56,135 bases of DNA from an uncultured Desulfobacteraceae bacterium (GTDB taxonomy: Bacteria > Desulfobacterota > Desulfobacteria > Desulfobacterales > UBA2156): the NCBI GenBank assembly GCA_964596535.1, contig CAZQUR010000007.1:1-56135 (forward strand), written 5' to 3'. The translations under genes and the position numbers were made by a program. The first letter of the stretch is position 1. Each line of letters begins with the position of its first letter. Shown piece by piece: positions 1-56,135 of the stretch. The notes beneath the pieces were generated by a model, which searched no databases, was not told where the DNA came from, and saw nothing but the letters and a program-made list of their open reading frames with translations.

Positions 1-208
1 CGATGGATTGTGCCACCCCCGCTTCACGGTCCCGGGTATGAACGAAAGAAACGCGGCTTTTTTTCACGGTCCCCATACTCTGCCCTCCTCTTAATCCCAG
101 CAACAGGTTGCCGCCCGCCACACCGGTGTACTTCATGAATTGCCTGCGGCTGATCCCCGGTGCCGGCGTGGGCCGGGCTGCACCCATCTTGTCGTCAATT
201 TTGTTCAT
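1..208 (-). CDS. Tat-exported protein, 5' part only (runs off window); possibly DUF362-type Fe-S protein
   Basis: Not in ORF track. Manual translation from ATG at 208: MNKIDDKMGAARPTPAPGISRRQFMKYTGVAGGNLLLGL...KSRVSFVHTRDREAGVAQSI, open to position 1; twin-arginine motif SRRQFMK. Family assignment is tentative. Confidence 0.7.
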   Translation of the reverse strand, partial: MNKIDDKMGAARPTPAPGISRRQFMKYTGVAGGNLLLGLRGGQSMGTVKKSRVSFVHTRDREAGVAQSI

Positions 209-211
209 AAA

Positions 212-367
212 TGGAAAATTAACCGCGATAAAGAATTTGGCAAGGCCCCCGGCGGCCGCTGCATGGACTGCGGCCGCTGGATCCGGCCCGACCGGCTCGA
301 AGTGATACCGTACTCCGTGCGATGCCGCCGGTGCCGGGAGGCGCTCGAACGGATCCGGAATTTTTAA
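212..367 (+). pseudogene. DksA/TraR C4 zinc-finger fragment
   Basis: GRCMDCGRWIRPDRLEVIPYSVRCRRCREALER fits the CxxC-x17-CxxC DksA/TraR finger. No coiled-coil N-terminus and no credible in-frame start (TTG at 140 lies inside the opposite-strand gene). Confidence 0.5.
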
Positions 368-384
368 CAACGTAAACCTTCATT

Positions 385-1278
385 TTACACGGCGGCCCCC
401 ATTTCTTCCATGGTGCGGTCTTTTTCTTCCCAGAGGGCGTTGACCCATTGCTGAAACCGTTCCCGGTCTTCCGTGTCCTGGCGGTAATCCCCCAGGAATT
501 CTTTCGGCACCGGCAAGGATTCCACTTTGACATTGACCTCGCGGATCTTTCCCGACAAAAAAGCCCAGAAGGATTTCGGCCCTTCGGGATAAACGATGGT
601 GACGTCCAGAATATCATTGAGCCGGCCCCCCAGGACCGCCAACACGAAAGCAATCCCGCCGGCTCTGGGCTTGAGGAGGTGTTTGAAAGGAGATCCCTGT
701 TTCCGGTGTTTGGCGTCGCTGAAACGGGTCCCTTCCACAAAGATCATGATGGAAATGGGGATCGTCTTGAATTTTTCACACGCCGTCCGGGTCGCTTCCA
801 GGTCTCTACCTTTCAGGTGGGGGTGTTTTTCCAGGAAGGCGGCGGAATAGCGTTTCATGAACGGCATATCGAGGGCCCACCATACCTGGCCCATGACCGG
901 AAACCAGATCAACGCCTTTTTTAGAAAAAATTTCAGAAAAGGGATTTTCCGGAAAAACACCTTTTGCAGCACCAAAATGTCCGTCCAGGACTGGTGATTG
1001 CAAAGCACCAGGTACCACTTGTTCGGATTCAGACCCTCCACCCCGGTGACATCCAGCCGGACCCGCTGGATTGTCGCCATGTTCAAGTTGTTGATCCATA
1101 TCCAGCCGTCGGCGATGGCGGTCAAAATACGGCTGCAACGCCTTCGCCAGAATTCCAGGGGGATGATGAGCTTGAGAAGGGTCACGGCAAACAGTGGAAC
1201 CGACCACACCACCGTATTCAGCCCCAGCAAAAATGCGGACAGAACGCCGGTAACAGGGGAGAGTAAAAAGAAAGACAT
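385..1278 (-). CDS. yihG: PlsC-family acyltransferase (YihG-like)
   Basis: NHQSWTD (NHx4D) and FVEGTRF motifs, LKFFLKK and WWALDMPFMKRYS typical of YihG; N-terminal membrane helix. Confidence 0.85.
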   Translation of the reverse strand: MSFFLLSPVTGVLSAFLLGLNTVVWSVPLFAVTLLKLIIPLEFWRRRCSRILTAIADGWIWINNLNMATIQRVRLDVTGVEGLNPNKWYLVLCNHQSWTDILVLQKVFFRKIPFLKFFLKKALIWFPVMGQVWWALDMPFMKRYSAAFLEKHPHLKGRDLEATRTACEKFKTIPISIMIFVEGTRFSDAKHRKQGSPFKHLLKPRAGGIAFVLAVLGGRLNDILDVTIVYPEGPKSFWAFLSGKIREVNVKVESLPVPKEFLGDYRQDTEDRERFQQWVNALWEEKDRTMEEMGAAV

Positions 1279-1286
1279 TATTTGAT

Positions 1287-2738
1287 CTAAAACCGCATCC
1301 GGACCCGGTAGGTCAGTTTCACTTCATTATCTATGGGAACTCGAATTCGAAATTTTACGGCAAAAGTGTCTGTTTTCTCGTAATCATGGGACGCATCCAG
1401 CATTTTCCAGTCGCCGGGAATCGGTTCGATGACGCTGACCGTGACGTCTTCTTTCTTATGATTCCGCAGGGATATTTCAAAGGCCGCCTCGTATGTATCC
1501 GAAGCCAATTTTTCCCAGTCGGTCTGCTTCCTGGAGCCCACCACGTCGAAGGCTTCGCCGAGCTTGATTTGGATCTTTTCATCCTTGGGGGTATGGTCGA
1601 TGCGGTCTTCTCCGACAAACTGCAGGCCGCCTTCACTGTCGTGCTTATATACGCGGACGATGCCTTTGGGAAGCGGCATGCCCATGTGATTTTCTTTTCG
1701 ATTTTCGATTTGCACGAAGACGCCGACTTTCCGCTTGTCCTGCCCTCCCCTGCGCCCGTAGTAGAAGTATTTTGTTCCCTGAAGGATCAGTTCCTTTTTT
1801 ACCGGAACGGTTTCCGCGGTGAAAAGACGGATCTGTTTTGTCTGGTTGTCCTTGATGGTGGATGCACGCTGGAGGGTGTAGATGTGATACTCGAAAAATG
1901 CCTCTTCCTTGAATTGCGGTGCTCCCGGCACGGCTGCCAGCTCCGCCTTGCGCCGGATGCGTTCTTCGCCTGCCCGTTGATCTTGAATGCGATGGACATC
2001 GCCGGCGACGAGCTTGAGTTCGGCCTCCGGATAGGTCGTGCCGCTTTGGTTGTCGATGGTCACCCATCCGGAAAGATCCGATCGATCATCCGCTGCATTC
2101 AGTGTCATCACGTAGTCCGCCCGCCATGTAATCCCTTCCGTGAGATAGGTGGCTTCGATTTTCTGCACGGGCAACGTATTTTTAAGAAGCCAGACCAGGG
2201 TGGGCTTGGAGATGAGATTTTCCGGGACGCCGGGAAAAAGGATCCGTCCGGGATGACCGAAAGTGATGGTATCTCCGATCTGAAAAATGGGGCCGCCGTT
2301 GTTGGAAAGAAGCGTTGCCGTAACCATTTCTTCTCTTTCGGTGTACGGATTTTTGGAATACAACCGGACCTCTTTTCCCACATATTTATCGAGAAGTTTT
2401 TGGGGATTTAAAAGGTCGTATTCATAGTTTTGTTCCAAAACGGAGAGGCTTTCGGGATCCGCGAGGGATTTAATATGAACCGTGGAAGGGATGATCTTTG
2501 CCGCCACGTCCATAAACCGCAGCTCCCGGGTTCCCGGAGCCAGTGAAATCTCCCGCTGGTCTTTCACAAGGCCGAGGTTGACATTGTAGATGGTCACCGC
2601 AACCCCTGTCTGATCGGAAAGGTCGCTTGATGACGGATTCGTTTTCGGCGTGTCTGCAAAGACCGGCGGGACGGTTTTCCCCCAATATCCCCACAAAAGG
2701 ATAACGCAGGCAAGAACTCCGACGGCATATTTATTCAT
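1287..2738 (-). CDS. Secreted DUF4139/DUF4140-type protein
   Basis: Signal peptide MNKYAVGVLACVILLWG after GGAG RBS; VAVTIYNVNLGLVKDQR, EQNYEYDL, YLTEGITWRADY and EDRIDHTPKDE motifs. Confidence 0.8.
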   Translation of the reverse strand: MNKYAVGVLACVILLWGYWGKTVPPVFADTPKTNPSSSDLSDQTGVAVTIYNVNLGLVKDQREISLAPGTRELRFMDVAAKIIPSTVHIKSLADPESLSVLEQNYEYDLLNPQKLLDKYVGKEVRLYSKNPYTEREEMVTATLLSNNGGPIFQIGDTITFGHPGRILFPGVPENLISKPTLVWLLKNTLPVQKIEATYLTEGITWRADYVMTLNAADDRSDLSGWVTIDNQSGTTYPEAELKLVAGDVHRIQDQRAGEERIRRKAELAAVPGAPQFKEEAFFEYHIYTLQRASTIKDNQTKQIRLFTAETVPVKKELILQGTKYFYYGRRGGQDKRKVGVFVQIENRKENHMGMPLPKGIVRVYKHDSEGGLQFVGEDRIDHTPKDEKIQIKLGEAFDVVGSRKQTDWEKLASDTYEAAFEISLRNHKKEDVTVSVIEPIPGDWKMLDASHDYEKTDTFAVKFRIRVPIDNEVKLTYRVRMRF

Positions 2739-2775
2739 AACGGCTCCCTTTCTTTTCCCCGCTTTGATGATAAGA

Positions 2776-3801
2776 TCAGCGCGTCGAATCCCCGTAATAG
2801 TTTTTATACCAGGCCACGAACCGCCGAATCCCCTCTTCGAGGGAGGTTTTTGGCGTGAACCCCACGTCGGCCGTGAGATCGTCGATATCGGCATAGGTGG
2901 CCGGCACATCTCCGGGCTGGAGATCCATATAGATTTTTTCCGCCTTTTTCCCCAGGGCGCCTTCGATGGCGGCGATGAAGTCCATGAGGGAAACAGGGTT
3001 GTTGTTGCCGATGTTGTAAAGCCGGTACGGGGCTTTCGAGGTCCCGGGGTCCGGGGCGTCTCCGCTCCAGTCCGGGTCGGGTTCCGGAATGCGCTGCATG
3101 ACCCGAAAGACCCCTTCGACGATGTCATCGATGTAGGTAAAGTCCCGCTGCATCTTCCCATGATTGAACACCTGGACGGGCCTTTTTTCAAGAATCGCCC
3201 GGGTGAATAAAAAAAGGGCCATGTCGGGCCTTCCCCAGGGACCGTACACCGTGAAAAAGCGCAATCCCGTGGCGGGAATCCCGTAAAGATGGCTGTATGT
3301 ATGGGCCATCAGTTCATTGGCCTTCTTGGTGGCGGCATACAGGGAAACCGGATGGTCCACATTGTCGTGCACGCTGAAGGGCATGCGGGTGTTGGCCCCG
3401 TAAACGGAACTCGAAGACGCGAATACCAGATGCCCGATACCCTGGTGCCGGCAGCATTCCAGGAGATTCACGAATCCCACGAGGTTGGATTCCACATAGG
3501 CATGGGGATGGGTAAGGGAATAGCGAACCCCCGCCTGGGCCGCAAGGTTCACCGCCACGTCGTATTGTTCCTTTTGAAAAAGGGCCTCAAGACCCTTTTT
3601 GTCCGACAGATCGATCTTGAAGAACGAAAACCGCGGATGGTTCCGGAGCTGTTCCAGGCGCGCCGCCTTGAGCCGGATGTCATAATAGGCATTGAGGTTG
3701 TCGATGCCGGTGACCCGCCACCCTTCCCGGGAGAGCCGATCCGAAAGATGGTAACCGATGAATCCGGCCGCACCGGTGACGAGCGCGCACTTTGTCTGCA
3801 T
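2776..3801 (-). CDS. NAD-dependent epimerase, UDP-glucuronate 4-epimerase type
   Basis: [23 protein letters not shown] and [15 protein letters not shown] motifs. Confidence 0.92.
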
Positions 3802-3830
3802 GGTCTGTTCCTTTCCGGGCCGGCGCCGAA

Positions 3831-4781
3831 TCAGGATGCCGGCGGATTTTCCGTGTACCATTCGAGGGTCTGCTCGAGCCCGGCATCGAATCCACAGCCG
3901 GCTTCAAAACCGAGGTCTTGGGCGGCGCGGTGGACATCCGCAAGGGATTCCCGGATATCCCCGTGTCGGTACGGGGCGAACTCCGGTTCGACGGCAAGCT
4001 TCAGGCGCGCCTTCACGGCCTTCCACAGGTCCAGGATGCGGACGAAATGCCCGGTTCCCACGTTATAGACATTCCCCGGAGCGGTTTCGGCACTTGCGGC
4101 AAGCAGGTTTGCGGTGACCACATCCTTTACGAATACGAAATCCCGGTACTGGGCGCCGTCTCCGTAAATCACCGGGGCTTTTTTCTGTATTCCCCGGCTG
4201 AGAAAAATGGAGATGACCCCCGAGTACGGGGAAGAAGGATCCTGCCGGGGGCCGTAGACATTGAAATAGCGCAGGCTCACGGTGTTCAGGCCATACAATT
4301 CGGTGTAAAGGCGGGCATAATATTCCCCGGTCAGTTTATGCACGGCATACGGGCTTTTGGGCATGGGCGGCATTTCCTCGGACTTGGGCAATCCGGGGGC
4401 ATCCCCGTAAACCGCACTGGAACTGGCCAGAACCGCTTTCCGGACACCGTTTTTTCGGGCCGTCTCCAGGACCCGCAGCGTCCCCAAGTCATTGATTTCG
4501 GCGCTTACCACGGGATCCTGAACGGTTTTGACCACCGACACCACGGCCGCCTGATGAAAAACCACCCCGCAGTCCTTTGCCGCCGCGTCCAGAAGGCCGG
4601 CGTCCCGGATGTCTCCATGGAAAAAGGTGATGCGATCCCGGACGGGGGCCAGGTTTTCGAGACGGCCGGTGGAAAGATCGTCGATGACATTCACCGTGCA
4701 GCCCTCTTCCAGGAGGGCTTCAACCAGATGGGAACCGATGAATCCGGCCCCGCCGGTGACAAGCGCCTGTCGATATTCCAT
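3831..4781 (-). CDS. Extended SDR sugar-nucleotide 4-epimerase (GalE/WbpP-like)
   Basis: [15 protein letters not shown] and [21 protein letters not shown] motifs. Confidence 0.9.
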
Positions 4782-5052
4782 AAAATAGGGTCCCTTGCTC
4801 TTTTTGATGCCGCGGAGGATCCCGGGCCGTTGTGTCCTGTTGATTCCTGCTTGACCGATTCCCCTTTTTTAAATATCCCTTCAGGGACAAACCCGTCAAG
4901 GATGTTTCATCAATCCTTTCGCGCCTTGCATCCGGTGCGGGTTTGGATTAGAACAATCCGGCGGATCATTTCAGCCGTTGACTTTCGAAAGCGTTCTTTT
5001 TAATCTGTCGGACATCGTATCAACAACCGGAACAACCGGCCTTTTCCTTTGA

Positions 5053-5289
5053 ATGATGCAAGCGCATGTGGAAATACGGCTCTACGCGAGCCTCAAACCG
5101 AAAACCCCAGAAAACGCGGATCGGTTTCCCATCTCCCCCGGAATGACCGTGGGAGAGATTATCCGAACATTGGGGGTTCCCGATGCGGAAGCCAAGCTCA
5201 TCTTCATTAACGGGGTCAAGGGCACCCCTGACGCCACTTTGAACGGCGGGGAACGGATCGCCATCTTTCCCCCGGTGGGGGGGGGATAA
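5053..5289 (+). CDS. MoaD/ThiS-family sulfur carrier
   Basis: 78 aa beta-grasp-like sequence ending FPPVGGG. Confidence 0.88.
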   Translation: MMQAHVEIRLYASLKPKTPENADRFPISPGMTVGEIIRTLGVPDAEAKLIFINGVKGTPDATLNGGERIAIFPPVGGG

Positions 5290-5338
5290 TGACCGCTTCC
5301 CGTCGTATTCCAAGGACTCTGATAAAAGAGGTATCCGC

Positions 5339-6487
5339 GTGAGGGATCTGTTCCAGGAAACCCATATCAATTCCATGAAGTTGAGCAACCGATTCATCCG
5401 ATCGGCCACATGGGTGGGAATGGCGGAACAAGACGGTACGTGCACCCGGCGACTCGTCAACCTCATGAAGAAACTCGCCGCGGGGGGGGTGGGCCTGATC
5501 ATCACGGGACACGCCTACGTCCACCGAAACGGGCAAGCCGGCCCCTGGCAGTTGGGCGCTTACGCCGATCATCTTCTTCCCGGCCTCACCCAGATGACCG
5601 ACGCCGTGCACAAAAATGGCGGCGTGATCGTCCTGCAGCTCGCCCATGCCGGCATGTTCGCCGATCCGCGACTCATCGGTAAAAGGCCCATCGGGCCGTC
5701 GGATGTCACCGGATATAAGACCACCCCGCCCCTGGAGATGACGCCCCCCCAAATCAGAACCATGATCCGGACCTTCGGCATGGCGGCCAAACGCGCCCAA
5801 AAGGCCGGATTTGACGGGATCCAGCTTCATGCGGCCCACGGCTATCTCTTGAGTCAATTTCTGTCCCCGGCCTTCAACCGGCGCAAGGACAAATACGGCG
5901 GAAATCAGGCCAAACGGACCCTTTTTCTCCTGGAAGTGCTCGGGGAAATCCGGGATCGCGTGGGCGGAGATTTCCCGGTTATGGTCAAAATCAACACTTC
6001 GGATTGTCTTGAGGGCGGCCTGCTCCTCAAAGACGCCCTGGAAGTGGGCATGCGCCTCCAGGAAGCGGGTATCGACGCCATTGAACTGAGCGGGGGTACC
6101 GGCGCTTCCGGCAGGTTGCGCCCGGTGCGCACCGAAATCAGCACGCCGGAAGATGAAGCCTATTTCAAGGATGCCGGGGCGGCGTTCAAAGATCGTCTGA
6201 AGATTCCCATCTTCCTGGTGGGGGGGATCCGCTCGTATCCCGTGGCCGAGCGGATTCTGCAGGACGGAATTGCAGATTACATCTCACTGAGCCGGCCGTT
6301 GATCCGGGAGCCGGATTTGATCAAACGCTGGCGCTCGGGGGATCACCGAAAAGCCGCATGCATGTCGTGCAACCGGTGCTTCATCCCCATTCGAAACGGG
6401 AAAGGGGTATACTGCGTGGCGGAACAGGAGTTAAACGCGACGAAAAAACGCGCCTCCACAAAAAAGGAACGGGAAGAAATCTTATGA
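5339..6487 (+). CDS. NADH:flavin oxidoreductase (Old Yellow Enzyme family)
   Basis: NRFIRSAT, QLAHAG, GFDGIQLHAAHGYLLSQFLSP and SRPLIREP motifs; C-terminal CMSCNRC...C Fe-S motif. Confidence 0.92.
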   Translation: MRDLFQETHINSMKLSNRFIRSATWVGMAEQDGTCTRRLVNLMKKLAAGGVGLIITGHAYVHRNGQAGPWQLGAYADHLLPGLTQMTDAVHKNGGVIVLQLAHAGMFADPRLIGKRPIGPSDVTGYKTTPPLEMTPPQIRTMIRTFGMAAKRAQKAGFDGIQLHAAHGYLLSQFLSPAFNRRKDKYGGNQAKRTLFLLEVLGEIRDRVGGDFPVMVKINTSDCLEGGLLLKDALEVGMRLQEAGIDAIELSGGTGASGRLRPVRTEISTPEDEAYFKDAGAAFKDRLKIPIFLVGGIRSYPVAERILQDGIADYISLSRPLIREPDLIKRWRSGDHRKAACMSCNRCFIPIRNGKGVYCVAEQELNATKKRASTKKEREEIL

Positions 6488-7503
6488 CCAGCGATTCCAT
6501 CGCACCGTCCACTCCCGGCGAACTCCTGGAAATATCCGGATATTACTGGAAGACGTGCACCCTCCATGCCGCGGTGAAGCTCGACGTTTTCACCCATATC
6601 GGAAAAGAAGCAAAACGCGCGGATGTGTTGGCATCCGAAATCGGAGCCGATGAAAGAGCACTGACCTTTCTTCTCAACGCCCTTTCCGCCATGGGGCTTT
6701 TACAAAAAAAACAGGAGGTCTACGCAAACACCGAAACTGCAGAGAGATTCCTTTCCAAGGCATCGGAAGCCTACATCGGTTATATGATCCTGCATCATCA
6801 TCATCTTTTCGAATCCTGGGGCAGGCTGGACCGATCGGTCCTGACCGGAAAACCCGTTCGGGAAAGGGCTTCCACCGGTGAATCCGAATGGCGGGAAGCC
6901 TTTCTCATGGGGATGTTCAACAACGCCATGGGAATCGCTCCCAAACTGGCTCCCCAAATCGACCTTTCCAAAAGACACCGCCTTCTCGATCTGGGCGGCG
7001 GTCCCGGGACTTATGCCGTCTTTTTTTGCAAAGAGTATCCGCAGCTCACCGCCACGGTTTTTGACCTGGAAACCTCCCGTCCCTTTGCCGAAAAAATCTT
7101 CGCCAAATTCGGCATGAAGGACCGTATTTCTTTTCACGGCGGCGATTATCTGAAAGACGCCGTTCCCGGGATCTATGACGTGGCCTGGCTTTCCCACATT
7201 CTTCACGGAGAAGGTCCCGCCGAATGCCGTGATTTGGTTCGAAAGGCCGTCTCCGTCCTCGAGCCCGGCGGGCTGATTCTCATCCACGATTTCATTTTGA
7301 ACGACTCGATGGACGGTCCTCTTTTCCCGGCGTTATTCTCTTTGAATATGCTCCTGGGAACCCCCAAAGGACAGTCCTACAGCCAGCGCCAAATCATCGG
7401 GATGCTGCAAGGGGCCGGGGTGGAAGACATCCGCCGGCACCCATTCCGGGGCCCCACCGAATCCGGCATCCTGACGGGAACGGCATCCTCCCGAAACGCT
7501 TAA
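6484..7503 (+). CDS. SAM-dependent O-methyltransferase (dimerisation + methyltransferase_2 domains)
   Basis: LLDLGGGPG SAM motif, LSHILH; ATGA overlap with the upstream stop codon. Confidence 0.88.
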   Translation: MTSDSIAPSTPGELLEISGYYWKTCTLHAAVKLDVFTHIGKEAKRADVLASEIGADERALTFLLNALSAMGLLQKKQEVYANTETAERFLSKASEAYIGYMILHHHHLFESWGRLDRSVLTGKPVRERASTGESEWREAFLMGMFNNAMGIAPKLAPQIDLSKRHRLLDLGGGPGTYAVFFCKEYPQLTATVFDLETSRPFAEKIFAKFGMKDRISFHGGDYLKDAVPGIYDVAWLSHILHGEGPAECRDLVRKAVSVLEPGGLILIHDFILNDSMDGPLFPALFSLNMLLGTPKGQSYSQRQIIGMLQGAGVEDIRRHPFRGPTESGILTGTASSRNA

Positions 7504-7571
7504 AACCGGTGGTATCCCATGACCACGGGACCCAAATTTTTCATCGACCCTTTCAGGCCGGCGTGATCTCC

Positions 7572-9830
7572 ATGATATTTTTCAAAACGCATTCCCGGCC
7601 CCGGGTTCTCCTGAAGACACTCCTGAAAGGGGGGATGCCCGTATCCATTCAGTTCGATCGTCTCAACCCCGGGATAGACAATATCCGGTATGACGTCCAC
7701 TTAAGCCCTGCTTTTCGTTCTGTCGCCGCAAAACTGATCTTTAAGGAGATTGTATCGGCCGCCCGTGCCCAGGATCGGGTCGATACGGGGAGTCCGTCCG
7801 AACGCGCGGATCTGCGCAATTCATTTAAGCGCGCCTGTCAGGACGTGCTGTTGGCGGGGATTCGACTTGCAAAGGATTTCAAGGAAAATCAAATTGATTT
7901 ACTGGCCCAGGTCGCGCTTTATAAATTCCTGATGCGGGAAATCCGGGAGCGATTCGATGCGCTCTGCGGCCATTTCAAGGAAAGCATTCGCGAAACGGAG
8001 CGTCCCCACGCCTTCAACGCCGGTGAAAATATTCGACTCAAACAGGCCCTTTCCGATATCTTCAAAAACCGGCAAGCCATCCTTTATACCGTTTCCAAAA
8101 AAGTCTTTCAGCGCGTGCAGGAAGTGCAGCAGGATCCCGTCGGAAAATATCGGGAATCGGTGTTCGGCGCCGACGCCCGCCTTCCCGAAGATCTTTTCAA
8201 CAATCCGTTGCTCTTCGTGGATGCATCCCCGGACGATACCTTCATGATCTCCGATTACCTGCTCTTCGGTCATCGATACGAAGACGCAAACCGGTATGAG
8301 GCGTTGATCGATTTGGTCAAGCAGCTTTTAATGTCCTGCAACCAAGATGCCGGAGAAAACGGCGCCCATTTGCTTCAGGACCCGGAATCCCTTTTGGATG
8401 AATGGATTGCGGATCCAAAGAATATCCATCGACTTTTTAATACACAAGCCTCCCTGGATCGGCCGGCGCCACCGGAGGGCCCGGGACATTCCGGGGACGA
8501 ACATTCCCATTGGAAACAGCGGGCCCTTATACAAAAACACCTGTTGCACTTTTTCTACCGGCGTTTCCAAAAACTGGGATTAATTTCCATCGTTTGCGCG
8601 TCTTATGAAATCCAACAGGGCTTTTCCGAATATTGCCCTCCCCTCACCCCACAGGCGGTTTTACAATTCGTGGTGAATCCGAAATCCCGGGACGCCACAC
8701 TGGATCGCCTTAAACGGCTTTCCCGGGCGGAAAACCGGATCTATTCGACAAAGGGATTGCATAAGATGATCAGACAGGTCCGCCGTCTTCGGCGCCGTCA
8801 AAAAGAAGCCTACTTGTTGCAATATCTCCAAGATCTTTCACGATACCACCGGGATCTGAAAAACGCCGTGCGCATCCGGGAGGCCATGGAGGCGGTCCAT
8901 TTGATTACGGAGGACAAAACCCTGAACCTTTCCCGTGAAAACAACCTCCTTCATGCGTTCCTGCTCCCGGAGGAGGAAACCGGCGAGCTGCGACCCGTCA
9001 TCAATCATGTGGTCCTCAAGGCCGACGTGCGCGGATCTACGGAAATCGTCCGGCAGATGAAGCACAAAGGCCTCAATCCGGCTTCTTTTTTCAGTCTCAA
9101 TTTTTTCGATCCCATCAACCAGCTTCTGGAAACCTACGAGGCCGAAAAAGTCTTCATTGAAGGAGACGCCATCATCCTCACCCTTCTGGAACGGGCCCAG
9201 GCGGCAAAACATCTCTTCACCGTGGCCCGGGCCTGCGGTCTGGCCATGGATATCCTGTCCGTGGTGCAACGGTGCAATTCCCGAAGCAAGAAGGCGGGGC
9301 TGCCGGTCATTGAAATCGGTATCGGCATCAGCTTTCAGGCCGGACCCCCCACCTATCTCTTCGACGGCGAGCGCCGCATCATGATTTCTCCGGCCATCAA
9401 CGAAGCCCATTCCCTGTGCCGGTGTGACAAACAGGTCGTGTATGACGGGGAGAAAAAGCCACAATACAACCTGATTGTTTTTGAAACCAAAGCGACTCAT
9501 CAGAACCCGGGCCAGGCAACCGACCCGTTCATGATTTACAATGTCAACGGCATCGCTTTAGACGCCGGGGGATTCCGGAAGCTCTCCCATGAGATCGACC
9601 TTCAGGTCCTGGATTCTAAAATCCCTGAGTTTGCGCCGCATCGTCTCCGGCTCCACGTGGGACGCTTTTTAAATCCACTCGGTATCAAACGGACACTTGT
9701 GGTCCGGGAAGCCCCCTTTTCAACTCAAGGGAGACGGCACGGCGTCGCGATGCCGGATCTTGATCGCGTTTACTACGAAATTTGCACTTACCCCCCCGTC
9801 CTGGCATGGGCGGAAAAAATACTCGCCTGA
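7572..9830 (+). CDS. Large helical protein with C-terminal class III nucleotidyl-cyclase-like domain
   Basis: VVLKADVRGST and FIEGDA supply the two metal-binding Asp; EIGIGI strand. Start uncertain (7509/7572/7635). Confidence 0.7.
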   Translation: MIFFKTHSRPRVLLKTLLKGGMPVSIQFDRLNPGIDNIRYDVHLSPAFRSVAAKLIFKEIVSAARAQDRVDTGSPSERADLRNSFKRACQDVLLAGIRLAKDFKENQIDLLAQVALYKFLMREIRERFDALCGHFKESIRETERPHAFNAGENIRLKQALSDIFKNRQAILYTVSKKVFQRVQEVQQDPVGKYRESVFGADARLPEDLFNNPLLFVDASPDDTFMISDYLLFGHRYEDANRYEALIDLVKQLLMSCNQDAGENGAHLLQDPESLLDEWIADPKNIHRLFNTQASLDRPAPPEGPGHSGDEHSHWKQRALIQKHLLHFFYRRFQKLGLISIVCASYEIQQGFSEYCPPLTPQAVLQFVVNPKSRDATLDRLKRLSRAENRIYSTKGLHKMIRQVRRLRRRQKEAYLLQYLQDLSRYHRDLKNAVRIREAMEAVHLITEDKTLNLSRENNLLHAFLLPEEETGELRPVINHVVLKADVRGSTEIVRQMKHKGLNPASFFSLNFFDPINQLLETYEAEKVFIEGDAIILTLLERAQAAKHLFTVARACGLAMDILSVVQRCNSRSKKAGLPVIEIGIGISFQAGPPTYLFDGERRIMISPAINEAHSLCRCDKQVVYDGEKKPQYNLIVFETKATHQNPGQATDPFMIYNVNGIALDAGGFRKLSHEIDLQVLDSKIPEFAPHRLRLHVGRFLNPLGIKRTLVVREAPFSTQGRRHGVAMPDLDRVYYEICTYPPVLAWAEKILA

Positions 9831-9995
9831 TTCCCGGAAATAAACGTATTTTTCCGGCGTCCGATGGAAGCCCCGATAAAACCGTTGAAGCGTTGTAGCT
9901 AAAAAACAGCTAAAAAACTTGACCATTGAATTACGAACTGGTATTTCAAAAACGGTTACACAAAAAGTGACGTCAATTTTTCGGCCATCCCGATT

Positions 9996-10211
9996 GTGAA
10001 AAACCAAAACGAGGAACCAGACGTGGCTGACGAAAAAAGAGCGGATAACAGGAAGGAAACCGACCCGAAATCGGGGAAGGTGAAAGTCAAGTTTGAAATC
10101 TACGGCGAAGAAATGATCGAAAAGCGGGTGAAGTTGAGCGGCAACAGCGGCAGGGTCTACCTTCCGCCCAACTGGGTAGGGCATCATGTCAAGATTATTC
10201 GAATCGATTAA
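9996..10211 (+). CDS. DUF2080-family small protein (AbrB-like motif)
   Basis: EMIEKRVKLSGNSGRVYLPPNWVGHHVKII signature. Confidence 0.75.
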   Translation: MKNQNEEPDVADEKRADNRKETDPKSGKVKVKFEIYGEEMIEKRVKLSGNSGRVYLPPNWVGHHVKIIRID

Positions 10212-10236
10212 CCTTTCATCTGCGGGGGATTGAACG

Positions 10237-10674
10237 GTGACAGACATCGTCATTCGCAAATTGCAGCCAGAGGACGCGGACGCCATCAGCCATATTTACG
10301 ACGCCATCACGCAAAAACCGGTGGAGATCGATTTCAGAAGGATCATCGCCCAGGACGCTCAAAGGGGGGAAGACGCCTGTTTCGCCGCTGAAATTGAAGG
10401 GCGCGTGGTGGGGTTTATGATCAGCTATGTGCTGAATCTGGGTTTCGGCATCGAAAAAAGCGCATGGATCGCCACGTTGGGGGTCAATCCCGAATATATG
10501 GGACAGGGGATCGGGGCCCGCCTGGCGGAAAGATTATTTCAATTTTACAAATCGGAAGGCATCGAGAACGTGTACACCTCGGTTCGCTGGGATTCCACGG
10601 ATCTGCTTTCCTTTTTCAAGACCCTCGGGTTCAATCGGAGCAACTTTATCAATCTTCGAAAAACCCTTGATTGA
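10237..10674 (+). CDS. GNAT N-acetyltransferase
   Basis: LGVNPEYMGQGIGARL acetyl-CoA-binding motif; FFKTLGF. Confidence 0.9.
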   Translation: MTDIVIRKLQPEDADAISHIYDAITQKPVEIDFRRIIAQDAQRGEDACFAAEIEGRVVGFMISYVLNLGFGIEKSAWIATLGVNPEYMGQGIGARLAERLFQFYKSEGIENVYTSVRWDSTDLLSFFKTLGFNRSNFINLRKTLD

Positions 10675-10799
10675 TGGCTTCGTAAAAAGGCCATCTGCGG
10701 CGTTGCGCGGCATTCTTCGTCATTGCGGCGTACCTGTAAAGTACGCCGCATTCCTCAAAAATTGCGCGCCTTGCACCTGGCGCTTTTTACTTTGCCATC
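10673..10799. repeat. Nested palindromic REP/MITE-like element
   Basis: Terminal inverted repeats GATGGC-ttc-GTAAAAAG / CTTTTTAC-ttt-GCCATC; central perfect 10-bp stem TGCGGCGTAC/GTACGCCGCA (10724-10750); lies between convergent genes. Confidence 0.7.
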
Positions 10800-10842
10800 C
10801 CAAATCTGCCTTTTTACGATCTTGTTTTGATTTAAGATCCTT

Positions 10843-13359
10843 TTAGAAAAGATCGTCGTCCTCCCCGAATCCCGGCATTTGACCGTATTTTTGAATGTAG
10901 CGTTGAATCCACTCGCTCTCCCGAAGCGAATACATTTTATCTTCCTCGAAGGTGAACCAGGCGGCGGATTTGTTTTCTGTCATGATGCGCCGCAGTGCGG
11001 CTCTCAAATCGGGTGTCCCCTGGATCGCCAGCACCCTTTTCTCTTCGTCCAGGATTTGAAAAACCCCTTCCGTTTCCGGAACCCTTGAAAGATTGTCCGG
11101 GGTAAGGGGCAGGAAAGGTTCGGGGGGAAGCGGGTTGCGTTTCAATGAAAGCCGGGCATCGCACCGGAGACAGCGGCCCGCCTCAGTTCGAGCCTGGGCA
11201 GGATCATAGCCCAGCACAACTTCTGAAAAATCGAACCGTGTTTTTCCGGGAGGGCTTTCCGGGACCGGAACCCGGGGCTTTCGCGCAAACCCGTCTTCCC
11301 GGCCGAACCGGGGATCCGGAACCTTCCGGGGAAAAGGCTTTTTATCGATCCGGCCGTCTCCCCCGAGAAATCGGTCAATGGCGCCGGCCGCCTTCCGTCC
11401 GTGGGCGACGGCATGGACCACGGAGCCGGAAACGGCTACGGCGTCTCCTCCGGCAAAAATGTGCGGCATTGGGGTTTCAAGGGTCTCTTCATTCACGGGT
11501 ATTCGCCCGTCCTTTCCGTCCCCGCGTATTTGTTCCGGCAAAACGGAAAAGTCGACGGTCTGTCCCGCGGCCAGAATGATCTGATCCGTTTCGACAACCC
11601 TTTTTCGTCCCCCGAACCGGAGGGAAAAATTTCCCTTCTCATCGAAGACGCGGGTGCAATTCACGATTTCCAGCCCCTTCACCCGTCCATGTTCACTCAA
11701 GATCCGCCCGGGTCCGGAGGACGGAAAAAGCTTCACCCCTTCCGCCGCCGCCCTTTCGACCTCCGTCCGGGTCGCCGGCATGTCCGCTTTGCTTTCAAGA
11801 CAGACAAGGGAAACCTTCTTGGCGCCGCAGCGAAGGGCCGTCCGGGCCGCGTCCACGCCCGTGTTCCCGCCGCCGATGACAAGAACATTTTCTTTCATTT
11901 GCATGTCTTTCCCCGCGGCCGTTTTTTTCAGAAAATCAATTCCCCGTAAGACGCCGGAAAGATTTCCGGCTTCAAGGAATATGTTTCGGCTTCGCTGGGT
12001 CCCGATCCCCAGGAAGACGGCGTCGAAACCCCTTTCCTCAAGGTCTTCCAAACGGATGTCTTTCCCCAGACGCATATGGGGCACGAACACGATGCCCATC
12101 GCAAAAATTTCGGCGATTTCCTTCTCAAGGACTGTCCGGGGAAGGCGATAGGCCGGAATCCCGTAGCGCAGCATCCCGCCGGGTTCCGGGGCGGCATCAA
12201 ACACCGTGACGGCATGTCCCTTTTTCCGGAGATAATAGGCCGCTGTCAGCCCGGCGGGCCCCGCCCCCACAACGGCCACGCGTTTGCCGGTGTCTTTTTT
12301 CAAGAATGTTTCCGGATCCCGATTCCCTTTTTCATGATCCACCGCGTAACGTTTCAAGGCACATATGGCCACGGGGGCGTTCACCTCTTTTCGGCGGCAT
12401 ACCGTTTCGCACGGCCGGCTACAGACCCGGCCCAACACTCCGGGAAGAGGCACCGTTTCCCGAATCACCGCACAGGCGACATCGATTTTTCCTTCGGCGA
12501 CTTGCCGCACATATTCCGGAACGTCCATTCCGACAGGGCAGGCGGATTTACAGGGCGCCAGGAGGTCCTTTGCCTTCTGGTCCGTTGCGATCTTGTCCGT
12601 CAAGGCCCCCGTGGGGCAGACTTCCACGCATGCAGTACAATATTTACATCCGGATGCTTCCAGCGTCGGTGCCACGGATCCCACCTGAATCCTGCCGTCA
12701 CCGTCATAAACGAAGCCCAGCGACCCGACTCCCCGGAGATCGCAACAAACCCGGACACAACGCAGGCATCCGATACATAAATTGTAGTCCCTTGTGAACA
12801 AGGGTCCTTCGGTAAGGACGGGCAAGGCGGTGGGAATCCATTTGGGCGTGGCATCGGGTATCCCGATGTCGTTTGCAATCTTCTGGAGTTCGCAGCGTCC
12901 GAACCGGTCACAGCACCGCTCGTTTTCCGGGACATGGGCGGAACACGGGATCCGGATGCATCCGTCCTGCTGGGCACAGGTCAGACAACTGTGGGGGTGC
13001 CGGGTCATGATGGGAATGAGATTTTCGCGTCGCTTCTCCCGTATCCGGTCGTTTTGCGTAACCACCACCATCCCGGCGCGCACTTTTGTGGTACACGCAC
13101 TCAACAAATCGGATTCCCCCGCCACTTCCACCACGCACAAGCCGCATCCTTTCCCGGCCCGATGGGGGCGTTTGTTTTCGATTCGTTCCTCTCCTTGATA
13201 AATCACCCGTGCAGGGGAGATCCCTTCGGCCGGGACAAGATCCGGGTGGCGGCACAGGACCGGAATATAGATCCCGGCGCGCTCGGCGGCTTCGAAGAGG
13301 GTGGTGCCCATGGGCACTTCAAGGGATCGCCCGTCGATAGTCACGCGAAACGGGGTCAT
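10843..13359 (-). CDS. bzdV: BzdV-like Fe-S flavoprotein (2Fe-2S + 4Fe-4S + GltD-like NAD(P)H/FAD module)
   Basis: N-terminal NuoG-like YIPVLC/CGLCVV; CIGCLRCVRVC and CKYCTACVEVCP; GltD-like PCKSACP, GRVCSRPCE, GAGPAG and GGGNTG; C-terminal extension VPETEGVFQILDE...RESEWIQRY. Start at ATGA overlap with bzdQ. Confidence 0.75.
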   Translation of the reverse strand: MTPFRVTIDGRSLEVPMGTTLFEAAERAGIYIPVLCRHPDLVPAEGISPARVIYQGEERIENKRPHRAGKGCGLCVVEVAGESDLLSACTTKVRAGMVVVTQNDRIREKRRENLIPIMTRHPHSCLTCAQQDGCIRIPCSAHVPENERCCDRFGRCELQKIANDIGIPDATPKWIPTALPVLTEGPLFTRDYNLCIGCLRCVRVCCDLRGVGSLGFVYDGDGRIQVGSVAPTLEASGCKYCTACVEVCPTGALTDKIATDQKAKDLLAPCKSACPVGMDVPEYVRQVAEGKIDVACAVIRETVPLPGVLGRVCSRPCETVCRRKEVNAPVAICALKRYAVDHEKGNRDPETFLKKDTGKRVAVVGAGPAGLTAAYYLRKKGHAVTVFDAAPEPGGMLRYGIPAYRLPRTVLEKEIAEIFAMGIVFVPHMRLGKDIRLEDLEERGFDAVFLGIGTQRSRNIFLEAGNLSGVLRGIDFLKKTAAGKDMQMKENVLVIGGGNTGVDAARTALRCGAKKVSLVCLESKADMPATRTEVERAAAEGVKLFPSSGPGRILSEHGRVKGLEIVNCTRVFDEKGNFSLRFGGRKRVVETDQIILAAGQTVDFSVLPEQIRGDGKDGRIPVNEETLETPMPHIFAGGDAVAVSGSVVHAVAHGRKAAGAIDRFLGGDGRIDKKPFPRKVPDPRFGREDGFARKPRVPVPESPPGKTRFDFSEVVLGYDPAQARTEAGRCLRCDARLSLKRNPLPPEPFLPLTPDNLSRVPETEGVFQILDEEKRVLAIQGTPDLRAALRRIMTENKSAAWFTFEEDKMYSLRESEWIQRYIQKYGQMPGFGEDDDLF

Positions 13360-14249
13360 CGCCGCTTGGCCTTTCCTTTCCGGCACAGGGTATGGGCAAA
13401 CAGGGCCGCGCCGGCGGCACCGGCGATCTGGGGATTCCATGAGGTCTTCATGTCCTCCATCCCGATCATCGCCACGAGCCGGTTGATGACACCGCGGTTT
13501 TTGGCCATGCCGCCGGTGACCGCCCATTGCGGTGTCACCCCCGCCCGCTCCAATACGGCATAAATCCGTTGGGCCATGCCCGTGCAATAAGCGGCCAGGA
13601 CCCGTTCCACGCACCATCCCTTCCGTAAGAGGCTCATGGCTTCCGACCGGGCATAGACAACACACTCGTTTGAAAGCGCCTCCGGTGCTTCCCCTTCGAA
13701 GCGGAAGCTTCGGTCCCCGATTTCGGTGACGGGAATTCCCAACAGATCCGCAAAGACTTCCATGCCCCTGCCGGTTCCGGCCGCGCACTTATCGTTCATG
13801 AGAAAGGTAACGACCTTGCCTTTTTCATCGCACCGAATGGCCTTGATATCCTGCCCCCCCACATCCAGCACGGTGCGCACATCCGGTCCATAGAGATAAT
13901 GGGCGCCCCGGGCATGGCAGGCGATTTCCGTGAGGGTCCGGTGGGCAAAGGGGATATTGACCCGGCCGTATCCGGTGCCGATGCAAAAGTCAAAGCGGTT
14001 CTCGGAAAGGTCCCCGGCCGCCTGAAGCGCGGATCGGTAGGCTTTCAGGGCGCTTCCGGCACCGTCCCATCCGGACCGCACGTTTCCGTAGGCCAGGATT
14101 TCGCCGTCGGCGAGGATGACCGCCTGGGCGCTCACCGATCCCACATCAATCCCCACGGTGACAAATTCGGCGTTTTTCCAGTCAATCTCCGGATTTCTCC
14201 AGTTCGACTCCGGCCACTGCCAAACGGTCTTGTTCCGTTGCCCATGCAT
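13356..14249 (-). CDS. bzdQ: Benzoyl-CoA reductase activase subunit, Bzd-type subunit Q
   Basis: N-terminal WQWPESNW, ASKHA GIDVGSVS, TGYGR, LDVGGQD, MNDKCAAGTGRGME and second Cys (ECVVYARSE). Confidence 0.85.
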   Translation of the reverse strand: MHGQRNKTVWQWPESNWRNPEIDWKNAEFVTVGIDVGSVSAQAVILADGEILAYGNVRSGWDGAGSALKAYRSALQAAGDLSENRFDFCIGTGYGRVNIPFAHRTLTEIACHARGAHYLYGPDVRTVLDVGGQDIKAIRCDEKGKVVTFLMNDKCAAGTGRGMEVFADLLGIPVTEIGDRSFRFEGEAPEALSNECVVYARSEAMSLLRKGWCVERVLAAYCTGMAQRIYAVLERAGVTPQWAVTGGMAKNRGVINRLVAMIGMEDMKTSWNPQIAGAAGAALFAHTLCRKGKAKRR

Positions 14250-14265
14250 GATCAATGCCCCGCGA

Positions 14266-15051
14266 TCACTCCCATGCGCGTTTTTCCGCCGCGAAAACCG
14301 CCGCGCCCACGGCGGCGCCAAACTCCGGAGCGTCCGGAATGCGAATCGTTTCCGTTTTCAATTCGTGTTTCAGGGCATGGACAAGCCCCGGATTGTACGC
14401 AACCCCTCCGATCATCATCACTTCCGGGAGGACCCCGATCCTCCGGATCATGGAGGCGATCCGGCCGGCCATGGCATCATAAACCGCCCGGATGATGTCG
14501 GACCCGGGTGTGCCGGCGTGGATCAGACCCACCACTTCGGATTCGGCGAAAATCACGCACTGGGCGTTCAAAGGGATCTTTTTCCCGGATTCAAAAAAAA
14601 GACGCCCCGCCACCTCCATGGAAACATCCAGGATCCGGGCAATGGTTTCGATGAAGATACCGGCACCCGCCGCACATCGTTCATTCACGACAAAATCGAC
14701 GGGTTTCCCGTTTTCATCCAACCGCGCCGCACGGCCTTCCTCGGCCCCCACATCGATCACGGTCCGAACATCCGGGAAGGCATGCCGGGCCGCGCCGGCC
14801 ATGGCCTGACTCGTGTCGACCTTGAGATCCGCATTGGACAGCACATCCACCCCGGAACCGGTTCCCGCAATTCGTCCGATTTCCTCCCGCCGGATGCCGG
14901 CGGCATTCAGGGCGGCCTCCAGGGATTTCTCCGCCGCCTTTTTCAGGTCGAAGCCGGTGATTCCCATTCCTTTCCCAAGAATCTTTTTGTCTTTCACGAC
15001 AACGGTTTTGGTGTATTTTGCACCACAATCAATCCCTGCCGTGATCCCCAT
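14266..15051 (-). CDS. bzdP: Benzoyl-CoA reductase activase subunit, Bzd-type subunit P
   Basis: GIDCGAKYTK, DVGAEEGRA, NERCAAGAG and LNAQCVIFAESEVV motifs. Confidence 0.82.
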   Translation of the reverse strand: MGITAGIDCGAKYTKTVVVKDKKILGKGMGITGFDLKKAAEKSLEAALNAAGIRREEIGRIAGTGSGVDVLSNADLKVDTSQAMAGAARHAFPDVRTVIDVGAEEGRAARLDENGKPVDFVVNERCAAGAGIFIETIARILDVSMEVAGRLFFESGKKIPLNAQCVIFAESEVVGLIHAGTPGSDIIRAVYDAMAGRIASMIRRIGVLPEVMMIGGVAYNPGLVHALKHELKTETIRIPDAPEFGAAVGAAVFAAEKRAWE

Positions 15052-15607
15052 CCCATCCTCCTTTGCTCACGGCATCCATCATGGCAAGGACGTACGCCGG
15101 GCGCCGGCCCTCCGCCCATTGGGGATACCCTCCGCGCCAGACGTACGCCGCGAGCGCTTTGAACACCCGGGGATCAAAATGATATCCGCCGATGGAAACG
15201 GTGCTGTCCGGGCAATGTTTCCGGAAAGGGATACTGCACGCTTCCGCCCATCTCCGGATCTCGGCGGTGACCTCTTCCCGGATGAAGCATCCCTTGGGCT
15301 TCTGTTTGAAATCTTCGGGTCTTTCGGGAAAGGGGCAACGGCGGTAGAGGTTTCCGATGAAACCGGATAACCGGATGCCGTGGATGGCGCCCATGAGGTC
15401 CCCCATGTGTTCCGGTTCCGTGAAATGAAATCCGGACAATTCCGCTTCGAAAGGCGCGCCTTTGGGACATGCCGCCATGCGCGAGACGACACTGGAAAAA
15501 TCGTCTGCAAAGAAAAAGAGCTCCTGCAAACAGAGCATGTCGGTTTCGATATGAAAAAAACCGAATGCCACGGTACCGTGGCTGAGGGATTCAAATGCCA
15601 GCGGCAC
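15029..15607 (-). CDS. Hypothetical protein
   Basis: GTG start 2 nt after the upstream stop; MPLAFESLSHGTVAFGFFHIETDML...YVWRGGYPQW; its end overlaps the bzdP start. Confidence 0.7.
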   Translation of the reverse strand: MPLAFESLSHGTVAFGFFHIETDMLCLQELFFFADDFSSVVSRMAACPKGAPFEAELSGFHFTEPEHMGDLMGAIHGIRLSGFIGNLYRRCPFPERPEDFKQKPKGCFIREEVTAEIRRWAEACSIPFRKHCPDSTVSIGGYHFDPRVFKALAAYVWRGGYPQWAEGRRPAYVLAMMDAVSKGGWDGDHGRD

Positions 15608-15609
15608 GA

Positions 15610-16134
15610 TTATTCTTCCGTTCGGTCGGTCAAAAAAAACCGCCACTTGCAAAACATGTCTTTCGGATGGGGATCCGGAGGGGCGAAAAGGCACTCCACC
15701 TGAATCCGTTCATCCACCACTTGGGCGAAGTTGGCGAATTCACCCCGGTGCATTTCCTTGCACACAAATTCGTCGAGTCCTCTTTTCAGGCGGGCTTCCT
15801 GGGTGGGGCACGAGGGAACGGAAATCGTTGCCGAATCGGCATCTTTTTCAATGCGGTAACCCACCAGGATGCACCAGGGGAAGTATTGCAATGCCCGGAC
15901 GAACCCGTCAATCCCCTTTTCCCGGATATCGAAACGCCGGATCAGGTCCTTGGCCGCCATGGCCGACACCCGGCTCCAGACCTGCTCGTTGATCCGTTCC
16001 GCCGTGGGCTGGTCGAACCGCTCCCCCACGTAAATGAACCAAAAGGCATCCATCACCCGATAATGCCAGAGCAGAAATTCAATGTATTTCATCAGCTCGG
16101 ACCGTTCCATTTTCTCGAAGATTGACAGCTCCAC
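15610..16134 (-). CDS. DUF6125-like (V4R/ATC-hydrolase-like) protein
   Basis: GGAAAGGAGG RBS + GTG; [23 protein letters not shown] and [18 protein letters not shown] pattern. Confidence 0.7.
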
Positions 16135-16350
16135 GGGGCCTCCTTTCCGGTGTTTTCCTTGTTGAAAACGGTTTTTTAATGCCTTCATTTTATCTTAATC
16201 CATGCCACAAACGAAAGGTCAAGAAAAGGGTTTTCCCCGGGATTGTATTTACAGGCGGTTTTCGATACATTCCCAACCATGATGGAGGGGAAAATTTCGG
16301 TTTTTTACGATTCCATCAACCTTGATATCATTTAGTATAGGATCGGATCC

Positions 16351-17316
16351 GTGATGGAAGAAAATCTAAAAACAGCGGACGCCGTGCTCAAGGGGGATGT
16401 TCGTGCGGCGGCGCGCCTTTTGCGGGAAATCGAAGACCCTTCTCCGGCGGTCCGGGAAATTATTAAAATCCTTTTCCCCCACACGGGAAAGGCCGGTGTG
16501 GTGGGCATCACGGGACCCCCGGGCGCCGGCAAATCGACCCTGGTGGACCGCCTCATCGTAACCCTGCGGAACAAGGGCATGTCCGTGGGGGTCCTGGCGG
16601 TGGACCCCACGAGTCCCCTCTCGGGAGGGGCCATCCTGGGCGACCGCATCCGGATGCAGCGCCATGCAACGGATCCGGGGGTTTTCATCCGAAGCGTGGC
16701 CAGCCGCGGCCATGTGGGAGGGCTTTCCCATTCCGTGTACGACATGGTGCTGGTACTCGATGCCATGGGAAAGGACGTCATCCTTGTGGAGACCGTCGGT
16801 GTGGGTCAGGATGCGGTGGAAATCGCGCAACTGGCGCACACCAACGTCCTCGTATTGGCCCCTGGAATGGGAGACGGCATCCAGGCCATTAAGGCCGGAA
16901 TCCTGGAAACGGCGGCCATCGTAGTGGTGAACAAGGCCGATCTGGAGACCGCGGATCAGACAACAGGGGACATCAAGGCCCTCTTTTCGGTGGGAAATCG
17001 ATCGAAAACGGAATGGCAGCCGCTTGTCCTGAAAACCCAGGCCGCCCGGAACATCGGGATCGACGCCCTGGCCGATGCCATCTTTTCACATCAGGCGTAT
17101 TTAAAGGCCCACCCGGAAACAAACGTCCGGTTGAAAGGACTCAAGGCCGCTTTTTTGCACGCCCTCCAGCAAGAGTTGCTGGAGGAAGGCATGCGGCGAT
17201 TGGAGCAGGAGGGTATCCTGGACACCCTTTTTGATGCTCTCGAAAAGAAACGGATGGATCCATTCTCGGCCGTCCGGCAGGCCGTCGATGCCCTTTTTAT
17301 TCTAAAAAAAGGATAG
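16351..17316 (+). CDS. meaB: MeaB/ArgK GTPase (B12-mutase chaperone)
   Basis: GITGPPGAGKST, AVDPTSPLSGGAILGDRIRM, VETVGVGQ and NKAD motifs. Confidence 0.93.
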   Translation: MMEENLKTADAVLKGDVRAAARLLREIEDPSPAVREIIKILFPHTGKAGVVGITGPPGAGKSTLVDRLIVTLRNKGMSVGVLAVDPTSPLSGGAILGDRIRMQRHATDPGVFIRSVASRGHVGGLSHSVYDMVLVLDAMGKDVILVETVGVGQDAVEIAQLAHTNVLVLAPGMGDGIQAIKAGILETAAIVVVNKADLETADQTTGDIKALFSVGNRSKTEWQPLVLKTQAARNIGIDALADAIFSHQAYLKAHPETNVRLKGLKAAFLHALQQELLEEGMRRLEQEGILDTLFDALEKKRMDPFSAVRQAVDALFILKKG

Positions 17317-17337
17317 ATCCCGAAAAGGGGTTCCGCT

Positions 17338-17916
17338 TTAAAGAGTCCCCTTCAGATCGATGGACTCGGCCACGGTCCGCATCCCGAGGATGGTTTCCGT
17401 GATGAGTTCCGTCAGGTCCATGTCCAAAAGCTGTGCACCCTTTTCGATCACTTCCCGGTTCACGCCGGCGGCAAAGCGTTTATCCTTCCATTTTTTCTTC
17501 ACCGACTTGGCGGTGAGATCCATCACGCTTTTGGAAGGCCGCACCAGGGCGGAAGTCACCACCAGCCCGGTCAACTCATCCACCGCATACAGCACCTTTT
17601 CCAGGAGGCTCCTGGGTTCCACATCGGTGCAAAGCCCCCACCCGTGGCTCACCACGGCCCGGATGTATTCGTCGGGCCAGCCGGCCTCTCTCAGAAGTTC
17701 CTCGGTTTTCCGGCAATGTTGATCCGGGAACCGCTCGTAGTCCAGATCATGCACCAGGCCGATGACGCCCCATTTCTCCTCATCCTCCCCGAATTTTCTG
17801 GCGAAATGGCGCATGACCCCTTCCACGGCCAGGGCATGTTTGATCAGGCTTTCGCTTTGATTGTATTCCAACAAGAGATCATAGGCCTCCTGCCGGCTCG
17901 GAATTTTGTCGTTCAT
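17338..17916 (-). CDS. HD-domain hydrolase (HDIG-like)
   Basis: KHALAVE, HDLDYE, SHG, DELTGL and FAAGVNRE motifs; GGAG RBS. Confidence 0.88.
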   Translation of the reverse strand: MNDKIPSRQEAYDLLLEYNQSESLIKHALAVEGVMRHFARKFGEDEEKWGVIGLVHDLDYERFPDQHCRKTEELLREAGWPDEYIRAVVSHGWGLCTDVEPRSLLEKVLYAVDELTGLVVTSALVRPSKSVMDLTAKSVKKKWKDKRFAAGVNREVIEKGAQLLDMDLTELITETILGMRTVAESIDLKGTL

Positions 17917-18005
17917 TTTTTCCCTCCTGAAAATCTTTCCATTGACGGGCTGAAGATGCATGCAAATCCTTATCACCCGTCCATTGAGGGTGTCAATTTC
18001 CGTGT

Positions 18006-18033
18006 TTGCAACTTTTTCCGGATTGTGTAACAT
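18006..18033 (+). promoter_or_regulatory. Candidate sigma70 promoter for the structured leader / cydAB
   Basis: TTGCAA-16 nt-TAACAT, ending ~8 nt before the start of the conserved element. Confidence 0.4.
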
Positions 18034-18041
18034 ATCGCGCA

Positions 18042-18216
18042 ACAGATCGGCTCGGTTTGAAGCCTCCCCGCTGCTCCGATAGGCGGGAGTTCCGCTTCGC
18101 TTCAACCCGTGAAGCACTGCCGTCAGGCACTACCTGCGGGGAATGCGCTTGCTGTTGCGGTTCACGGAACCTGGCAGGCGCGTCCTTTTGAAAGGACAGC
18201 CTGGTGCCCTTTTTTT
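18042..18216. ncRNA. Unassigned structured non-coding element, copy 1
   Basis: Core 18067-18167 is ~85% identical by hand alignment to 41515-41614; several hairpins; ends in a GTCCTT/AAGGAC stem and a T7 tract. Confidence 0.55.
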
Positions 18217-18259
18217 GATGATGCAATGATCGATCGATGCACCTGAACGAGGTGATATC

Positions 18260-19663
18260 ATGAATCTGTTCGACCCCGTGTTTTTAGCCCGGCTCCAGTT
18301 CGCCTTCACTGTTTCCTTCCATATCCTGTTTCCCGCCTTTACCATCGGCATCGCCTCCTGGCTGGCCGTGGTGGAATGGCGCTGGCTGAAGACCGGAAAC
18401 CCCGTCTATGAAGCGGTCTATCGCATGTGGGTGAAGATTTTCGCCGTCAATTTCGGGATGGGGGTGGTTTCCGGCATCGTGCTGTCGTATCAGTTCGGCA
18501 CCAATTGGTCGGTATTTTCGGACCGCACGGGGAACGTCCTGGGCCCCCTCCTCGGATTTGAGGTGTTGACGGCATTCTTTTTGGAAGCCACGTTTTTGGG
18601 TGTCATGCTCTTCGGATGGAACCGCGTGGGAAAAAAGGTGCATTTCGCCGCCACGGTCATCGTGGCGACGGGGACGCTTATCAGCGCCTTCTGGATCCTG
18701 TCCGCCAACAGCTGGATGCAAACCCCCCAGGGGTTTACAATAGGGGCGGACGGGATCTTATATCCCACCGACTGGATTCAAATCATCTTCAATCCCTCTT
18801 TCCCTTACCGTTTTGTCCATATGGTCACGGCGGCCTATCTCACCACGGCTTTTGTGGTGGGCGGAATCGGGGCGTACTATCTCTGGCGCCGGCGTCATGA
18901 AAAACCGGCCCGGGTGATGCTGGGCATGGCCATGATCATGGCCGTGTTTGTGGCGCCACTGCAGCTTTTCTTCGGGGATCTCCACGGACTGAATACCTTT
19001 GAACATCAGCCGGCCAAGGTCGCGGCCATGGAAGGCCTTTGGGAAACCCGGCGGGGGGCGCCCCTCCTCCTCTTCGGGTGGCCGGATCAGGCGGCGGAGA
19101 CGACCCGTTTCGCCGTGGAAATCCCCAAGCTGTCGAGCCTCATCCTCACCCATGATCTTGACGGTGAAGTGAAGGGATTAAAGGATTTCCCGCCGGAAAA
19201 CCGCCCGCCGGCGGCCTGGGTCTTCTGGTCCTTTCGGATCATGGTGGGAATCGGCCTCCTCATGATCGCCACCGGCGTGGGGGCACTGATTTTATTCCTG
19301 CGCAAACGGCTCTTCGACACACGGTGGTTTCAGCTCTGGTGCATGGCCATGACCCCCGCCGGTTTTCTGGCCGTGTTAACGGGTTGGTGTGTCACGGAGA
19401 TCGGACGGCAACCGTTTCTGGTTTACCATGTGATGCGGACGGCGGAAGCGGTTTCTCCTGTGGGGGCCAAACCGATCATCCTGACCCTCGGCGCCTTTAT
19501 CCTGGTGTATGCCCTCATCTTTGGTGCGGGCACATTTTATATTTTGAAATTGATCGCAAAAGGCCCGGATATGCCGGATGATACGGCCTTCGGATCCCAT
19601 GGCCTCAAAGATCCCCTCCATTTTGGGAGGCAAGGATCATCCACAGGAGGTCCCCATGTTTAG
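18260..19663 (+). CDS. cydA: Cytochrome bd oxidase subunit I (short Q-loop)
   Basis: LARLQFAFTVSFHILFP, FFLEATF, QPAKVAAMEG and EIGRQP motifs. Confidence 0.96.
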   Translation: MNLFDPVFLARLQFAFTVSFHILFPAFTIGIASWLAVVEWRWLKTGNPVYEAVYRMWVKIFAVNFGMGVVSGIVLSYQFGTNWSVFSDRTGNVLGPLLGFEVLTAFFLEATFLGVMLFGWNRVGKKVHFAATVIVATGTLISAFWILSANSWMQTPQGFTIGADGILYPTDWIQIIFNPSFPYRFVHMVTAAYLTTAFVVGGIGAYYLWRRRHEKPARVMLGMAMIMAVFVAPLQLFFGDLHGLNTFEHQPAKVAAMEGLWETRRGAPLLLFGWPDQAAETTRFAVEIPKLSSLILTHDLDGEVKGLKDFPPENRPPAAWVFWSFRIMVGIGLLMIATGVGALILFLRKRLFDTRWFQLWCMAMTPAGFLAVLTGWCVTEIGRQPFLVYHVMRTAEAVSPVGAKPIILTLGAFILVYALIFGAGTFYILKLIAKGPDMPDDTAFGSHGLKDPLHFGRQGSSTGGPHV

Positions 19664-20675
19664 CTTCGAACATCTACTGGATCTGCCTCTGATCTGGTAC
19701 GGCCTCATCGGAACCGCCGTTTTGCTGTATGTCATCCTTGATGGATTCGATCTCGGGGTGGGGATCCTCTTTCCCTTTGCACCGTCGGATCGGTGCCGGG
19801 ACCGGATGATGAATTCCATCGCGCCGTTCTGGGACGGAAACGAGACCTGGCTCGTTTTGGGCGGCGGAGGGCTCTTCGCCGCATTTCCACTGGCCTATGC
19901 CGTCCTGATGCCGGCCTTTTATCTGCCCATCATCTTCATGCTCCTGGGACTTGTCTTCCGGGGAGTGGCGTTCGAATTCCGCTTCAAAGCCGAAGGGTGG
20001 GCGAGAAAAGCCTGGGATTACGCCTTCCACTTCGGATCGCTTTGTGCAGCCTTCATGCAGGGAGCGGTCCTGGGGACCTTTATCCAAGGGGTCGCCGTGA
20101 AGGGAAGGCATTTCGCGGGCGGCGCCTTGGATTGGATAAGCCCGTTCTCGCTCATGACGGGCGCCGCCCTGGTATTCGGTTACGCGTTGCTGGGCGCCAC
20201 GTGGGGAATCATGAAGACCGACGGCGAAACCCAGGAATGGTCTCGAAAGTGCGCCGAATATGTCTGCGTTTTCGTGGCGTTCTTCATGGTCCTGGTGAGT
20301 GTGACCACACCGTTTCTCCACGAGCGGTTCAGGACATTATGGCTCAGCCGCCCCAACCTGTTCTACCTGGCTCCTTTGCCGCTGCTGACACTGGGCATGT
20401 TCATCCTGCTGTGGCGGGACCTGGTTAAAAAAAACGAATACCGGCCGTTTTTCGTGAGCATCGGTATTTTTCTGACCCATTATCTGGGGCTGGGCATCAG
20501 CCTGTGGCCCTGGATCGTCCCTTTTCAGTTCACCCTGTGGGACGCGGCGGCGGCACCGGCATCGCAATCCCTTCTCCTGGCGGGGACCCTCTTTTTGCTC
20601 CCCCTGGTTTTGGGGTATACCGCGTACAGTTTTTATACCTTCCGGGGAAAGGCCTCCCACGAAGGGTATTATTGA
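19656..20675 (+). CDS. cydB: Cytochrome bd oxidase subunit II
   Basis: YVILDGFDLGVG, PFWDGNETWLV and RGVAFEFR motifs; overlaps the cydA stop. Confidence 0.96.
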   Translation: MFSFEHLLDLPLIWYGLIGTAVLLYVILDGFDLGVGILFPFAPSDRCRDRMMNSIAPFWDGNETWLVLGGGGLFAAFPLAYAVLMPAFYLPIIFMLLGLVFRGVAFEFRFKAEGWARKAWDYAFHFGSLCAAFMQGAVLGTFIQGVAVKGRHFAGGALDWISPFSLMTGAALVFGYALLGATWGIMKTDGETQEWSRKCAEYVCVFVAFFMVLVSVTTPFLHERFRTLWLSRPNLFYLAPLPLLTLGMFILLWRDLVKKNEYRPFFVSIGIFLTHYLGLGISLWPWIVPFQFTLWDAAAAPASQSLLLAGTLFLLPLVLGYTAYSFYTFRGKASHEGYY

Positions 20676-21343
20676 GGGTCGCCGATACCCGTCCGAATCC
20701 GGACCCGGGGACCGGCACCCCCTGCGCTTTGCCAATCCCGGGTCAGACACAGCCGGTCCAACAGATGCAGTTTCTTTTGCTTTTTTAACCGGTAATAAAT
20801 CATCATCCAGGCACACGGCGTGTGGGGGTCGATTTCACAGGCACCGTTCTGGGAGCCTCCGCACGGACCGTTGAGCAGGCTTTTGGCGCACCGGGCGATG
20901 GGGCAGATGCCGCCGGTGTGAGAAAGAAGGCAATCCCCGCACCCCCGGCAGACTTCCTGCCAGACGCCGGGCTTTTGGGACGCCCCGTAAAAGGTGGTGT
21001 TGAGGGCCGGAAGGACAGGCAGCGGCTCAAAAGCATCCCCGAGGGTCTGCACCCCTGCCCCGCAAGCCAAAGAGAGGACGGCGTCGATGTCCGGGGCCAC
21101 CTCCTGGTAAGCGCTCACCAAATCCTGCTCGCATTGCCGCAGAATGGATCCCGTCCTGAGTTCCGGGGGATCCTCCGCATAATGCATGGGATGGGAAAGC
21201 TCCCTGGCCAGTTGCCGCGCTTCGCGCTCTCCCCCGGAAAGACACACGGTGACGCAGCTTCCGCATCCCAGAACCAGGATCTTTCGGTAACCTGCGATCA
21301 TCGCGGCGATCTCGTCTGCGGGCTTCAAATCCCCGACGATCAT
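20669..21343 (-). CDS. metV: MetV-like protein (methylene-THF reductase C-terminal Cys-rich domain)
   Basis: GCGSCVTVC, RQCE, LACGAGVQ and CRGCGDCLLSHTGGICPIARCAKSLLNGPCGG motifs. Confidence 0.85.
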   Translation of the reverse strand: MIVGDLKPADEIAAMIAGYRKILVLGCGSCVTVCLSGGEREARQLARELSHPMHYAEDPPELRTGSILRQCEQDLVSAYQEVAPDIDAVLSLACGAGVQTLGDAFEPLPVLPALNTTFYGASQKPGVWQEVCRGCGDCLLSHTGGICPIARCAKSLLNGPCGGSQNGACEIDPHTPCAWMMIYYRLKKQKKLHLLDRLCLTRDWQSAGGAGPRVRIRTGIGDPQ

Positions 21344-21744
21344 GACGACACCTCTTCCTTTTTATGTTCCCCCGGGAGGTAAGCCGCCCGGGCCAGGCCG
21401 TCGAGGGCTTCCCGGTGCCTGGGGCAAAGGGGTTTCATCTCCCATTTTATTTTTTTCGATACGGTCTCTGAAAACGGTGCGGTATAAACGGGCGCGTTGC
21501 AAACGGTACACCGGAGGAGATCGAGCGTGGTCACGGCATCCCAGTCCCCATGCAGTAGATGCTGGAATTCGATGGCATCCTGGGGGCATACCCGCCAGCA
21601 GTTCCCGCACCGGGCGCATCGGGCCATGTTATGCAGCAGGGTGCGGTGATCCTGGGTATCCCTTGCACTCAAGGCGTCTGCGGGACAGTTTTCCACACAG
21701 GCCAGGCAGCCGTTGCACCGCTGGTTTACCCGGAAATAAGCCAT
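21340..21744 (-). CDS. 2[4Fe-4S] ferredoxin-like protein with an extra C-terminal Cys motif
   Basis: CNGCLACVENCP, CARCGNCWRVCP, then CTVC...CPRH; GGAG RBS. Confidence 0.85.
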   Translation of the reverse strand: MAYFRVNQRCNGCLACVENCPADALSARDTQDHRTLLHNMARCARCGNCWRVCPQDAIEFQHLLHGDWDAVTTLDLLRCTVCNAPVYTAPFSETVSKKIKWEMKPLCPRHREALDGLARAAYLPGEHKKEEVSS

Positions 21745-22223
21745 GGTCCGTTCTCCTTTACCCCGATCCTGATCCGCGCCGCATGACGGATGTGTCCATA
21801 CGGCACGCGTTCGACGGGGACATACGTCAAGGCGCCGGGATAACAGAACCGGACACATTGAGGATCCCCGCCGCAAAGATCGCATTTAAAAATTTTCTGC
21901 CGCAAGGGATCAAACCCCATGGCCCCGAAGGGGCACGCGGCCATACACATCCGGCAGCTGATGCACCGGCCGTAATCCACCATCACCCGATCAAGAAGGT
22001 TGTCCCGGTAAATGGCGTCCCTGGGACAGGCCGTCATGCAGGGGGCGTCTTCACATTGCCGGCAGGCCATCGGAACAAAAAAAGGTTCTCGGTTCCATTG
22101 GAATATCCGGATACGGGAAAGACGCGGATTCGCCGATGCGCTGCATCGGATGGCGCAAACGATTTCGCACGCCATGCAGCCCGTGCACCTTTGAGGATCG
22201 ATGTGGAGCATTTTATCGGTCAC
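21726..22223 (-). CDS. 4Fe-4S dicluster electron-transfer subunit (AOR small-subunit / DmsB type)
   Basis: CTGCMACEIVC, CRQCEDAPCMTACP, CISCRMCMAACP and KCDLCGGDPQCVRFC; paralog of 26961-27467. Confidence 0.9.
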   Translation of the reverse strand: MTDKMLHIDPQRCTGCMACEIVCAIRCSASANPRLSRIRIFQWNREPFFVPMACRQCEDAPCMTACPRDAIYRDNLLDRVMVDYGRCISCRMCMAACPFGAMGFDPLRQKIFKCDLCGGDPQCVRFCYPGALTYVPVERVPYGHIRHAARIRIGVKENGPWLISG

Positions 22224-23403
22224 GGCGTTTCTCCTGTCCGCGCATCTTATGCCAGAGGTCTTCGATGCCAAGCGTCCTGAACACCTTTAACCGCATCAAC
22301 GAACGCTTGTCCCATCCCTTGTACGCGGGGTTTTTCGGCCCGCGTGAAAACGGCGTTGTCCTGGAATCATATTGTTCGTCTCTTATTCGAATCAAGCGGT
22401 TCAGGGCGTGGACCCGAAACGCCGCATCCACCAGCTGGGCCTCGCTGAACACGAGCCCTGAAGCAAACCGGATCAGGGTTCCGATGACCTTCAGCACTTC
22501 GGTTTCGGATACGGTTTCCGGGGCCCGCAAAAACCCCAGTCCCAGACAATATGCGATGGACTCGAAAACCGCATCGCTCGGCAGGCGCATCCCTTTTTTT
22601 TCAAAGAAGCATCCCCTTTCTTGAAAAACCCCCGCTGCTGTTCTCCTTTCGCCGGTGTTCTTCGTCTCCGGGCCTGTCTTTGGAAGCCTCTCATGAAAAT
22701 GGGATGGATCCGGAAGCACGGTCCATTGTTCCAGAATTTCCTTTAAAAGGTCCAATAATTCCTGCGGGTGTTTCACAGGAAGATCTTGGGTGCCGGCGCA
22801 GATCACGGCTTTTACGTTTTTCGCCCCCAGGGACGCACCGGCGCCCGATGCACCGGAAACCCGTCCGTCATGGGTGACAACCGTTGCGCCGTGCAACCGG
22901 TTTTCTCCATCCGGACCGATGGCCAGCCCTCGGATGCTTCTGGGGCCTTCCTTCCTTCGGATACGTTCCAGGGATTCGGCGGCATCGGTTTTCTTCAACG
23001 CCCCGGCGCTTTCCAGCGTGATGCCGCCGTTTCGAAGGGCGATAAAGATCGGGCGTCTGGCTTTCCCGGTCAAAACGACATGATCGAACCCCGCCCACCG
23101 CATGCCGGCACCGAATCCGCCCGGAATCGCCGCGGATTCGAATCGGTACGTCAATGGAAACCGGGTGGAAAATGCAGCGCTTTCCATGGGGCCTCCCCCA
23201 AACCCGGAAAGGATCCCCGATCCCAAAACGATGGTATCGTTGGAATCCAAAGGCGGAACGCCGCTTTCAGAATGTCGAAGAAACAGATCGGCGTTGATCC
23301 CCTCACCGCCCAAAAAGCGGAATCGCCGGTCACGCGTGAGGGTTTCCACCGTCACATCTTTTTTGTTCAAATCGATATATCCGATTGTGCCTACAGGCTC
23401 CAT
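22213..23403 (-). CDS. Degenerate, internally deleted AOR-family protein (396 aa)
   Basis: AOR N-terminal domain recognisable (FLGGEG, GGFGAGMRWAGFDHVVLTGKA, IGPDGEN, LGAKNVKAV). C-terminal remnant aligns with the intact AOR; the CxxCxxxC region is absent. Good AAGGAG RBS. Confidence 0.75.
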   Translation of the reverse strand: MEPVGTIGYIDLNKKDVTVETLTRDRRFRFLGGEGINADLFLRHSESGVPPLDSNDTIVLGSGILSGFGGGPMESAAFSTRFPLTYRFESAAIPGGFGAGMRWAGFDHVVLTGKARRPIFIALRNGGITLESAGALKKTDAAESLERIRRKEGPRSIRGLAIGPDGENRLHGATVVTHDGRVSGASGAGASLGAKNVKAVICAGTQDLPVKHPQELLDLLKEILEQWTVLPDPSHFHERLPKTGPETKNTGERRTAAGVFQERGCFFEKKGMRLPSDAVFESIAYCLGLGFLRAPETVSETEVLKVIGTLIRFASGLVFSEAQLVDAAFRVHALNRLIRIRDEQYDSRTTPFSRGPKNPAYKGWDKRSLMRLKVFRTLGIEDLWHKMRGQEKRRDR

Positions 23404-23523
23404 CAGCGCTCCTTTTTCACTGTGGCGTCCCCCGCCCTGACGCGGGATTGCGGGAAGCATTCCGGCAAAACACATGCATCATCTTGAATTCGCCTAAAAA
23501 CCGAATCGATCCGTTTTCTCTTC

Positions 23524-24294
23524 TCACCGAGCGGCATCGGCTGTTTTGATCTTTTCACCGATCTCCCGCGCGGCGTAAAGGGTTTCTTCCACTAAAAGGG
23601 CCATTTTTTTCGCATCGATGCGGGGCTTGAATCCGACCACCCAAATGGCGGCGCTGAGGGTGCGGGTCCCCTGGATGGCGGCGGCCACGGCCCGGACACC
23701 GGGAATGTATTCCTCGTCGTCCGTGGCGTACCCGGTCCTGCGGGCCTTTCGGATTTCCTCCATGAATCGCATGGGATTGATGATGGTATGTTTCGTGAAA
23801 CGCGGAAGTCCTTTTATGCGGATCAACTCCGCCGCCTGTTCTTCGGGCATGGATGCCATGAAGACCTTCCCGGCGGCCCCGGCAAAAAGCGGAATCCGGG
23901 ATCCCACAGGAGCAGTGATCTTCAAGTCCTGCATGGATTCGACAATATCCAGGATGGTGAGATGCGCTTTGTTTCTCACCCCTAAAAAGACCGATTCCTG
24001 AACCCGTTCCATGAGGGTCTCCATGTCGGGCCGGGCGATCTCTTTGACATCAATGCGGGAATAAGCGGCCCGCCCCAGTTCGAAAAGGGTGACTCCCAGG
24101 GTGTAGGTCTTGGTTTTTGGATCCCGGACCACCGCCCCGAGGTCCTCCAGGGCATTCAAGATGCCGAAGACCGTGCTCTTGCCGATGGAAAGCTGTTTCG
24201 AAAGCTCGCTGATCCCCATCCCCTGCCGGTTCTTGGAAACGGCCCTGAGGATTTGGAACGCTTTTTTGACGGTCGGCGCCTGGTATGCATTCAA
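23524..24294 (-). CDS. IclR-family transcriptional regulator
   Basis: APTVKKAFQIL, HTH ISELSKQLSIGKSTVFGIL, GAAGKVF and GYATDDEEYIPGVRAVAA motifs. Confidence 0.93.
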   Translation of the reverse strand: MNAYQAPTVKKAFQILRAVSKNRQGMGISELSKQLSIGKSTVFGILNALEDLGAVVRDPKTKTYTLGVTLFELGRAAYSRIDVKEIARPDMETLMERVQESVFLGVRNKAHLTILDIVESMQDLKITAPVGSRIPLFAGAAGKVFMASMPEEQAAELIRIKGLPRFTKHTIINPMRFMEEIRKARRTGYATDDEEYIPGVRAVAAAIQGTRTLSAAIWVVGFKPRIDAKKMALLVEETLYAAREIGEKIKTADAAR

Positions 24295-24299
24295 TGTTC

Positions 24300-24315
24300 G
24301 TTCACCATAATGAAC
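24300..24315. promoter_or_regulatory. Palindromic operator 1 (GTTCACCATAATGAAC)
   Basis: GTTCA-N6-TGAAC between the minus-strand promoter (TTGACA at 24355-24350) and the iclR start codon. Confidence 0.7.
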
Positions 24316-24540
24316 AGATTTATTTATTCTTACCCTGAAGAATCGGTTTTGTCAACACGGATATGCATTTTTTTTACAAATTATACCACTTTGTATATCT
24401 TTGGTGGATCGGCAGCGACTGACGAGTCCTTGCCGGAAGCAATCATATCATCTACAACCTATTAATATAATATCTTAAATAACTTTTATGGATCTCCGAT
24501 TTCAAAATTTTCATCGCATTTTGGGTATGATGATTTTCTC

Positions 24541-24569
24541 TTGACAACGGGATTTATTTTGGTATGAAT
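24541..24569 (+). promoter_or_regulatory. Candidate sigma70 promoter of the AOR operon
   Basis: Perfect TTGACA followed 16 nt later by TATGAAT. Confidence 0.55.
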
Positions 24570-24582
24570 GGATCCGGGCTCT

Positions 24583-24598
24583 GTTCACTATAATGAAC
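24583..24598. promoter_or_regulatory. Palindromic operator 2 (GTTCACTATAATGAAC)
   Basis: 15/16 identical to operator 1; just downstream of the plus-strand promoter. Confidence 0.7.
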
Positions 24599-24692
24599 TG
24601 TTATGAGACAGGGTCGAAGGCCGCGGGGACGGACCCGAAGCCCGTGGAATCCGGAAACCGCCGTATCTCGACCCGTTCGGAAAGGAGTCACC

Positions 24693-24986
24693 ATGCCATT
24701 AGAAAACACGAAACCGTCCGCCGCCGAAGCGCTGAGACAAACACGGACGTTCGGAAAGGTCCGATGCCACAACCCGAGTTGCATGGGAAGAATCCAACCG
24801 GAACCGGGCGCCCGGCTGGTGAAATGTGCCACCTGCGGAATGGAATATCGTTTGTATTGGGTCACTCCGACACTCCCGCGAATCCGGGGTCCGGTCTGGG
24901 ATGTAAACCGGGAAATCGCCGAAAAAACCTTTGCGGAAAAACAGGCCGTCACAAAGCCGACGGCAGGGAAAATGAAAGGAAAATAA
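24693..24986 (+). CDS. Small zinc-ribbon-like hypothetical protein
   Basis: GGAAAGGAG RBS; CHNPSC...CATC; stop 1 nt before the AOR ATG. Confidence 0.75.
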   Translation: MPLENTKPSAAEALRQTRTFGKVRCHNPSCMGRIQPEPGARLVKCATCGMEYRLYWVTPTLPRIRGPVWDVNREIAEKTFAEKQAVTKPTAGKMKGK

Positions 24987-24987
24987 A

Positions 24988-26928
24988 ATGTCGCTGGACA
25001 GGAAAATCGCCCACATCAATCTGACCACCGGGGATATCGATGTCAAACCCATTCCGTTGAATGTCCGAAAACAATTCATCGGGGGAAGGGGGCTCGATGC
25101 CTATCTGTTGTATAATTATGCTCCCAAAGGGGTGGATCCCCTGGCACCCGAGAATCCCCTGATCATCAGCGCCGGTCTGCTGACGGCCACCTGTGCCTCC
25201 GCTACGGCACGAACCCATGTCATGGCCAAATCCCCGTTGACCGGGTTACTGGGAAGCACCAACATGGGAGGGTTTTTCGCCCCCGAACTGGCCTGGGCCG
25301 GATTCCACCATCTGGTCATCACGGGAAAGGCCGACAAACCGGTGTATCTTTTCATTCACAACGCAAACATCGAGATCCGGGATGCATCGGGCCTCTGGGG
25401 AAAGACCACCACCGATACCCAGTGGGCCGTCCGGGAAGCACTCGGGGATGACGAAGTCAAAAGCCTTGTCATCGGTCCGGCAGGGGAAAACCGGGTCCGT
25501 TTTGCCAATGTCATGACCGGGATCAAAAATTCCGGGGGGCGGACCGGTATGGGCTGCGTCATGGGTGCCAAGAATCTCAAGGCTGTGGCCGCCCGGGGAA
25601 CCTTGGATATCAAGATCGCCCACCCCATGGATGCGCTGGAATATAACAAGCGCTTCATCGACCAGATTACCAGCGCAAAAGTGAACCAGACCCAGGGGAC
25701 CCTGGGAACGCCTTTCATCTGGGGCGCCACCAATTGCTGGGGCGGCCTCCGGACGCGGAATTTCCAGTACAACCAGCTGGAATACGCCGATGACATCGAA
25801 CCGGAACGGCTGGATGAAATCGCCACGGAAACCATCGGGCCCCATCATATGACAGGGTGCTTTGCCTGCCAGGTGCATTGCCGCGCCCAATACAAAATCC
25901 CGTCCGGACCGTATGCCGGCAAATACGACGAGGGTCCGGAATACACCTCCTTGGGGGCCTTCGGCGCGGAACCGGGATGCACCTCCGCCGAGACCGTCTT
26001 GACCGGGAATCACCTGGTGAATCAATTCGGTATGGACAACCTGGAAACCGGTTCCATGATCGCCTGGGCCATGGAGCTCTACGAGGAAGGGATCCTGACG
26101 GAGAAACACACCGACGGACTCGATCTGCGGTTTGGAAATGACGCGGCGCTCCTGGAGATGGTGGACCGCATCTGCTACCGGAAAGGCTGGCTGGGGGACA
26201 CCCTGGCCGACGGCGGGATTCCCGCGGCGGAAAAAATCGGCAAGAATGCCTTTGATTCCCTGATCCAGGTCAAGGGGATGAACAACCTCCATTCCGATGA
26301 ACGCGCCACTCCGGCCCTGGCCCTGAACATCGCCACCGCCTCCCGGGGGAGCGATCATCTGCGCAGCCGCCCCGCCATCGACTTGTATCATCTCCCCGAA
26401 GGGGTTTTACGGAAAATTTACGGGACGCCGATTCCGTATGACGGCCCGTTGAGCTCCGAACACACTTCCTACGAAGGAAAGGCATGGATGGTCTTCTGGC
26501 AGGAAAACTGCTACATGGCCGTGGACTGCCTCGGGATTTGCAAATATCACACCACCTTCCTCGGGGCCACCCTCCCCAACTTCGAAGACTGGCCGAAAGT
26601 CATCTACTACAATACGGGTCTTGAATTCACGCCGGAAGAGCTGTGGACCATTGCCGAGCGGTGCAACATGATCGAACGCATGTATAATATCCGGGAAGGA
26701 TTGTCCCGGAACGATCTGAAAAAGGGGGACACCCTGAACCATCGATACTTTGACGAACCCTGCAAGCGGGGGGCACCGGACGTGATCGGCATGAGCATCG
26801 ATCGCGAGAAATTCGAAAAGATGCTCGATGAATTTTACGATTACAAGGGATTGGACAAAAACGGAAAGCCAAAAGCGGCGACGCTGAAGCGCCTGGGGCT
26901 GGATCGCGAGCCCTCCCGGCTGCTGTAG
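24988..26928 (+). CDS. aor: Aldehyde:ferredoxin oxidoreductase family (W-bis-pterin) protein
   Basis: KSPLTG, GGRTGMGCVMGAKNLKA, GCFACQVHC, GPEYTS, GMDNLETG, RGSDHLR and DCLGIC motifs; 646 aa. Confidence 0.93.
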   Translation: MSLDRKIAHINLTTGDIDVKPIPLNVRKQFIGGRGLDAYLLYNYAPKGVDPLAPENPLIISAGLLTATCASATARTHVMAKSPLTGLLGSTNMGGFFAPELAWAGFHHLVITGKADKPVYLFIHNANIEIRDASGLWGKTTTDTQWAVREALGDDEVKSLVIGPAGENRVRFANVMTGIKNSGGRTGMGCVMGAKNLKAVAARGTLDIKIAHPMDALEYNKRFIDQITSAKVNQTQGTLGTPFIWGATNCWGGLRTRNFQYNQLEYADDIEPERLDEIATETIGPHHMTGCFACQVHCRAQYKIPSGPYAGKYDEGPEYTSLGAFGAEPGCTSAETVLTGNHLVNQFGMDNLETGSMIAWAMELYEEGILTEKHTDGLDLRFGNDAALLEMVDRICYRKGWLGDTLADGGIPAAEKIGKNAFDSLIQVKGMNNLHSDERATPALALNIATASRGSDHLRSRPAIDLYHLPEGVLRKIYGTPIPYDGPLSSEHTSYEGKAWMVFWQENCYMAVDCLGICKYHTTFLGATLPNFEDWPKVIYYNTGLEFTPEELWTIAERCNMIERMYNIREGLSRNDLKKGDTLNHRYFDEPCKRGAPDVIGMSIDREKFEKMLDEFYDYKGLDKNGKPKAATLKRLGLDREPSRLL

Positions 26929-26960
26929 ACCGATTCCCATTTATAGGAAAGGAGGGGTTC

Positions 26961-27467
26961 ATGGAAACCTCAGGAAAAGTATTGACCATTGATCATGAAA
27001 AATGCACGGGTTGCCGGCTCTGTGAACTGGTGTGCGCCGTCAAGCATGACGGTGTTTCCAACCCCATGCGCAGCCGCATCCGGGTCATGAAATGGGAAGC
27101 CGAGGGGCTTTACATCCCCATGTCGTGCCAGCAGTGCGAAGACGCCCCCTGCCTGAAAGCCTGCCCCGTGAAGGCCATATCCCGAAATGCGGCGTTTGAG
27201 CGGGTGGAAATCGATTACGACCTCTGCATCGGGTGTCGCACGTGCGTTTCGGTGTGCCCTTTCGGTGCCATGGGTTTCAATCCCGTGGAGAAAAAAGTGT
27301 TCAAGTGCGATCTGTGCGACGGGGATCCCCAGTGCGTCCGTTTCTGTGAAGTCAAGGCCGTGGATTACGTGGATGCCGCCGATGTGAGCCTCAAGAAGAA
27401 AAAAGCCGCCGCCCATCGCATCTCCGTGGCCGGAAAGGAAGCGGCGTCTTTCCATGCGGCCCTTTAA
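26961..27467 (+). CDS. 4Fe-4S dicluster AOR small subunit
   Basis: Four Cys clusters: CTGCRLCELVC, CQQCEDAPCLKACP, CIGCRTCVSVCP and KCDLCDGDPQCVRFC. Confidence 0.92.
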   Translation: METSGKVLTIDHEKCTGCRLCELVCAVKHDGVSNPMRSRIRVMKWEAEGLYIPMSCQQCEDAPCLKACPVKAISRNAAFERVEIDYDLCIGCRTCVSVCPFGAMGFNPVEKKVFKCDLCDGDPQCVRFCEVKAVDYVDAADVSLKKKKAAAHRISVAGKEAASFHAAL

Positions 27468-27523
27468 GGGACCGTTTTTCTTTTTGCAAAGGGCATTCGA
27501 TGGAAATTCGGATGCCCTTTGCG

Positions 27524-27796
27524 TCAGCCGCCGGCAAGCATCAGCGCGATGTGGATCACGTCTTTGTTTTTCACCGGTTTTTTCAGTTCATCCGGATAGG
27601 CGCTTTCCATGTTCACATAGATTTCGATGGTGTTTTTCAGCCGGCCCTTCTCATCGAAAAGTACGGATTGCATCTTTGGATACCGCGCGATCAGTGCGTT
27701 GAAGCATTCTCCCACGGTCTTGCCTTTCACCGGGGCCTGCTTTGCGCCTTCCGTAAACTGCCGATGGGTCTTATGAATGGCGATTTGGATGCTCAC
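27524..27796 (-). CDS. MoaD/ThiS-family sulfur carrier
   Basis: 90 aa ending LAGG; AAGGAG RBS; adjacent to AOR, as is typical for pterin cofactor maturation. Confidence 0.88.
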   Translation of the reverse strand: MSIQIAIHKTHRQFTEGAKQAPVKGKTVGECFNALIARYPKMQSVLFDEKGRLKNTIEIYVNMESAYPDELKKPVKNKDVIHIALMLAGG

Positions 27797-27863
27797 GCAT
27801 AACTCCTTTCAGTCAAACGCTGTATACGTCTTCCTGTGCGTAAAAGCGGCCGCCCTTTCCAGG

Positions 27864-28940
27864 TTATCCCGATTTCAAGGGTTGAATCAGGACCCGGTGG
27901 ATCTCTTTTTCAGTCCTCGAGAGGTCTTTTTTCTCTTGGTCTGAAAGAAAAATATCCATCAGGCGCACGGCCTTGTCCCGGGCGTTTTCATATCCGACAC
28001 GGACGGTCTCCGCGATGTGATCCCAGTTCCGTTCATCGACAAACCTTTCAAAGGCGCCGGCCATCTCCGGAAAAAGGGATTTGCGAAGACCGTTCCAGGA
28101 GGCCATAAAAAGCGCCAGGGAACCGATCCGTTGCTCCTTGACGATAAACGACAGCCGCCCCAAAGGGCTTGTATCGGCAAGGATGTCTTTCAGGGACCTT
28201 GAGAAAAGTTCGATGACCGTGTGCGGGAATGCCGCCAAAAGTTTTCGCCAGGCAATCCGATCCAGGGTTGGATCCAGGATTTCGCCGAGTTCATGAAAAA
28301 GAAAGGTTTCCGTTTCGCTTTCCACGATTTCGGAGAATCGCGTTTTCAGCGAGAGTACATCCCCCTTTTTTACCTGAAAGCTCTCCATCGCGAGATCCAG
28401 GGCTTTTTTGCCGGAGCGGTTCACAAAAAAAATCAGGTCCCAGAGGAAGGCTTTCACCATCTCGGTCCGGACGTAAATGCAATCTTCCTGGGAAAAGGCG
28501 GGAATCGACATGAGATCCCGGGCCAGTTCCTTTCCGGTGATGAATATGCGGCATCCAAGGATCTTCCGGGTTTCTTTGAGAACCGCGAGGAAAAAAGTGG
28601 GAGCCAGTCCCTGTGACAAACCCGCACCATAGACCATCCCCGCAGGTTCAAGGATGCGATTGATTCCGGTTACGTCGAAGGGTTCAAAGGCTTGCCCCTG
28701 GAGACGAATGGGACCATATTCCCGGTTTTCAAGGCCCTCCCAGGCATTTTCCGTCTCTTCGATCCACCTTAACAGCCGATCCGGGGCTTCTTCCACCCAG
28801 GGCTCCAGGCCTTTTTCCCATTTGTAAAGTCCGCGGAGCCGCAATGCCAGTTGGCATACCGAGAACATGGATGCATGGCGTGCGTCGGTGACGGCACAGT
28901 TTCGGGCCACTTGTGCGGCGATGGAATCCGGATCGGGCAT
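27864..28940 (-). CDS. Conserved hypothetical protein (Sfum_1244-like)
   Basis: NCAVTDARHA.MFSVCQLALRLR.LYKWE, PTFFLA, ELARDL and HELGE; family recognised from memory only. Confidence 0.6.
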   Translation of the reverse strand: MPDPDSIAAQVARNCAVTDARHASMFSVCQLALRLRGLYKWEKGLEPWVEEAPDRLLRWIEETENAWEGLENREYGPIRLQGQAFEPFDVTGINRILEPAGMVYGAGLSQGLAPTFFLAVLKETRKILGCRIFITGKELARDLMSIPAFSQEDCIYVRTEMVKAFLWDLIFFVNRSGKKALDLAMESFQVKKGDVLSLKTRFSEIVESETETFLFHELGEILDPTLDRIAWRKLLAAFPHTVIELFSRSLKDILADTSPLGRLSFIVKEQRIGSLALFMASWNGLRKSLFPEMAGAFERFVDERNWDHIAETVRVGYENARDKAVRLMDIFLSDQEKKDLSRTEKEIHRVLIQPLKSG

Positions 28941-29071
28941 GAGATTTTCCTTTTTGGGTTTGTACCCGTCGGACGTATGGAGTTGCCCAGGGAATCTCTT
29001 TTCTTGGCGCTTTTATATTTTTATGATATAAGGATTCTCACCTTGTTTTTCAAGGACCCAAGGAGCGGGGT

Positions 29072-29551
29072 ATGGTTGAGCTGGCAATGCTGAAAGGGAA
29101 AAGAGTCCTCATTGTGGACGATGAACCGGACATCCTCGAAATGTTGTCAGAAGAACTGGAAACATGCGAACTCCATCAAGCCCGAAATTTCGAATCCGCC
29201 AAGAAAGTTCTGGAAAAGGAAAACTTTGATTGTGTGGTCCTCGATATCATGGGGGTCCGCGGTTACGAACTCCTTGAAATCGCCACTTCTCTGAAAATCC
29301 CTGCGGTGATGTTGACAGCCCATGCATTGAGTCCGGACCACTTCATCCGTTCCATCCGATCCGGGGCCCACTGCTATGTCCCGAAAGACAAAATCGTGGA
29401 CATCAATTTTTATGTCTGGGATGCCATCCGCGCCCATCGGCAGCACGAAAAACAACCCGGGCGGTGGTATGATCGGCTCAAGTCCTTTTTCGACAAAAAA
29501 TTCGGCCGCGACTGGGGGGATCCTTTTGAACCGGATCGTAAAAAAGAGTAG
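29072..29551 (+). CDS. Single-domain response regulator
   Basis: VLIVDDEPD, VLDIMG, MLTAH and PK motifs. Confidence 0.9.
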   Translation: MVELAMLKGKRVLIVDDEPDILEMLSEELETCELHQARNFESAKKVLEKENFDCVVLDIMGVRGYELLEIATSLKIPAVMLTAHALSPDHFIRSIRSGAHCYVPKDKIVDINFYVWDAIRAHRQHEKQPGRWYDRLKSFFDKKFGRDWGDPFEPDRKKE

Positions 29552-29558
29552 CGGCGAA

Positions 29559-30251
29559 TCAATACTGAAGTGCGGTGACCAGGAAATAGACCCCTACCCC
29601 GATCATCAGAAGGGAACCGGCCCGATAGATCCAATTTCGAGACTGAAGCCATCCTAAACGCACCAGGCGGGCCACCAGGATCAGGGGCAAGACCGTCCCG
29701 AGACCGAATGCCGCCATCAGACCCGCGCCGGAAAACGCGCCGATAAGGGCATGTTGCGTTTCCATTCCGATCCGGGCGGCACCGATGAGTGCCGTATAAA
29801 TCGGCCCGCACGGCAGGAGGCCGAGCAAGAGTCCCAAGGGAAAATACGCTGCTGTTTTGCGGGTGCCGGCGATTTTCGAATATCCTTTTGAAACCCATGA
29901 TCCCGATGCGCCGGAATTATCCGCACGGAAACCCTTTGGGAGCCACCCCCCCGTGACGAAACCCATGGCAATCATCAGGATGCCGGCGAAGACGAGGACG
30001 CCTTTCTGGAGGCCGGCGATGTTGGCCGTCACCCGGACGAAAGAACCGGTGAACCCCAAAAGACCCCCCAGGACCGTATAGGTCACAATACGACCCGCGT
30101 TGTACAGCAAATGGGGCGTCCAGATGGATCGTCCGGTGATGCCCAGGGACAAGGAAACCACGATGGGACCGCACATGCCGATGCAATGGCCGAATCCCAC
30201 CGTAAATCCGGTGGAAAGATAAACCAATAACAGGGTTTCAGTAACGGACAT
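29559..30251 (-). CDS. DsbD_2 / TauE-like membrane protein (metal or cytochrome biogenesis)
   Basis: GHCIGMCGP, YNAGRIVTY, GLLPCG and FGLGT motifs. Confidence 0.85.
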   Translation of the reverse strand: MSVTETLLLVYLSTGFTVGFGHCIGMCGPIVVSLSLGITGRSIWTPHLLYNAGRIVTYTVLGGLLGFTGSFVRVTANIAGLQKGVLVFAGILMIAMGFVTGGWLPKGFRADNSGASGSWVSKGYSKIAGTRKTAAYFPLGLLLGLLPCGPIYTALIGAARIGMETQHALIGAFSGAGLMAAFGLGTVLPLILVARLVRLGWLQSRNWIYRAGSLLMIGVGVYFLVTALQY

Positions 30252-30729
30252 CGAAAACAAAGCCAATAACGCCGTGTCCGGGAATGGTCACCGTCGCCTG
30301 CCACGTGCGTTTTCCGCTGGGGCATTTTACAATGATTCCGTTTCCTTCATAGACGCCGGGGGACACGGCTTTTAACGTCACACGATTGGGCCCCATATGC
30401 ATCCCCGGCATTCCCAGGTCAATGTACGGCGAGGTATTTTTCTTGAGATCGTGTTCCGGGAGGGCCAGCCGGAAAATCAACTCGGTCATGGCGGTAACCG
30501 GTTTGGGAAATATCTCCAGCGCCACCGGCCTGCCCGAGAGCAGTCCGTTGCACGCTTCCTGATGCACATGACACGGGATTGCTTCCGTTGCGGCAGCGCC
30601 GCTTTTGAAGAAACCGAACACGATCATTCCAAGGATGATCAGCCCGTGTTGAAGAATCCGCACCCCCACACTTTTTCCTTTCCGTGCAAAAAGAATCGAC
30701 ACCGCTTCAAGGCCGACTATCATATTCAA
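30238..30729 (-). CDS. Exported YtkA/FixH-like protein
   Basis: N-terminal hydrophobic helix; DLGMPGMHMGPN; CPSG. Overlaps the downstream gene; start uncertain. Confidence 0.6.
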   Translation of the reverse strand: MNMIVGLEAVSILFARKGKSVGVRILQHGLIILGMIVFGFFKSGAAATEAIPCHVHQEACNGLLSGRPVALEIFPKPVTAMTELIFRLALPEHDLKKNTSPYIDLGMPGMHMGPNRVTLKAVSPGVYEGNGIIVKCPSGKRTWQATVTIPGHGVIGFVFDVRY

Positions 30730-30741
30730 ATCAATTTTGAC

Positions 30742-30875
30742 AAGATTGTAAAAATCCGAACCCCCCTCTCCCTTGAGTAAGAGGTTGAAAATAGAATGTA
30801 TTTTCTATGAGTTGTATCCCCCTCCCCTGAATCTTCCCCTCGCCAGGGGAGGAAAAAATGGGTTTTTACGATTCT
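30742..30875. repeat. Degenerate REP-like element with GTAAAAA/TTTTTAC ends
   Basis: AAGATTGTAAAAATCC ... GGGTTTTTACGATTCT imperfect inverted repeat enclosing a CCTCCCCTG/CAGGGGGAGG stem. Confidence 0.4.
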
Positions 30876-31133
30876 AAAATTTTTGACAGGCTCAAATAAA
30901 CCGTCGGTAAGCCCAGGAGAATGCACCCGCTGCCGGGATTCAAACATCAACGCAAAGTGGATTCGAGATACTCTCTAAAACATTCGTCTTGAAATCATTC
31001 TTCCGATATTTGCCTTGAGTGAAATCGTGTTTAGGTTTTCAGAGAGAGCATTCAGGAAAAAGGCATTATTTATTTATTGAAAAGGAGGCATGCCTTCGAA
31101 TCGTTGTCTTTTTCTCGATCACGACAGGAACAA

Positions 31134-32237
31134 TTGATAAACCGAAGACACTTTATCCGCCGAATGGGTGTGATCCTTGGCACCGGATTTTTGACCGCGA
31201 CAATGCCGCATAAATATCTTGTTGCAAGGACCGAAGAAGCGCCGGGAAAAAAACTTCACTATCGCCCCTTAAACGGGAAGCGCTTAAAGGACATCGCGGC
31301 TAAAAAAGCACACCACGGCAAAGACCGGTTCATCAACCCCATGGGCATCCCAAGAGACGGGCGTTTTCGCCAGCTTTTATCCTGGAAGCTGTTCAGCGAA
31401 AATCCCTTTGAGGCCCATCTTGACGATCAACCCTTCCGCCCCATCTCCATCGATTGGGATTCGATTCGCACCCGGAAAGGCCTATCGGTGACGTTTCTGA
31501 AGCATGGCGGAATACTCATCAAAGACGAAGGGCGGTATTTATTAATCGATCCGGTCTTCGGAGAAATCTTTTGGTTCATCAAAGATTTCACCCCCATTGA
31601 AAATCTTGAGGGGATGCCCCGCCCGGATCATGTTCTGATTACTCACGGGCATTACGACCACCTGGACAAGGCCTCCCTGGCGATGCTCGATAAAAGCACA
31701 CCCCTTATTACGCCTCTGGGATACCGATCCATTTTTAAGGGTCTGGGCATGAAAAATCACCACACGCTCGACTGGTTTGACACCTTTCGCACCCGGATAC
31801 AGGAAATCACCCTGCTCCCCTGTAATCACTGGACGTTGCGCAACCCCTTGAGAGGCCACAACCGCTCCCTCTGGGGGTCGTATCTCATTCGGACAAGCAA
31901 CGGGCAAAGGATCTATATCTCCGGAGATACCGCCTACTTTGACGGTTTCTCCCAACTGGGATCCGAATACGACATCGATCTGGCCATTTTCAACCTCGGG
32001 GCCTATGAACCTCGGTGGTTCATGGCCCCAAGCCATATGAACCCCGATGAGACCGTCCGGGCATTCAAGGAACTCGGCGCCAAAAAGCTCATGATCGTCC
32101 ACTGGGGAACCTTTCAACTCGGAGATGAACCCGTTCACTTCCCCCCGATGGATATCCGAAATGCGCTTGAAAAAGAAGGCCTGCTGGACCGATGGGTGGA
32201 ACTTTCCCACGGGAAAACCCATTTCATGGAATCATAA
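31134..32237 (+). CDS. Tat-exported MBL-fold hydrolase (NAPE-PLD/RomA-like)
   Basis: INRRHFI Tat motif; THGHYDHLD, SGDTAY, GAYEPRWFM..HMNP and HWGTF motifs. Confidence 0.9.
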   Translation: MINRRHFIRRMGVILGTGFLTATMPHKYLVARTEEAPGKKLHYRPLNGKRLKDIAAKKAHHGKDRFINPMGIPRDGRFRQLLSWKLFSENPFEAHLDDQPFRPISIDWDSIRTRKGLSVTFLKHGGILIKDEGRYLLIDPVFGEIFWFIKDFTPIENLEGMPRPDHVLITHGHYDHLDKASLAMLDKSTPLITPLGYRSIFKGLGMKNHHTLDWFDTFRTRIQEITLLPCNHWTLRNPLRGHNRSLWGSYLIRTSNGQRIYISGDTAYFDGFSQLGSEYDIDLAIFNLGAYEPRWFMAPSHMNPDETVRAFKELGAKKLMIVHWGTFQLGDEPVHFPPMDIRNALEKEGLLDRWVELSHGKTHFMES

Positions 32238-32351
32238 AAGAGCCCGATGCCGAAACACGACTTGACAATCCATTTTTCGATTTTATAGTAATCATCATCG
32301 TTTTTATAAGTGATCACGGGTCGAATGATAAATACAAAGGAGGAATGTGCC

Positions 32352-32663
32352 ATGGATGTCAAAGATTATTGCACGGGCGTAGAGATGGAGATGACGGCGT
32401 GGAAAGCCAAACTGTACGATTTGATGCGGAAAGTCGATCGGCTGGGAACCACGGAAAGGGAGAAGGTGCTTCAAAACATCGAAGATCTGCACATCCTGGT
32501 CACCGAAATGAGTGACCGCATCGACCAGCTTCGAAACGAATGCCCCACCGAGTGGAACCCGCAAAAGAAGCAAATCGACGATGCCCATGTGGATATGAGA
32601 AGCAAGTACGAAGAAACCATGGAATTCATCGGCAAGGCGGCCCCGGTGTCGATTCCCGGGTAA
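32352..32663 (+). CDS. Small helical hypothetical protein
   Basis: AGGAGG RBS; own promoter (TTGACA 32262 / TATAGT 32284) and terminator; YC...WKAK and ECPTEW motifs. Confidence 0.8.
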   Translation: MDVKDYCTGVEMEMTAWKAKLYDLMRKVDRLGTTEREKVLQNIEDLHILVTEMSDRIDQLRNECPTEWNPQKKQIDDAHVDMRSKYEETMEFIGKAAPVSIPG

Positions 32664-32689
32664 TCGAAAATCGTTGAATCCTTTTATAA

Positions 32690-32724
32690 AGAGGCAGGGG
32701 ACGGTTCCCCTGTCTCTTTTTTTT
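32690..32724 (+). terminator. Rho-independent terminator
   Basis: AGAGGCAGGGGA-cggt-TCCCCTGTCTCT stem followed by a T tract. Confidence 0.8.
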
Positions 32725-32843
32725 ATACAACCCAAAAGGTGGGCCACACGTTAAAAACGGGTTGAATTGAATCTTTATTCGGGTTATTTTTTTGATCGGT
32801 CCTTGTAAATGTACCCCCATCACTTCAACCCAGGGAGTGCACC

Positions 32844-34337
32844 ATGAAATCGCTTCGTTGTTCTCTTTTCATCTGCACCGTTTTCTTTCTGAACGCCCCG
32901 GCCTTTTCAACCGAGACCCCCATCAGTGACGCGACTTTGGAATGCCTGGACTGTCACGTCCTCCTCCATCCCGGTATCGTCGCTGAATGGAAAAAGAGCC
33001 GCCACGCCCAATCAACGCCGGAGGGCGCCGCTTCGGTGGAGGGCTTATCCCGGAAAGTATCCGCCGAATCGATCCCGGACGCCCTTAAAACAACTGCCGT
33101 GGGGTGTGCAGAATGCCACGGTCTCCGTCCCGACGCCCACAAAGATCGCTTTGAACATAACGGTTACACCCTGCACATCGTGGTCAGCCCGAAAGACTGC
33201 AGTGTCTGTCACCCGGTGGAAACAGACCAGTTTTCCAAAAACCTCATGGCCCATGCCTATGCCAACCTTGCCGAAAACGCGTTGTATCAAAAACTCGAAC
33301 ACAGCATATTGGGAAAACCCGCCTTCAAAGACGATCGAATCCGCCAAGACGTCACTGACGACGGAACCCGGGAAGAAGCCTGTTATTACTGCCACGGTAC
33401 CCGGCTGGAAATGGCGGGGATCGAGACCCGTGATACGGAACTGGCCGGCGAACTCGAATTTCCGATGATTCGCGGATGGCCCAATCAGGGGGTCGGCCGC
33501 ATCAATCTCGACGGCAGTAAAGGGTCCTGTTCTGCATGCCACACCCGTCACGCCTTTTCCATCGAAACCGCCCGCAAACCCTATACATGCAAAGAGTGTC
33601 ATGTGGGGCCCGATGTACCGGCCTTCAAAGTGTATGAATCGAGCAAGCACGGGAACCTTTTTTCCTCTCACCAGGCCGCGTGGAATTTCCAAAACGTCCC
33701 TTGGACCATCGGCAAAGATTTTACGGCGCCCACCTGTGCGGCCTGCCATATCAGCCTCTTGGTCAATGCAGACGGTGCGGTGGTCTCCAAACGTTCCCAT
33801 CAAATGAACGACCGTCTTCCCTGGCGTCTATTCGGTCTGATTTATGCGCATCCGCACCCCGCAACCCCGGATACCACGCAGATTCGAAACAAAGACGGGT
33901 TGCCGCTCCCGACGGATTTCAACGGCGGGTTCGCGACGGCGCACCTCATCAGCGAAGAAGAGCAGCACCGCCGCAAAGCCGCCATGCAGGCCGTCTGTCT
34001 CAACTGCCATGGCACCACATGGGTCCAAGGGTTTTGGACCCGGTTTGAAAACACCCTGGTCCGCACCAATGCCGATATCCGGACGGCCACGCAACTCATG
34101 GAAACCATCTGGGAAGAAGGGCTGGCCGACGGAAAAGAAAATCCCTTTGACGAGGCCGTAGAGAAAAAATGGAGCGATATCTGGCTGTTTTACGCCAATA
34201 CCATTCGATTTGCTTCCGCCATGGGATGCGGCGGGGATTATGCGGTCTTTGCGGACGGTCGATACATGATGGCCCGGTCCCTGGCGGACTTGGCCGACTG
34301 GTGGAGGCTGCGAAAGGAGCTGCCGATTGCACCGTAA
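32844..34337 (+). CDS. Octaheme cytochrome c, hydroxylamine oxidoreductase family
   Basis: Signal peptide; 8 CxxCH (CLDCH, CAECH, CSVCH, CYYCH, CSACH, CKECH, CAACH, CLNCH); WPNQGVGRINLDGS, SKHG and APTCAACH motifs. Confidence 0.88.
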   Translation: MKSLRCSLFICTVFFLNAPAFSTETPISDATLECLDCHVLLHPGIVAEWKKSRHAQSTPEGAASVEGLSRKVSAESIPDALKTTAVGCAECHGLRPDAHKDRFEHNGYTLHIVVSPKDCSVCHPVETDQFSKNLMAHAYANLAENALYQKLEHSILGKPAFKDDRIRQDVTDDGTREEACYYCHGTRLEMAGIETRDTELAGELEFPMIRGWPNQGVGRINLDGSKGSCSACHTRHAFSIETARKPYTCKECHVGPDVPAFKVYESSKHGNLFSSHQAAWNFQNVPWTIGKDFTAPTCAACHISLLVNADGAVVSKRSHQMNDRLPWRLFGLIYAHPHPATPDTTQIRNKDGLPLPTDFNGGFATAHLISEEEQHRRKAAMQAVCLNCHGTTWVQGFWTRFENTLVRTNADIRTATQLMETIWEEGLADGKENPFDEAVEKKWSDIWLFYANTIRFASAMGCGGDYAVFADGRYMMARSLADLADWWRLRKELPIAP

Positions 34338-34392
34338 CTGACGGGGCTTGCGGGAAGCGCTCCGGTCACCACGCCTGATCTGCGATTTTACG

Positions 34393-35874
34393 CTATTGCA
34401 ACAGGAACTCGGCGGGTTGAATGCCGACGTCGGACGGCGAAAGGCAGGAAAGAATCCATTGACTTGTGGTTTCCGTTTCTGCATTCGGTTTTGAAAGATG
34501 CAGAATCTCCCCTTTTCGAAACCCGTTGCCATCGTCTTTTTCCAGCAGTAAAATCCGCGTCCCGGCAGTTTCGGATCCCGGACCAGGACCCATGACGACT
34601 CCCAACGCCCCCGTATTCAGACGGACCACGCTTCCGGCCGGAAAAGGCCCCATCATGCGTACGAAGACCTTCAAGAGGATGGGGTCGAACTGACGATGTA
34701 AGCGGTGCCACATGAGAGACAGCGCCTCGTTGGGCAATAAACTCCTGGTGCGGTATGCGCGGTAAGACGTCAACGCGTCGTATGTATCCACGATACTCAA
34801 AATCCTTCCGAACAAGGTGATGTCCCGGGTGAGACGGGTTTTTGGGTACCCCGTCAAATCCAATTTCAAGTGATGCTCAAAAGGCCCCAGTGCAACCCTT
34901 GACTTCATTTCGGCAGGCGCATTCAACCTGAGGATATGCATGACCCCGTTAAGCGGGTGCCGTTCCATGATCTTCCATTCTTCCGGCGCCAGTCTTCCCG
35001 GCTTGTGAAGGATGTCCTTGGAGATCTCCACCTTCCCCAGATCATGGAGCATGCCGCAGACCCCCAGTTGTTCCAAAAGAACATGGGAGAGTCCGATCCG
35101 CCTGCCCATGCACATGGACAGCAACGCCACATTAATGGAGTGGGTATAGGTGTAATCGTCATAATCCCGGATGGAAGCCAAACAGTGCATCAGGGATTCT
35201 TCTTCCAGAACGAGTTCGACCATGTTCTGGGCCAGCCTTCGGACCTTGCGAATCCCGGCCGGCGAATGGACGGAAATTTTTCTTGAAACATCCTTCACGG
35301 CATCCAACGCGCGAAGATAGCTTTGGCGGGCTTTTTTTCTCCTTTCCAGAACCCGATTCGGATCATCGAAATGCGCGCCGGGGTCTTCATCAGGAGGGGG
35401 CTCTTCGATTTCCTGTATCGGTTCGACCCAATGGATCCCACGGGTAAGAAGCTGCTCTTCCAACCATTCCCCTGGATTCTCCTGATTCAAGGAACTGTTC
35501 AACAGACGCGCCAGGCAAACAAATTCGGAGGCATGGGCATGTTCCACATGGGAGTGAAAACGGATACCGGCAAGCCCCCTTTTCTGAAAAAAATCTAGCC
35601 ACGCTCCCGCCAAGGCAAAGGTTTCCCTTCGGTATGGCAATTTTTCCCCTTGGAAAAAAATTCTTCCCCGCCAGATAAGGATCTCCAGTTCACCCTCTTT
35701 GACCAAACGTCCGGCCGAAGTCATGAACTTGGAGACCGCATCATGGACCAGCGGATTGTTGTCCTGGTACATCCCGATGGTATGAATCATCCGGTAGAAG
35801 GCCCGAACCACCTCTTCGCCGAGCAGGCCTGTTTCCAATAAACCAGATCCTTTATTTTTCTTGTCTTTTTCCAC
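34393..35874 (-). CDS. HD-GYP cyclic-dinucleotide phosphodiesterase
   Basis: YTYTHS, LHDLGK, HHLKLDLTGYP and DTYDALTS.RAYR motifs. Confidence 0.9.
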   Translation of the reverse strand: MEKDKKNKGSGLLETGLLGEEVVRAFYRMIHTIGMYQDNNPLVHDAVSKFMTSAGRLVKEGELEILIWRGRIFFQGEKLPYRRETFALAGAWLDFFQKRGLAGIRFHSHVEHAHASEFVCLARLLNSSLNQENPGEWLEEQLLTRGIHWVEPIQEIEEPPPDEDPGAHFDDPNRVLERRKKARQSYLRALDAVKDVSRKISVHSPAGIRKVRRLAQNMVELVLEEESLMHCLASIRDYDDYTYTHSINVALLSMCMGRRIGLSHVLLEQLGVCGMLHDLGKVEISKDILHKPGRLAPEEWKIMERHPLNGVMHILRLNAPAEMKSRVALGPFEHHLKLDLTGYPKTRLTRDITLFGRILSIVDTYDALTSYRAYRTRSLLPNEALSLMWHRLHRQFDPILLKVFVRMMGPFPAGSVVRLNTGALGVVMGPGPGSETAGTRILLLEKDDGNGFRKGEILHLSKPNAETETTSQWILSCLSPSDVGIQPAEFLLQ

Positions 35875-35908
35875 GGCAACTAAAAAAGGATAAGGGTATC
35901 GACGCGTT

Positions 35909-37630
35909 TTATTCTTTCAGGGCTTCTTTTGCCGCACGCCGTATCCCGGGATGAAGACTCCGACCTGCCTTTTCAAGGAGCTTTTTTGCCTGGGGAGTGC
36001 CAATGGCCCTGAGAGCCAAAAGAGCGCCCTGAGTTCGGCCGCTTGTGCGAAACAAGTCCTTCCATGTTTGGGTATTTAAAATCTTTTCCAGGAACGGAAG
36101 GGATCGGGAAGACCCACAAAAACCCAATGATTTGAAGCAGGCAACGAGATGGTCTCTTTCTTCCAGCTTCGAGCCGATGCCCTGCAAGTAATCCAGAAGC
36201 ATATCCTCCAAAACGGGATTTCGGGAACGCGACACAAATCCCAGGATCAGGCGCCGAACGCGTTCATCGTCATCGTCGATGAGTGGAAAAATTTTGTGAA
36301 TGTTTTCCGGGTTCCGGCGCAGCAAGACCGACGACGCCTCCCGTCGAACCTCAGCGGACGGATGGTGGATCAAGCCCTCCAGTATTCCATCAATGGTTGC
36401 CCCCTTCAGCCGTCCCAATATTGAAACCAGCCGGCGAAGACGGGGTTCTTCAGTGTTTTTCAGCATGGACTCCAGGGGATGCACATCCCGGGATGCCAGT
36501 ACCTCGATCACCGCCGTGAGCATGTCCCTTGCCTTTAAGTCCAGGTTCGGCGTGAGCATTCGGCACAGCGCCGGTATCGCCTCAGGGGGCAGACTGAGGA
36601 GCATCTTTCGAATCTGCGCCAACTCCCCGGCGGAAGGAGTTTCAATCAACGCGTTTTCCATTAAAGACAGCACCGGCCAATCAGACACATCTGTAAAAAA
36701 GCCCTGTACCGTTGTCGAATGCCCGTCCGAGGGATCCGGGTGCCGGCGAGCGATCTCTTCCACTTCCTTGAGCAGTAAAAAGGCTTTTTCCCAATTCCTT
36801 TGAAGGAGAATGTTTTGAAAAAGGGTTTTGAGAGTGGCCAGAAGGAGTTCCAGATCTTTAGAGTCATGTATCTCAAGGAGACTATCAAAGAGGACATTGA
36901 GAAAATCGGTTAACGGATCTTTTTTTTCTTCCTGAATCGTCCATTCAAAAAGGCGTCGAGATTCTTCCGGCGTCAGTTCAACGGCGTCGGGATCAATGGG
37001 TCTGATCCAGCCCGGCGTTCCGGAATCCTCAACATCTCTTTTTCCATCTCCGGAATCCCCTGCCTCCATGGAAGCCTCAACCTGATCGGGATCCCGGCTT
37101 TCCGGCGGAACCGTTTCCTTTTCCGCTTTTTTGCCTATCGAGAAGGCATGGAGTTCCGACTCCGGATCCGTTCCCCAAAAAAGATCCGAAACGACATAAC
37201 GGATATGAGGCAGGCGGGCGTCCCAGAGGGCGGTCACCAGATCCCCTTCCGGCTCATCCGTGAGAATCCAATAGTCATTCAAAAGATCCATGAACGTTTC
37301 CACCTCAACGAAATCGATGCCGTCATGGAATTCCAACGTCTGAATACCGTCCCGAAAAAACACAAAAGGAAGATTTCCCTGCTCCGCCGGCGCGGAATGG
37401 ATCGTTTCCCCGTTAAAGACCAAACGGTCCTTTCCGATTTCAAAACGCAGTTGATGATAGGTTTGTAAAAACTCGAACAGTTCTTGATAGCAACGTTCAA
37501 GGGCGTCACGGCGCTTTTCATGACCTTCCGGATAAAGGGCGTAGCTCTTAATCGCCCGGATAAGGTTCCCAATAACAACTACAGCCGCCTGTCTTTCTCC
37601 ACGGAAGGAAACGGCAGTTGTCTGATCCAT
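35909..37630 (-). CDS. HEAT-repeat protein
   Basis: GGAGG RBS; C-terminal repeats (HPSAEVRREA, DDDERVRR, HPGIRRAA); acidic linker. Confidence 0.8.
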   Translation of the reverse strand: MDQTTAVSFRGERQAAVVVIGNLIRAIKSYALYPEGHEKRRDALERCYQELFEFLQTYHQLRFEIGKDRLVFNGETIHSAPAEQGNLPFVFFRDGIQTLEFHDGIDFVEVETFMDLLNDYWILTDEPEGDLVTALWDARLPHIRYVVSDLFWGTDPESELHAFSIGKKAEKETVPPESRDPDQVEASMEAGDSGDGKRDVEDSGTPGWIRPIDPDAVELTPEESRRLFEWTIQEEKKDPLTDFLNVLFDSLLEIHDSKDLELLLATLKTLFQNILLQRNWEKAFLLLKEVEEIARRHPDPSDGHSTTVQGFFTDVSDWPVLSLMENALIETPSAGELAQIRKMLLSLPPEAIPALCRMLTPNLDLKARDMLTAVIEVLASRDVHPLESMLKNTEEPRLRRLVSILGRLKGATIDGILEGLIHHPSAEVRREASSVLLRRNPENIHKIFPLIDDDDERVRRLILGFVSRSRNPVLEDMLLDYLQGIGSKLEERDHLVACFKSLGFCGSSRSLPFLEKILNTQTWKDLFRTSGRTQGALLALRAIGTPQAKKLLEKAGRSLHPGIRRAAKEALKE

Positions 37631-37941
37631 GGAAACCTCCCTGCCTGTATCGGAGCCCCTTGGGATCGGCGTCATGGAATAACGATGTCCCCAAAGATTC
37701 CATTCGGGCGTAAATTTTCGGCATTCATCATGTCATCAAGACTCATGAATACGTTTGAACCGTTTTTTAACACTGATTTTATCAAAAGAAATTAAAAGTT
37801 TCAATAGCAATCACGCTTCGGTCTTTTGTCTATATCTTGAAATTGGCATTGACGTCACAAACGATATTTGTTACCGGTTTATGGACAGTTATATACGTTT
37901 AGGAAAAGCAATGGCCGCATGAAAAAGGATGAAAGGCGATA

Positions 37942-38856
37942 ATGGCGCACCGGACTTTATCCTACGTACTTTTCCTGTTATTTTTCACGAGGCTTCTTGA
38001 TGTTCATGCGGCGCAGTTGAAGGATGTCCGCATCGGCCTCCACCGGGGATTCAGCCGCGTGGTGTTTCAGCTCGATACCCTGACTGAAATCGAGGGCCCG
38101 GTGATTCAAGGCTCCGGGAAATGTTCTTTAAAATTTAAAAAGACCGAAAGCCCCTTAATATCTCATATCCCCGGCCACCCCAAAGCCCGTGTTGAGGGAA
38201 TTGAACTGATTCAGGACGGAGAAGACCTCATCGCCTATCTCCGGTTGGGGGTCGCCGCCTTTGAAATGAACTCCTTTTCCCTCCCGGATCCCCCGCGAAT
38301 CGTACTCGATATTTATCGGCTCCGGAAACCCCTGAAAAAAGGCTCGGGGATCGTTTCATCGGCGGCCGACCCGGATAATGCCATACCCCACAAGCTCCGT
38401 CTAGGGAAAAAATCCACTGTCGAAGATCGTCCCTTTTCCGACGACGCACTCCCGGTTGAAAGCAATAATCTTAACGCAATGAATGTGGAAGAAACCCCTT
38501 TGCCGGAATCAAAAACAGCCTCGACCTTTCCGGACGTACCGGAAGAAAAAGTTACCGCCGAACCCCTTCCGGCTCCCGTATCGAAACCGCAAACCGCGGA
38601 AAAACCCACCGTCACCGTGGTCCAGACACCTACCGGCCCCCTTCGAACCTATCTGTTGGTGTTATTGGGCATTTCCGTGGTCATGCTGATTCTGTTGAGT
38701 ATATTGGTCTTCAGAAAAAGCGGAGCATTAGAAAACAGGAAAAAAGAGGAAGAACGCGACAGGGAATCCCAATTGGATCACACAGTGGCTGTCATTGATG
38801 AGCGGATCAACCAAAAGCTGGCGGAATTGGATCAAAATTTTCGCAGCCGCCGGTGA
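37942..38856 (+). CDS. AMIN-domain envelope protein with Pro-rich linker and TM helix
   Basis: Signal peptide; DVRIGLH..FSRVVFQL and FSLPDPPRIVLDI; TM segment YLLVLLGISVVMLILLSILVF. Confidence 0.72.
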   Translation: MAHRTLSYVLFLLFFTRLLDVHAAQLKDVRIGLHRGFSRVVFQLDTLTEIEGPVIQGSGKCSLKFKKTESPLISHIPGHPKARVEGIELIQDGEDLIAYLRLGVAAFEMNSFSLPDPPRIVLDIYRLRKPLKKGSGIVSSAADPDNAIPHKLRLGKKSTVEDRPFSDDALPVESNNLNAMNVEETPLPESKTASTFPDVPEEKVTAEPLPAPVSKPQTAEKPTVTVVQTPTGPLRTYLLVLLGISVVMLILLSILVFRKSGALENRKKEEERDRESQLDHTVAVIDERINQKLAELDQNFRSRR

Positions 38857-38873
38857 CTGAGGGGGATCGTGAC

Positions 38874-39308
38874 ATGGATAAAAGTACTTTTCAGATCATA
38901 CCGGAAGGTCCGGAAACGGACGAAGCGCATGATCTTTCACCAAAGGGCGCAAAAACCCCTTTCTCGAAACCTTCCGGAACGGACAGGCGCGAACCCTTAG
39001 CCGTTTTTCCGGCTTCGGAAAACGCCGGCGCATTTCCTACGGGCGGATTGAGTGATGATGAGGTTCGGGATCTGGATGCGCTCATCCGGAATCTGAAAAA
39101 TCCGTCGAAAAAAGTCGATCCCGATGAAACGCATCCGACCGCCGGGGATCAAATCCGCAGCTTGGAACGACAAGTGGCCGAAATGGGTGCGATGCTCCTC
39201 AAGTTCGATGCCGGAGTGAAAACCCTGTTCGAGCTGCTCTACCTTTTCCAACGTAAAAGTGAAATTCTAAATCAGCGCGTTCGGCAACTCGAAATGCGCC
39301 TTCATTGA
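38874..39308 (+). CDS. Hypothetical protein with C-terminal coiled coil
   Basis: GAGG RBS; fills the gap between operonic genes; heptad-like C-terminus. Confidence 0.6.
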   Translation: MDKSTFQIIPEGPETDEAHDLSPKGAKTPFSKPSGTDRREPLAVFPASENAGAFPTGGLSDDEVRDLDALIRNLKNPSKKVDPDETHPTAGDQIRSLERQVAEMGAMLLKFDAGVKTLFELLYLFQRKSEILNQRVRQLEMRLH

Positions 39309-40507
39309 CGGATCAAAAAATGAAAGCAGGGAAAAAAACATTGGAAACGCCGATCGACCGTCACAAAAGTGTCGCCCAGCGCATCGCCGACGGAACCCTT
39401 TCCATCCGATCCCAAAAGGAATTTGACAACCTATTAAAAATTTTTCCGGACCACCCGGTGCTCTTCCGGGCATACGGTGACTTTCTGATGCGCCGGAACG
39501 ATCTTTTTAAGGCCGCAGATGCTTACGGTACGGCAGCCGCCCTGTTTATCGAGGAGGCTGTTCCCCTGCAATCCATTGTGGCGAAGGTGTTGGAATGGGA
39601 AATCGCCAAACCGGCGCACGAAGAAGTGATTGCATTTCATGGGATGCTCAGCCGTATCCGGTCGGAAGAAAAGCCCGCTCTGAACTTCTGGACGCAACTG
39701 AGCTATTCGGAACTGCTTTCTTTTATGCTCAAGCTGACGCTGGTCCGTCTTTCTCCGGAAAAACGCGTCCAAAAGGCCTTCAAAGAGGAAAACAGCCTTT
39801 TCTTCGTCGTTTCCGGTGCCTTGAGGGAAACCGTTTATATGCCCGAAAAAAGAGAGCGCCCGAGGATCCTGCATACCGTGGATCTTACCGAAAACGATTT
39901 TTTCGGAACCATTTATCCTTTCACGGAAAAAGTCGTTTCCACTTCGGATATTCATACCCTCACCCGGGTGGAGTTGATCAAAATCACCCGTTCCCAGTTG
40001 GCGGCGATTTGTAAAACACACCCCGATCTGAATGCCCTGGTGCAGGAACTGTACGAGCGCCGGGAAAAGGTTGGCGAAGATGCACCGCGTCGGACCGTTC
40101 GCCGGAATATCCGGCACCATCTTCCGACCCAAGTCCGGATCAAAGTCTTCAGGGAAGACAGGGGGCAGGCCCCTCTCCTTCTGGAAGGGTTTATCGACAA
40201 CATTTCTTTGGGGGGTGTCTGCGTTTTTTTGAATCAGAAGCTTGGGCGCCCGCTCCTCTCCCAACTACAAAGCCGCAATGTCAAGGTCATCATGAAGCTG
40301 ATCTCCCCGTCGGTGGATTTGACCATATTGGGTGAAATTGTATGGACAAAGGTATTTGATGTAGATAATCGAAAACAAGATGCTTTAGGCATTCAGTTTA
40401 AAGAAATGTCGGATCCGGATCGAGAGCTGTTGGAAGCGTACTGTACCGGCGGCGACGGAGAACAGAACCTGATGTGGGGGTTATGGGAATCCCTGGTCAA
40501 AAAATGA
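39305..40507 (+). CDS. cNMP-binding domain + PilZ domain protein
   Basis: Crp-like EENSLFFVVSGALR...LTENDFFG; PilZ RRNIR (RxxxR), NISLGG and GEIVW...GIQF motifs. Confidence 0.8.
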   Translation: MTDQKMKAGKKTLETPIDRHKSVAQRIADGTLSIRSQKEFDNLLKIFPDHPVLFRAYGDFLMRRNDLFKAADAYGTAAALFIEEAVPLQSIVAKVLEWEIAKPAHEEVIAFHGMLSRIRSEEKPALNFWTQLSYSELLSFMLKLTLVRLSPEKRVQKAFKEENSLFFVVSGALRETVYMPEKRERPRILHTVDLTENDFFGTIYPFTEKVVSTSDIHTLTRVELIKITRSQLAAICKTHPDLNALVQELYERREKVGEDAPRRTVRRNIRHHLPTQVRIKVFREDRGQAPLLLEGFIDNISLGGVCVFLNQKLGRPLLSQLQSRNVKVIMKLISPSVDLTILGEIVWTKVFDVDNRKQDALGIQFKEMSDPDRELLEAYCTGGDGEQNLMWGLWESLVKK

Positions 40508-40552
40508 AGTTGATGGATTGCGCATCAACCGACTTGGGCAAAGGAAAATCCT

Positions 40553-41464
40553 GTGGCGAATGATAAGGACACGCCGACGGTTTGGGCGGTGGGCGGCGGA
40601 AAAGGCGGCGTCGGGAAAAGCGTCATCAGCACCCTGATCGCCTTCTGGCTGTCCCGGTCCGGAAAATCCACCGTATTGATGGATATGGACCTGGGCGGCG
40701 CCAACGTGCATACCCTCATGGGAATTCGAAATCCCTCCCGGACCTTAAACGATTTTGTCTCAAAGAAAGTGAAATCCCTCGACGACGTGTGCATCCCCTC
40801 CGAGGTGGACGGGCTCAGGTTAATCGTCGGAGCAGGAGAAATTCTGTCGCTGGCCAATCCCAAGTTCGCCCAAAAGATCAAAATCATCCGGGCCGTGTAT
40901 GGCCTTGACGCCGATCACGTGATCCTCGATCTGGGGGCGGGGGCCTCCTTTAATATCCTGGATTTTTTCCTCACGGCGGAAAAACAAATCTCGGTCGTCA
41001 CCCCGCAACCCACATCGATTCAAAATGCTTATGCCTTTCTCCGAAGTGCGGTATATCGAAGGTTGAGCCAACTCACGAGCCGCGACCCTTCATTGATGAC
41101 ACTCATCCAAACGGCCATGAATCCTAAAAACGAACTCCAAATGCGCACCATCAAAGAGCTCTGCCAGGTTATCGAGGAATTGGAGGGGGCCGAGTCCGTG
41201 GAGGCATTAAAAAAAGAGATCGCCAGGATCCGGCCGCTGGTGATCACGAACATGGTCCGGGACCCCAATGATAAAAATGCCGGGCGGATCGTCCAGTTGG
41301 TCGCTGAAAAGTACCTCACGATACAGGCAGACGCGGTTTGTGCGGTTTCTTACGATCGACAGGTGGACCGGATGATCTCGGAAATGACACCCCTTGTCCA
41401 ATTGAATCGATCCAGCAGGGTTTTCGCCGACATCCACGATATCTGCAACCGGATGATGCCCTGA
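40553..41464 (+). CDS. MinD/FlhG-family ATPase
   Basis: Deviant Walker A GGGKGGVGKS; DMDLGGAN, LDLGAG and TPQPTSIQNAY motifs. Confidence 0.9.
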   Translation: MANDKDTPTVWAVGGGKGGVGKSVISTLIAFWLSRSGKSTVLMDMDLGGANVHTLMGIRNPSRTLNDFVSKKVKSLDDVCIPSEVDGLRLIVGAGEILSLANPKFAQKIKIIRAVYGLDADHVILDLGAGASFNILDFFLTAEKQISVVTPQPTSIQNAYAFLRSAVYRRLSQLTSRDPSLMTLIQTAMNPKNELQMRTIKELCQVIEELEGAESVEALKKEIARIRPLVITNMVRDPNDKNAGRIVQLVAEKYLTIQADAVCAVSYDRQVDRMISEMTPLVQLNRSSRVFADIHDICNRMMP

Positions 41465-41496
41465 TTCATTTTCCGCGGCCCTGCAAGGCGCTTTTT

Positions 41497-41678
41497 ACAG
41501 ATTCGCTCGCTGATCCCGCAGCCCCGCAAGGCGGGATTTCCGCTTCACGCCACCCGCGAAGCACTGCCGACAGGCAGAACCTGCGGAGAATGCGCGCGCT
41601 GTTGCGGTTCACGGTATATGGTCCTTCTCAAAGGACATGCCGTGGGGGGTCTGAGAACCCAGCCTGCTTCCCCTTTTT
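41497..41678. ncRNA. Unassigned structured non-coding element, copy 2
   Basis: Same orientation and ~85% core identity with copy 1; between convergent genes; GTCCTT/AAGGAC stem and T5 tract. Confidence 0.55.
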
Positions 41679-42538
41679 CCTGTCTCCGGTTTTATGACGG
41701 CGGATCGAAAGCGGTCTTTGCCCGCCCTTTTGGCCTCATACATGAGGCAGTCGGCTGCATTCACCATCTCGGTGATGCTTTGAAGGGGAGCTTCGAACGT
41801 CGCCACCCCGACACTGAACGTCACCGGTAAAGGGGCGTTGGCTCTCAGGTCGGACAACAATCCATACAGTTTTTTAGAAATTGCCGTCGCCTCATCTGCA
41901 CCGGTCTCATTGAGAAATATACAAAACTCATCACCGCCCAATCGAGCCAAAAGGTCAACCGCGCGGATATTTTTTTTCAGGGCCTGGGCAATCTCGTACA
42001 ACAGGCGATCCCCCTGGTCATGCCCCAATCGATCGTTAATGGTCTTGAAATCATCGATATCCAGATAAATAACGGTAAGAGGCGTTCCGTTCCGGCGCGC
42101 CTTTTCCATGTCCCGGTGGGCCAGCTCAACAAATCCCCGTCGATTCAACACCTGTGTCAAGGCATCATTGCGGGCTAAGGCCCTTTGATCCTCCAATGAG
42201 ACCCGCAATTTATCCAGTACGAACGTAATAATCAAAAAGACAAGGAGTCGAAAGGTTTCATTGATGAAAGGAATATACGGATTCGAAAAAGCGTGCAGCA
42301 TCTGGATGTCGGCCGTCAGCCAGGATGCTGCGCTGCAAAGGGAGACCAGGATGCCCGCCAAACGGCTTAGATACCAGACCCCCAGGATGATGGGCAGCAG
42401 ATAAAACAAGGACAAGGCCCACTCGGGTCCGGTGAACAGTCGGATCCATCCGATAAGAAGCGTCACGGTAATGCATCCACTGAAAAAGAGGAGCTTTCGA
42501 CCTGTCTCCCATGAAAAGGCCCTGTCCGAATCGATCAC
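41609..42538 (-). CDS. Membrane-bound diguanylate cyclase (GGDEF)
   Basis: About 4 TM helices; DALT, DIDDFKTINDRLGH, RAVD I-site and RLGGDEF motifs. Confidence 0.93.
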   Translation of the reverse strand: MIDSDRAFSWETGRKLLFFSGCITVTLLIGWIRLFTGPEWALSLFYLLPIILGVWYLSRLAGILVSLCSAASWLTADIQMLHAFSNPYIPFINETFRLLVFLIITFVLDKLRVSLEDQRALARNDALTQVLNRRGFVELAHRDMEKARRNGTPLTVIYLDIDDFKTINDRLGHDQGDRLLYEIAQALKKNIRAVDLLARLGGDEFCIFLNETGADEATAISKKLYGLLSDLRANAPLPVTFSVGVATFEAPLQSITEMVNAADCLMYEAKRAGKDRFRSAVIKPETGKRGSRLGSQTPHGMSFEKDHIP

Positions 42539-42708
42539 GTGCGGTTTTTCCCATCAATGACCGGAACGTTTCCCGCAGTCCTGAAGAGCGGGAAACGGTT
42601 TCCAGTTGATCTGTTTCGTTTTTTGGAAACGTGACAGCGGTTCAATAAAAGCAAAAGATGTCCCTGCAAGCGAAGTGTGGAGGACCATTCGGGCCGGCAG
42701 ATTCCCGT

Positions 42709-45069
42709 TCACGCGGTTTGTTTCTTTTTTAAGTCCCGGAGGCGCTGTCTTTCCTGGATGGGCAGCGTCAGTGTCGGGTCTTTTCGGATACGGACCTTTT
42801 GCATGAAGAAGACGATCACCCACAGGCCGATGCCGATGACATCCACCACATAGGTGGGAAGCTCCGCCCAGAAAACGACCCGGTCGATCAGGTGAGGAAA
42901 GAAAAGCAGCAGCGTGGATGCGGCGGCGAGAATCCATTCATATATCGTCATACCGCACAGGAAGTAGCCCATGGTGAGGCTCCCGAAGGCGATGGTCCCC
43001 AGGATGATGGTGATCCATGTGGAAATCACCTGGAGCCACGGCATGATATGTCCCGGCCCCCCAAGCAGAAAACCCGGGGAAAAGGCGAATAAAAGCGGGC
43101 CTATGTAGAGCATCTTGGCGAACTTGAATGCGGTCCAGCCGGTTTTCCAGGGGTCGGAACCGGCGATGGCGGCGCCGGCATAGGCGGCCACGCACACGGG
43201 CGGCGTGATATTGGAATCCTGGCTGAACCAATACACGATCATGTGGGAAGCGATGAGCACCCACCCGACTTGTGCAGAGATTTCGGCCCGCTGGGGATCC
43301 CCGGGGAGCAGTTCCCCTAAAGGCAGCTGCAGTTCATGGAATCCGATTCCCCACTGGGTCCGGGCGATCATGTCCGTGAGTGCCCCCACTGCCAGGACGG
43401 CCGTGATCAGATACGCCGCGGTGACCGGAACCCCCATCCCCAGCACCAGGGAGGCCAAACCCACCAGCAGTATGGCGATAATCAGGTTCCCGGCGGACAA
43501 CTCGATGATGATCTGGGAAAAGCGCAGGCCGATCCCGGTGAGCTGGATGGTTCCCACGATGATCCCGATAACGCCCACGGTGGCGCCGATGATGAGCGTC
43601 GACGTGGCCCCTCCCACCATGGCATCCCGGATCCGCCGGAATCCCATCCGTTTGTCCGGCGTCAGCCAGCTGACGCCGATACACGAGAGCACCGCCCAAA
43701 AGGCCGAGTATCCCGGAGAGAAACCCATCAGCATCATGACGACAACAACCACCAGCGGCACCGACATGAACCACTGGGTCTTCAGGATCTGCCAGGCCGT
43801 GGGGGCGTCTTCCTCACGGATTCCCACCAGGCCGTAGCGCTTGGCCTCGAAGTGCACCATGATAAATACCGACAAAAAGTAGATCGCCGCCGGAAATATT
43901 GCCATGAGCATGATGTTCACGTAAGGAATTTCTGTCAGTTCGGCCATGATGAAGCCGCCGGCGCCCATGATGGGCGGCATGAACATCCCCCCGATAGACG
44001 CAGACGGTTCGATGGCGCCCGCCACGTGGGGCCTGAATCCCGCCTTTTTCATCAACGGGATCGTAAACGCCCCCGTAGAGACCGTATTGGCGATGGCCGA
44101 CCCGGACACGGAACCGAAAAATCCGGAGGCCATGACCGCCACCTTGGCTGGACCGCCGACGGTCTTTCCGGCGAGGGCCATGGGCAGATCGAGGAAGAAC
44201 CGGCTGGCGCCGGAGGCTTTGAGAAAGGCTCCGAAAAAGATAAAGAGGATGACATAGGTCACCAGGACCGAGGCCATGATCCCGAAGACGCCTTCCTGTT
44301 TGTAATAAATGTGATTGAGGGTTCGGTCCAGCTTGAACCCCGTGTGGGCAAAGGATTTCAAAACAGGCAAGTGGTGCAGGAGATCCCCCCATAAGGCGTA
44401 CAATAAAAACACGACCCCCACCAGCGTCATGGACCAGCCCAGTATGCGGCGGGCCACTTCCAGGGAAATCAGTATGCCGAGGACACCCACCGCCGTGTCC
44501 AGCGGCGTTTCGGAACCCATCCGGTAGTTGATGGCCGCGTATTCGACGATGAAATAACCCACCACTGTCGCGGCGATGAGGGCGGATAGGATGTCCAGGG
44601 CAATGGGTGCCCCCCCCTGGCTTTTCCCCCAATAACGGATGGGGAGAAAAAAAACGAGGGCGGCGATGAGGCTCAACCCCCCATATGCCCAGTTCACCCC
44701 GGTAAAAGGCTCCCGGGCGCCCTGGGTGCCGAATAGAAAATGCAGTATAAAATAAAACAGCATCAGCAACGTCACGAAGGAGATGGCGCAATCGATGAAA
44801 TATCCGGGTTTTTTAATGGGTTGCCGAGTATGGGGCATGTACAGCAGGATCATGATGTAGGTCAGCATCACATAGACGCCCAAATAATATTGGGTGTCCA
44901 CCGGCCGGGCGGCACAGTACATGTAAAAAAAGACCATGAATACACCCATGCCGGAAAAAAGCCACTGCCAGGGGCCTTTCAATGAACGCCCGGTCCGGGC
45001 ATCCTTCTCCACGATTTTTTTGAGCTTTTCCTGATCCACCGCCGAGGTCGGAAGTTCAGATTCCGTCAT
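42709..45069 (-). CDS. TRAP transporter fused 4TM/12TM permease (TAXI type)
   Basis: GGPAKVAV, SGSAIAN, MPPIMGAGGF, LGMGVPVTAAY and SNITPPVC motifs. Confidence 0.93.
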   Translation of the reverse strand: MTESELPTSAVDQEKLKKIVEKDARTGRSLKGPWQWLFSGMGVFMVFFYMYCAARPVDTQYYLGVYVMLTYIMILLYMPHTRQPIKKPGYFIDCAISFVTLLMLFYFILHFLFGTQGAREPFTGVNWAYGGLSLIAALVFFLPIRYWGKSQGGAPIALDILSALIAATVVGYFIVEYAAINYRMGSETPLDTAVGVLGILISLEVARRILGWSMTLVGVVFLLYALWGDLLHHLPVLKSFAHTGFKLDRTLNHIYYKQEGVFGIMASVLVTYVILFIFFGAFLKASGASRFFLDLPMALAGKTVGGPAKVAVMASGFFGSVSGSAIANTVSTGAFTIPLMKKAGFRPHVAGAIEPSASIGGMFMPPIMGAGGFIMAELTEIPYVNIMLMAIFPAAIYFLSVFIMVHFEAKRYGLVGIREEDAPTAWQILKTQWFMSVPLVVVVVMMLMGFSPGYSAFWAVLSCIGVSWLTPDKRMGFRRIRDAMVGGATSTLIIGATVGVIGIIVGTIQLTGIGLRFSQIIIELSAGNLIIAILLVGLASLVLGMGVPVTAAYLITAVLAVGALTDMIARTQWGIGFHELQLPLGELLPGDPQRAEISAQVGWVLIASHMIVYWFSQDSNITPPVCVAAYAGAAIAGSDPWKTGWTAFKFAKMLYIGPLLFAFSPGFLLGGPGHIMPWLQVISTWITIILGTIAFGSLTMGYFLCGMTIYEWILAAASTLLLFFPHLIDRVVFWAELPTYVVDVIGIGLWVIVFFMQKVRIRKDPTLTLPIQERQRLRDLKKKQTA

Positions 45070-45111
45070 ATCCGTTTCTCCTCGCAAAAAATCGGAGTGG
45101 CATTTTTCCAG

Positions 45112-45145
45112 AAAAAGAGGGGAAGCGCATCCGCCCTTCCCCTCT
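45112..45145 (-). terminator. Intra-operon hairpin / terminator between TAXI and permease genes
   Basis: Minus strand AGAGGGGAAG...CTTCCCCTCT followed by TTTT. Confidence 0.6.
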
Positions 45146-45183
45146 GTCTCTCTAGCCGGTGGAATCCGTGACGCGGGATGCCA

Positions 45184-46161
45184 TTACGGCATCAGATGGT
45201 CCGGGATCGTCTTGCCCTGCTCTTTCCAAAATTTCACGGCACCCGGATGGAGGGGGACGGACGCGCCCTTGAAGGCGGTTTCCAGGGTCATTTCCCGGAA
45301 GGTCTTTTTGGCCATTACCATGGCCTGCATCCCTTCTTTGGACCACAGGGTTTTCATGATGGTGTACACCAGGTCTTCGGAAACGTCCTTGTTAACGGTG
45401 AGGATGGTGGAATCCTGGAAGGATTTGCATTCCGGCATCCCTTTGCCGTACGTACCGGGCGGGATGACCGTGGGGGAATAGGCGTATGCTTTGTAAAAAC
45501 CGGTTTTTTCGGCATCCACGCCCACATCCACCAGTGCAATTTTGACCTGGACCGCGGCTTCGATGACGGATGCATTGGGATAGCCCACCAGAACCCAGAA
45601 GGCATCGATTTTTCCATCCTGGAAGTTACTGGCGGCGGCGCTGTATCCCAAGAAACTGGGGTTGAAATTATCCCACATCCCGATGTGACGGAAGAAGCGC
45701 TCCGCGCTGGCTGCAGCCCCCGACCCGGCGTTTCCCAGGGCCACCCGCTTTCCCTTGAGATCCATGGCACTTGTGATACCGGCTTCCGCCCGAACCACCA
45801 ACTGGGCCGGTGCGCCATAAAGGTACCCCATGGAACGGATATTATTGTATTTCTGGGGATCCTGGGGGAGTTCCCCTTTAAAGCCCAGGTCGCTGTCCAC
45901 GGCGTAGCACAGTCCAAAGTCCGATTCGCGGCTGTGTACCCGTTTGACGTTTTCCACGCTGCCTCCCGAACCCACGGAGGTGGCCTTAATGTTCGGATTG
46001 ACCTTGGGAACATATACCGCCATGGCGTTGGTGAAGGTGTTGAAGGTGCCGCCCGTGGGACCTCCGCCGATTTTGATGCTGTATTCCGCCGCCGTAACCG
46101 GACCGATTCCCACCGCCAGAGCGGCCATGACAACCATACTGAACATCCATTTGCTCTTCAT
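45184..46161 (-). CDS. TAXI-family TRAP solute-binding protein
   Basis: Signal peptide; GGPTGGTF, SGGSVEN, LKGKRVALGNAGSG and PLHPGAVKF motifs. Confidence 0.93.
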   Translation of the reverse strand: MKSKWMFSMVVMAALAVGIGPVTAAEYSIKIGGGPTGGTFNTFTNAMAVYVPKVNPNIKATSVGSGGSVENVKRVHSRESDFGLCYAVDSDLGFKGELPQDPQKYNNIRSMGYLYGAPAQLVVRAEAGITSAMDLKGKRVALGNAGSGAAASAERFFRHIGMWDNFNPSFLGYSAAASNFQDGKIDAFWVLVGYPNASVIEAAVQVKIALVDVGVDAEKTGFYKAYAYSPTVIPPGTYGKGMPECKSFQDSTILTVNKDVSEDLVYTIMKTLWSKEGMQAMVMAKKTFREMTLETAFKGASVPLHPGAVKFWKEQGKTIPDHLMP

Positions 46162-46466
46162 ACGTTTTTCTCCTTCCTCCTGGCAATTTTGTGTGAATGG
46201 GACATATTCATGCCCCGCCCTCACAATTTTATTGTGGGAGTATTTTTATAGAATTTGATTTAAAAAGTCAAATACAAAATACGCGGTCTCAAAACCCGCC
46301 TCTTCCTTTTGGCTTGCCAAATGTGCTTTTGGTTTTTTGCAGGATTTACCCCAACGTTGCAAAAAGAGGCCGATAGCATAAAAAATCTTATTTTTTAAAG
46401 AGTTAAGCCTATTAAACATTATTCGCCATGTTTTTAATGCAACGTTGGGGTTTCTTGGCCCGGTAT

Positions 46467-47681
46467 TCAAGGACGGTGGGACGCTTCGGCGCTGGGAAGA
46501 CCGGCTGAAAGAAATCCGCCGGTGGCAATGAAAAGCGCCACGGCGATAAACGCGAGTTGGAAAGAAGCGATCTCCCCGAGGGTGCCGATGAGCGCCGGAA
46601 TGAGCCCTCCCCCGGTCAAAAAGGCAAGGGGGACCGTTACCGAAACCACCAGGTTTCTCAGATCGGGCCGGCTGGTCCGGGAAAGAACGGCGAATCCCGC
46701 CGGGAAAAAGCAGACGGCGATGACGGGCTGGATGAAAATCGGTATGACCACATAAGCGGAGGGCGCCAGGCCGATGAAAAGGGTGGCACATCCGCTCAGG
46801 AAAAAGACCATCATCAAAACGCGTTCGGGTCCCAGTCGATCCGTAAGCCACCCCCCAAAAAACACCATTACGGCGCCGGCGACCCGGGACAGGGCCACCA
46901 CCCCGTTTGCCGAGGCCCTTTCGAACCCGTGGCTGTTCACCAGAAAGACGGGGAGCATGGCAAAAAGCCCCAGAGTGCCGCTGATTCCAAGACTGAACAG
47001 AAAGACCATCAGCCAAAAGGAAGGATTTGAAAGGATCATCTTAAAGGAGGACAAGCGCGGGGGCTCCCCGCAAAAATCCCCGCCGCGGGCGAAGTGAAAA
47101 ACGAGGCCTGCCTGCACCAGGGATGCCGTGCCGAGAAAAAAAAAGACGGCACGCCACGAGAAGTAGTGCATCACCCCTTCCGCCAGTAACGGCGCCGCCA
47201 TAAAACCAATATTGGGTGCCAGTTCATGGATGGCGAGGGCCTTTCCCCAGTGGTTCTGATGAAACGTGGTGGTGATCATGACGATGGCCGACGGCAGGTA
47301 CAGTCCGGCCCCCAAGCCCACGAAAAAAAGGGCGCTTCCCATTCCGATATATCCCGGGCTTGCGGATACTCCGATGTGGGCCACCCCCACCGCACATCCG
47401 GAAACCATGAGGGTCCGGCGATGGCAAAATCTCGCCGAAAAAAAGCTCGATCCCACAAGGGAAATAAAATACCCTGCAGAAATCACCAGGAAAAGGGATC
47501 CAGCCTCGGCATGGCTCAGATCCAGGTCCGCTTCCACTTCCGGAAGCAGCGGGGACAATACGATCCTCCCCAAAAAGTTGACGAAAAAAATGGATGTGAG
47601 TAAAAATAGAAGCCCGATCCCCTTGAAAAACGGCGCTGAAGGGGAATCCTGGGTGAGGGGGGCGCTCTTTTCCGATTCCAT
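46467..47681 (-). CDS. MFS transporter
   Basis: About 12 hydrophobic segments; GGWLTDRLG motif. Confidence 0.88.
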   Translation of the reverse strand: MESEKSAPLTQDSPSAPFFKGIGLLFLLTSIFFVNFLGRIVLSPLLPEVEADLDLSHAEAGSLFLVISAGYFISLVGSSFFSARFCHRRTLMVSGCAVGVAHIGVSASPGYIGMGSALFFVGLGAGLYLPSAIVMITTTFHQNHWGKALAIHELAPNIGFMAAPLLAEGVMHYFSWRAVFFFLGTASLVQAGLVFHFARGGDFCGEPPRLSSFKMILSNPSFWLMVFLFSLGISGTLGLFAMLPVFLVNSHGFERASANGVVALSRVAGAVMVFFGGWLTDRLGPERVLMMVFFLSGCATLFIGLAPSAYVVIPIFIQPVIAVCFFPAGFAVLSRTSRPDLRNLVVSVTVPLAFLTGGGLIPALIGTLGEIASFQLAFIAVALFIATGGFLSAGLPSAEASHRP

Positions 47682-47859
47682 GCACGTTATTCCAAAAAAC
47701 CGGCCCCTTGTGAGGCCACCATCCCGAAGAGCGGGGTTTCGGTAAAAAAGACGTTCATTTTAAGATCGCCCCTTGGCCCCGTCTCAAAATCCCCGCTTTA
47801 AAGCAGGATTGAAGAAGCGTTCCGATCACCCTGGCGGATCCACGGTGTGGCGTGGATAT

Positions 47860-50400
47860 TTAATCGGCACGTTGAAACGGCAACTGTACCGTGAAGGTAG
47901 ATCCCTTACCGGGTTCCGACGCCACGTAAATGGCACCGCCGTTTTCCTTGATCAATTTTTCGGTGACGAGAAGTCCCAGCCCGGTCCCTTTTTGTCCTTT
48001 GGTACTGAAAACACTGGAAAAAAGATGGTCCATGGTCTCGCCGTCCATCCCGATGCCGTTGTCGGTAACCTGGAGTTGGAGGGTATTGTTTTTCAACAGG
48101 GCCGTGGAAACCGTGACCGCCCATTCTTTTTCACCGACGATATCGAAAAGGCAGGCATCGATGGCATTGGTGACGAGATCCAAAAGAATGCGGTGGAGGG
48201 CCTTGGGATCCATTTTTACTTGGCCGATGGCCGGATCAAGATCCTTGACAAGTGTGATGTTGTGTCCCTCGGCGAGATTTGCAGCCAGGGAGCAGACCTC
48301 CTCCACGACGGCATTGGGGAAACAGGGGGCGGGTTCCGGGACCCGCTCTTTGGAGTAGATGAGAAGATCCATCACCAAATCGGAAATCCTTTGTATGTTG
48401 CGTTCCATCATTCGCCAGCCGTCCCGGATTTTCTGCCTGTCGTCTTTTTCCATGGCCAGGTTGATGACATAAACACTCCCTTTTAATCCATAAAGGATAT
48501 TCTTGATGGAGTGGGCCAGGCCGGCGATGGTCTGTCCGATGGCCGCCAGCCGCTCCGACTTGATCAGTTCCTTTTGGAGACGTTTAATTTCCCGCAAGTC
48601 CCTGAAAAAACAAACACTGCCGATTACCGTGGTATCCTGAAACAAAATCGCACCGGAAAACCGGGCCGGAATCGTTTCTCCGGATTTTGAAATCACGTTG
48701 ATCTCCCTCCACTGGGAGAGCATGACATCTCCTTTATTTTCCAGCCCTAAACGGACCTGTGTGCAGATCTCGGTCGGAAAAAGGGCTTCAATGGAGGTCC
48801 GATTGAGGATCTCTTCGGCGGGATATTCGAAAATTCGCTGGGCGCCGGCGTTGTAAATAATGACCACCCCTTTTTCATCGGTGGCGATGATTCCGTCATT
48901 GGAGGACCGGATCAGCTTTTCCTGAAAGTCGGATCTTCTTTCGATCTCTTCCGTGGCGGCCCGCACCATATCTTCGAGCTTTTCGGCATATTCTTTCAGC
49001 TTCTCCCGTGCCCGCCGCTGGTCCGTGGTGTCCCATAGCGTTTCAATGGCGCCGATGCGTTTTCCGTCCGGATCTTTGATGGGAGCGGCTGTAAAATAAC
49101 ACCATCTTCCGTGCGGGCCCAGCTTGGGGAAAAAGACTTCGGCTTCATAGGCGTCTTCAAGGAGTGCGGACCGGCGCCACTTTTTGCCGTACAATGCCCG
49201 GATGCGATTTTCCGGGAGCCGATCCACAATCACGTCCGCCATAGAGGGACGCTGGTAATCCCAGAAAGGCTCCCACTGCCGGTTTGTCCCGATCATCTCT
49301 TCGGCTTTATATCCGGTCAGGCGCTCCATGGCCTTGTTCCAGTGGGTTAAGCGATGGTTTTGATCGATGACGAACGTGGGAATCGTACTTCCCTGAACGA
49401 TTTGGGCCATCATTTGTTCGCCGGCGATGAGCTTTTCGGTTTTGGCGGAAAGTTCCCGGTTGTATCGAATGAGCGCTTCTTTGGCATTTACGCGTTCGGT
49501 TCGATCCCACAGGGTTTCAATGGCACCCACGACATTTTCCGCCGGGTCTCGAAGGGGAGCGGCCGTGAAAAACAACCATTTTCCGGTTTCACCGAAATGG
49601 GGAAAAAATTCTTCGGCTTCGTATGCGTCTTCAATGAGCGCCGATTTTTTCCATTGTTTTCCGTAGTACTTTTCAATTTCCGCTTCCGGCATCTCATCCA
49701 CAATCACATCCGCCATGATGGGGCGTTTCCGCGGTCGAAAGGGCGCCCAGTGCCGGTTGGTTCCGACGATTCTTTCCGCCGGATACCCCGTCAGCGTTTC
49801 ACACGCCTTGTTCCAGTGGGTGACGGTATGCGCCTTGTTGATGACAAAGGTGGGGATGGTACTGCCGTCGATGATCTGGGAGAGGAACTGTTCCCGCTCG
49901 AGAATCTCCCGTTCCAGGTTCTCCAGACGGATCGTCCGACCCTTCAAAATTTCTCCGATCCTTACGGCAAAGTCGTCAAATACCCGCCTGGCACGGCCCT
50001 CATTGAAAGGGCCCCTCCTTAAAAGCTCGAGATGCCGCACCCGTTGCGCCTCGATGGTGAGGATATCATAAAGGAGCATGGCCTGGTGATGATCGAAAAG
50101 ACGAAGATGTTTCGGCAGGTCCTTTCGGACGGCGGCGGCCACCGCCTCTTTTCCCGTGAGTTCGAGGACGACCTGAAGACCTTTCAGATGGAACAGTTCC
50201 TTGTAATCTTTTGACGTGAACAGACCGGACCGGACAGCATGCCGGTATCCAGGGGCGGATGTTTTGCGATCCACCACCCCCAGCACCTGGATCTGCAGAT
50301 GCGCCAGGTGGGGGCCATGCACCATCCGGATGAGGGCCTTCCCGATCCGCCCGGCCCCCACTATCCCGATTTTCGCTCCCTTCAGGCTCTCGGCATCCAT
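47860..50400 (-). CDS. Cytoplasmic multi-PAS sensor histidine kinase with N-terminal Rossmann-like domain
   Basis: IGIVGAGRIG; three PAS domains; H-box GLAHSIKN, NAIDA, DNGIG, FSTK and GTGLGL motifs. Confidence 0.92.
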   Translation of the reverse strand: MDAESLKGAKIGIVGAGRIGKALIRMVHGPHLAHLQIQVLGVVDRKTSAPGYRHAVRSGLFTSKDYKELFHLKGLQVVLELTGKEAVAAAVRKDLPKHLRLFDHHQAMLLYDILTIEAQRVRHLELLRRGPFNEGRARRVFDDFAVRIGEILKGRTIRLENLEREILEREQFLSQIIDGSTIPTFVINKAHTVTHWNKACETLTGYPAERIVGTNRHWAPFRPRKRPIMADVIVDEMPEAEIEKYYGKQWKKSALIEDAYEAEEFFPHFGETGKWLFFTAAPLRDPAENVVGAIETLWDRTERVNAKEALIRYNRELSAKTEKLIAGEQMMAQIVQGSTIPTFVIDQNHRLTHWNKAMERLTGYKAEEMIGTNRQWEPFWDYQRPSMADVIVDRLPENRIRALYGKKWRRSALLEDAYEAEVFFPKLGPHGRWCYFTAAPIKDPDGKRIGAIETLWDTTDQRRAREKLKEYAEKLEDMVRAATEEIERRSDFQEKLIRSSNDGIIATDEKGVVIIYNAGAQRIFEYPAEEILNRTSIEALFPTEICTQVRLGLENKGDVMLSQWREINVISKSGETIPARFSGAILFQDTTVIGSVCFFRDLREIKRLQKELIKSERLAAIGQTIAGLAHSIKNILYGLKGSVYVINLAMEKDDRQKIRDGWRMMERNIQRISDLVMDLLIYSKERVPEPAPCFPNAVVEEVCSLAANLAEGHNITLVKDLDPAIGQVKMDPKALHRILLDLVTNAIDACLFDIVGEKEWAVTVSTALLKNNTLQLQVTDNGIGMDGETMDHLFSSVFSTKGQKGTGLGLLVTEKLIKENGGAIYVASEPGKGSTFTVQLPFQRAD

Positions 50401-50532
50401 TTTCCGCCCAGACAAAAAGCCGAATGAATCTTGATGTTATTTTGTGGTTTCAAGATTTCATGGATGATACGTGAAGCGTTTTCCCGTATCCCCGCAAGGC
50501 AAAACAGGAAAAAGGGTTCCTTGCCGGAGGAC

Positions 50533-50613
50533 TTATTCCACCATGTCGGCCACAAGCGCCACGGCAGTGTCAAGGTCCACTCGTCCCATATTCAAAATCA
50601 GATGATACAGCTC
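50533..50613 (-). pseudogene. C-terminal remnant of a cytidylate-kinase-like family gene
   Basis: Manual translation ELYHLILNMGRVDLDTAVALVADMVE*; in-frame TGA upstream at 50655 and no start. Confidence 0.45.
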
Positions 50614-50705
50614 CCTGAATGCGCACCTTGTAGCGGCCTTATGGATGCCGCCTCATCACCACGTATTTTCTCTTTTTTTTGTCGTCTTCCGGCTGTATCA
50701 CTCCG

Positions 50706-51584
50706 TTAAGCGTCCCCGGGAGGAATCAACAGCGTCGGATAGATGGATTTTACCGATAGTGCCTCCGGTGTACTTCCGATGAATCGTTCCTTCCAGGATC
50801 CTTTGGCCGAAGAGCCCAAAACAATCAGCGTGCATTGACACTCCCGGGCGGCTTTTTCGATCTCCACCACAGGTTTTCCCGCATAAACGTGCGGCTTGGC
50901 CGAAATGCCTTCCTCTTCAAATTCTTCACAGATCGCTTCCAGTCGGCTCCGTGCCTCTTTGCGTGCTTTTTGAACGGTCATGCCCGATGCGCTCTTCAGA
51001 TATTTTTCTTCAATGACGTTCATGACGTGAATTTCGGAAATGACCCCTTTGAGCCCCTTGAGATACTTTACCGAAAGCAGGCTTGCCGGCGATCCGTCCA
51101 TGGCCAGGAGGGGCCGCTCAAAGGGACGTTCGGGGTGCTGGGCGTCCTGATGCAGGTATTTATAAACCAATACCGGTATGTTCGCCCTTCGGATGATTTC
51201 CGTCACGTCGGAGCCCGAATAGATCTGTTCCAGTTTCCCCTGCCGGGGGCGACCGATAACGATCAGGTTCACCCCTTCCTTTTCACAGGCCGAGATCACC
51301 TGATGCACCAGGTTCCCCACCGTGATATAGGCCCCCACTTCCATGCCCTGTTCGAAGAGGTGTTCCGCCCAATCGATGAATCGAATGTTTGCCATCTCCC
51401 TGAGTTTGACTTCTTCCTCTTTTCGATAACCGGTCCCCCGGTGCATGGCGACCTTTTCCCGCTCGATGACGTTGAGAAAAACGACGTGATTCAAGCCCGC
51501 CGTTCTGAGATCCAGAAGAGACTGAAGGGCATCGAACCACAATTCCTCAAACTTGGTGACGAATAAAAGCTTTTCTATTTTCAT
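50706..51584 (-). CDS. Tandem universal stress protein
   Basis: Two USP domains (LIVIG...YSGSDVTEII..ANIPVLV; LIVLGS...FIGST...PTLLIP). Confidence 0.9.
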   Translation of the reverse strand: MKIEKLLFVTKFEELWFDALQSLLDLRTAGLNHVVFLNVIEREKVAMHRGTGYRKEEEVKLREMANIRFIDWAEHLFEQGMEVGAYITVGNLVHQVISACEKEGVNLIVIGRPRQGKLEQIYSGSDVTEIIRRANIPVLVYKYLHQDAQHPERPFERPLLAMDGSPASLLSVKYLKGLKGVISEIHVMNVIEEKYLKSASGMTVQKARKEARSRLEAICEEFEEEGISAKPHVYAGKPVVEIEKAARECQCTLIVLGSSAKGSWKERFIGSTPEALSVKSIYPTLLIPPGDA

Positions 51585-51738
51585 GCCCTCCTCCCAACCT
51601 CCGGGCGGGTGATCCTCGCGGGTTTCCCTTGTTTTCTGATGGCTTTCACCGTTTCCTCAATCCGGAGAATTGTCCCGGCTATTCGATGTTTGCGGCCACC
51701 GGTTCGTAATATCCCATCACTTTGGGTTCTCAGAATCC

Positions 51739-52131
51739 TTAGCCGATGATGCTTTTTACGGCTTGTGCGAGTTCTTCGGCTTCCACCGGTTTTTCGAGGT
51801 AGATTTCAGGTTCCGGAACAGATTCCCCACCGAATTCGGTGAGGGCTTTTTGGGACCTTAAAAAGGTTTTCTTTGCAATCCCCGAAAGAATAATGACGCG
51901 GGTGCCTTCCAGGTCTTCGTCCGTTTTCAACTCCCGGTATAGCCGGATACCGCTTTGTTTCGGCATTAACACATCCAGAATCACCAGGTCCGGTTTTTCT
52001 TCTTTGATCTTCTTGAGACCCTCTTCTCCGTTTTGGGCCGTAAGCACGAAATAGCCGTTTTCTTCAAGAACCGATACGTTGAATGTAATCACATCCGGAT
52101 CATCATCGACCACCAAAACCGTCTTGCTCAT
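51739..52131 (-). CDS. Single-domain response regulator
   Basis: VLVVDDDPD, ILDVLMP and LEKP motifs. Confidence 0.92.
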   Translation of the reverse strand: MSKTVLVVDDDPDVITFNVSVLEENGYFVLTAQNGEEGLKKIKEEKPDLVILDVLMPKQSGIRLYRELKTDEDLEGTRVIILSGIAKKTFLRSQKALTEFGGESVPEPEIYLEKPVEAEELAQAVKSIIG

Positions 52132-52296
52132 GTGTGCCTCCCCGTATGATTAACGTTTTGAATAAAACTTTTCAATGACCTTGGAGGAGTTGTTCATCAA
52201 CGTCAACTCACTGCTGTAAAACCGACCAATCCATCGTCGATCCCAGCCGGGAGGATCAAAATTGAAAAGTCCCCGCCGTCATTTCGATAGACCGCT

Positions 52297-53184
52297 TCAC
52301 GGAACCAATAACACCGGCAGTTCGGAAATCTCGGCCACGCGGTGGGAGACTCCTCCCAGCCAATATTCTTCCATCCAGTCCTTTCCGGTTCTGCCCATGA
52401 TGATCATCGTTGCTTCGGTCTCCCTTGAAATACGCAGGATCTCCGAAACGGGTTTGCCGATGCAAAGATGGCTTTCCGTCGCAATATTTTCTTTTTCCAG
52501 TCGTGCGCAATAGGCATCGAGCCGTTGCCGGCTCTTTTGGTCCAACGCTTTCTTTCGTGAAGCATTGGTCCCTTTGGCCAGTTTGGCGTCGATGACATGG
52601 ACCACCACGGCCTCTTCCGCGATCCCTCGGAATGCAGTGATGGCGGCAAGGCCCCTCTCCGAGGGCGGAGACCAGTCCGCAGCCAACAAGGGGCGATGAA
52701 AAATTCGGTCGTTTTTTCGAGAAAAAACGCCGTCTTCGGTTTCAAACTGGACCACATACCGGCCCATCAACACCGGAACGGTGCTTCTCCGAAGGATATC
52801 CAGGATATGGGATCCCACATAGATCTTTTCAAACAACGTCCGTTTTTTCGCTCCCGTGACGATGAGGTCCACTTTTTCATTTTCGGCGATCTTCAAAATG
52901 GATGCGTTGAGGATACCGGTTTGAATCCGGATAGTGCATTTCATTCCGGCCTTTTCAACGGCTTTTTGCCAACTTTCAAAGCGGCATTTTGCCTGGTTTC
53001 GGATCCTTTGTTCTTCTTCTTTTAAAAAACCGCCGTACGGAACAAAACCGACGGTCTCCTTGGGGATGACGTACACCAGGACGATTTCTTTTAACCCACA
53101 TGCTTTCAAACGGAACAGCGTTTTCAGGGAATTGAAGGCATAGGCCCCGAACTGGGTGTGGAAAAGCACCTTTGCAAATTTCAT
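52297..53184 (-). CDS. Tandem universal stress protein
   Basis: DLIVTG...YVGSHIL..LRRSTVPVL; IIMGRTG...LGGVSHRVAEISELPVLLVP. Confidence 0.9.
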   Translation of the reverse strand: MKFAKVLFHTQFGAYAFNSLKTLFRLKACGLKEIVLVYVIPKETVGFVPYGGFLKEEEQRIRNQAKCRFESWQKAVEKAGMKCTIRIQTGILNASILKIAENEKVDLIVTGAKKRTLFEKIYVGSHILDILRRSTVPVLMGRYVVQFETEDGVFSRKNDRIFHRPLLAADWSPPSERGLAAITAFRGIAEEAVVVHVIDAKLAKGTNASRKKALDQKSRQRLDAYCARLEKENIATESHLCIGKPVSEILRISRETEATMIIMGRTGKDWMEEYWLGGVSHRVAEISELPVLLVP

Positions 53185-53193
53185 TTTGGGCTC

Positions 53194-54756
53194 CTACCAA
53201 AAAAAGACCAGGGTCACCACGATAAATACCGGAATTAAAAAGACCAGACTGTATTTGAGAATGTATCCGAAAAAGCTGGGCATGGGGGTTCCCGCTTCTT
53301 CGGAAATGGATCGGACCATGAAGTTGGGGGCGTTTCCGATATAGCTGCACGCCCCGAAAAATACCGCACCCGCCGATATGGCCGCCAAATAAACCGCCTT
53401 TTCGCTCATCAGCAATGGAACCGCTTCGGATTCCGGGAGGCCGGCATAGAAACTGCCGATGGCGGTATTGAAAAAGGTCAGATACGTGGGAGCATTGTCC
53501 AGAAAACCCGACAAGGTACCGGTGACCCAAAAATAATGATACGGTTTCTTGACGGAATCGATCAACACCGCAAGGGCGCCGTCGGACCCGGCTTTCAGGA
53601 TCAAAAGGCAGGGGATCATGGTGATAAAGATCCCGATGAACAGATACGCCACTTCAATAATGGGAAACCAGGTGAAATCGTTGTCCTCACGGATTCGGAT
53701 GGATGTGGTGGATAGAGAGAACACCCCCATTAAAACGAGAAGTCCGTCCCGGACCCAGTCCTGAACCGCCCGGTGAATACCGAAGGTGTTCACCTCCCCC
53801 CAATCCACGAGCCCGCTGAGCAAGACGGAGCCCACGATACCCAAAAGGAATAAAAAATTGTGATATCCTTCCAATCGAAGGGGTTCGCGGGGTTCATCGG
53901 GCGCCTTCCCGGTGGGGCGTTCCTTTCGATAATAATACGTATCCAGGAAGAAATAGAGCACCAACAGGAAACCGGCGACCAGTAACATGTGAGGAAGGAG
54001 TTTAAAGGTCCAGAAAAAACTGACCCCGTGGAGAAAACCCAAAAAGAGCGGGGGATCCCCCAGCGGCGTCAGTGAACCCCCGACATTGGCGACCAGGAAG
54101 ATAAAAAAAACCACCATAAACGTGCGGTTTTTCCGATCTTTATTGGCTCTTAAAAAGGGGCGTATGAGGAGCATGGCGGCACCCGTCGTCCCCATCCATG
54201 AAGCCAGCAGGGTGCCGATGGCAAGAATCAGAGTATTGACAGCGGGCGTTCCCCTCAGGGAACCCCTGAGAAGGATCCCTCCGGACACGGTGTACAAAGA
54301 CCATAACAAGATGATGAAAGGAACGTAATCAGCCAGGATGATGTGCAAAATTTCATGCAGGGCGATCCACTTGTAGGCAAACAGAAAAGGGATTCCGAGG
54401 CATGCCGCCCAGAATGCCGCAATTTTCCCGAAATGATGGTGCCAGAATTCGGGTAACAGCAAGGGGAAAAGGGCGATGGAAAGGAGCATGCCGGCAAAGG
54501 GAATGCAGCTCCAAATGGGCAGCAATCCGCCCAGATCGAGGTGCCCGCTTTTCCCGTGCACTGCACCGCCTTCCGAAAGATAAGGGGCTTCGGTCCCTTG
54601 GGTATGCACTTCCGCATCCCGGGCAGGGGATCCCGTTTCCGTGGATGCCGTCACGATTTCCGATGTCGGATTCGCGGCCAGGACTTGTGTGGAAGCCAGG
54701 AAAAAACACAAAAGGATCGACGCAGCAGCGAGCAGGGGCGATCTCATGGGGCCCAT
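53194..54756 (-). CDS. Putative sodium:proton antiporter / ion-transporter superfamily permease
   Basis: GTTGAAMLLIRP, ANVGGSLTPLGDPPLFLG, LDNAPTY and YIGNAPNFMV motifs. Confidence 0.85.
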   Translation of the reverse strand: MGPMRSPLLAAASILLCFFLASTQVLAANPTSEIVTASTETGSPARDAEVHTQGTEAPYLSEGGAVHGKSGHLDLGGLLPIWSCIPFAGMLLSIALFPLLLPEFWHHHFGKIAAFWAACLGIPFLFAYKWIALHEILHIILADYVPFIILLWSLYTVSGGILLRGSLRGTPAVNTLILAIGTLLASWMGTTGAAMLLIRPFLRANKDRKNRTFMVVFFIFLVANVGGSLTPLGDPPLFLGFLHGVSFFWTFKLLPHMLLVAGFLLVLYFFLDTYYYRKERPTGKAPDEPREPLRLEGYHNFLFLLGIVGSVLLSGLVDWGEVNTFGIHRAVQDWVRDGLLVLMGVFSLSTTSIRIREDNDFTWFPIIEVAYLFIGIFITMIPCLLILKAGSDGALAVLIDSVKKPYHYFWVTGTLSGFLDNAPTYLTFFNTAIGSFYAGLPESEAVPLLMSEKAVYLAAISAGAVFFGACSYIGNAPNFMVRSISEEAGTPMPSFFGYILKYSLVFLIPVFIVVTLVFFW

Positions 54757-54974
54757 TCTCCTTGTTTTCTGTTCCGATTCACGCAACACCGTATTCGGGC
54801 TTTGATTCGGTGATGCTTTTTAGGAAAACGGCGAAAAGGTGTCAACTTAAAAAGGGGGCATGAGGACCGGACGAAAGTAGCGCCCATCCGCCCTGAAGGC
54901 CGGGGCTCCCCGGTAGAGAAAATGCCCATTTTAAGATCCCGGGGCCAATCGGGTGCGGCAAGGCCATGAAGGCG

Positions 54975-55256
54975 TCATGGACCGATCCCGTATTCCGGAT
55001 CTTCAATGTTTGTGGACTTGCACCGGGGGCAACGACCGGGCTTGGCAAAGTGTTTGCGGTCTTTGAACAGGAATTTACACTCCATGCACCGGAAAGGATG
55101 GGCGACCAGACGCTTTCCTTTTGCCCTAATGGTCCGGGAGATATGAAAAAGATGGTCGGCCAGCTCCCTGTCGCTGATTCGAAATTGCTTGGCAAGCTCC
55201 CGAAATCCAAAAGCGCGTTCTTCCAACAGGGAAATCATTTTCTGCCGGAGGGTCAC
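54975..55256 (-). CDS. HTH + zinc-ribbon transcriptional regulator (COG3357-like)
   Basis: T.RQKMISLL, HL.HISRT and CMECKF...PGRCPRCKS motifs. Confidence 0.8.
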   Translation of the reverse strand: MTLRQKMISLLEERAFGFRELAKQFRISDRELADHLFHISRTIRAKGKRLVAHPFRCMECKFLFKDRKHFAKPGRCPRCKSTNIEDPEYGIGP

Positions 55257-55287
55257 TTCCGCTAAACCTTTCCTGCGCGTTGAAGGA

Positions 55288-55530
55288 TCACTTTCGCTGA
55301 GCCGCTTCTTTCAGCAAGCGCTTAAACCCTTTCAGCGTGCCTTTCCATCCGGCGTCTTCCCCAAGCATCACCGCCACGATGATATCCTTTTCCACACTGA
55401 TTTCAAAAACGATTTCTTCATCTTGGATCTTGAAAACCGCTTCCCCCCACCGCTGGGCGGGAAACCCCGTCGCCTCACAGTCATAGTCGGTGCGCAGTTC
55501 TCCGATCATCCGAATGTCGTTCATTACCAC
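55288..55530 (-). CDS. Hypothetical protein
   Basis: 80-aa ORF filling the gap between co-oriented genes; GAGG RBS before the ATG at 55524. Confidence 0.6.
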   Translation of the reverse strand: MVMNDIRMIGELRTDYDCEATGFPAQRWGEAVFKIQDEEIVFEISVEKDIIVAVMLGEDAGWKGTLKGFKRLLKEAAQRK

Positions 55531-55557
55531 CTCTGCTTTTTCTTCGTCCTGGAAAGG

Positions 55558-55979
55558 TTACGGCACCATCCACACCACACGATCCGTACTGTTCTTGATG
55601 ATGGCATTCGATACGCTTCCCATGTAAAAGGATCGACCGATTCCCCTTTTCCCAACGAGGATGGTTCCAAAGTCGTGCACTTTGGACGCCGACAAAATCG
55701 CTTGGGCCGCGGACAGCTTCCGACCCGCCTCCCGGAACTCGACTCGTTTTTCGTCCACCCCGTGTTCTCTGAATTTGATCCGCACCTGTCTAAAAGAATC
55801 CTCGATACACCCACGGTTTGTCTTTTTCAGCATCTGCTGTACGGGTTTCGCATCTTCAAACGCAACGGCACAGGAATCCTGAAAAACGGGGCGGACGTGG
55901 AAAAGGGTGTTTTCAGGGAATCCGCGGGGCCGGCCATAAAAAGTGCGTGATCCACGGCCACCAGCACTTTTCGCTCCAT
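55558..55979 (-). pseudogene. Frameshifted / eroded universal stress protein
   Basis: ATG at 55979 gives the typical USP start MERKVLVAVD. The USP remainder (TLFHV...TILVGKRG..FYMGSVSNAII...VVWMVP) is in another frame. Confidence 0.65.
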
Positions 55980-56135
55980 ATTGCAATCCCCCTGCGCGGA
56001 TCGGAAAAAATCATCGGGCCTATTGTATCACGATAGACTACCGGTATTCGGAATTTCGTTTTGACCGCGGATTGACACCCTTGTCATTTTGGCATATTAC
56101 ACGATCGGTCATTCGTGGATCAACGCATTTTTTAA

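Follow-up and report, generated by a model that had tools for sequence, protein, structure and literature searches.

Next to an intact tungsten aldehyde ferredoxin oxidoreductase (AOR), the uncultured Desulfobacteraceae bacterium studied here encodes a 396-residue paralogue of the large subunit, which we call AOR* and which is predicted to lack both the tungsten cofactor and the iron-sulfur cluster. We consider it probable that AOR* is a non-catalytic, eroding and dispensable subunit with a structural role in an accessory electron-transfer module. The window, i.e. the whole stretch of DNA analysed, comprises 56,135 nucleotides.

Organization of the locus

All genes of the two AOR modules were found where a preliminary description of this DNA had placed them around an IclR-family regulator gene. 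That gene, which had been taken for a neutral spacer between the modules, instead opens the left operon. The features are as follows.

20669-21343, minus strand: MetV paralogue (DUF5981; PF12225, E 1.8e-35), closing the left operon
21340-21744, minus strand: FeS2, 134 aa, with two [4Fe-4S]-type motifs (Pfam Fer4_7/Fer4)
21726-22211, minus strand: AorA*, paralogue of the WorS/AorA-type four-cluster polyferredoxins, 16 Cys, 50% identity to AorA
22213-23403, minus strand: AOR*, 396-aa, putatively non-catalytic AOR/WorL large-subunit paralogue (Pfam AFOR_N, alignment with relatives, fold)
23524-24294, minus strand: IclR-family regulator (HTH_IclR and IclR_C), opening the left operon
24300-24315, no strand: palindromic box GTTCA-N6-TGAAC, copy 1, adjoining the iclR start; candidate IclR operator
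24583-24598, no strand: palindromic box, copy 2, 5' of the small ORF and AOR
24693-24986, plus strand: Cys-rich small ORF (CxxxxC...CxxC), 97 aa, with its stop 1 nt short of the AOR start codon
24988-26928, plus strand: intact AOR (WorL), 646 aa, with AFOR_N, AFOR_C and CxxCxxxC
26961-27467, plus strand: AorA (WorS), 168-aa four-cluster polyferredoxin partner of the intact AOR
27524-27796, minus strand: ThiS/MoaD-like gene (Pfam ThiS and NCBIfam MoaD family), syntenic in relatives

The left operon (iclR, AOR*, AorA*, FeS2, MetV) diverges from the intact AOR-AorA pair. AOR* had been described as in frame, equipped with a ribosome-binding site and translationally coupled, and this holds: its ATG is preceded by an AAGGAG site, and it joins AorA* at a TAAaATG junction, i.e. 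by translational coupling. The AorA* and FeS2 genes overlap by 19 nt, and the FeS2/MetV junction reads ATGA. An assembly error as the origin of the short AOR* was rejected, as Logan contigs from four runs of one study, which may itself be the source of the DNA, each cover positions 21300-24400 unbroken, differing at one base and free of indels. A frameshifted full-length gene was rejected as well because the 1.2 kb between iclR and AorA* leave no room for it. The ThiS/MoaD-like gene, of the kind termed WorX in excerpts of PMC13328260, probably has a role in cofactor biosynthesis. An Rfam scan of positions 19000-30000 at E<=1 returned zero matches, neither a Moco/Wco riboswitch nor any other known RNA.

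AOR* lacks the cofactor-binding half of the protein

AOR* matches AFOR_N (PF02730, IPR013983) at all 199 of the 199 profile positions (E 9.5e-42), and AFOR_C (PF01314, IPR001203), which corresponds to domains 2 and 3, gave no match at E<=0.01. Alignment with relatives revealed a gap of some 250 residues in the centre, which takes away the CxxCxxxC motif; what remains is the N-terminal domain plus roughly 130 residues at the C-terminus. The intact AOR, which matches 1aor_A (E 2e-94), shares 32% identity with AOR* across 222 aa (E 1e-38), and the two polyferredoxins share 50% over 162 aa, in keeping with the paralogy proposed for both pairs. Similarity of the C-terminal part to AOR is weak in BLAST (E 0.007) and is borne out by the fold.

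In WorL proteins the [4Fe-4S] cluster is held by CxxCxxxC and by a fourth Cys within a DxxGxC motif. AOR* contains three Cys in total and no CxxCxxxC, and its YCLGLG aligns to DCLGIC of the intact AOR. In domain 1, KSPLT has become RFPLT and GRTG has become GASG (GASGAG vs GRTGMG), which replaces the K/S and R residues; the central deletion and both substitutions are as the preliminary description had reported them. Without domain 2 and half of domain 3, AOR* is therefore predicted to hold neither a W-bis-pterin nor a [4Fe-4S] cluster, a conclusion supported by these motifs. According to excerpts of PMC12096430, ‘all known members contain’ a W/Mo-bis-metallopterin cofactor, and parts of PMC13328260 indicate that inclusion in the AOR/WOR family demands both Pfam/InterPro domains. 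Since surveys apply this requirement, a conserved clade without the cofactor half stayed invisible to them. Automatic annotation labels such genes ‘aldehyde ferredoxin oxidoreductase’, and AOR gene counts in genomes of Desulfobacterales therefore exaggerate catalytic capacity.

Could AOR* and its longer relatives nevertheless serve as a chaperone or store that holds pterin or tungsten and passes it to the catalytic AOR? Relatives of 509-571 aa retain the domain-1 motifs KSPLT and GRTGMG, and the ThiS/MoaD-like gene lies nearby. However, the AOR* of the window has lost those very residues, together with the two helical domains to which the pterins are bound in solved AOR structures, and it is coupled to electron-transfer proteins rather than to cofactor-synthesis genes. 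Furthermore, the portions of reviews consulted mention no case within the AOR/WOR family of a chaperone that is a homologue of its own client. We regard such a function as very unlikely.

Predicted fold and partner of AOR*

The AlphaFold2 model of AOR* is compact and confident (pLDDT 89, pTM 0.90), and all nine Foldseek matches obtained with it at E<=0.001 are AOR-family chains. It superposes 364 of its 396 residues on 9mqx_D (VIA) with a Z score of 40.7 and an rmsd of 3.1, and Z scores for seven solved AOR-family chains, including 8c0z_A, range from 28.8 to 40.7. Of AOR domain 3, only the end is covered, by the final ~130 residues of the model. Both the sequence and the fold thus bear out that the short paralogue keeps the N-terminal domain and the C-terminal helices.

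The complex model of AOR* with AorA* scored 0.79 (median of three runs, vs 0.01 for the best of three controls), a mark attained by 116 of 157 solved complexes and by 2 of 215 mismatched pairs; as similar WorL-WorS complexes have already been solved (8c0z, 9mqx, 6x1o, 4z3w), this pass may be model memory. At least 87% of the contacts are common to the runs, and the pLDDT of the partner is at least 81. Nearly all of the modelled interface lies in the N-domain of AOR* and the N-terminal part of AorA*, the same packing as described for WorS on WorL in excerpts of PMC12318220. The predicted interface residues of AOR* show no extra conservation relative to the other N-domain residues (Mann-Whitney p 0.52). 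On balance, the complex model favours binding of AOR* to its own polyferredoxin.

AOR* is under weak purifying selection

Across four species pairs the dN/dS of AOR* ranges from 0.16 to 0.34, instead of the value near 1 that the preliminary description had associated with decay, and that of the intact AOR from 0.04 to 0.07. Comparison of the window with locus L007 gave 0.34 for AOR* (Fisher p 4e-9), with 0.26 for the N-domain, 0.42 for the C-terminal part and, for the linker, 0.59, which is indistinguishable from 1. In the three further pairs the values are 0.29, 0.24 and 0.16, with the frame unbroken up to a dS of 1.9. The intact AOR and AorA gave 0.05 each. The AOR* reading frame is open in the 14 species sampled, and family-specific motifs (GWDKRSL...IEDLWP) persist. 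No other gene of the cluster evolves as fast as AOR*, which shows 39-51% identity within one genus in which AOR shows about 90%.

Because dN/dS is significantly below 1, the family is conserved and the fold is confidently AOR-like, the data support the view that AOR* is no decaying pseudogene and that the gene is retained under purifying selection. The term ‘dead’ used for this module thus fits its catalysis and does not fit the gene, and the earlier proposal of a retained protein that binds neither W-pterin nor 4Fe-4S agrees with the motifs, the selection, the family and the fold.

A clade of predicted cofactor-less proteins with repeated shortening and loss

AOR* belongs to a clade of AOR-like, predicted cofactor-less proteins of 320-571 aa. 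A profile search collected about 30 cluster representatives (clustering at 50% identity), with lengths of 347-571 aa and devoid of CxxCxxxC, and in the tree the 28-row clade containing AOR* has a support of 100. The short form (<420 aa) requires at least three changes on well-supported branches, and the same two parts were kept each time. One carrier, with a genome in a single contig, has a form of 365 aa.

The order cluster-less AOR*, AorA*, FeS2, MetV was found in 10 of 80 AOR-anchored loci, with a divergent intact AOR-AorA pair in all nine of those that have upstream DNA, and in 14 of 39 MetV-anchored loci. In 17 of the 39 MetV-anchored loci, all from related species, AorA*-FeS2-MetV is present and AOR* is absent; 12 of these harbour a divergent intact AOR, and five have no AOR nearby. 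AOR* is therefore dispensable over evolutionary time, and since AorA* keeps its 16 Cys in the loci that lack AOR*, it can work without it. An indispensable role is weakened by these losses and by the unremarkable conservation of the interface.

A full-length gene in relatives, which according to the preliminary description would speak against a retained pseudo-enzyme, occurs only in two distant loci (L021 and L025) whose layout is different; at the syntenic position relatives have cluster-less forms of 320-567 aa or no gene. We also considered the intact AOR-AorA-FeS2-MetV arrangement of L021 and L025 as the ancestral layout. This is unsupported, as both loci are nested rather than basal on the MetV+FeS2 tree, the root of which has a support of just 70.

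One alternative is a functionless relic, a redundant AOR* drifting to loss, constrained only to avoid toxic misfolding or polar effects on the coupled genes 3' of it. Its dN/dS is the highest in the cluster, its relatives shrink stepwise from 567 to 320 aa and are gone entirely in the 17 loci, the predicted interface is not specially conserved, and one relative of the family, G009, shows an apparent TAA inside the match. Nevertheless, its dN/dS stays low, and its frame unbroken, even where dS reaches about 1.9; the same middle part was removed in at least three independent deletions, which left the N-domain and the C-terminal helices in frame; the model is compact and confident; and the family-specific motifs survive. 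We therefore deem a relic unlikely.

Another possibility is that AOR* acts as a placeholder or stoichiometry controller. It would then compete with the catalytic enzyme for the WorL site of AorA* and so determine the number of catalytic units supplying the MetV module, or it would shield the first cluster of AorA*. AOR* is modelled onto the canonical WorL site, and the species without AOR* keep the WorL-facing N-terminal part and the clusters of AorA* with the catalytic AOR alone at hand. However, this idea overlaps with that of a structural partner, and as an explanation of its own it appears quite unlikely.

A proposed accessory electron-transfer module

AorA* is 50% identical to AorA over 162 aa (E 6e-62), and its 16 Cys, in four [4Fe-4S] motifs, are invariant in 24 aligned rows and kept in 27 further ones, including those of species without AOR*. 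Its best PDB matches are 8c0z_C (E 9e-35) and 9mqx_E (E 8e-34). In WorS/AorA polyferredoxins a helix at the C-terminus mediates the formation of nanowires; AorA* has a tail of about 30 residues past the last Cys motif, which does not align to the tails of either match. FeS2, the gene of which overlaps the AorA* stop codon, has a Cys-bearing C-terminal tail and is syntenic in all 39 MetV-anchored loci. The MetV paralogue is full-length, 44-46% identical to the two MetF-adjacent MetV copies of the genome and highly conserved, with many Cys invariant in 13 rows. There is no MetF beside it: the only two MTHFR matches of the genome adjoin the other two DUF5981 genes, on other contigs. By sequence, we found no solved structure related to this paralogue.

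We propose that the large subunit WorL of a tungsten AOR was duplicated and that AOR* is its non-catalytic descendant, which would have shed domain 2 and half of domain 3. The N-terminal domain that remains, with the C-terminal helices bracing it, folds, according to its model, as the corresponding part of a real AOR and, as the complex model suggests, would still sit on the WorL-binding face of the co-translated AorA*; this occupancy would account for the weak purifying selection. AorA*, FeS2 and the MetF-less MetV paralogue would make up an accessory electron-transfer module, most likely relaying electrons of the catalytic AOR, with the physical link and the direction of flow presumed.

From the divergent synteny and the shared boxes, we infer that AOR* might scaffold an AOR/AOR* complex that is asymmetric and connected to MetV, as the preliminary description had suggested. 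More tentatively, both divergent operons may make one heteromeric enzyme outside the five published WOR classes, in which AOR-AorA would dock on an AorA*-FeS2-MetV outlet and a dummy AOR* would fill the WorL site of AorA*; we regard this as possible but doubtful. If true, the tungsten AOR family would have in AOR* its first member that carries no cofactor and has a purely structural role, and the series from 571 aa to nothing across Desulfobacterales would document the conversion of a catalytic subunit into a scaffold and its eventual loss.

More generally, if AOR* is structural, WOR complexes gain a further architecture with a MetV-like electron outlet, which bears on the electron carrier used by these enzymes of sulfate reducers. 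The clade would then also represent a well-sampled pseudo-enzyme series, from duplication through cofactor loss and convergent trimming to a minimal core, to loss.

Candidate co-regulation of the two operons

The regulator matches HTH_IclR (PF09339, E 4e-13) and IclR_C (PF01614, E 1.1e-36), and the position of its gene is conserved in relatives. The GTTCA-N6-TGAAC box occurs at two sites within the window, vs 0.06 expected, and recurs at the equivalent place in relatives; in several of them the boxes persist although iclR sits elsewhere or AOR* is missing. Judging from this conservation, the boxes are probably IclR operators common to both divergent operons, which would be co-regulated. The 97-aa small ORF was placed 5' of AOR by tblastn in 19 of the 21 loci searched, and no Pfam family matches it above the cut-off.

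The location of AOR* directly 3' of iclR in one operon might evoke a ligand sensor, the AOR remnant binding an aldehyde or acid and modulating the regulator. This is most improbable: the substrate channel and the active site of AOR belong to the deleted domains, IclR carries a ligand-binding domain of its own (IclR_C), and the boxes persist in the relatives just mentioned. Neither the sensing nor the maturation role envisaged in the preliminary description gained support.

Comparison with known systems

Neither a protein like AOR* nor an AOR module linked to MetV was found in the papers searched; such neighbourhoods might be listed among the gene-neighbourhood data in the supplements to PMC13328260 and PMC12318220. 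No paper linking aldehyde ferredoxin oxidoreductase with a pseudoenzyme was found, nothing relevant on AFOR_N/PF02730 was among the matches listed, and titles and abstracts on MetV and aldehyde ferredoxin oxidoreductase described no joint module. None of the five WOR classes, as presented in parts of PMC13328260, has such a composition.

The closest parallels are AorAB(C) of Aromatoleum aromaticum (8c0z) and WorABCSL of Acetomicrobium mobile (9mqx). As in the locus described here, both combine WorL with a four-cluster WorS/AorA, the N-terminal part of the polyferredoxin packs on WorL, and further subunits accept electrons. In contrast, our locus has a second WorL copy, predicted to be without cofactor and cluster, and in place of AorC (the FAD subunit) or WorABC (of the BfuABC type) it adds a small Fe-S protein together with a MetV paralogue. 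A full-length MetV homologue (DUF5981) is what the locus shares with the methylenetetrahydrofolate reductase of the MetVF type found in acetogens, in which MetV is the Fe-S subunit according to excerpts of PMC8760232 and PMC8515935. Unlike in MetVF, MetV has no adjacent MetF here and its neighbours are AOR-type proteins.

In BamBC of the class II benzoyl-CoA reductase (4z3w), a large subunit of the AOR family is likewise paired with a small, ferredoxin-like one, within a larger multi-subunit electron-transfer complex, as described in parts of PMC13328260. BamB differs from AOR* in being catalytic and in holding a W-pterin and a cluster, and it works with modules that resemble Hdr and Bfu. The AOR* model superposes on 4z3w with a Z score of 28.8.

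A more distant analogy is offered by the relics within respiratory complex I, namely the molybdopterin-like domain of NuoG and NuoD, which derives from the large subunit of [NiFe]-hydrogenases. To our knowledge, these are universally conserved and essential. Like AOR* as proposed here, they are formerly catalytic subunits that have lost the metal site and form a structural part of an Fe-S assembly. AOR* differs from them in that it stems from a different enzyme family, varies in length and is often lost.

Gene organisation of the two divergent operons

Two divergent operons lie here, a rightward one with the intact large subunit of a tungsten aldehyde oxidoreductase (AOR) and a leftward one, headed by an IclR regulator, with a shorter paralogue (AOR*):

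24693–24986 (+): Cys-rich small ORF, 97 aa, first of the rightward operon; CxxxxC...CxxC; own GGAG site
24988–26928 (+): AOR, intact, 646 aa; AFOR_N plus AFOR_C
26961–27467 (+): AorA, four-cluster polyferredoxin, 168 aa
23524–24294 (−): IclR regulator, leftward operon
22213–23403 (−): AOR*, AOR paralogue, 396 aa; AFOR_N only
21726–22211 (−): AorA*, polyferredoxin paralogous to AorA
21340–21744 (−): FeS2, two-cluster Fe-S protein, 134 aa
20669–21343 (−): MetV paralogue, DUF5981
24300–24315 and 24583–24598: palindromic box GTTCA-N6-TGAAC, two copies in the divergent intergenic region

The stop codon of the small ORF (24986) is one base 5' of the AOR start codon. Such an ORF precedes AOR in 19 of the 21 loci searched (36–97% identity) and matches no Pfam family above cut-off; this AOR lineage may have in it a small subunit or an assembly factor that has gone unrecognised. 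On the left, AAGGAG is found seven bases 5' of the AOR* ATG, and coupling of the four structural genes runs through TAAaATG, then a 19-nt overlap and lastly ATGA. AOR* and AOR share 32% identity in the N-domain (E 1e-38), and AorA* and AorA 50% (E 6e-62). Genes, domains and alignment agreed in each of the points checked with the preliminary description of an AOR module and its inactive mirror image, motif changes included. Logan contigs of four runs, all from one study that is possibly the source of the window DNA, span 21300–24400 in one piece with no indels, and thus the short length of AOR* is not an assembly artefact.

The palindromic boxes occur twice in the window for 0.06 expected, and boxes of this type are found at the same place in most of the 21 relatives' loci searched. 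They are probably IclR operators for both operons, and as they are common to the divergent intergenic region, the two operons are probably under the same IclR protein. The order cluster-less AOR*, AorA-like, FeS2, MetV is seen in ten out of 80 loci anchored on AOR in the species-representative genomes, and one more locus ends after AorA*. A divergent intact AOR-AorA pair is present in all nine such loci with upstream DNA.

The genome harbours three MetV copies. The other two adjoin its only two MetF genes, in canonical pairs on contigs C19 (about 20859–22096) and C99 (about 8471–9738), which argues that the window's MetV serves something other than the methylenetetrahydrofolate reductase (MTHFR).

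A 42-nt stretch of AorA* (22023–22064) has an exact counterpart on the other strand within AorA (about 27126–27167), and it surfaced as an 'opposite strands' joint in the contigs of three runs. Gene conversion between paralogues or strong constraint on a cluster motif may account for it. The neighbourhood also includes cydAB for a cytochrome bd oxidase (18260–20675, +), convergent with the MetV gene and similarly placed in same-genus loci L009, L010 and L122, and a gene for a 358-aa DUF6866/Sfum_1244-family protein (27864–28940, −), which adjoins a ThiS/MoaD-like gene and is syntenic in L009 and L010. At 32844–34337 (+), translation gives a 497-aa protein whose N-terminus is signal-like and which carries eight CxxCH haem-binding motifs; it is therefore a multihaem cytochrome c.

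AOR*: predicted non-catalytic, well formed and constrained

AOR* is devoid of about 250 central residues, CxxCxxxC among them, and contains three Cys in all. DCLGIC of the intact AOR reads YCLGLG, the domain-1 motifs KSPLT and GRTGMG have become RFPLT and GASGAG, and a Pfam scan gave no AFOR_C match. Based on these sequence features, AOR* cannot function as an AOR-type enzyme; it is a homologue of the AOR/WOR family and, by the family's own defining features, not a functional member. It is nonetheless predicted to be a well-formed protein. Its AlphaFold2 model (79-row alignment) has a mean pLDDT of 89 and a pTM of 0.90, with only the 240–261 linker and residues 351–353 ill defined. All nine Foldseek matches at E≤0.001 are AOR-family chains. 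VIA-align superposed 364 of the 396 residues on WorL chain 9mqx_D (Z 40.7, rmsd 3.1), with Z of 28.8–39.6 for six further AOR-family chains and 4.3 for the best match beyond them. By this superposition, the N-domain and C-terminal helices take up the positions they have in genuine AORs, while the middle is missing.

Comparison of the window with locus L007 of a related species (84% amino-acid identity) gave a dN/dS of 0.34 for AOR*, from 72 nonsynonymous and 63 synonymous differences (neutrality rejected, Fisher p 4e-9), versus 0.05 for AOR. The other values are 0.05 (AorA), 0.13 (FeS2), 0.16 (IclR), 0.22 (MetV) and 0.38 (AorA*). Within AOR*, the ratio is 0.26 in the N-domain, 0.42 in the C-terminal part and 0.59 in the linker, the last not distinguishable from 1. 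For AOR* and AOR, respectively, the ratios are 0.29 and 0.07 between L011 and L012, 0.24 (dS about 1.9) and 0.05 between L009 and L010, and 0.16 (dS about 1.9) and 0.04 between L014 and L015. A decaying pseudogene, with dN/dS near 1, is not borne out by these values of 0.16–0.34, and no frame breaks were found in AOR* in the four pairs. The gene is present in all five other genomes of the genus as open frames of 418–547 aa with 39–84% identity, compared with about 90% for AOR. AOR* evolves faster than any other gene of the cluster, but it is clearly constrained and is retained by weak selection. In a family relative, an AOR* match (G009:C201:6534–7685; 38% identity, residues 7–391) contains one TAA, and this copy may be broken.

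A family of cluster-less proteins with convergent shortening

Same-length orthologues with 89 and 84% identity were found by a word-index search, together with a 296-aa fragment of the same short architecture (51%) and relatives of 519–531 aa (about 50%). In a profile search across 1.84 billion representatives, 8090 matches reached E≤0.001. About 30 representatives without CxxCxxxC (347–571 aa) are at the top of the list; nearly all full-length matches (about 600–700 aa) have the motif near residue 285, with few exceptions to the exact pattern, e.g. P0045, P0067 and P0074. A FastTree built from 105 rows unites 28 cluster-less rows in a single clade (support 100) and places two smaller cluster-less groups elsewhere. 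IQ-TREE analysis of 46 rows, using only columns common to all forms and with the short state set at <420 aa, requires at least three changes to this state on branches with SH-aLRT≥95. In each short lineage the same middle segment is removed and the same two parts are kept. We take this convergence of the trimmed forms on one minimal core as the strongest indication that selection acts on the core itself. KSPLT and GRTGMG are still present in the 509–571-aa forms and are both lost in the window's subclade. In a Dehalococcoidales record (L042, 1660–3747), outside Desulfobacterales, a gene for a 522-aa cluster-less AOR-like protein precedes an AorA-like gene, and neither FeS2 nor MetV was seen in this 4.6-kb locus. 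The cluster-less family reaches other phyla.

Repeated loss of AOR*

In a second survey, anchored on MetV, 44 of the 301 genomes of the class matched at E≤1e-68. Loci were fetched from 39 of the 43 genomes besides the window's, the four omitted being the weakest matches (47–49% identity).

States of the 39 MetV-anchored loci
14: cluster-less AOR* (320–555 aa) before AorA*-FeS2-MetV
12: no AOR*; iclR or the intergenic region leads directly into AorA*-FeS2-MetV, divergent intact AOR alongside
5: AorA-like, FeS2 and MetV, fetched DNA free of AOR-family genes
5: AorA* missing too
3: contig too short to judge

AOR* is thus dispensable over evolutionary time. All 16 Cys of AorA* are kept with or without it. 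In the MetV+FeS2 tree the locus states are interleaved, and well-supported branches require that loci changed to a state without AOR* no fewer than two separate times; as root support is only 70, no order of events is claimed. L021 and L025, with an intact AOR directly before AorA-FeS2-MetV, are nested, not basal. In five species (L136, L140, L134, L111, L131), FeS2-MetV without an AorA* gene lies beside iclR and intact AOR-AorA; here the accessory operon is reduced even further.

Predicted contact with AorA* and proposed role

The best matches of AorA* are the nanowire-forming small subunits 8c0z_C (E 9e-35) and 9mqx_E (E 8e-34). In the part of PMC12318220 that concerns the solved WorABCSL complex, the WorS N-terminal domain packs against WorL. 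The complex model of AOR* with AorA* scored 0.79 (median of three runs), whereas the highest of three controls scored 0.01. Of 157 solved complexes 116 reached that mark, as did 2 of the 215 mismatched pairs; as similar complexes have already been solved, this pass speaks for likeness and may stem from the predictor having learnt them. The runs have at least 87% of contacts in common, with partner pLDDT of at least 81. Contacts involve residues 67–71, 99, 103, 149, 154–156, 179, 205–221 and 314 of AOR* and 11–38, 103 and 118–122 of AorA*. The modelled interface corresponds to the canonical WorL-WorS face, borne by the surviving part of AOR*. Its residues showed no extra conservation relative to the rest of the AOR* N-domain.

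The proposal in the preliminary description that AOR* is a retained pseudo-enzyme is supported by the dN/dS constraint, the well-formed fold and the family membership, and a scaffold mechanism is a plausible hypothesis. On balance we favour a non-catalytic AOR* that partners AorA* structurally or caps it, within an accessory AorA*-FeS2-MetV module that would take away the electrons of the catalytic AOR-AorA, with which it is probably co-regulated; the role of AOR* would be weak enough for some lineages to have dispensed with it. In MetVF enzymes, MetV provides the Fe-S subunit, and reduced ferredoxin is the proposed donor (PMC8760232). This would fit an electron-outlet role, without identifying the acceptor.

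Comparison with known systems

A 2026 classification, in its main text, defines five WOR classes by subunit composition, with WorL chosen by the presence of both InterPro domains (PMC13328260), and a 2025 review describes, in the relevant part, a metal-bis-pterin cofactor in all known family members (PMC12096430). These parts of the two texts mention neither a WorL lacking its cofactor nor a partner of the MetV type. Full-text literature searches returned none either. Two findings go beyond what the sequence alone had revealed: AOR* belongs to a whole family in which reduction to one core was convergent, and its complete loss is frequent. Complex I contains cofactor-less relics of catalytic subunits, and these may be the nearest analogy to AOR*.
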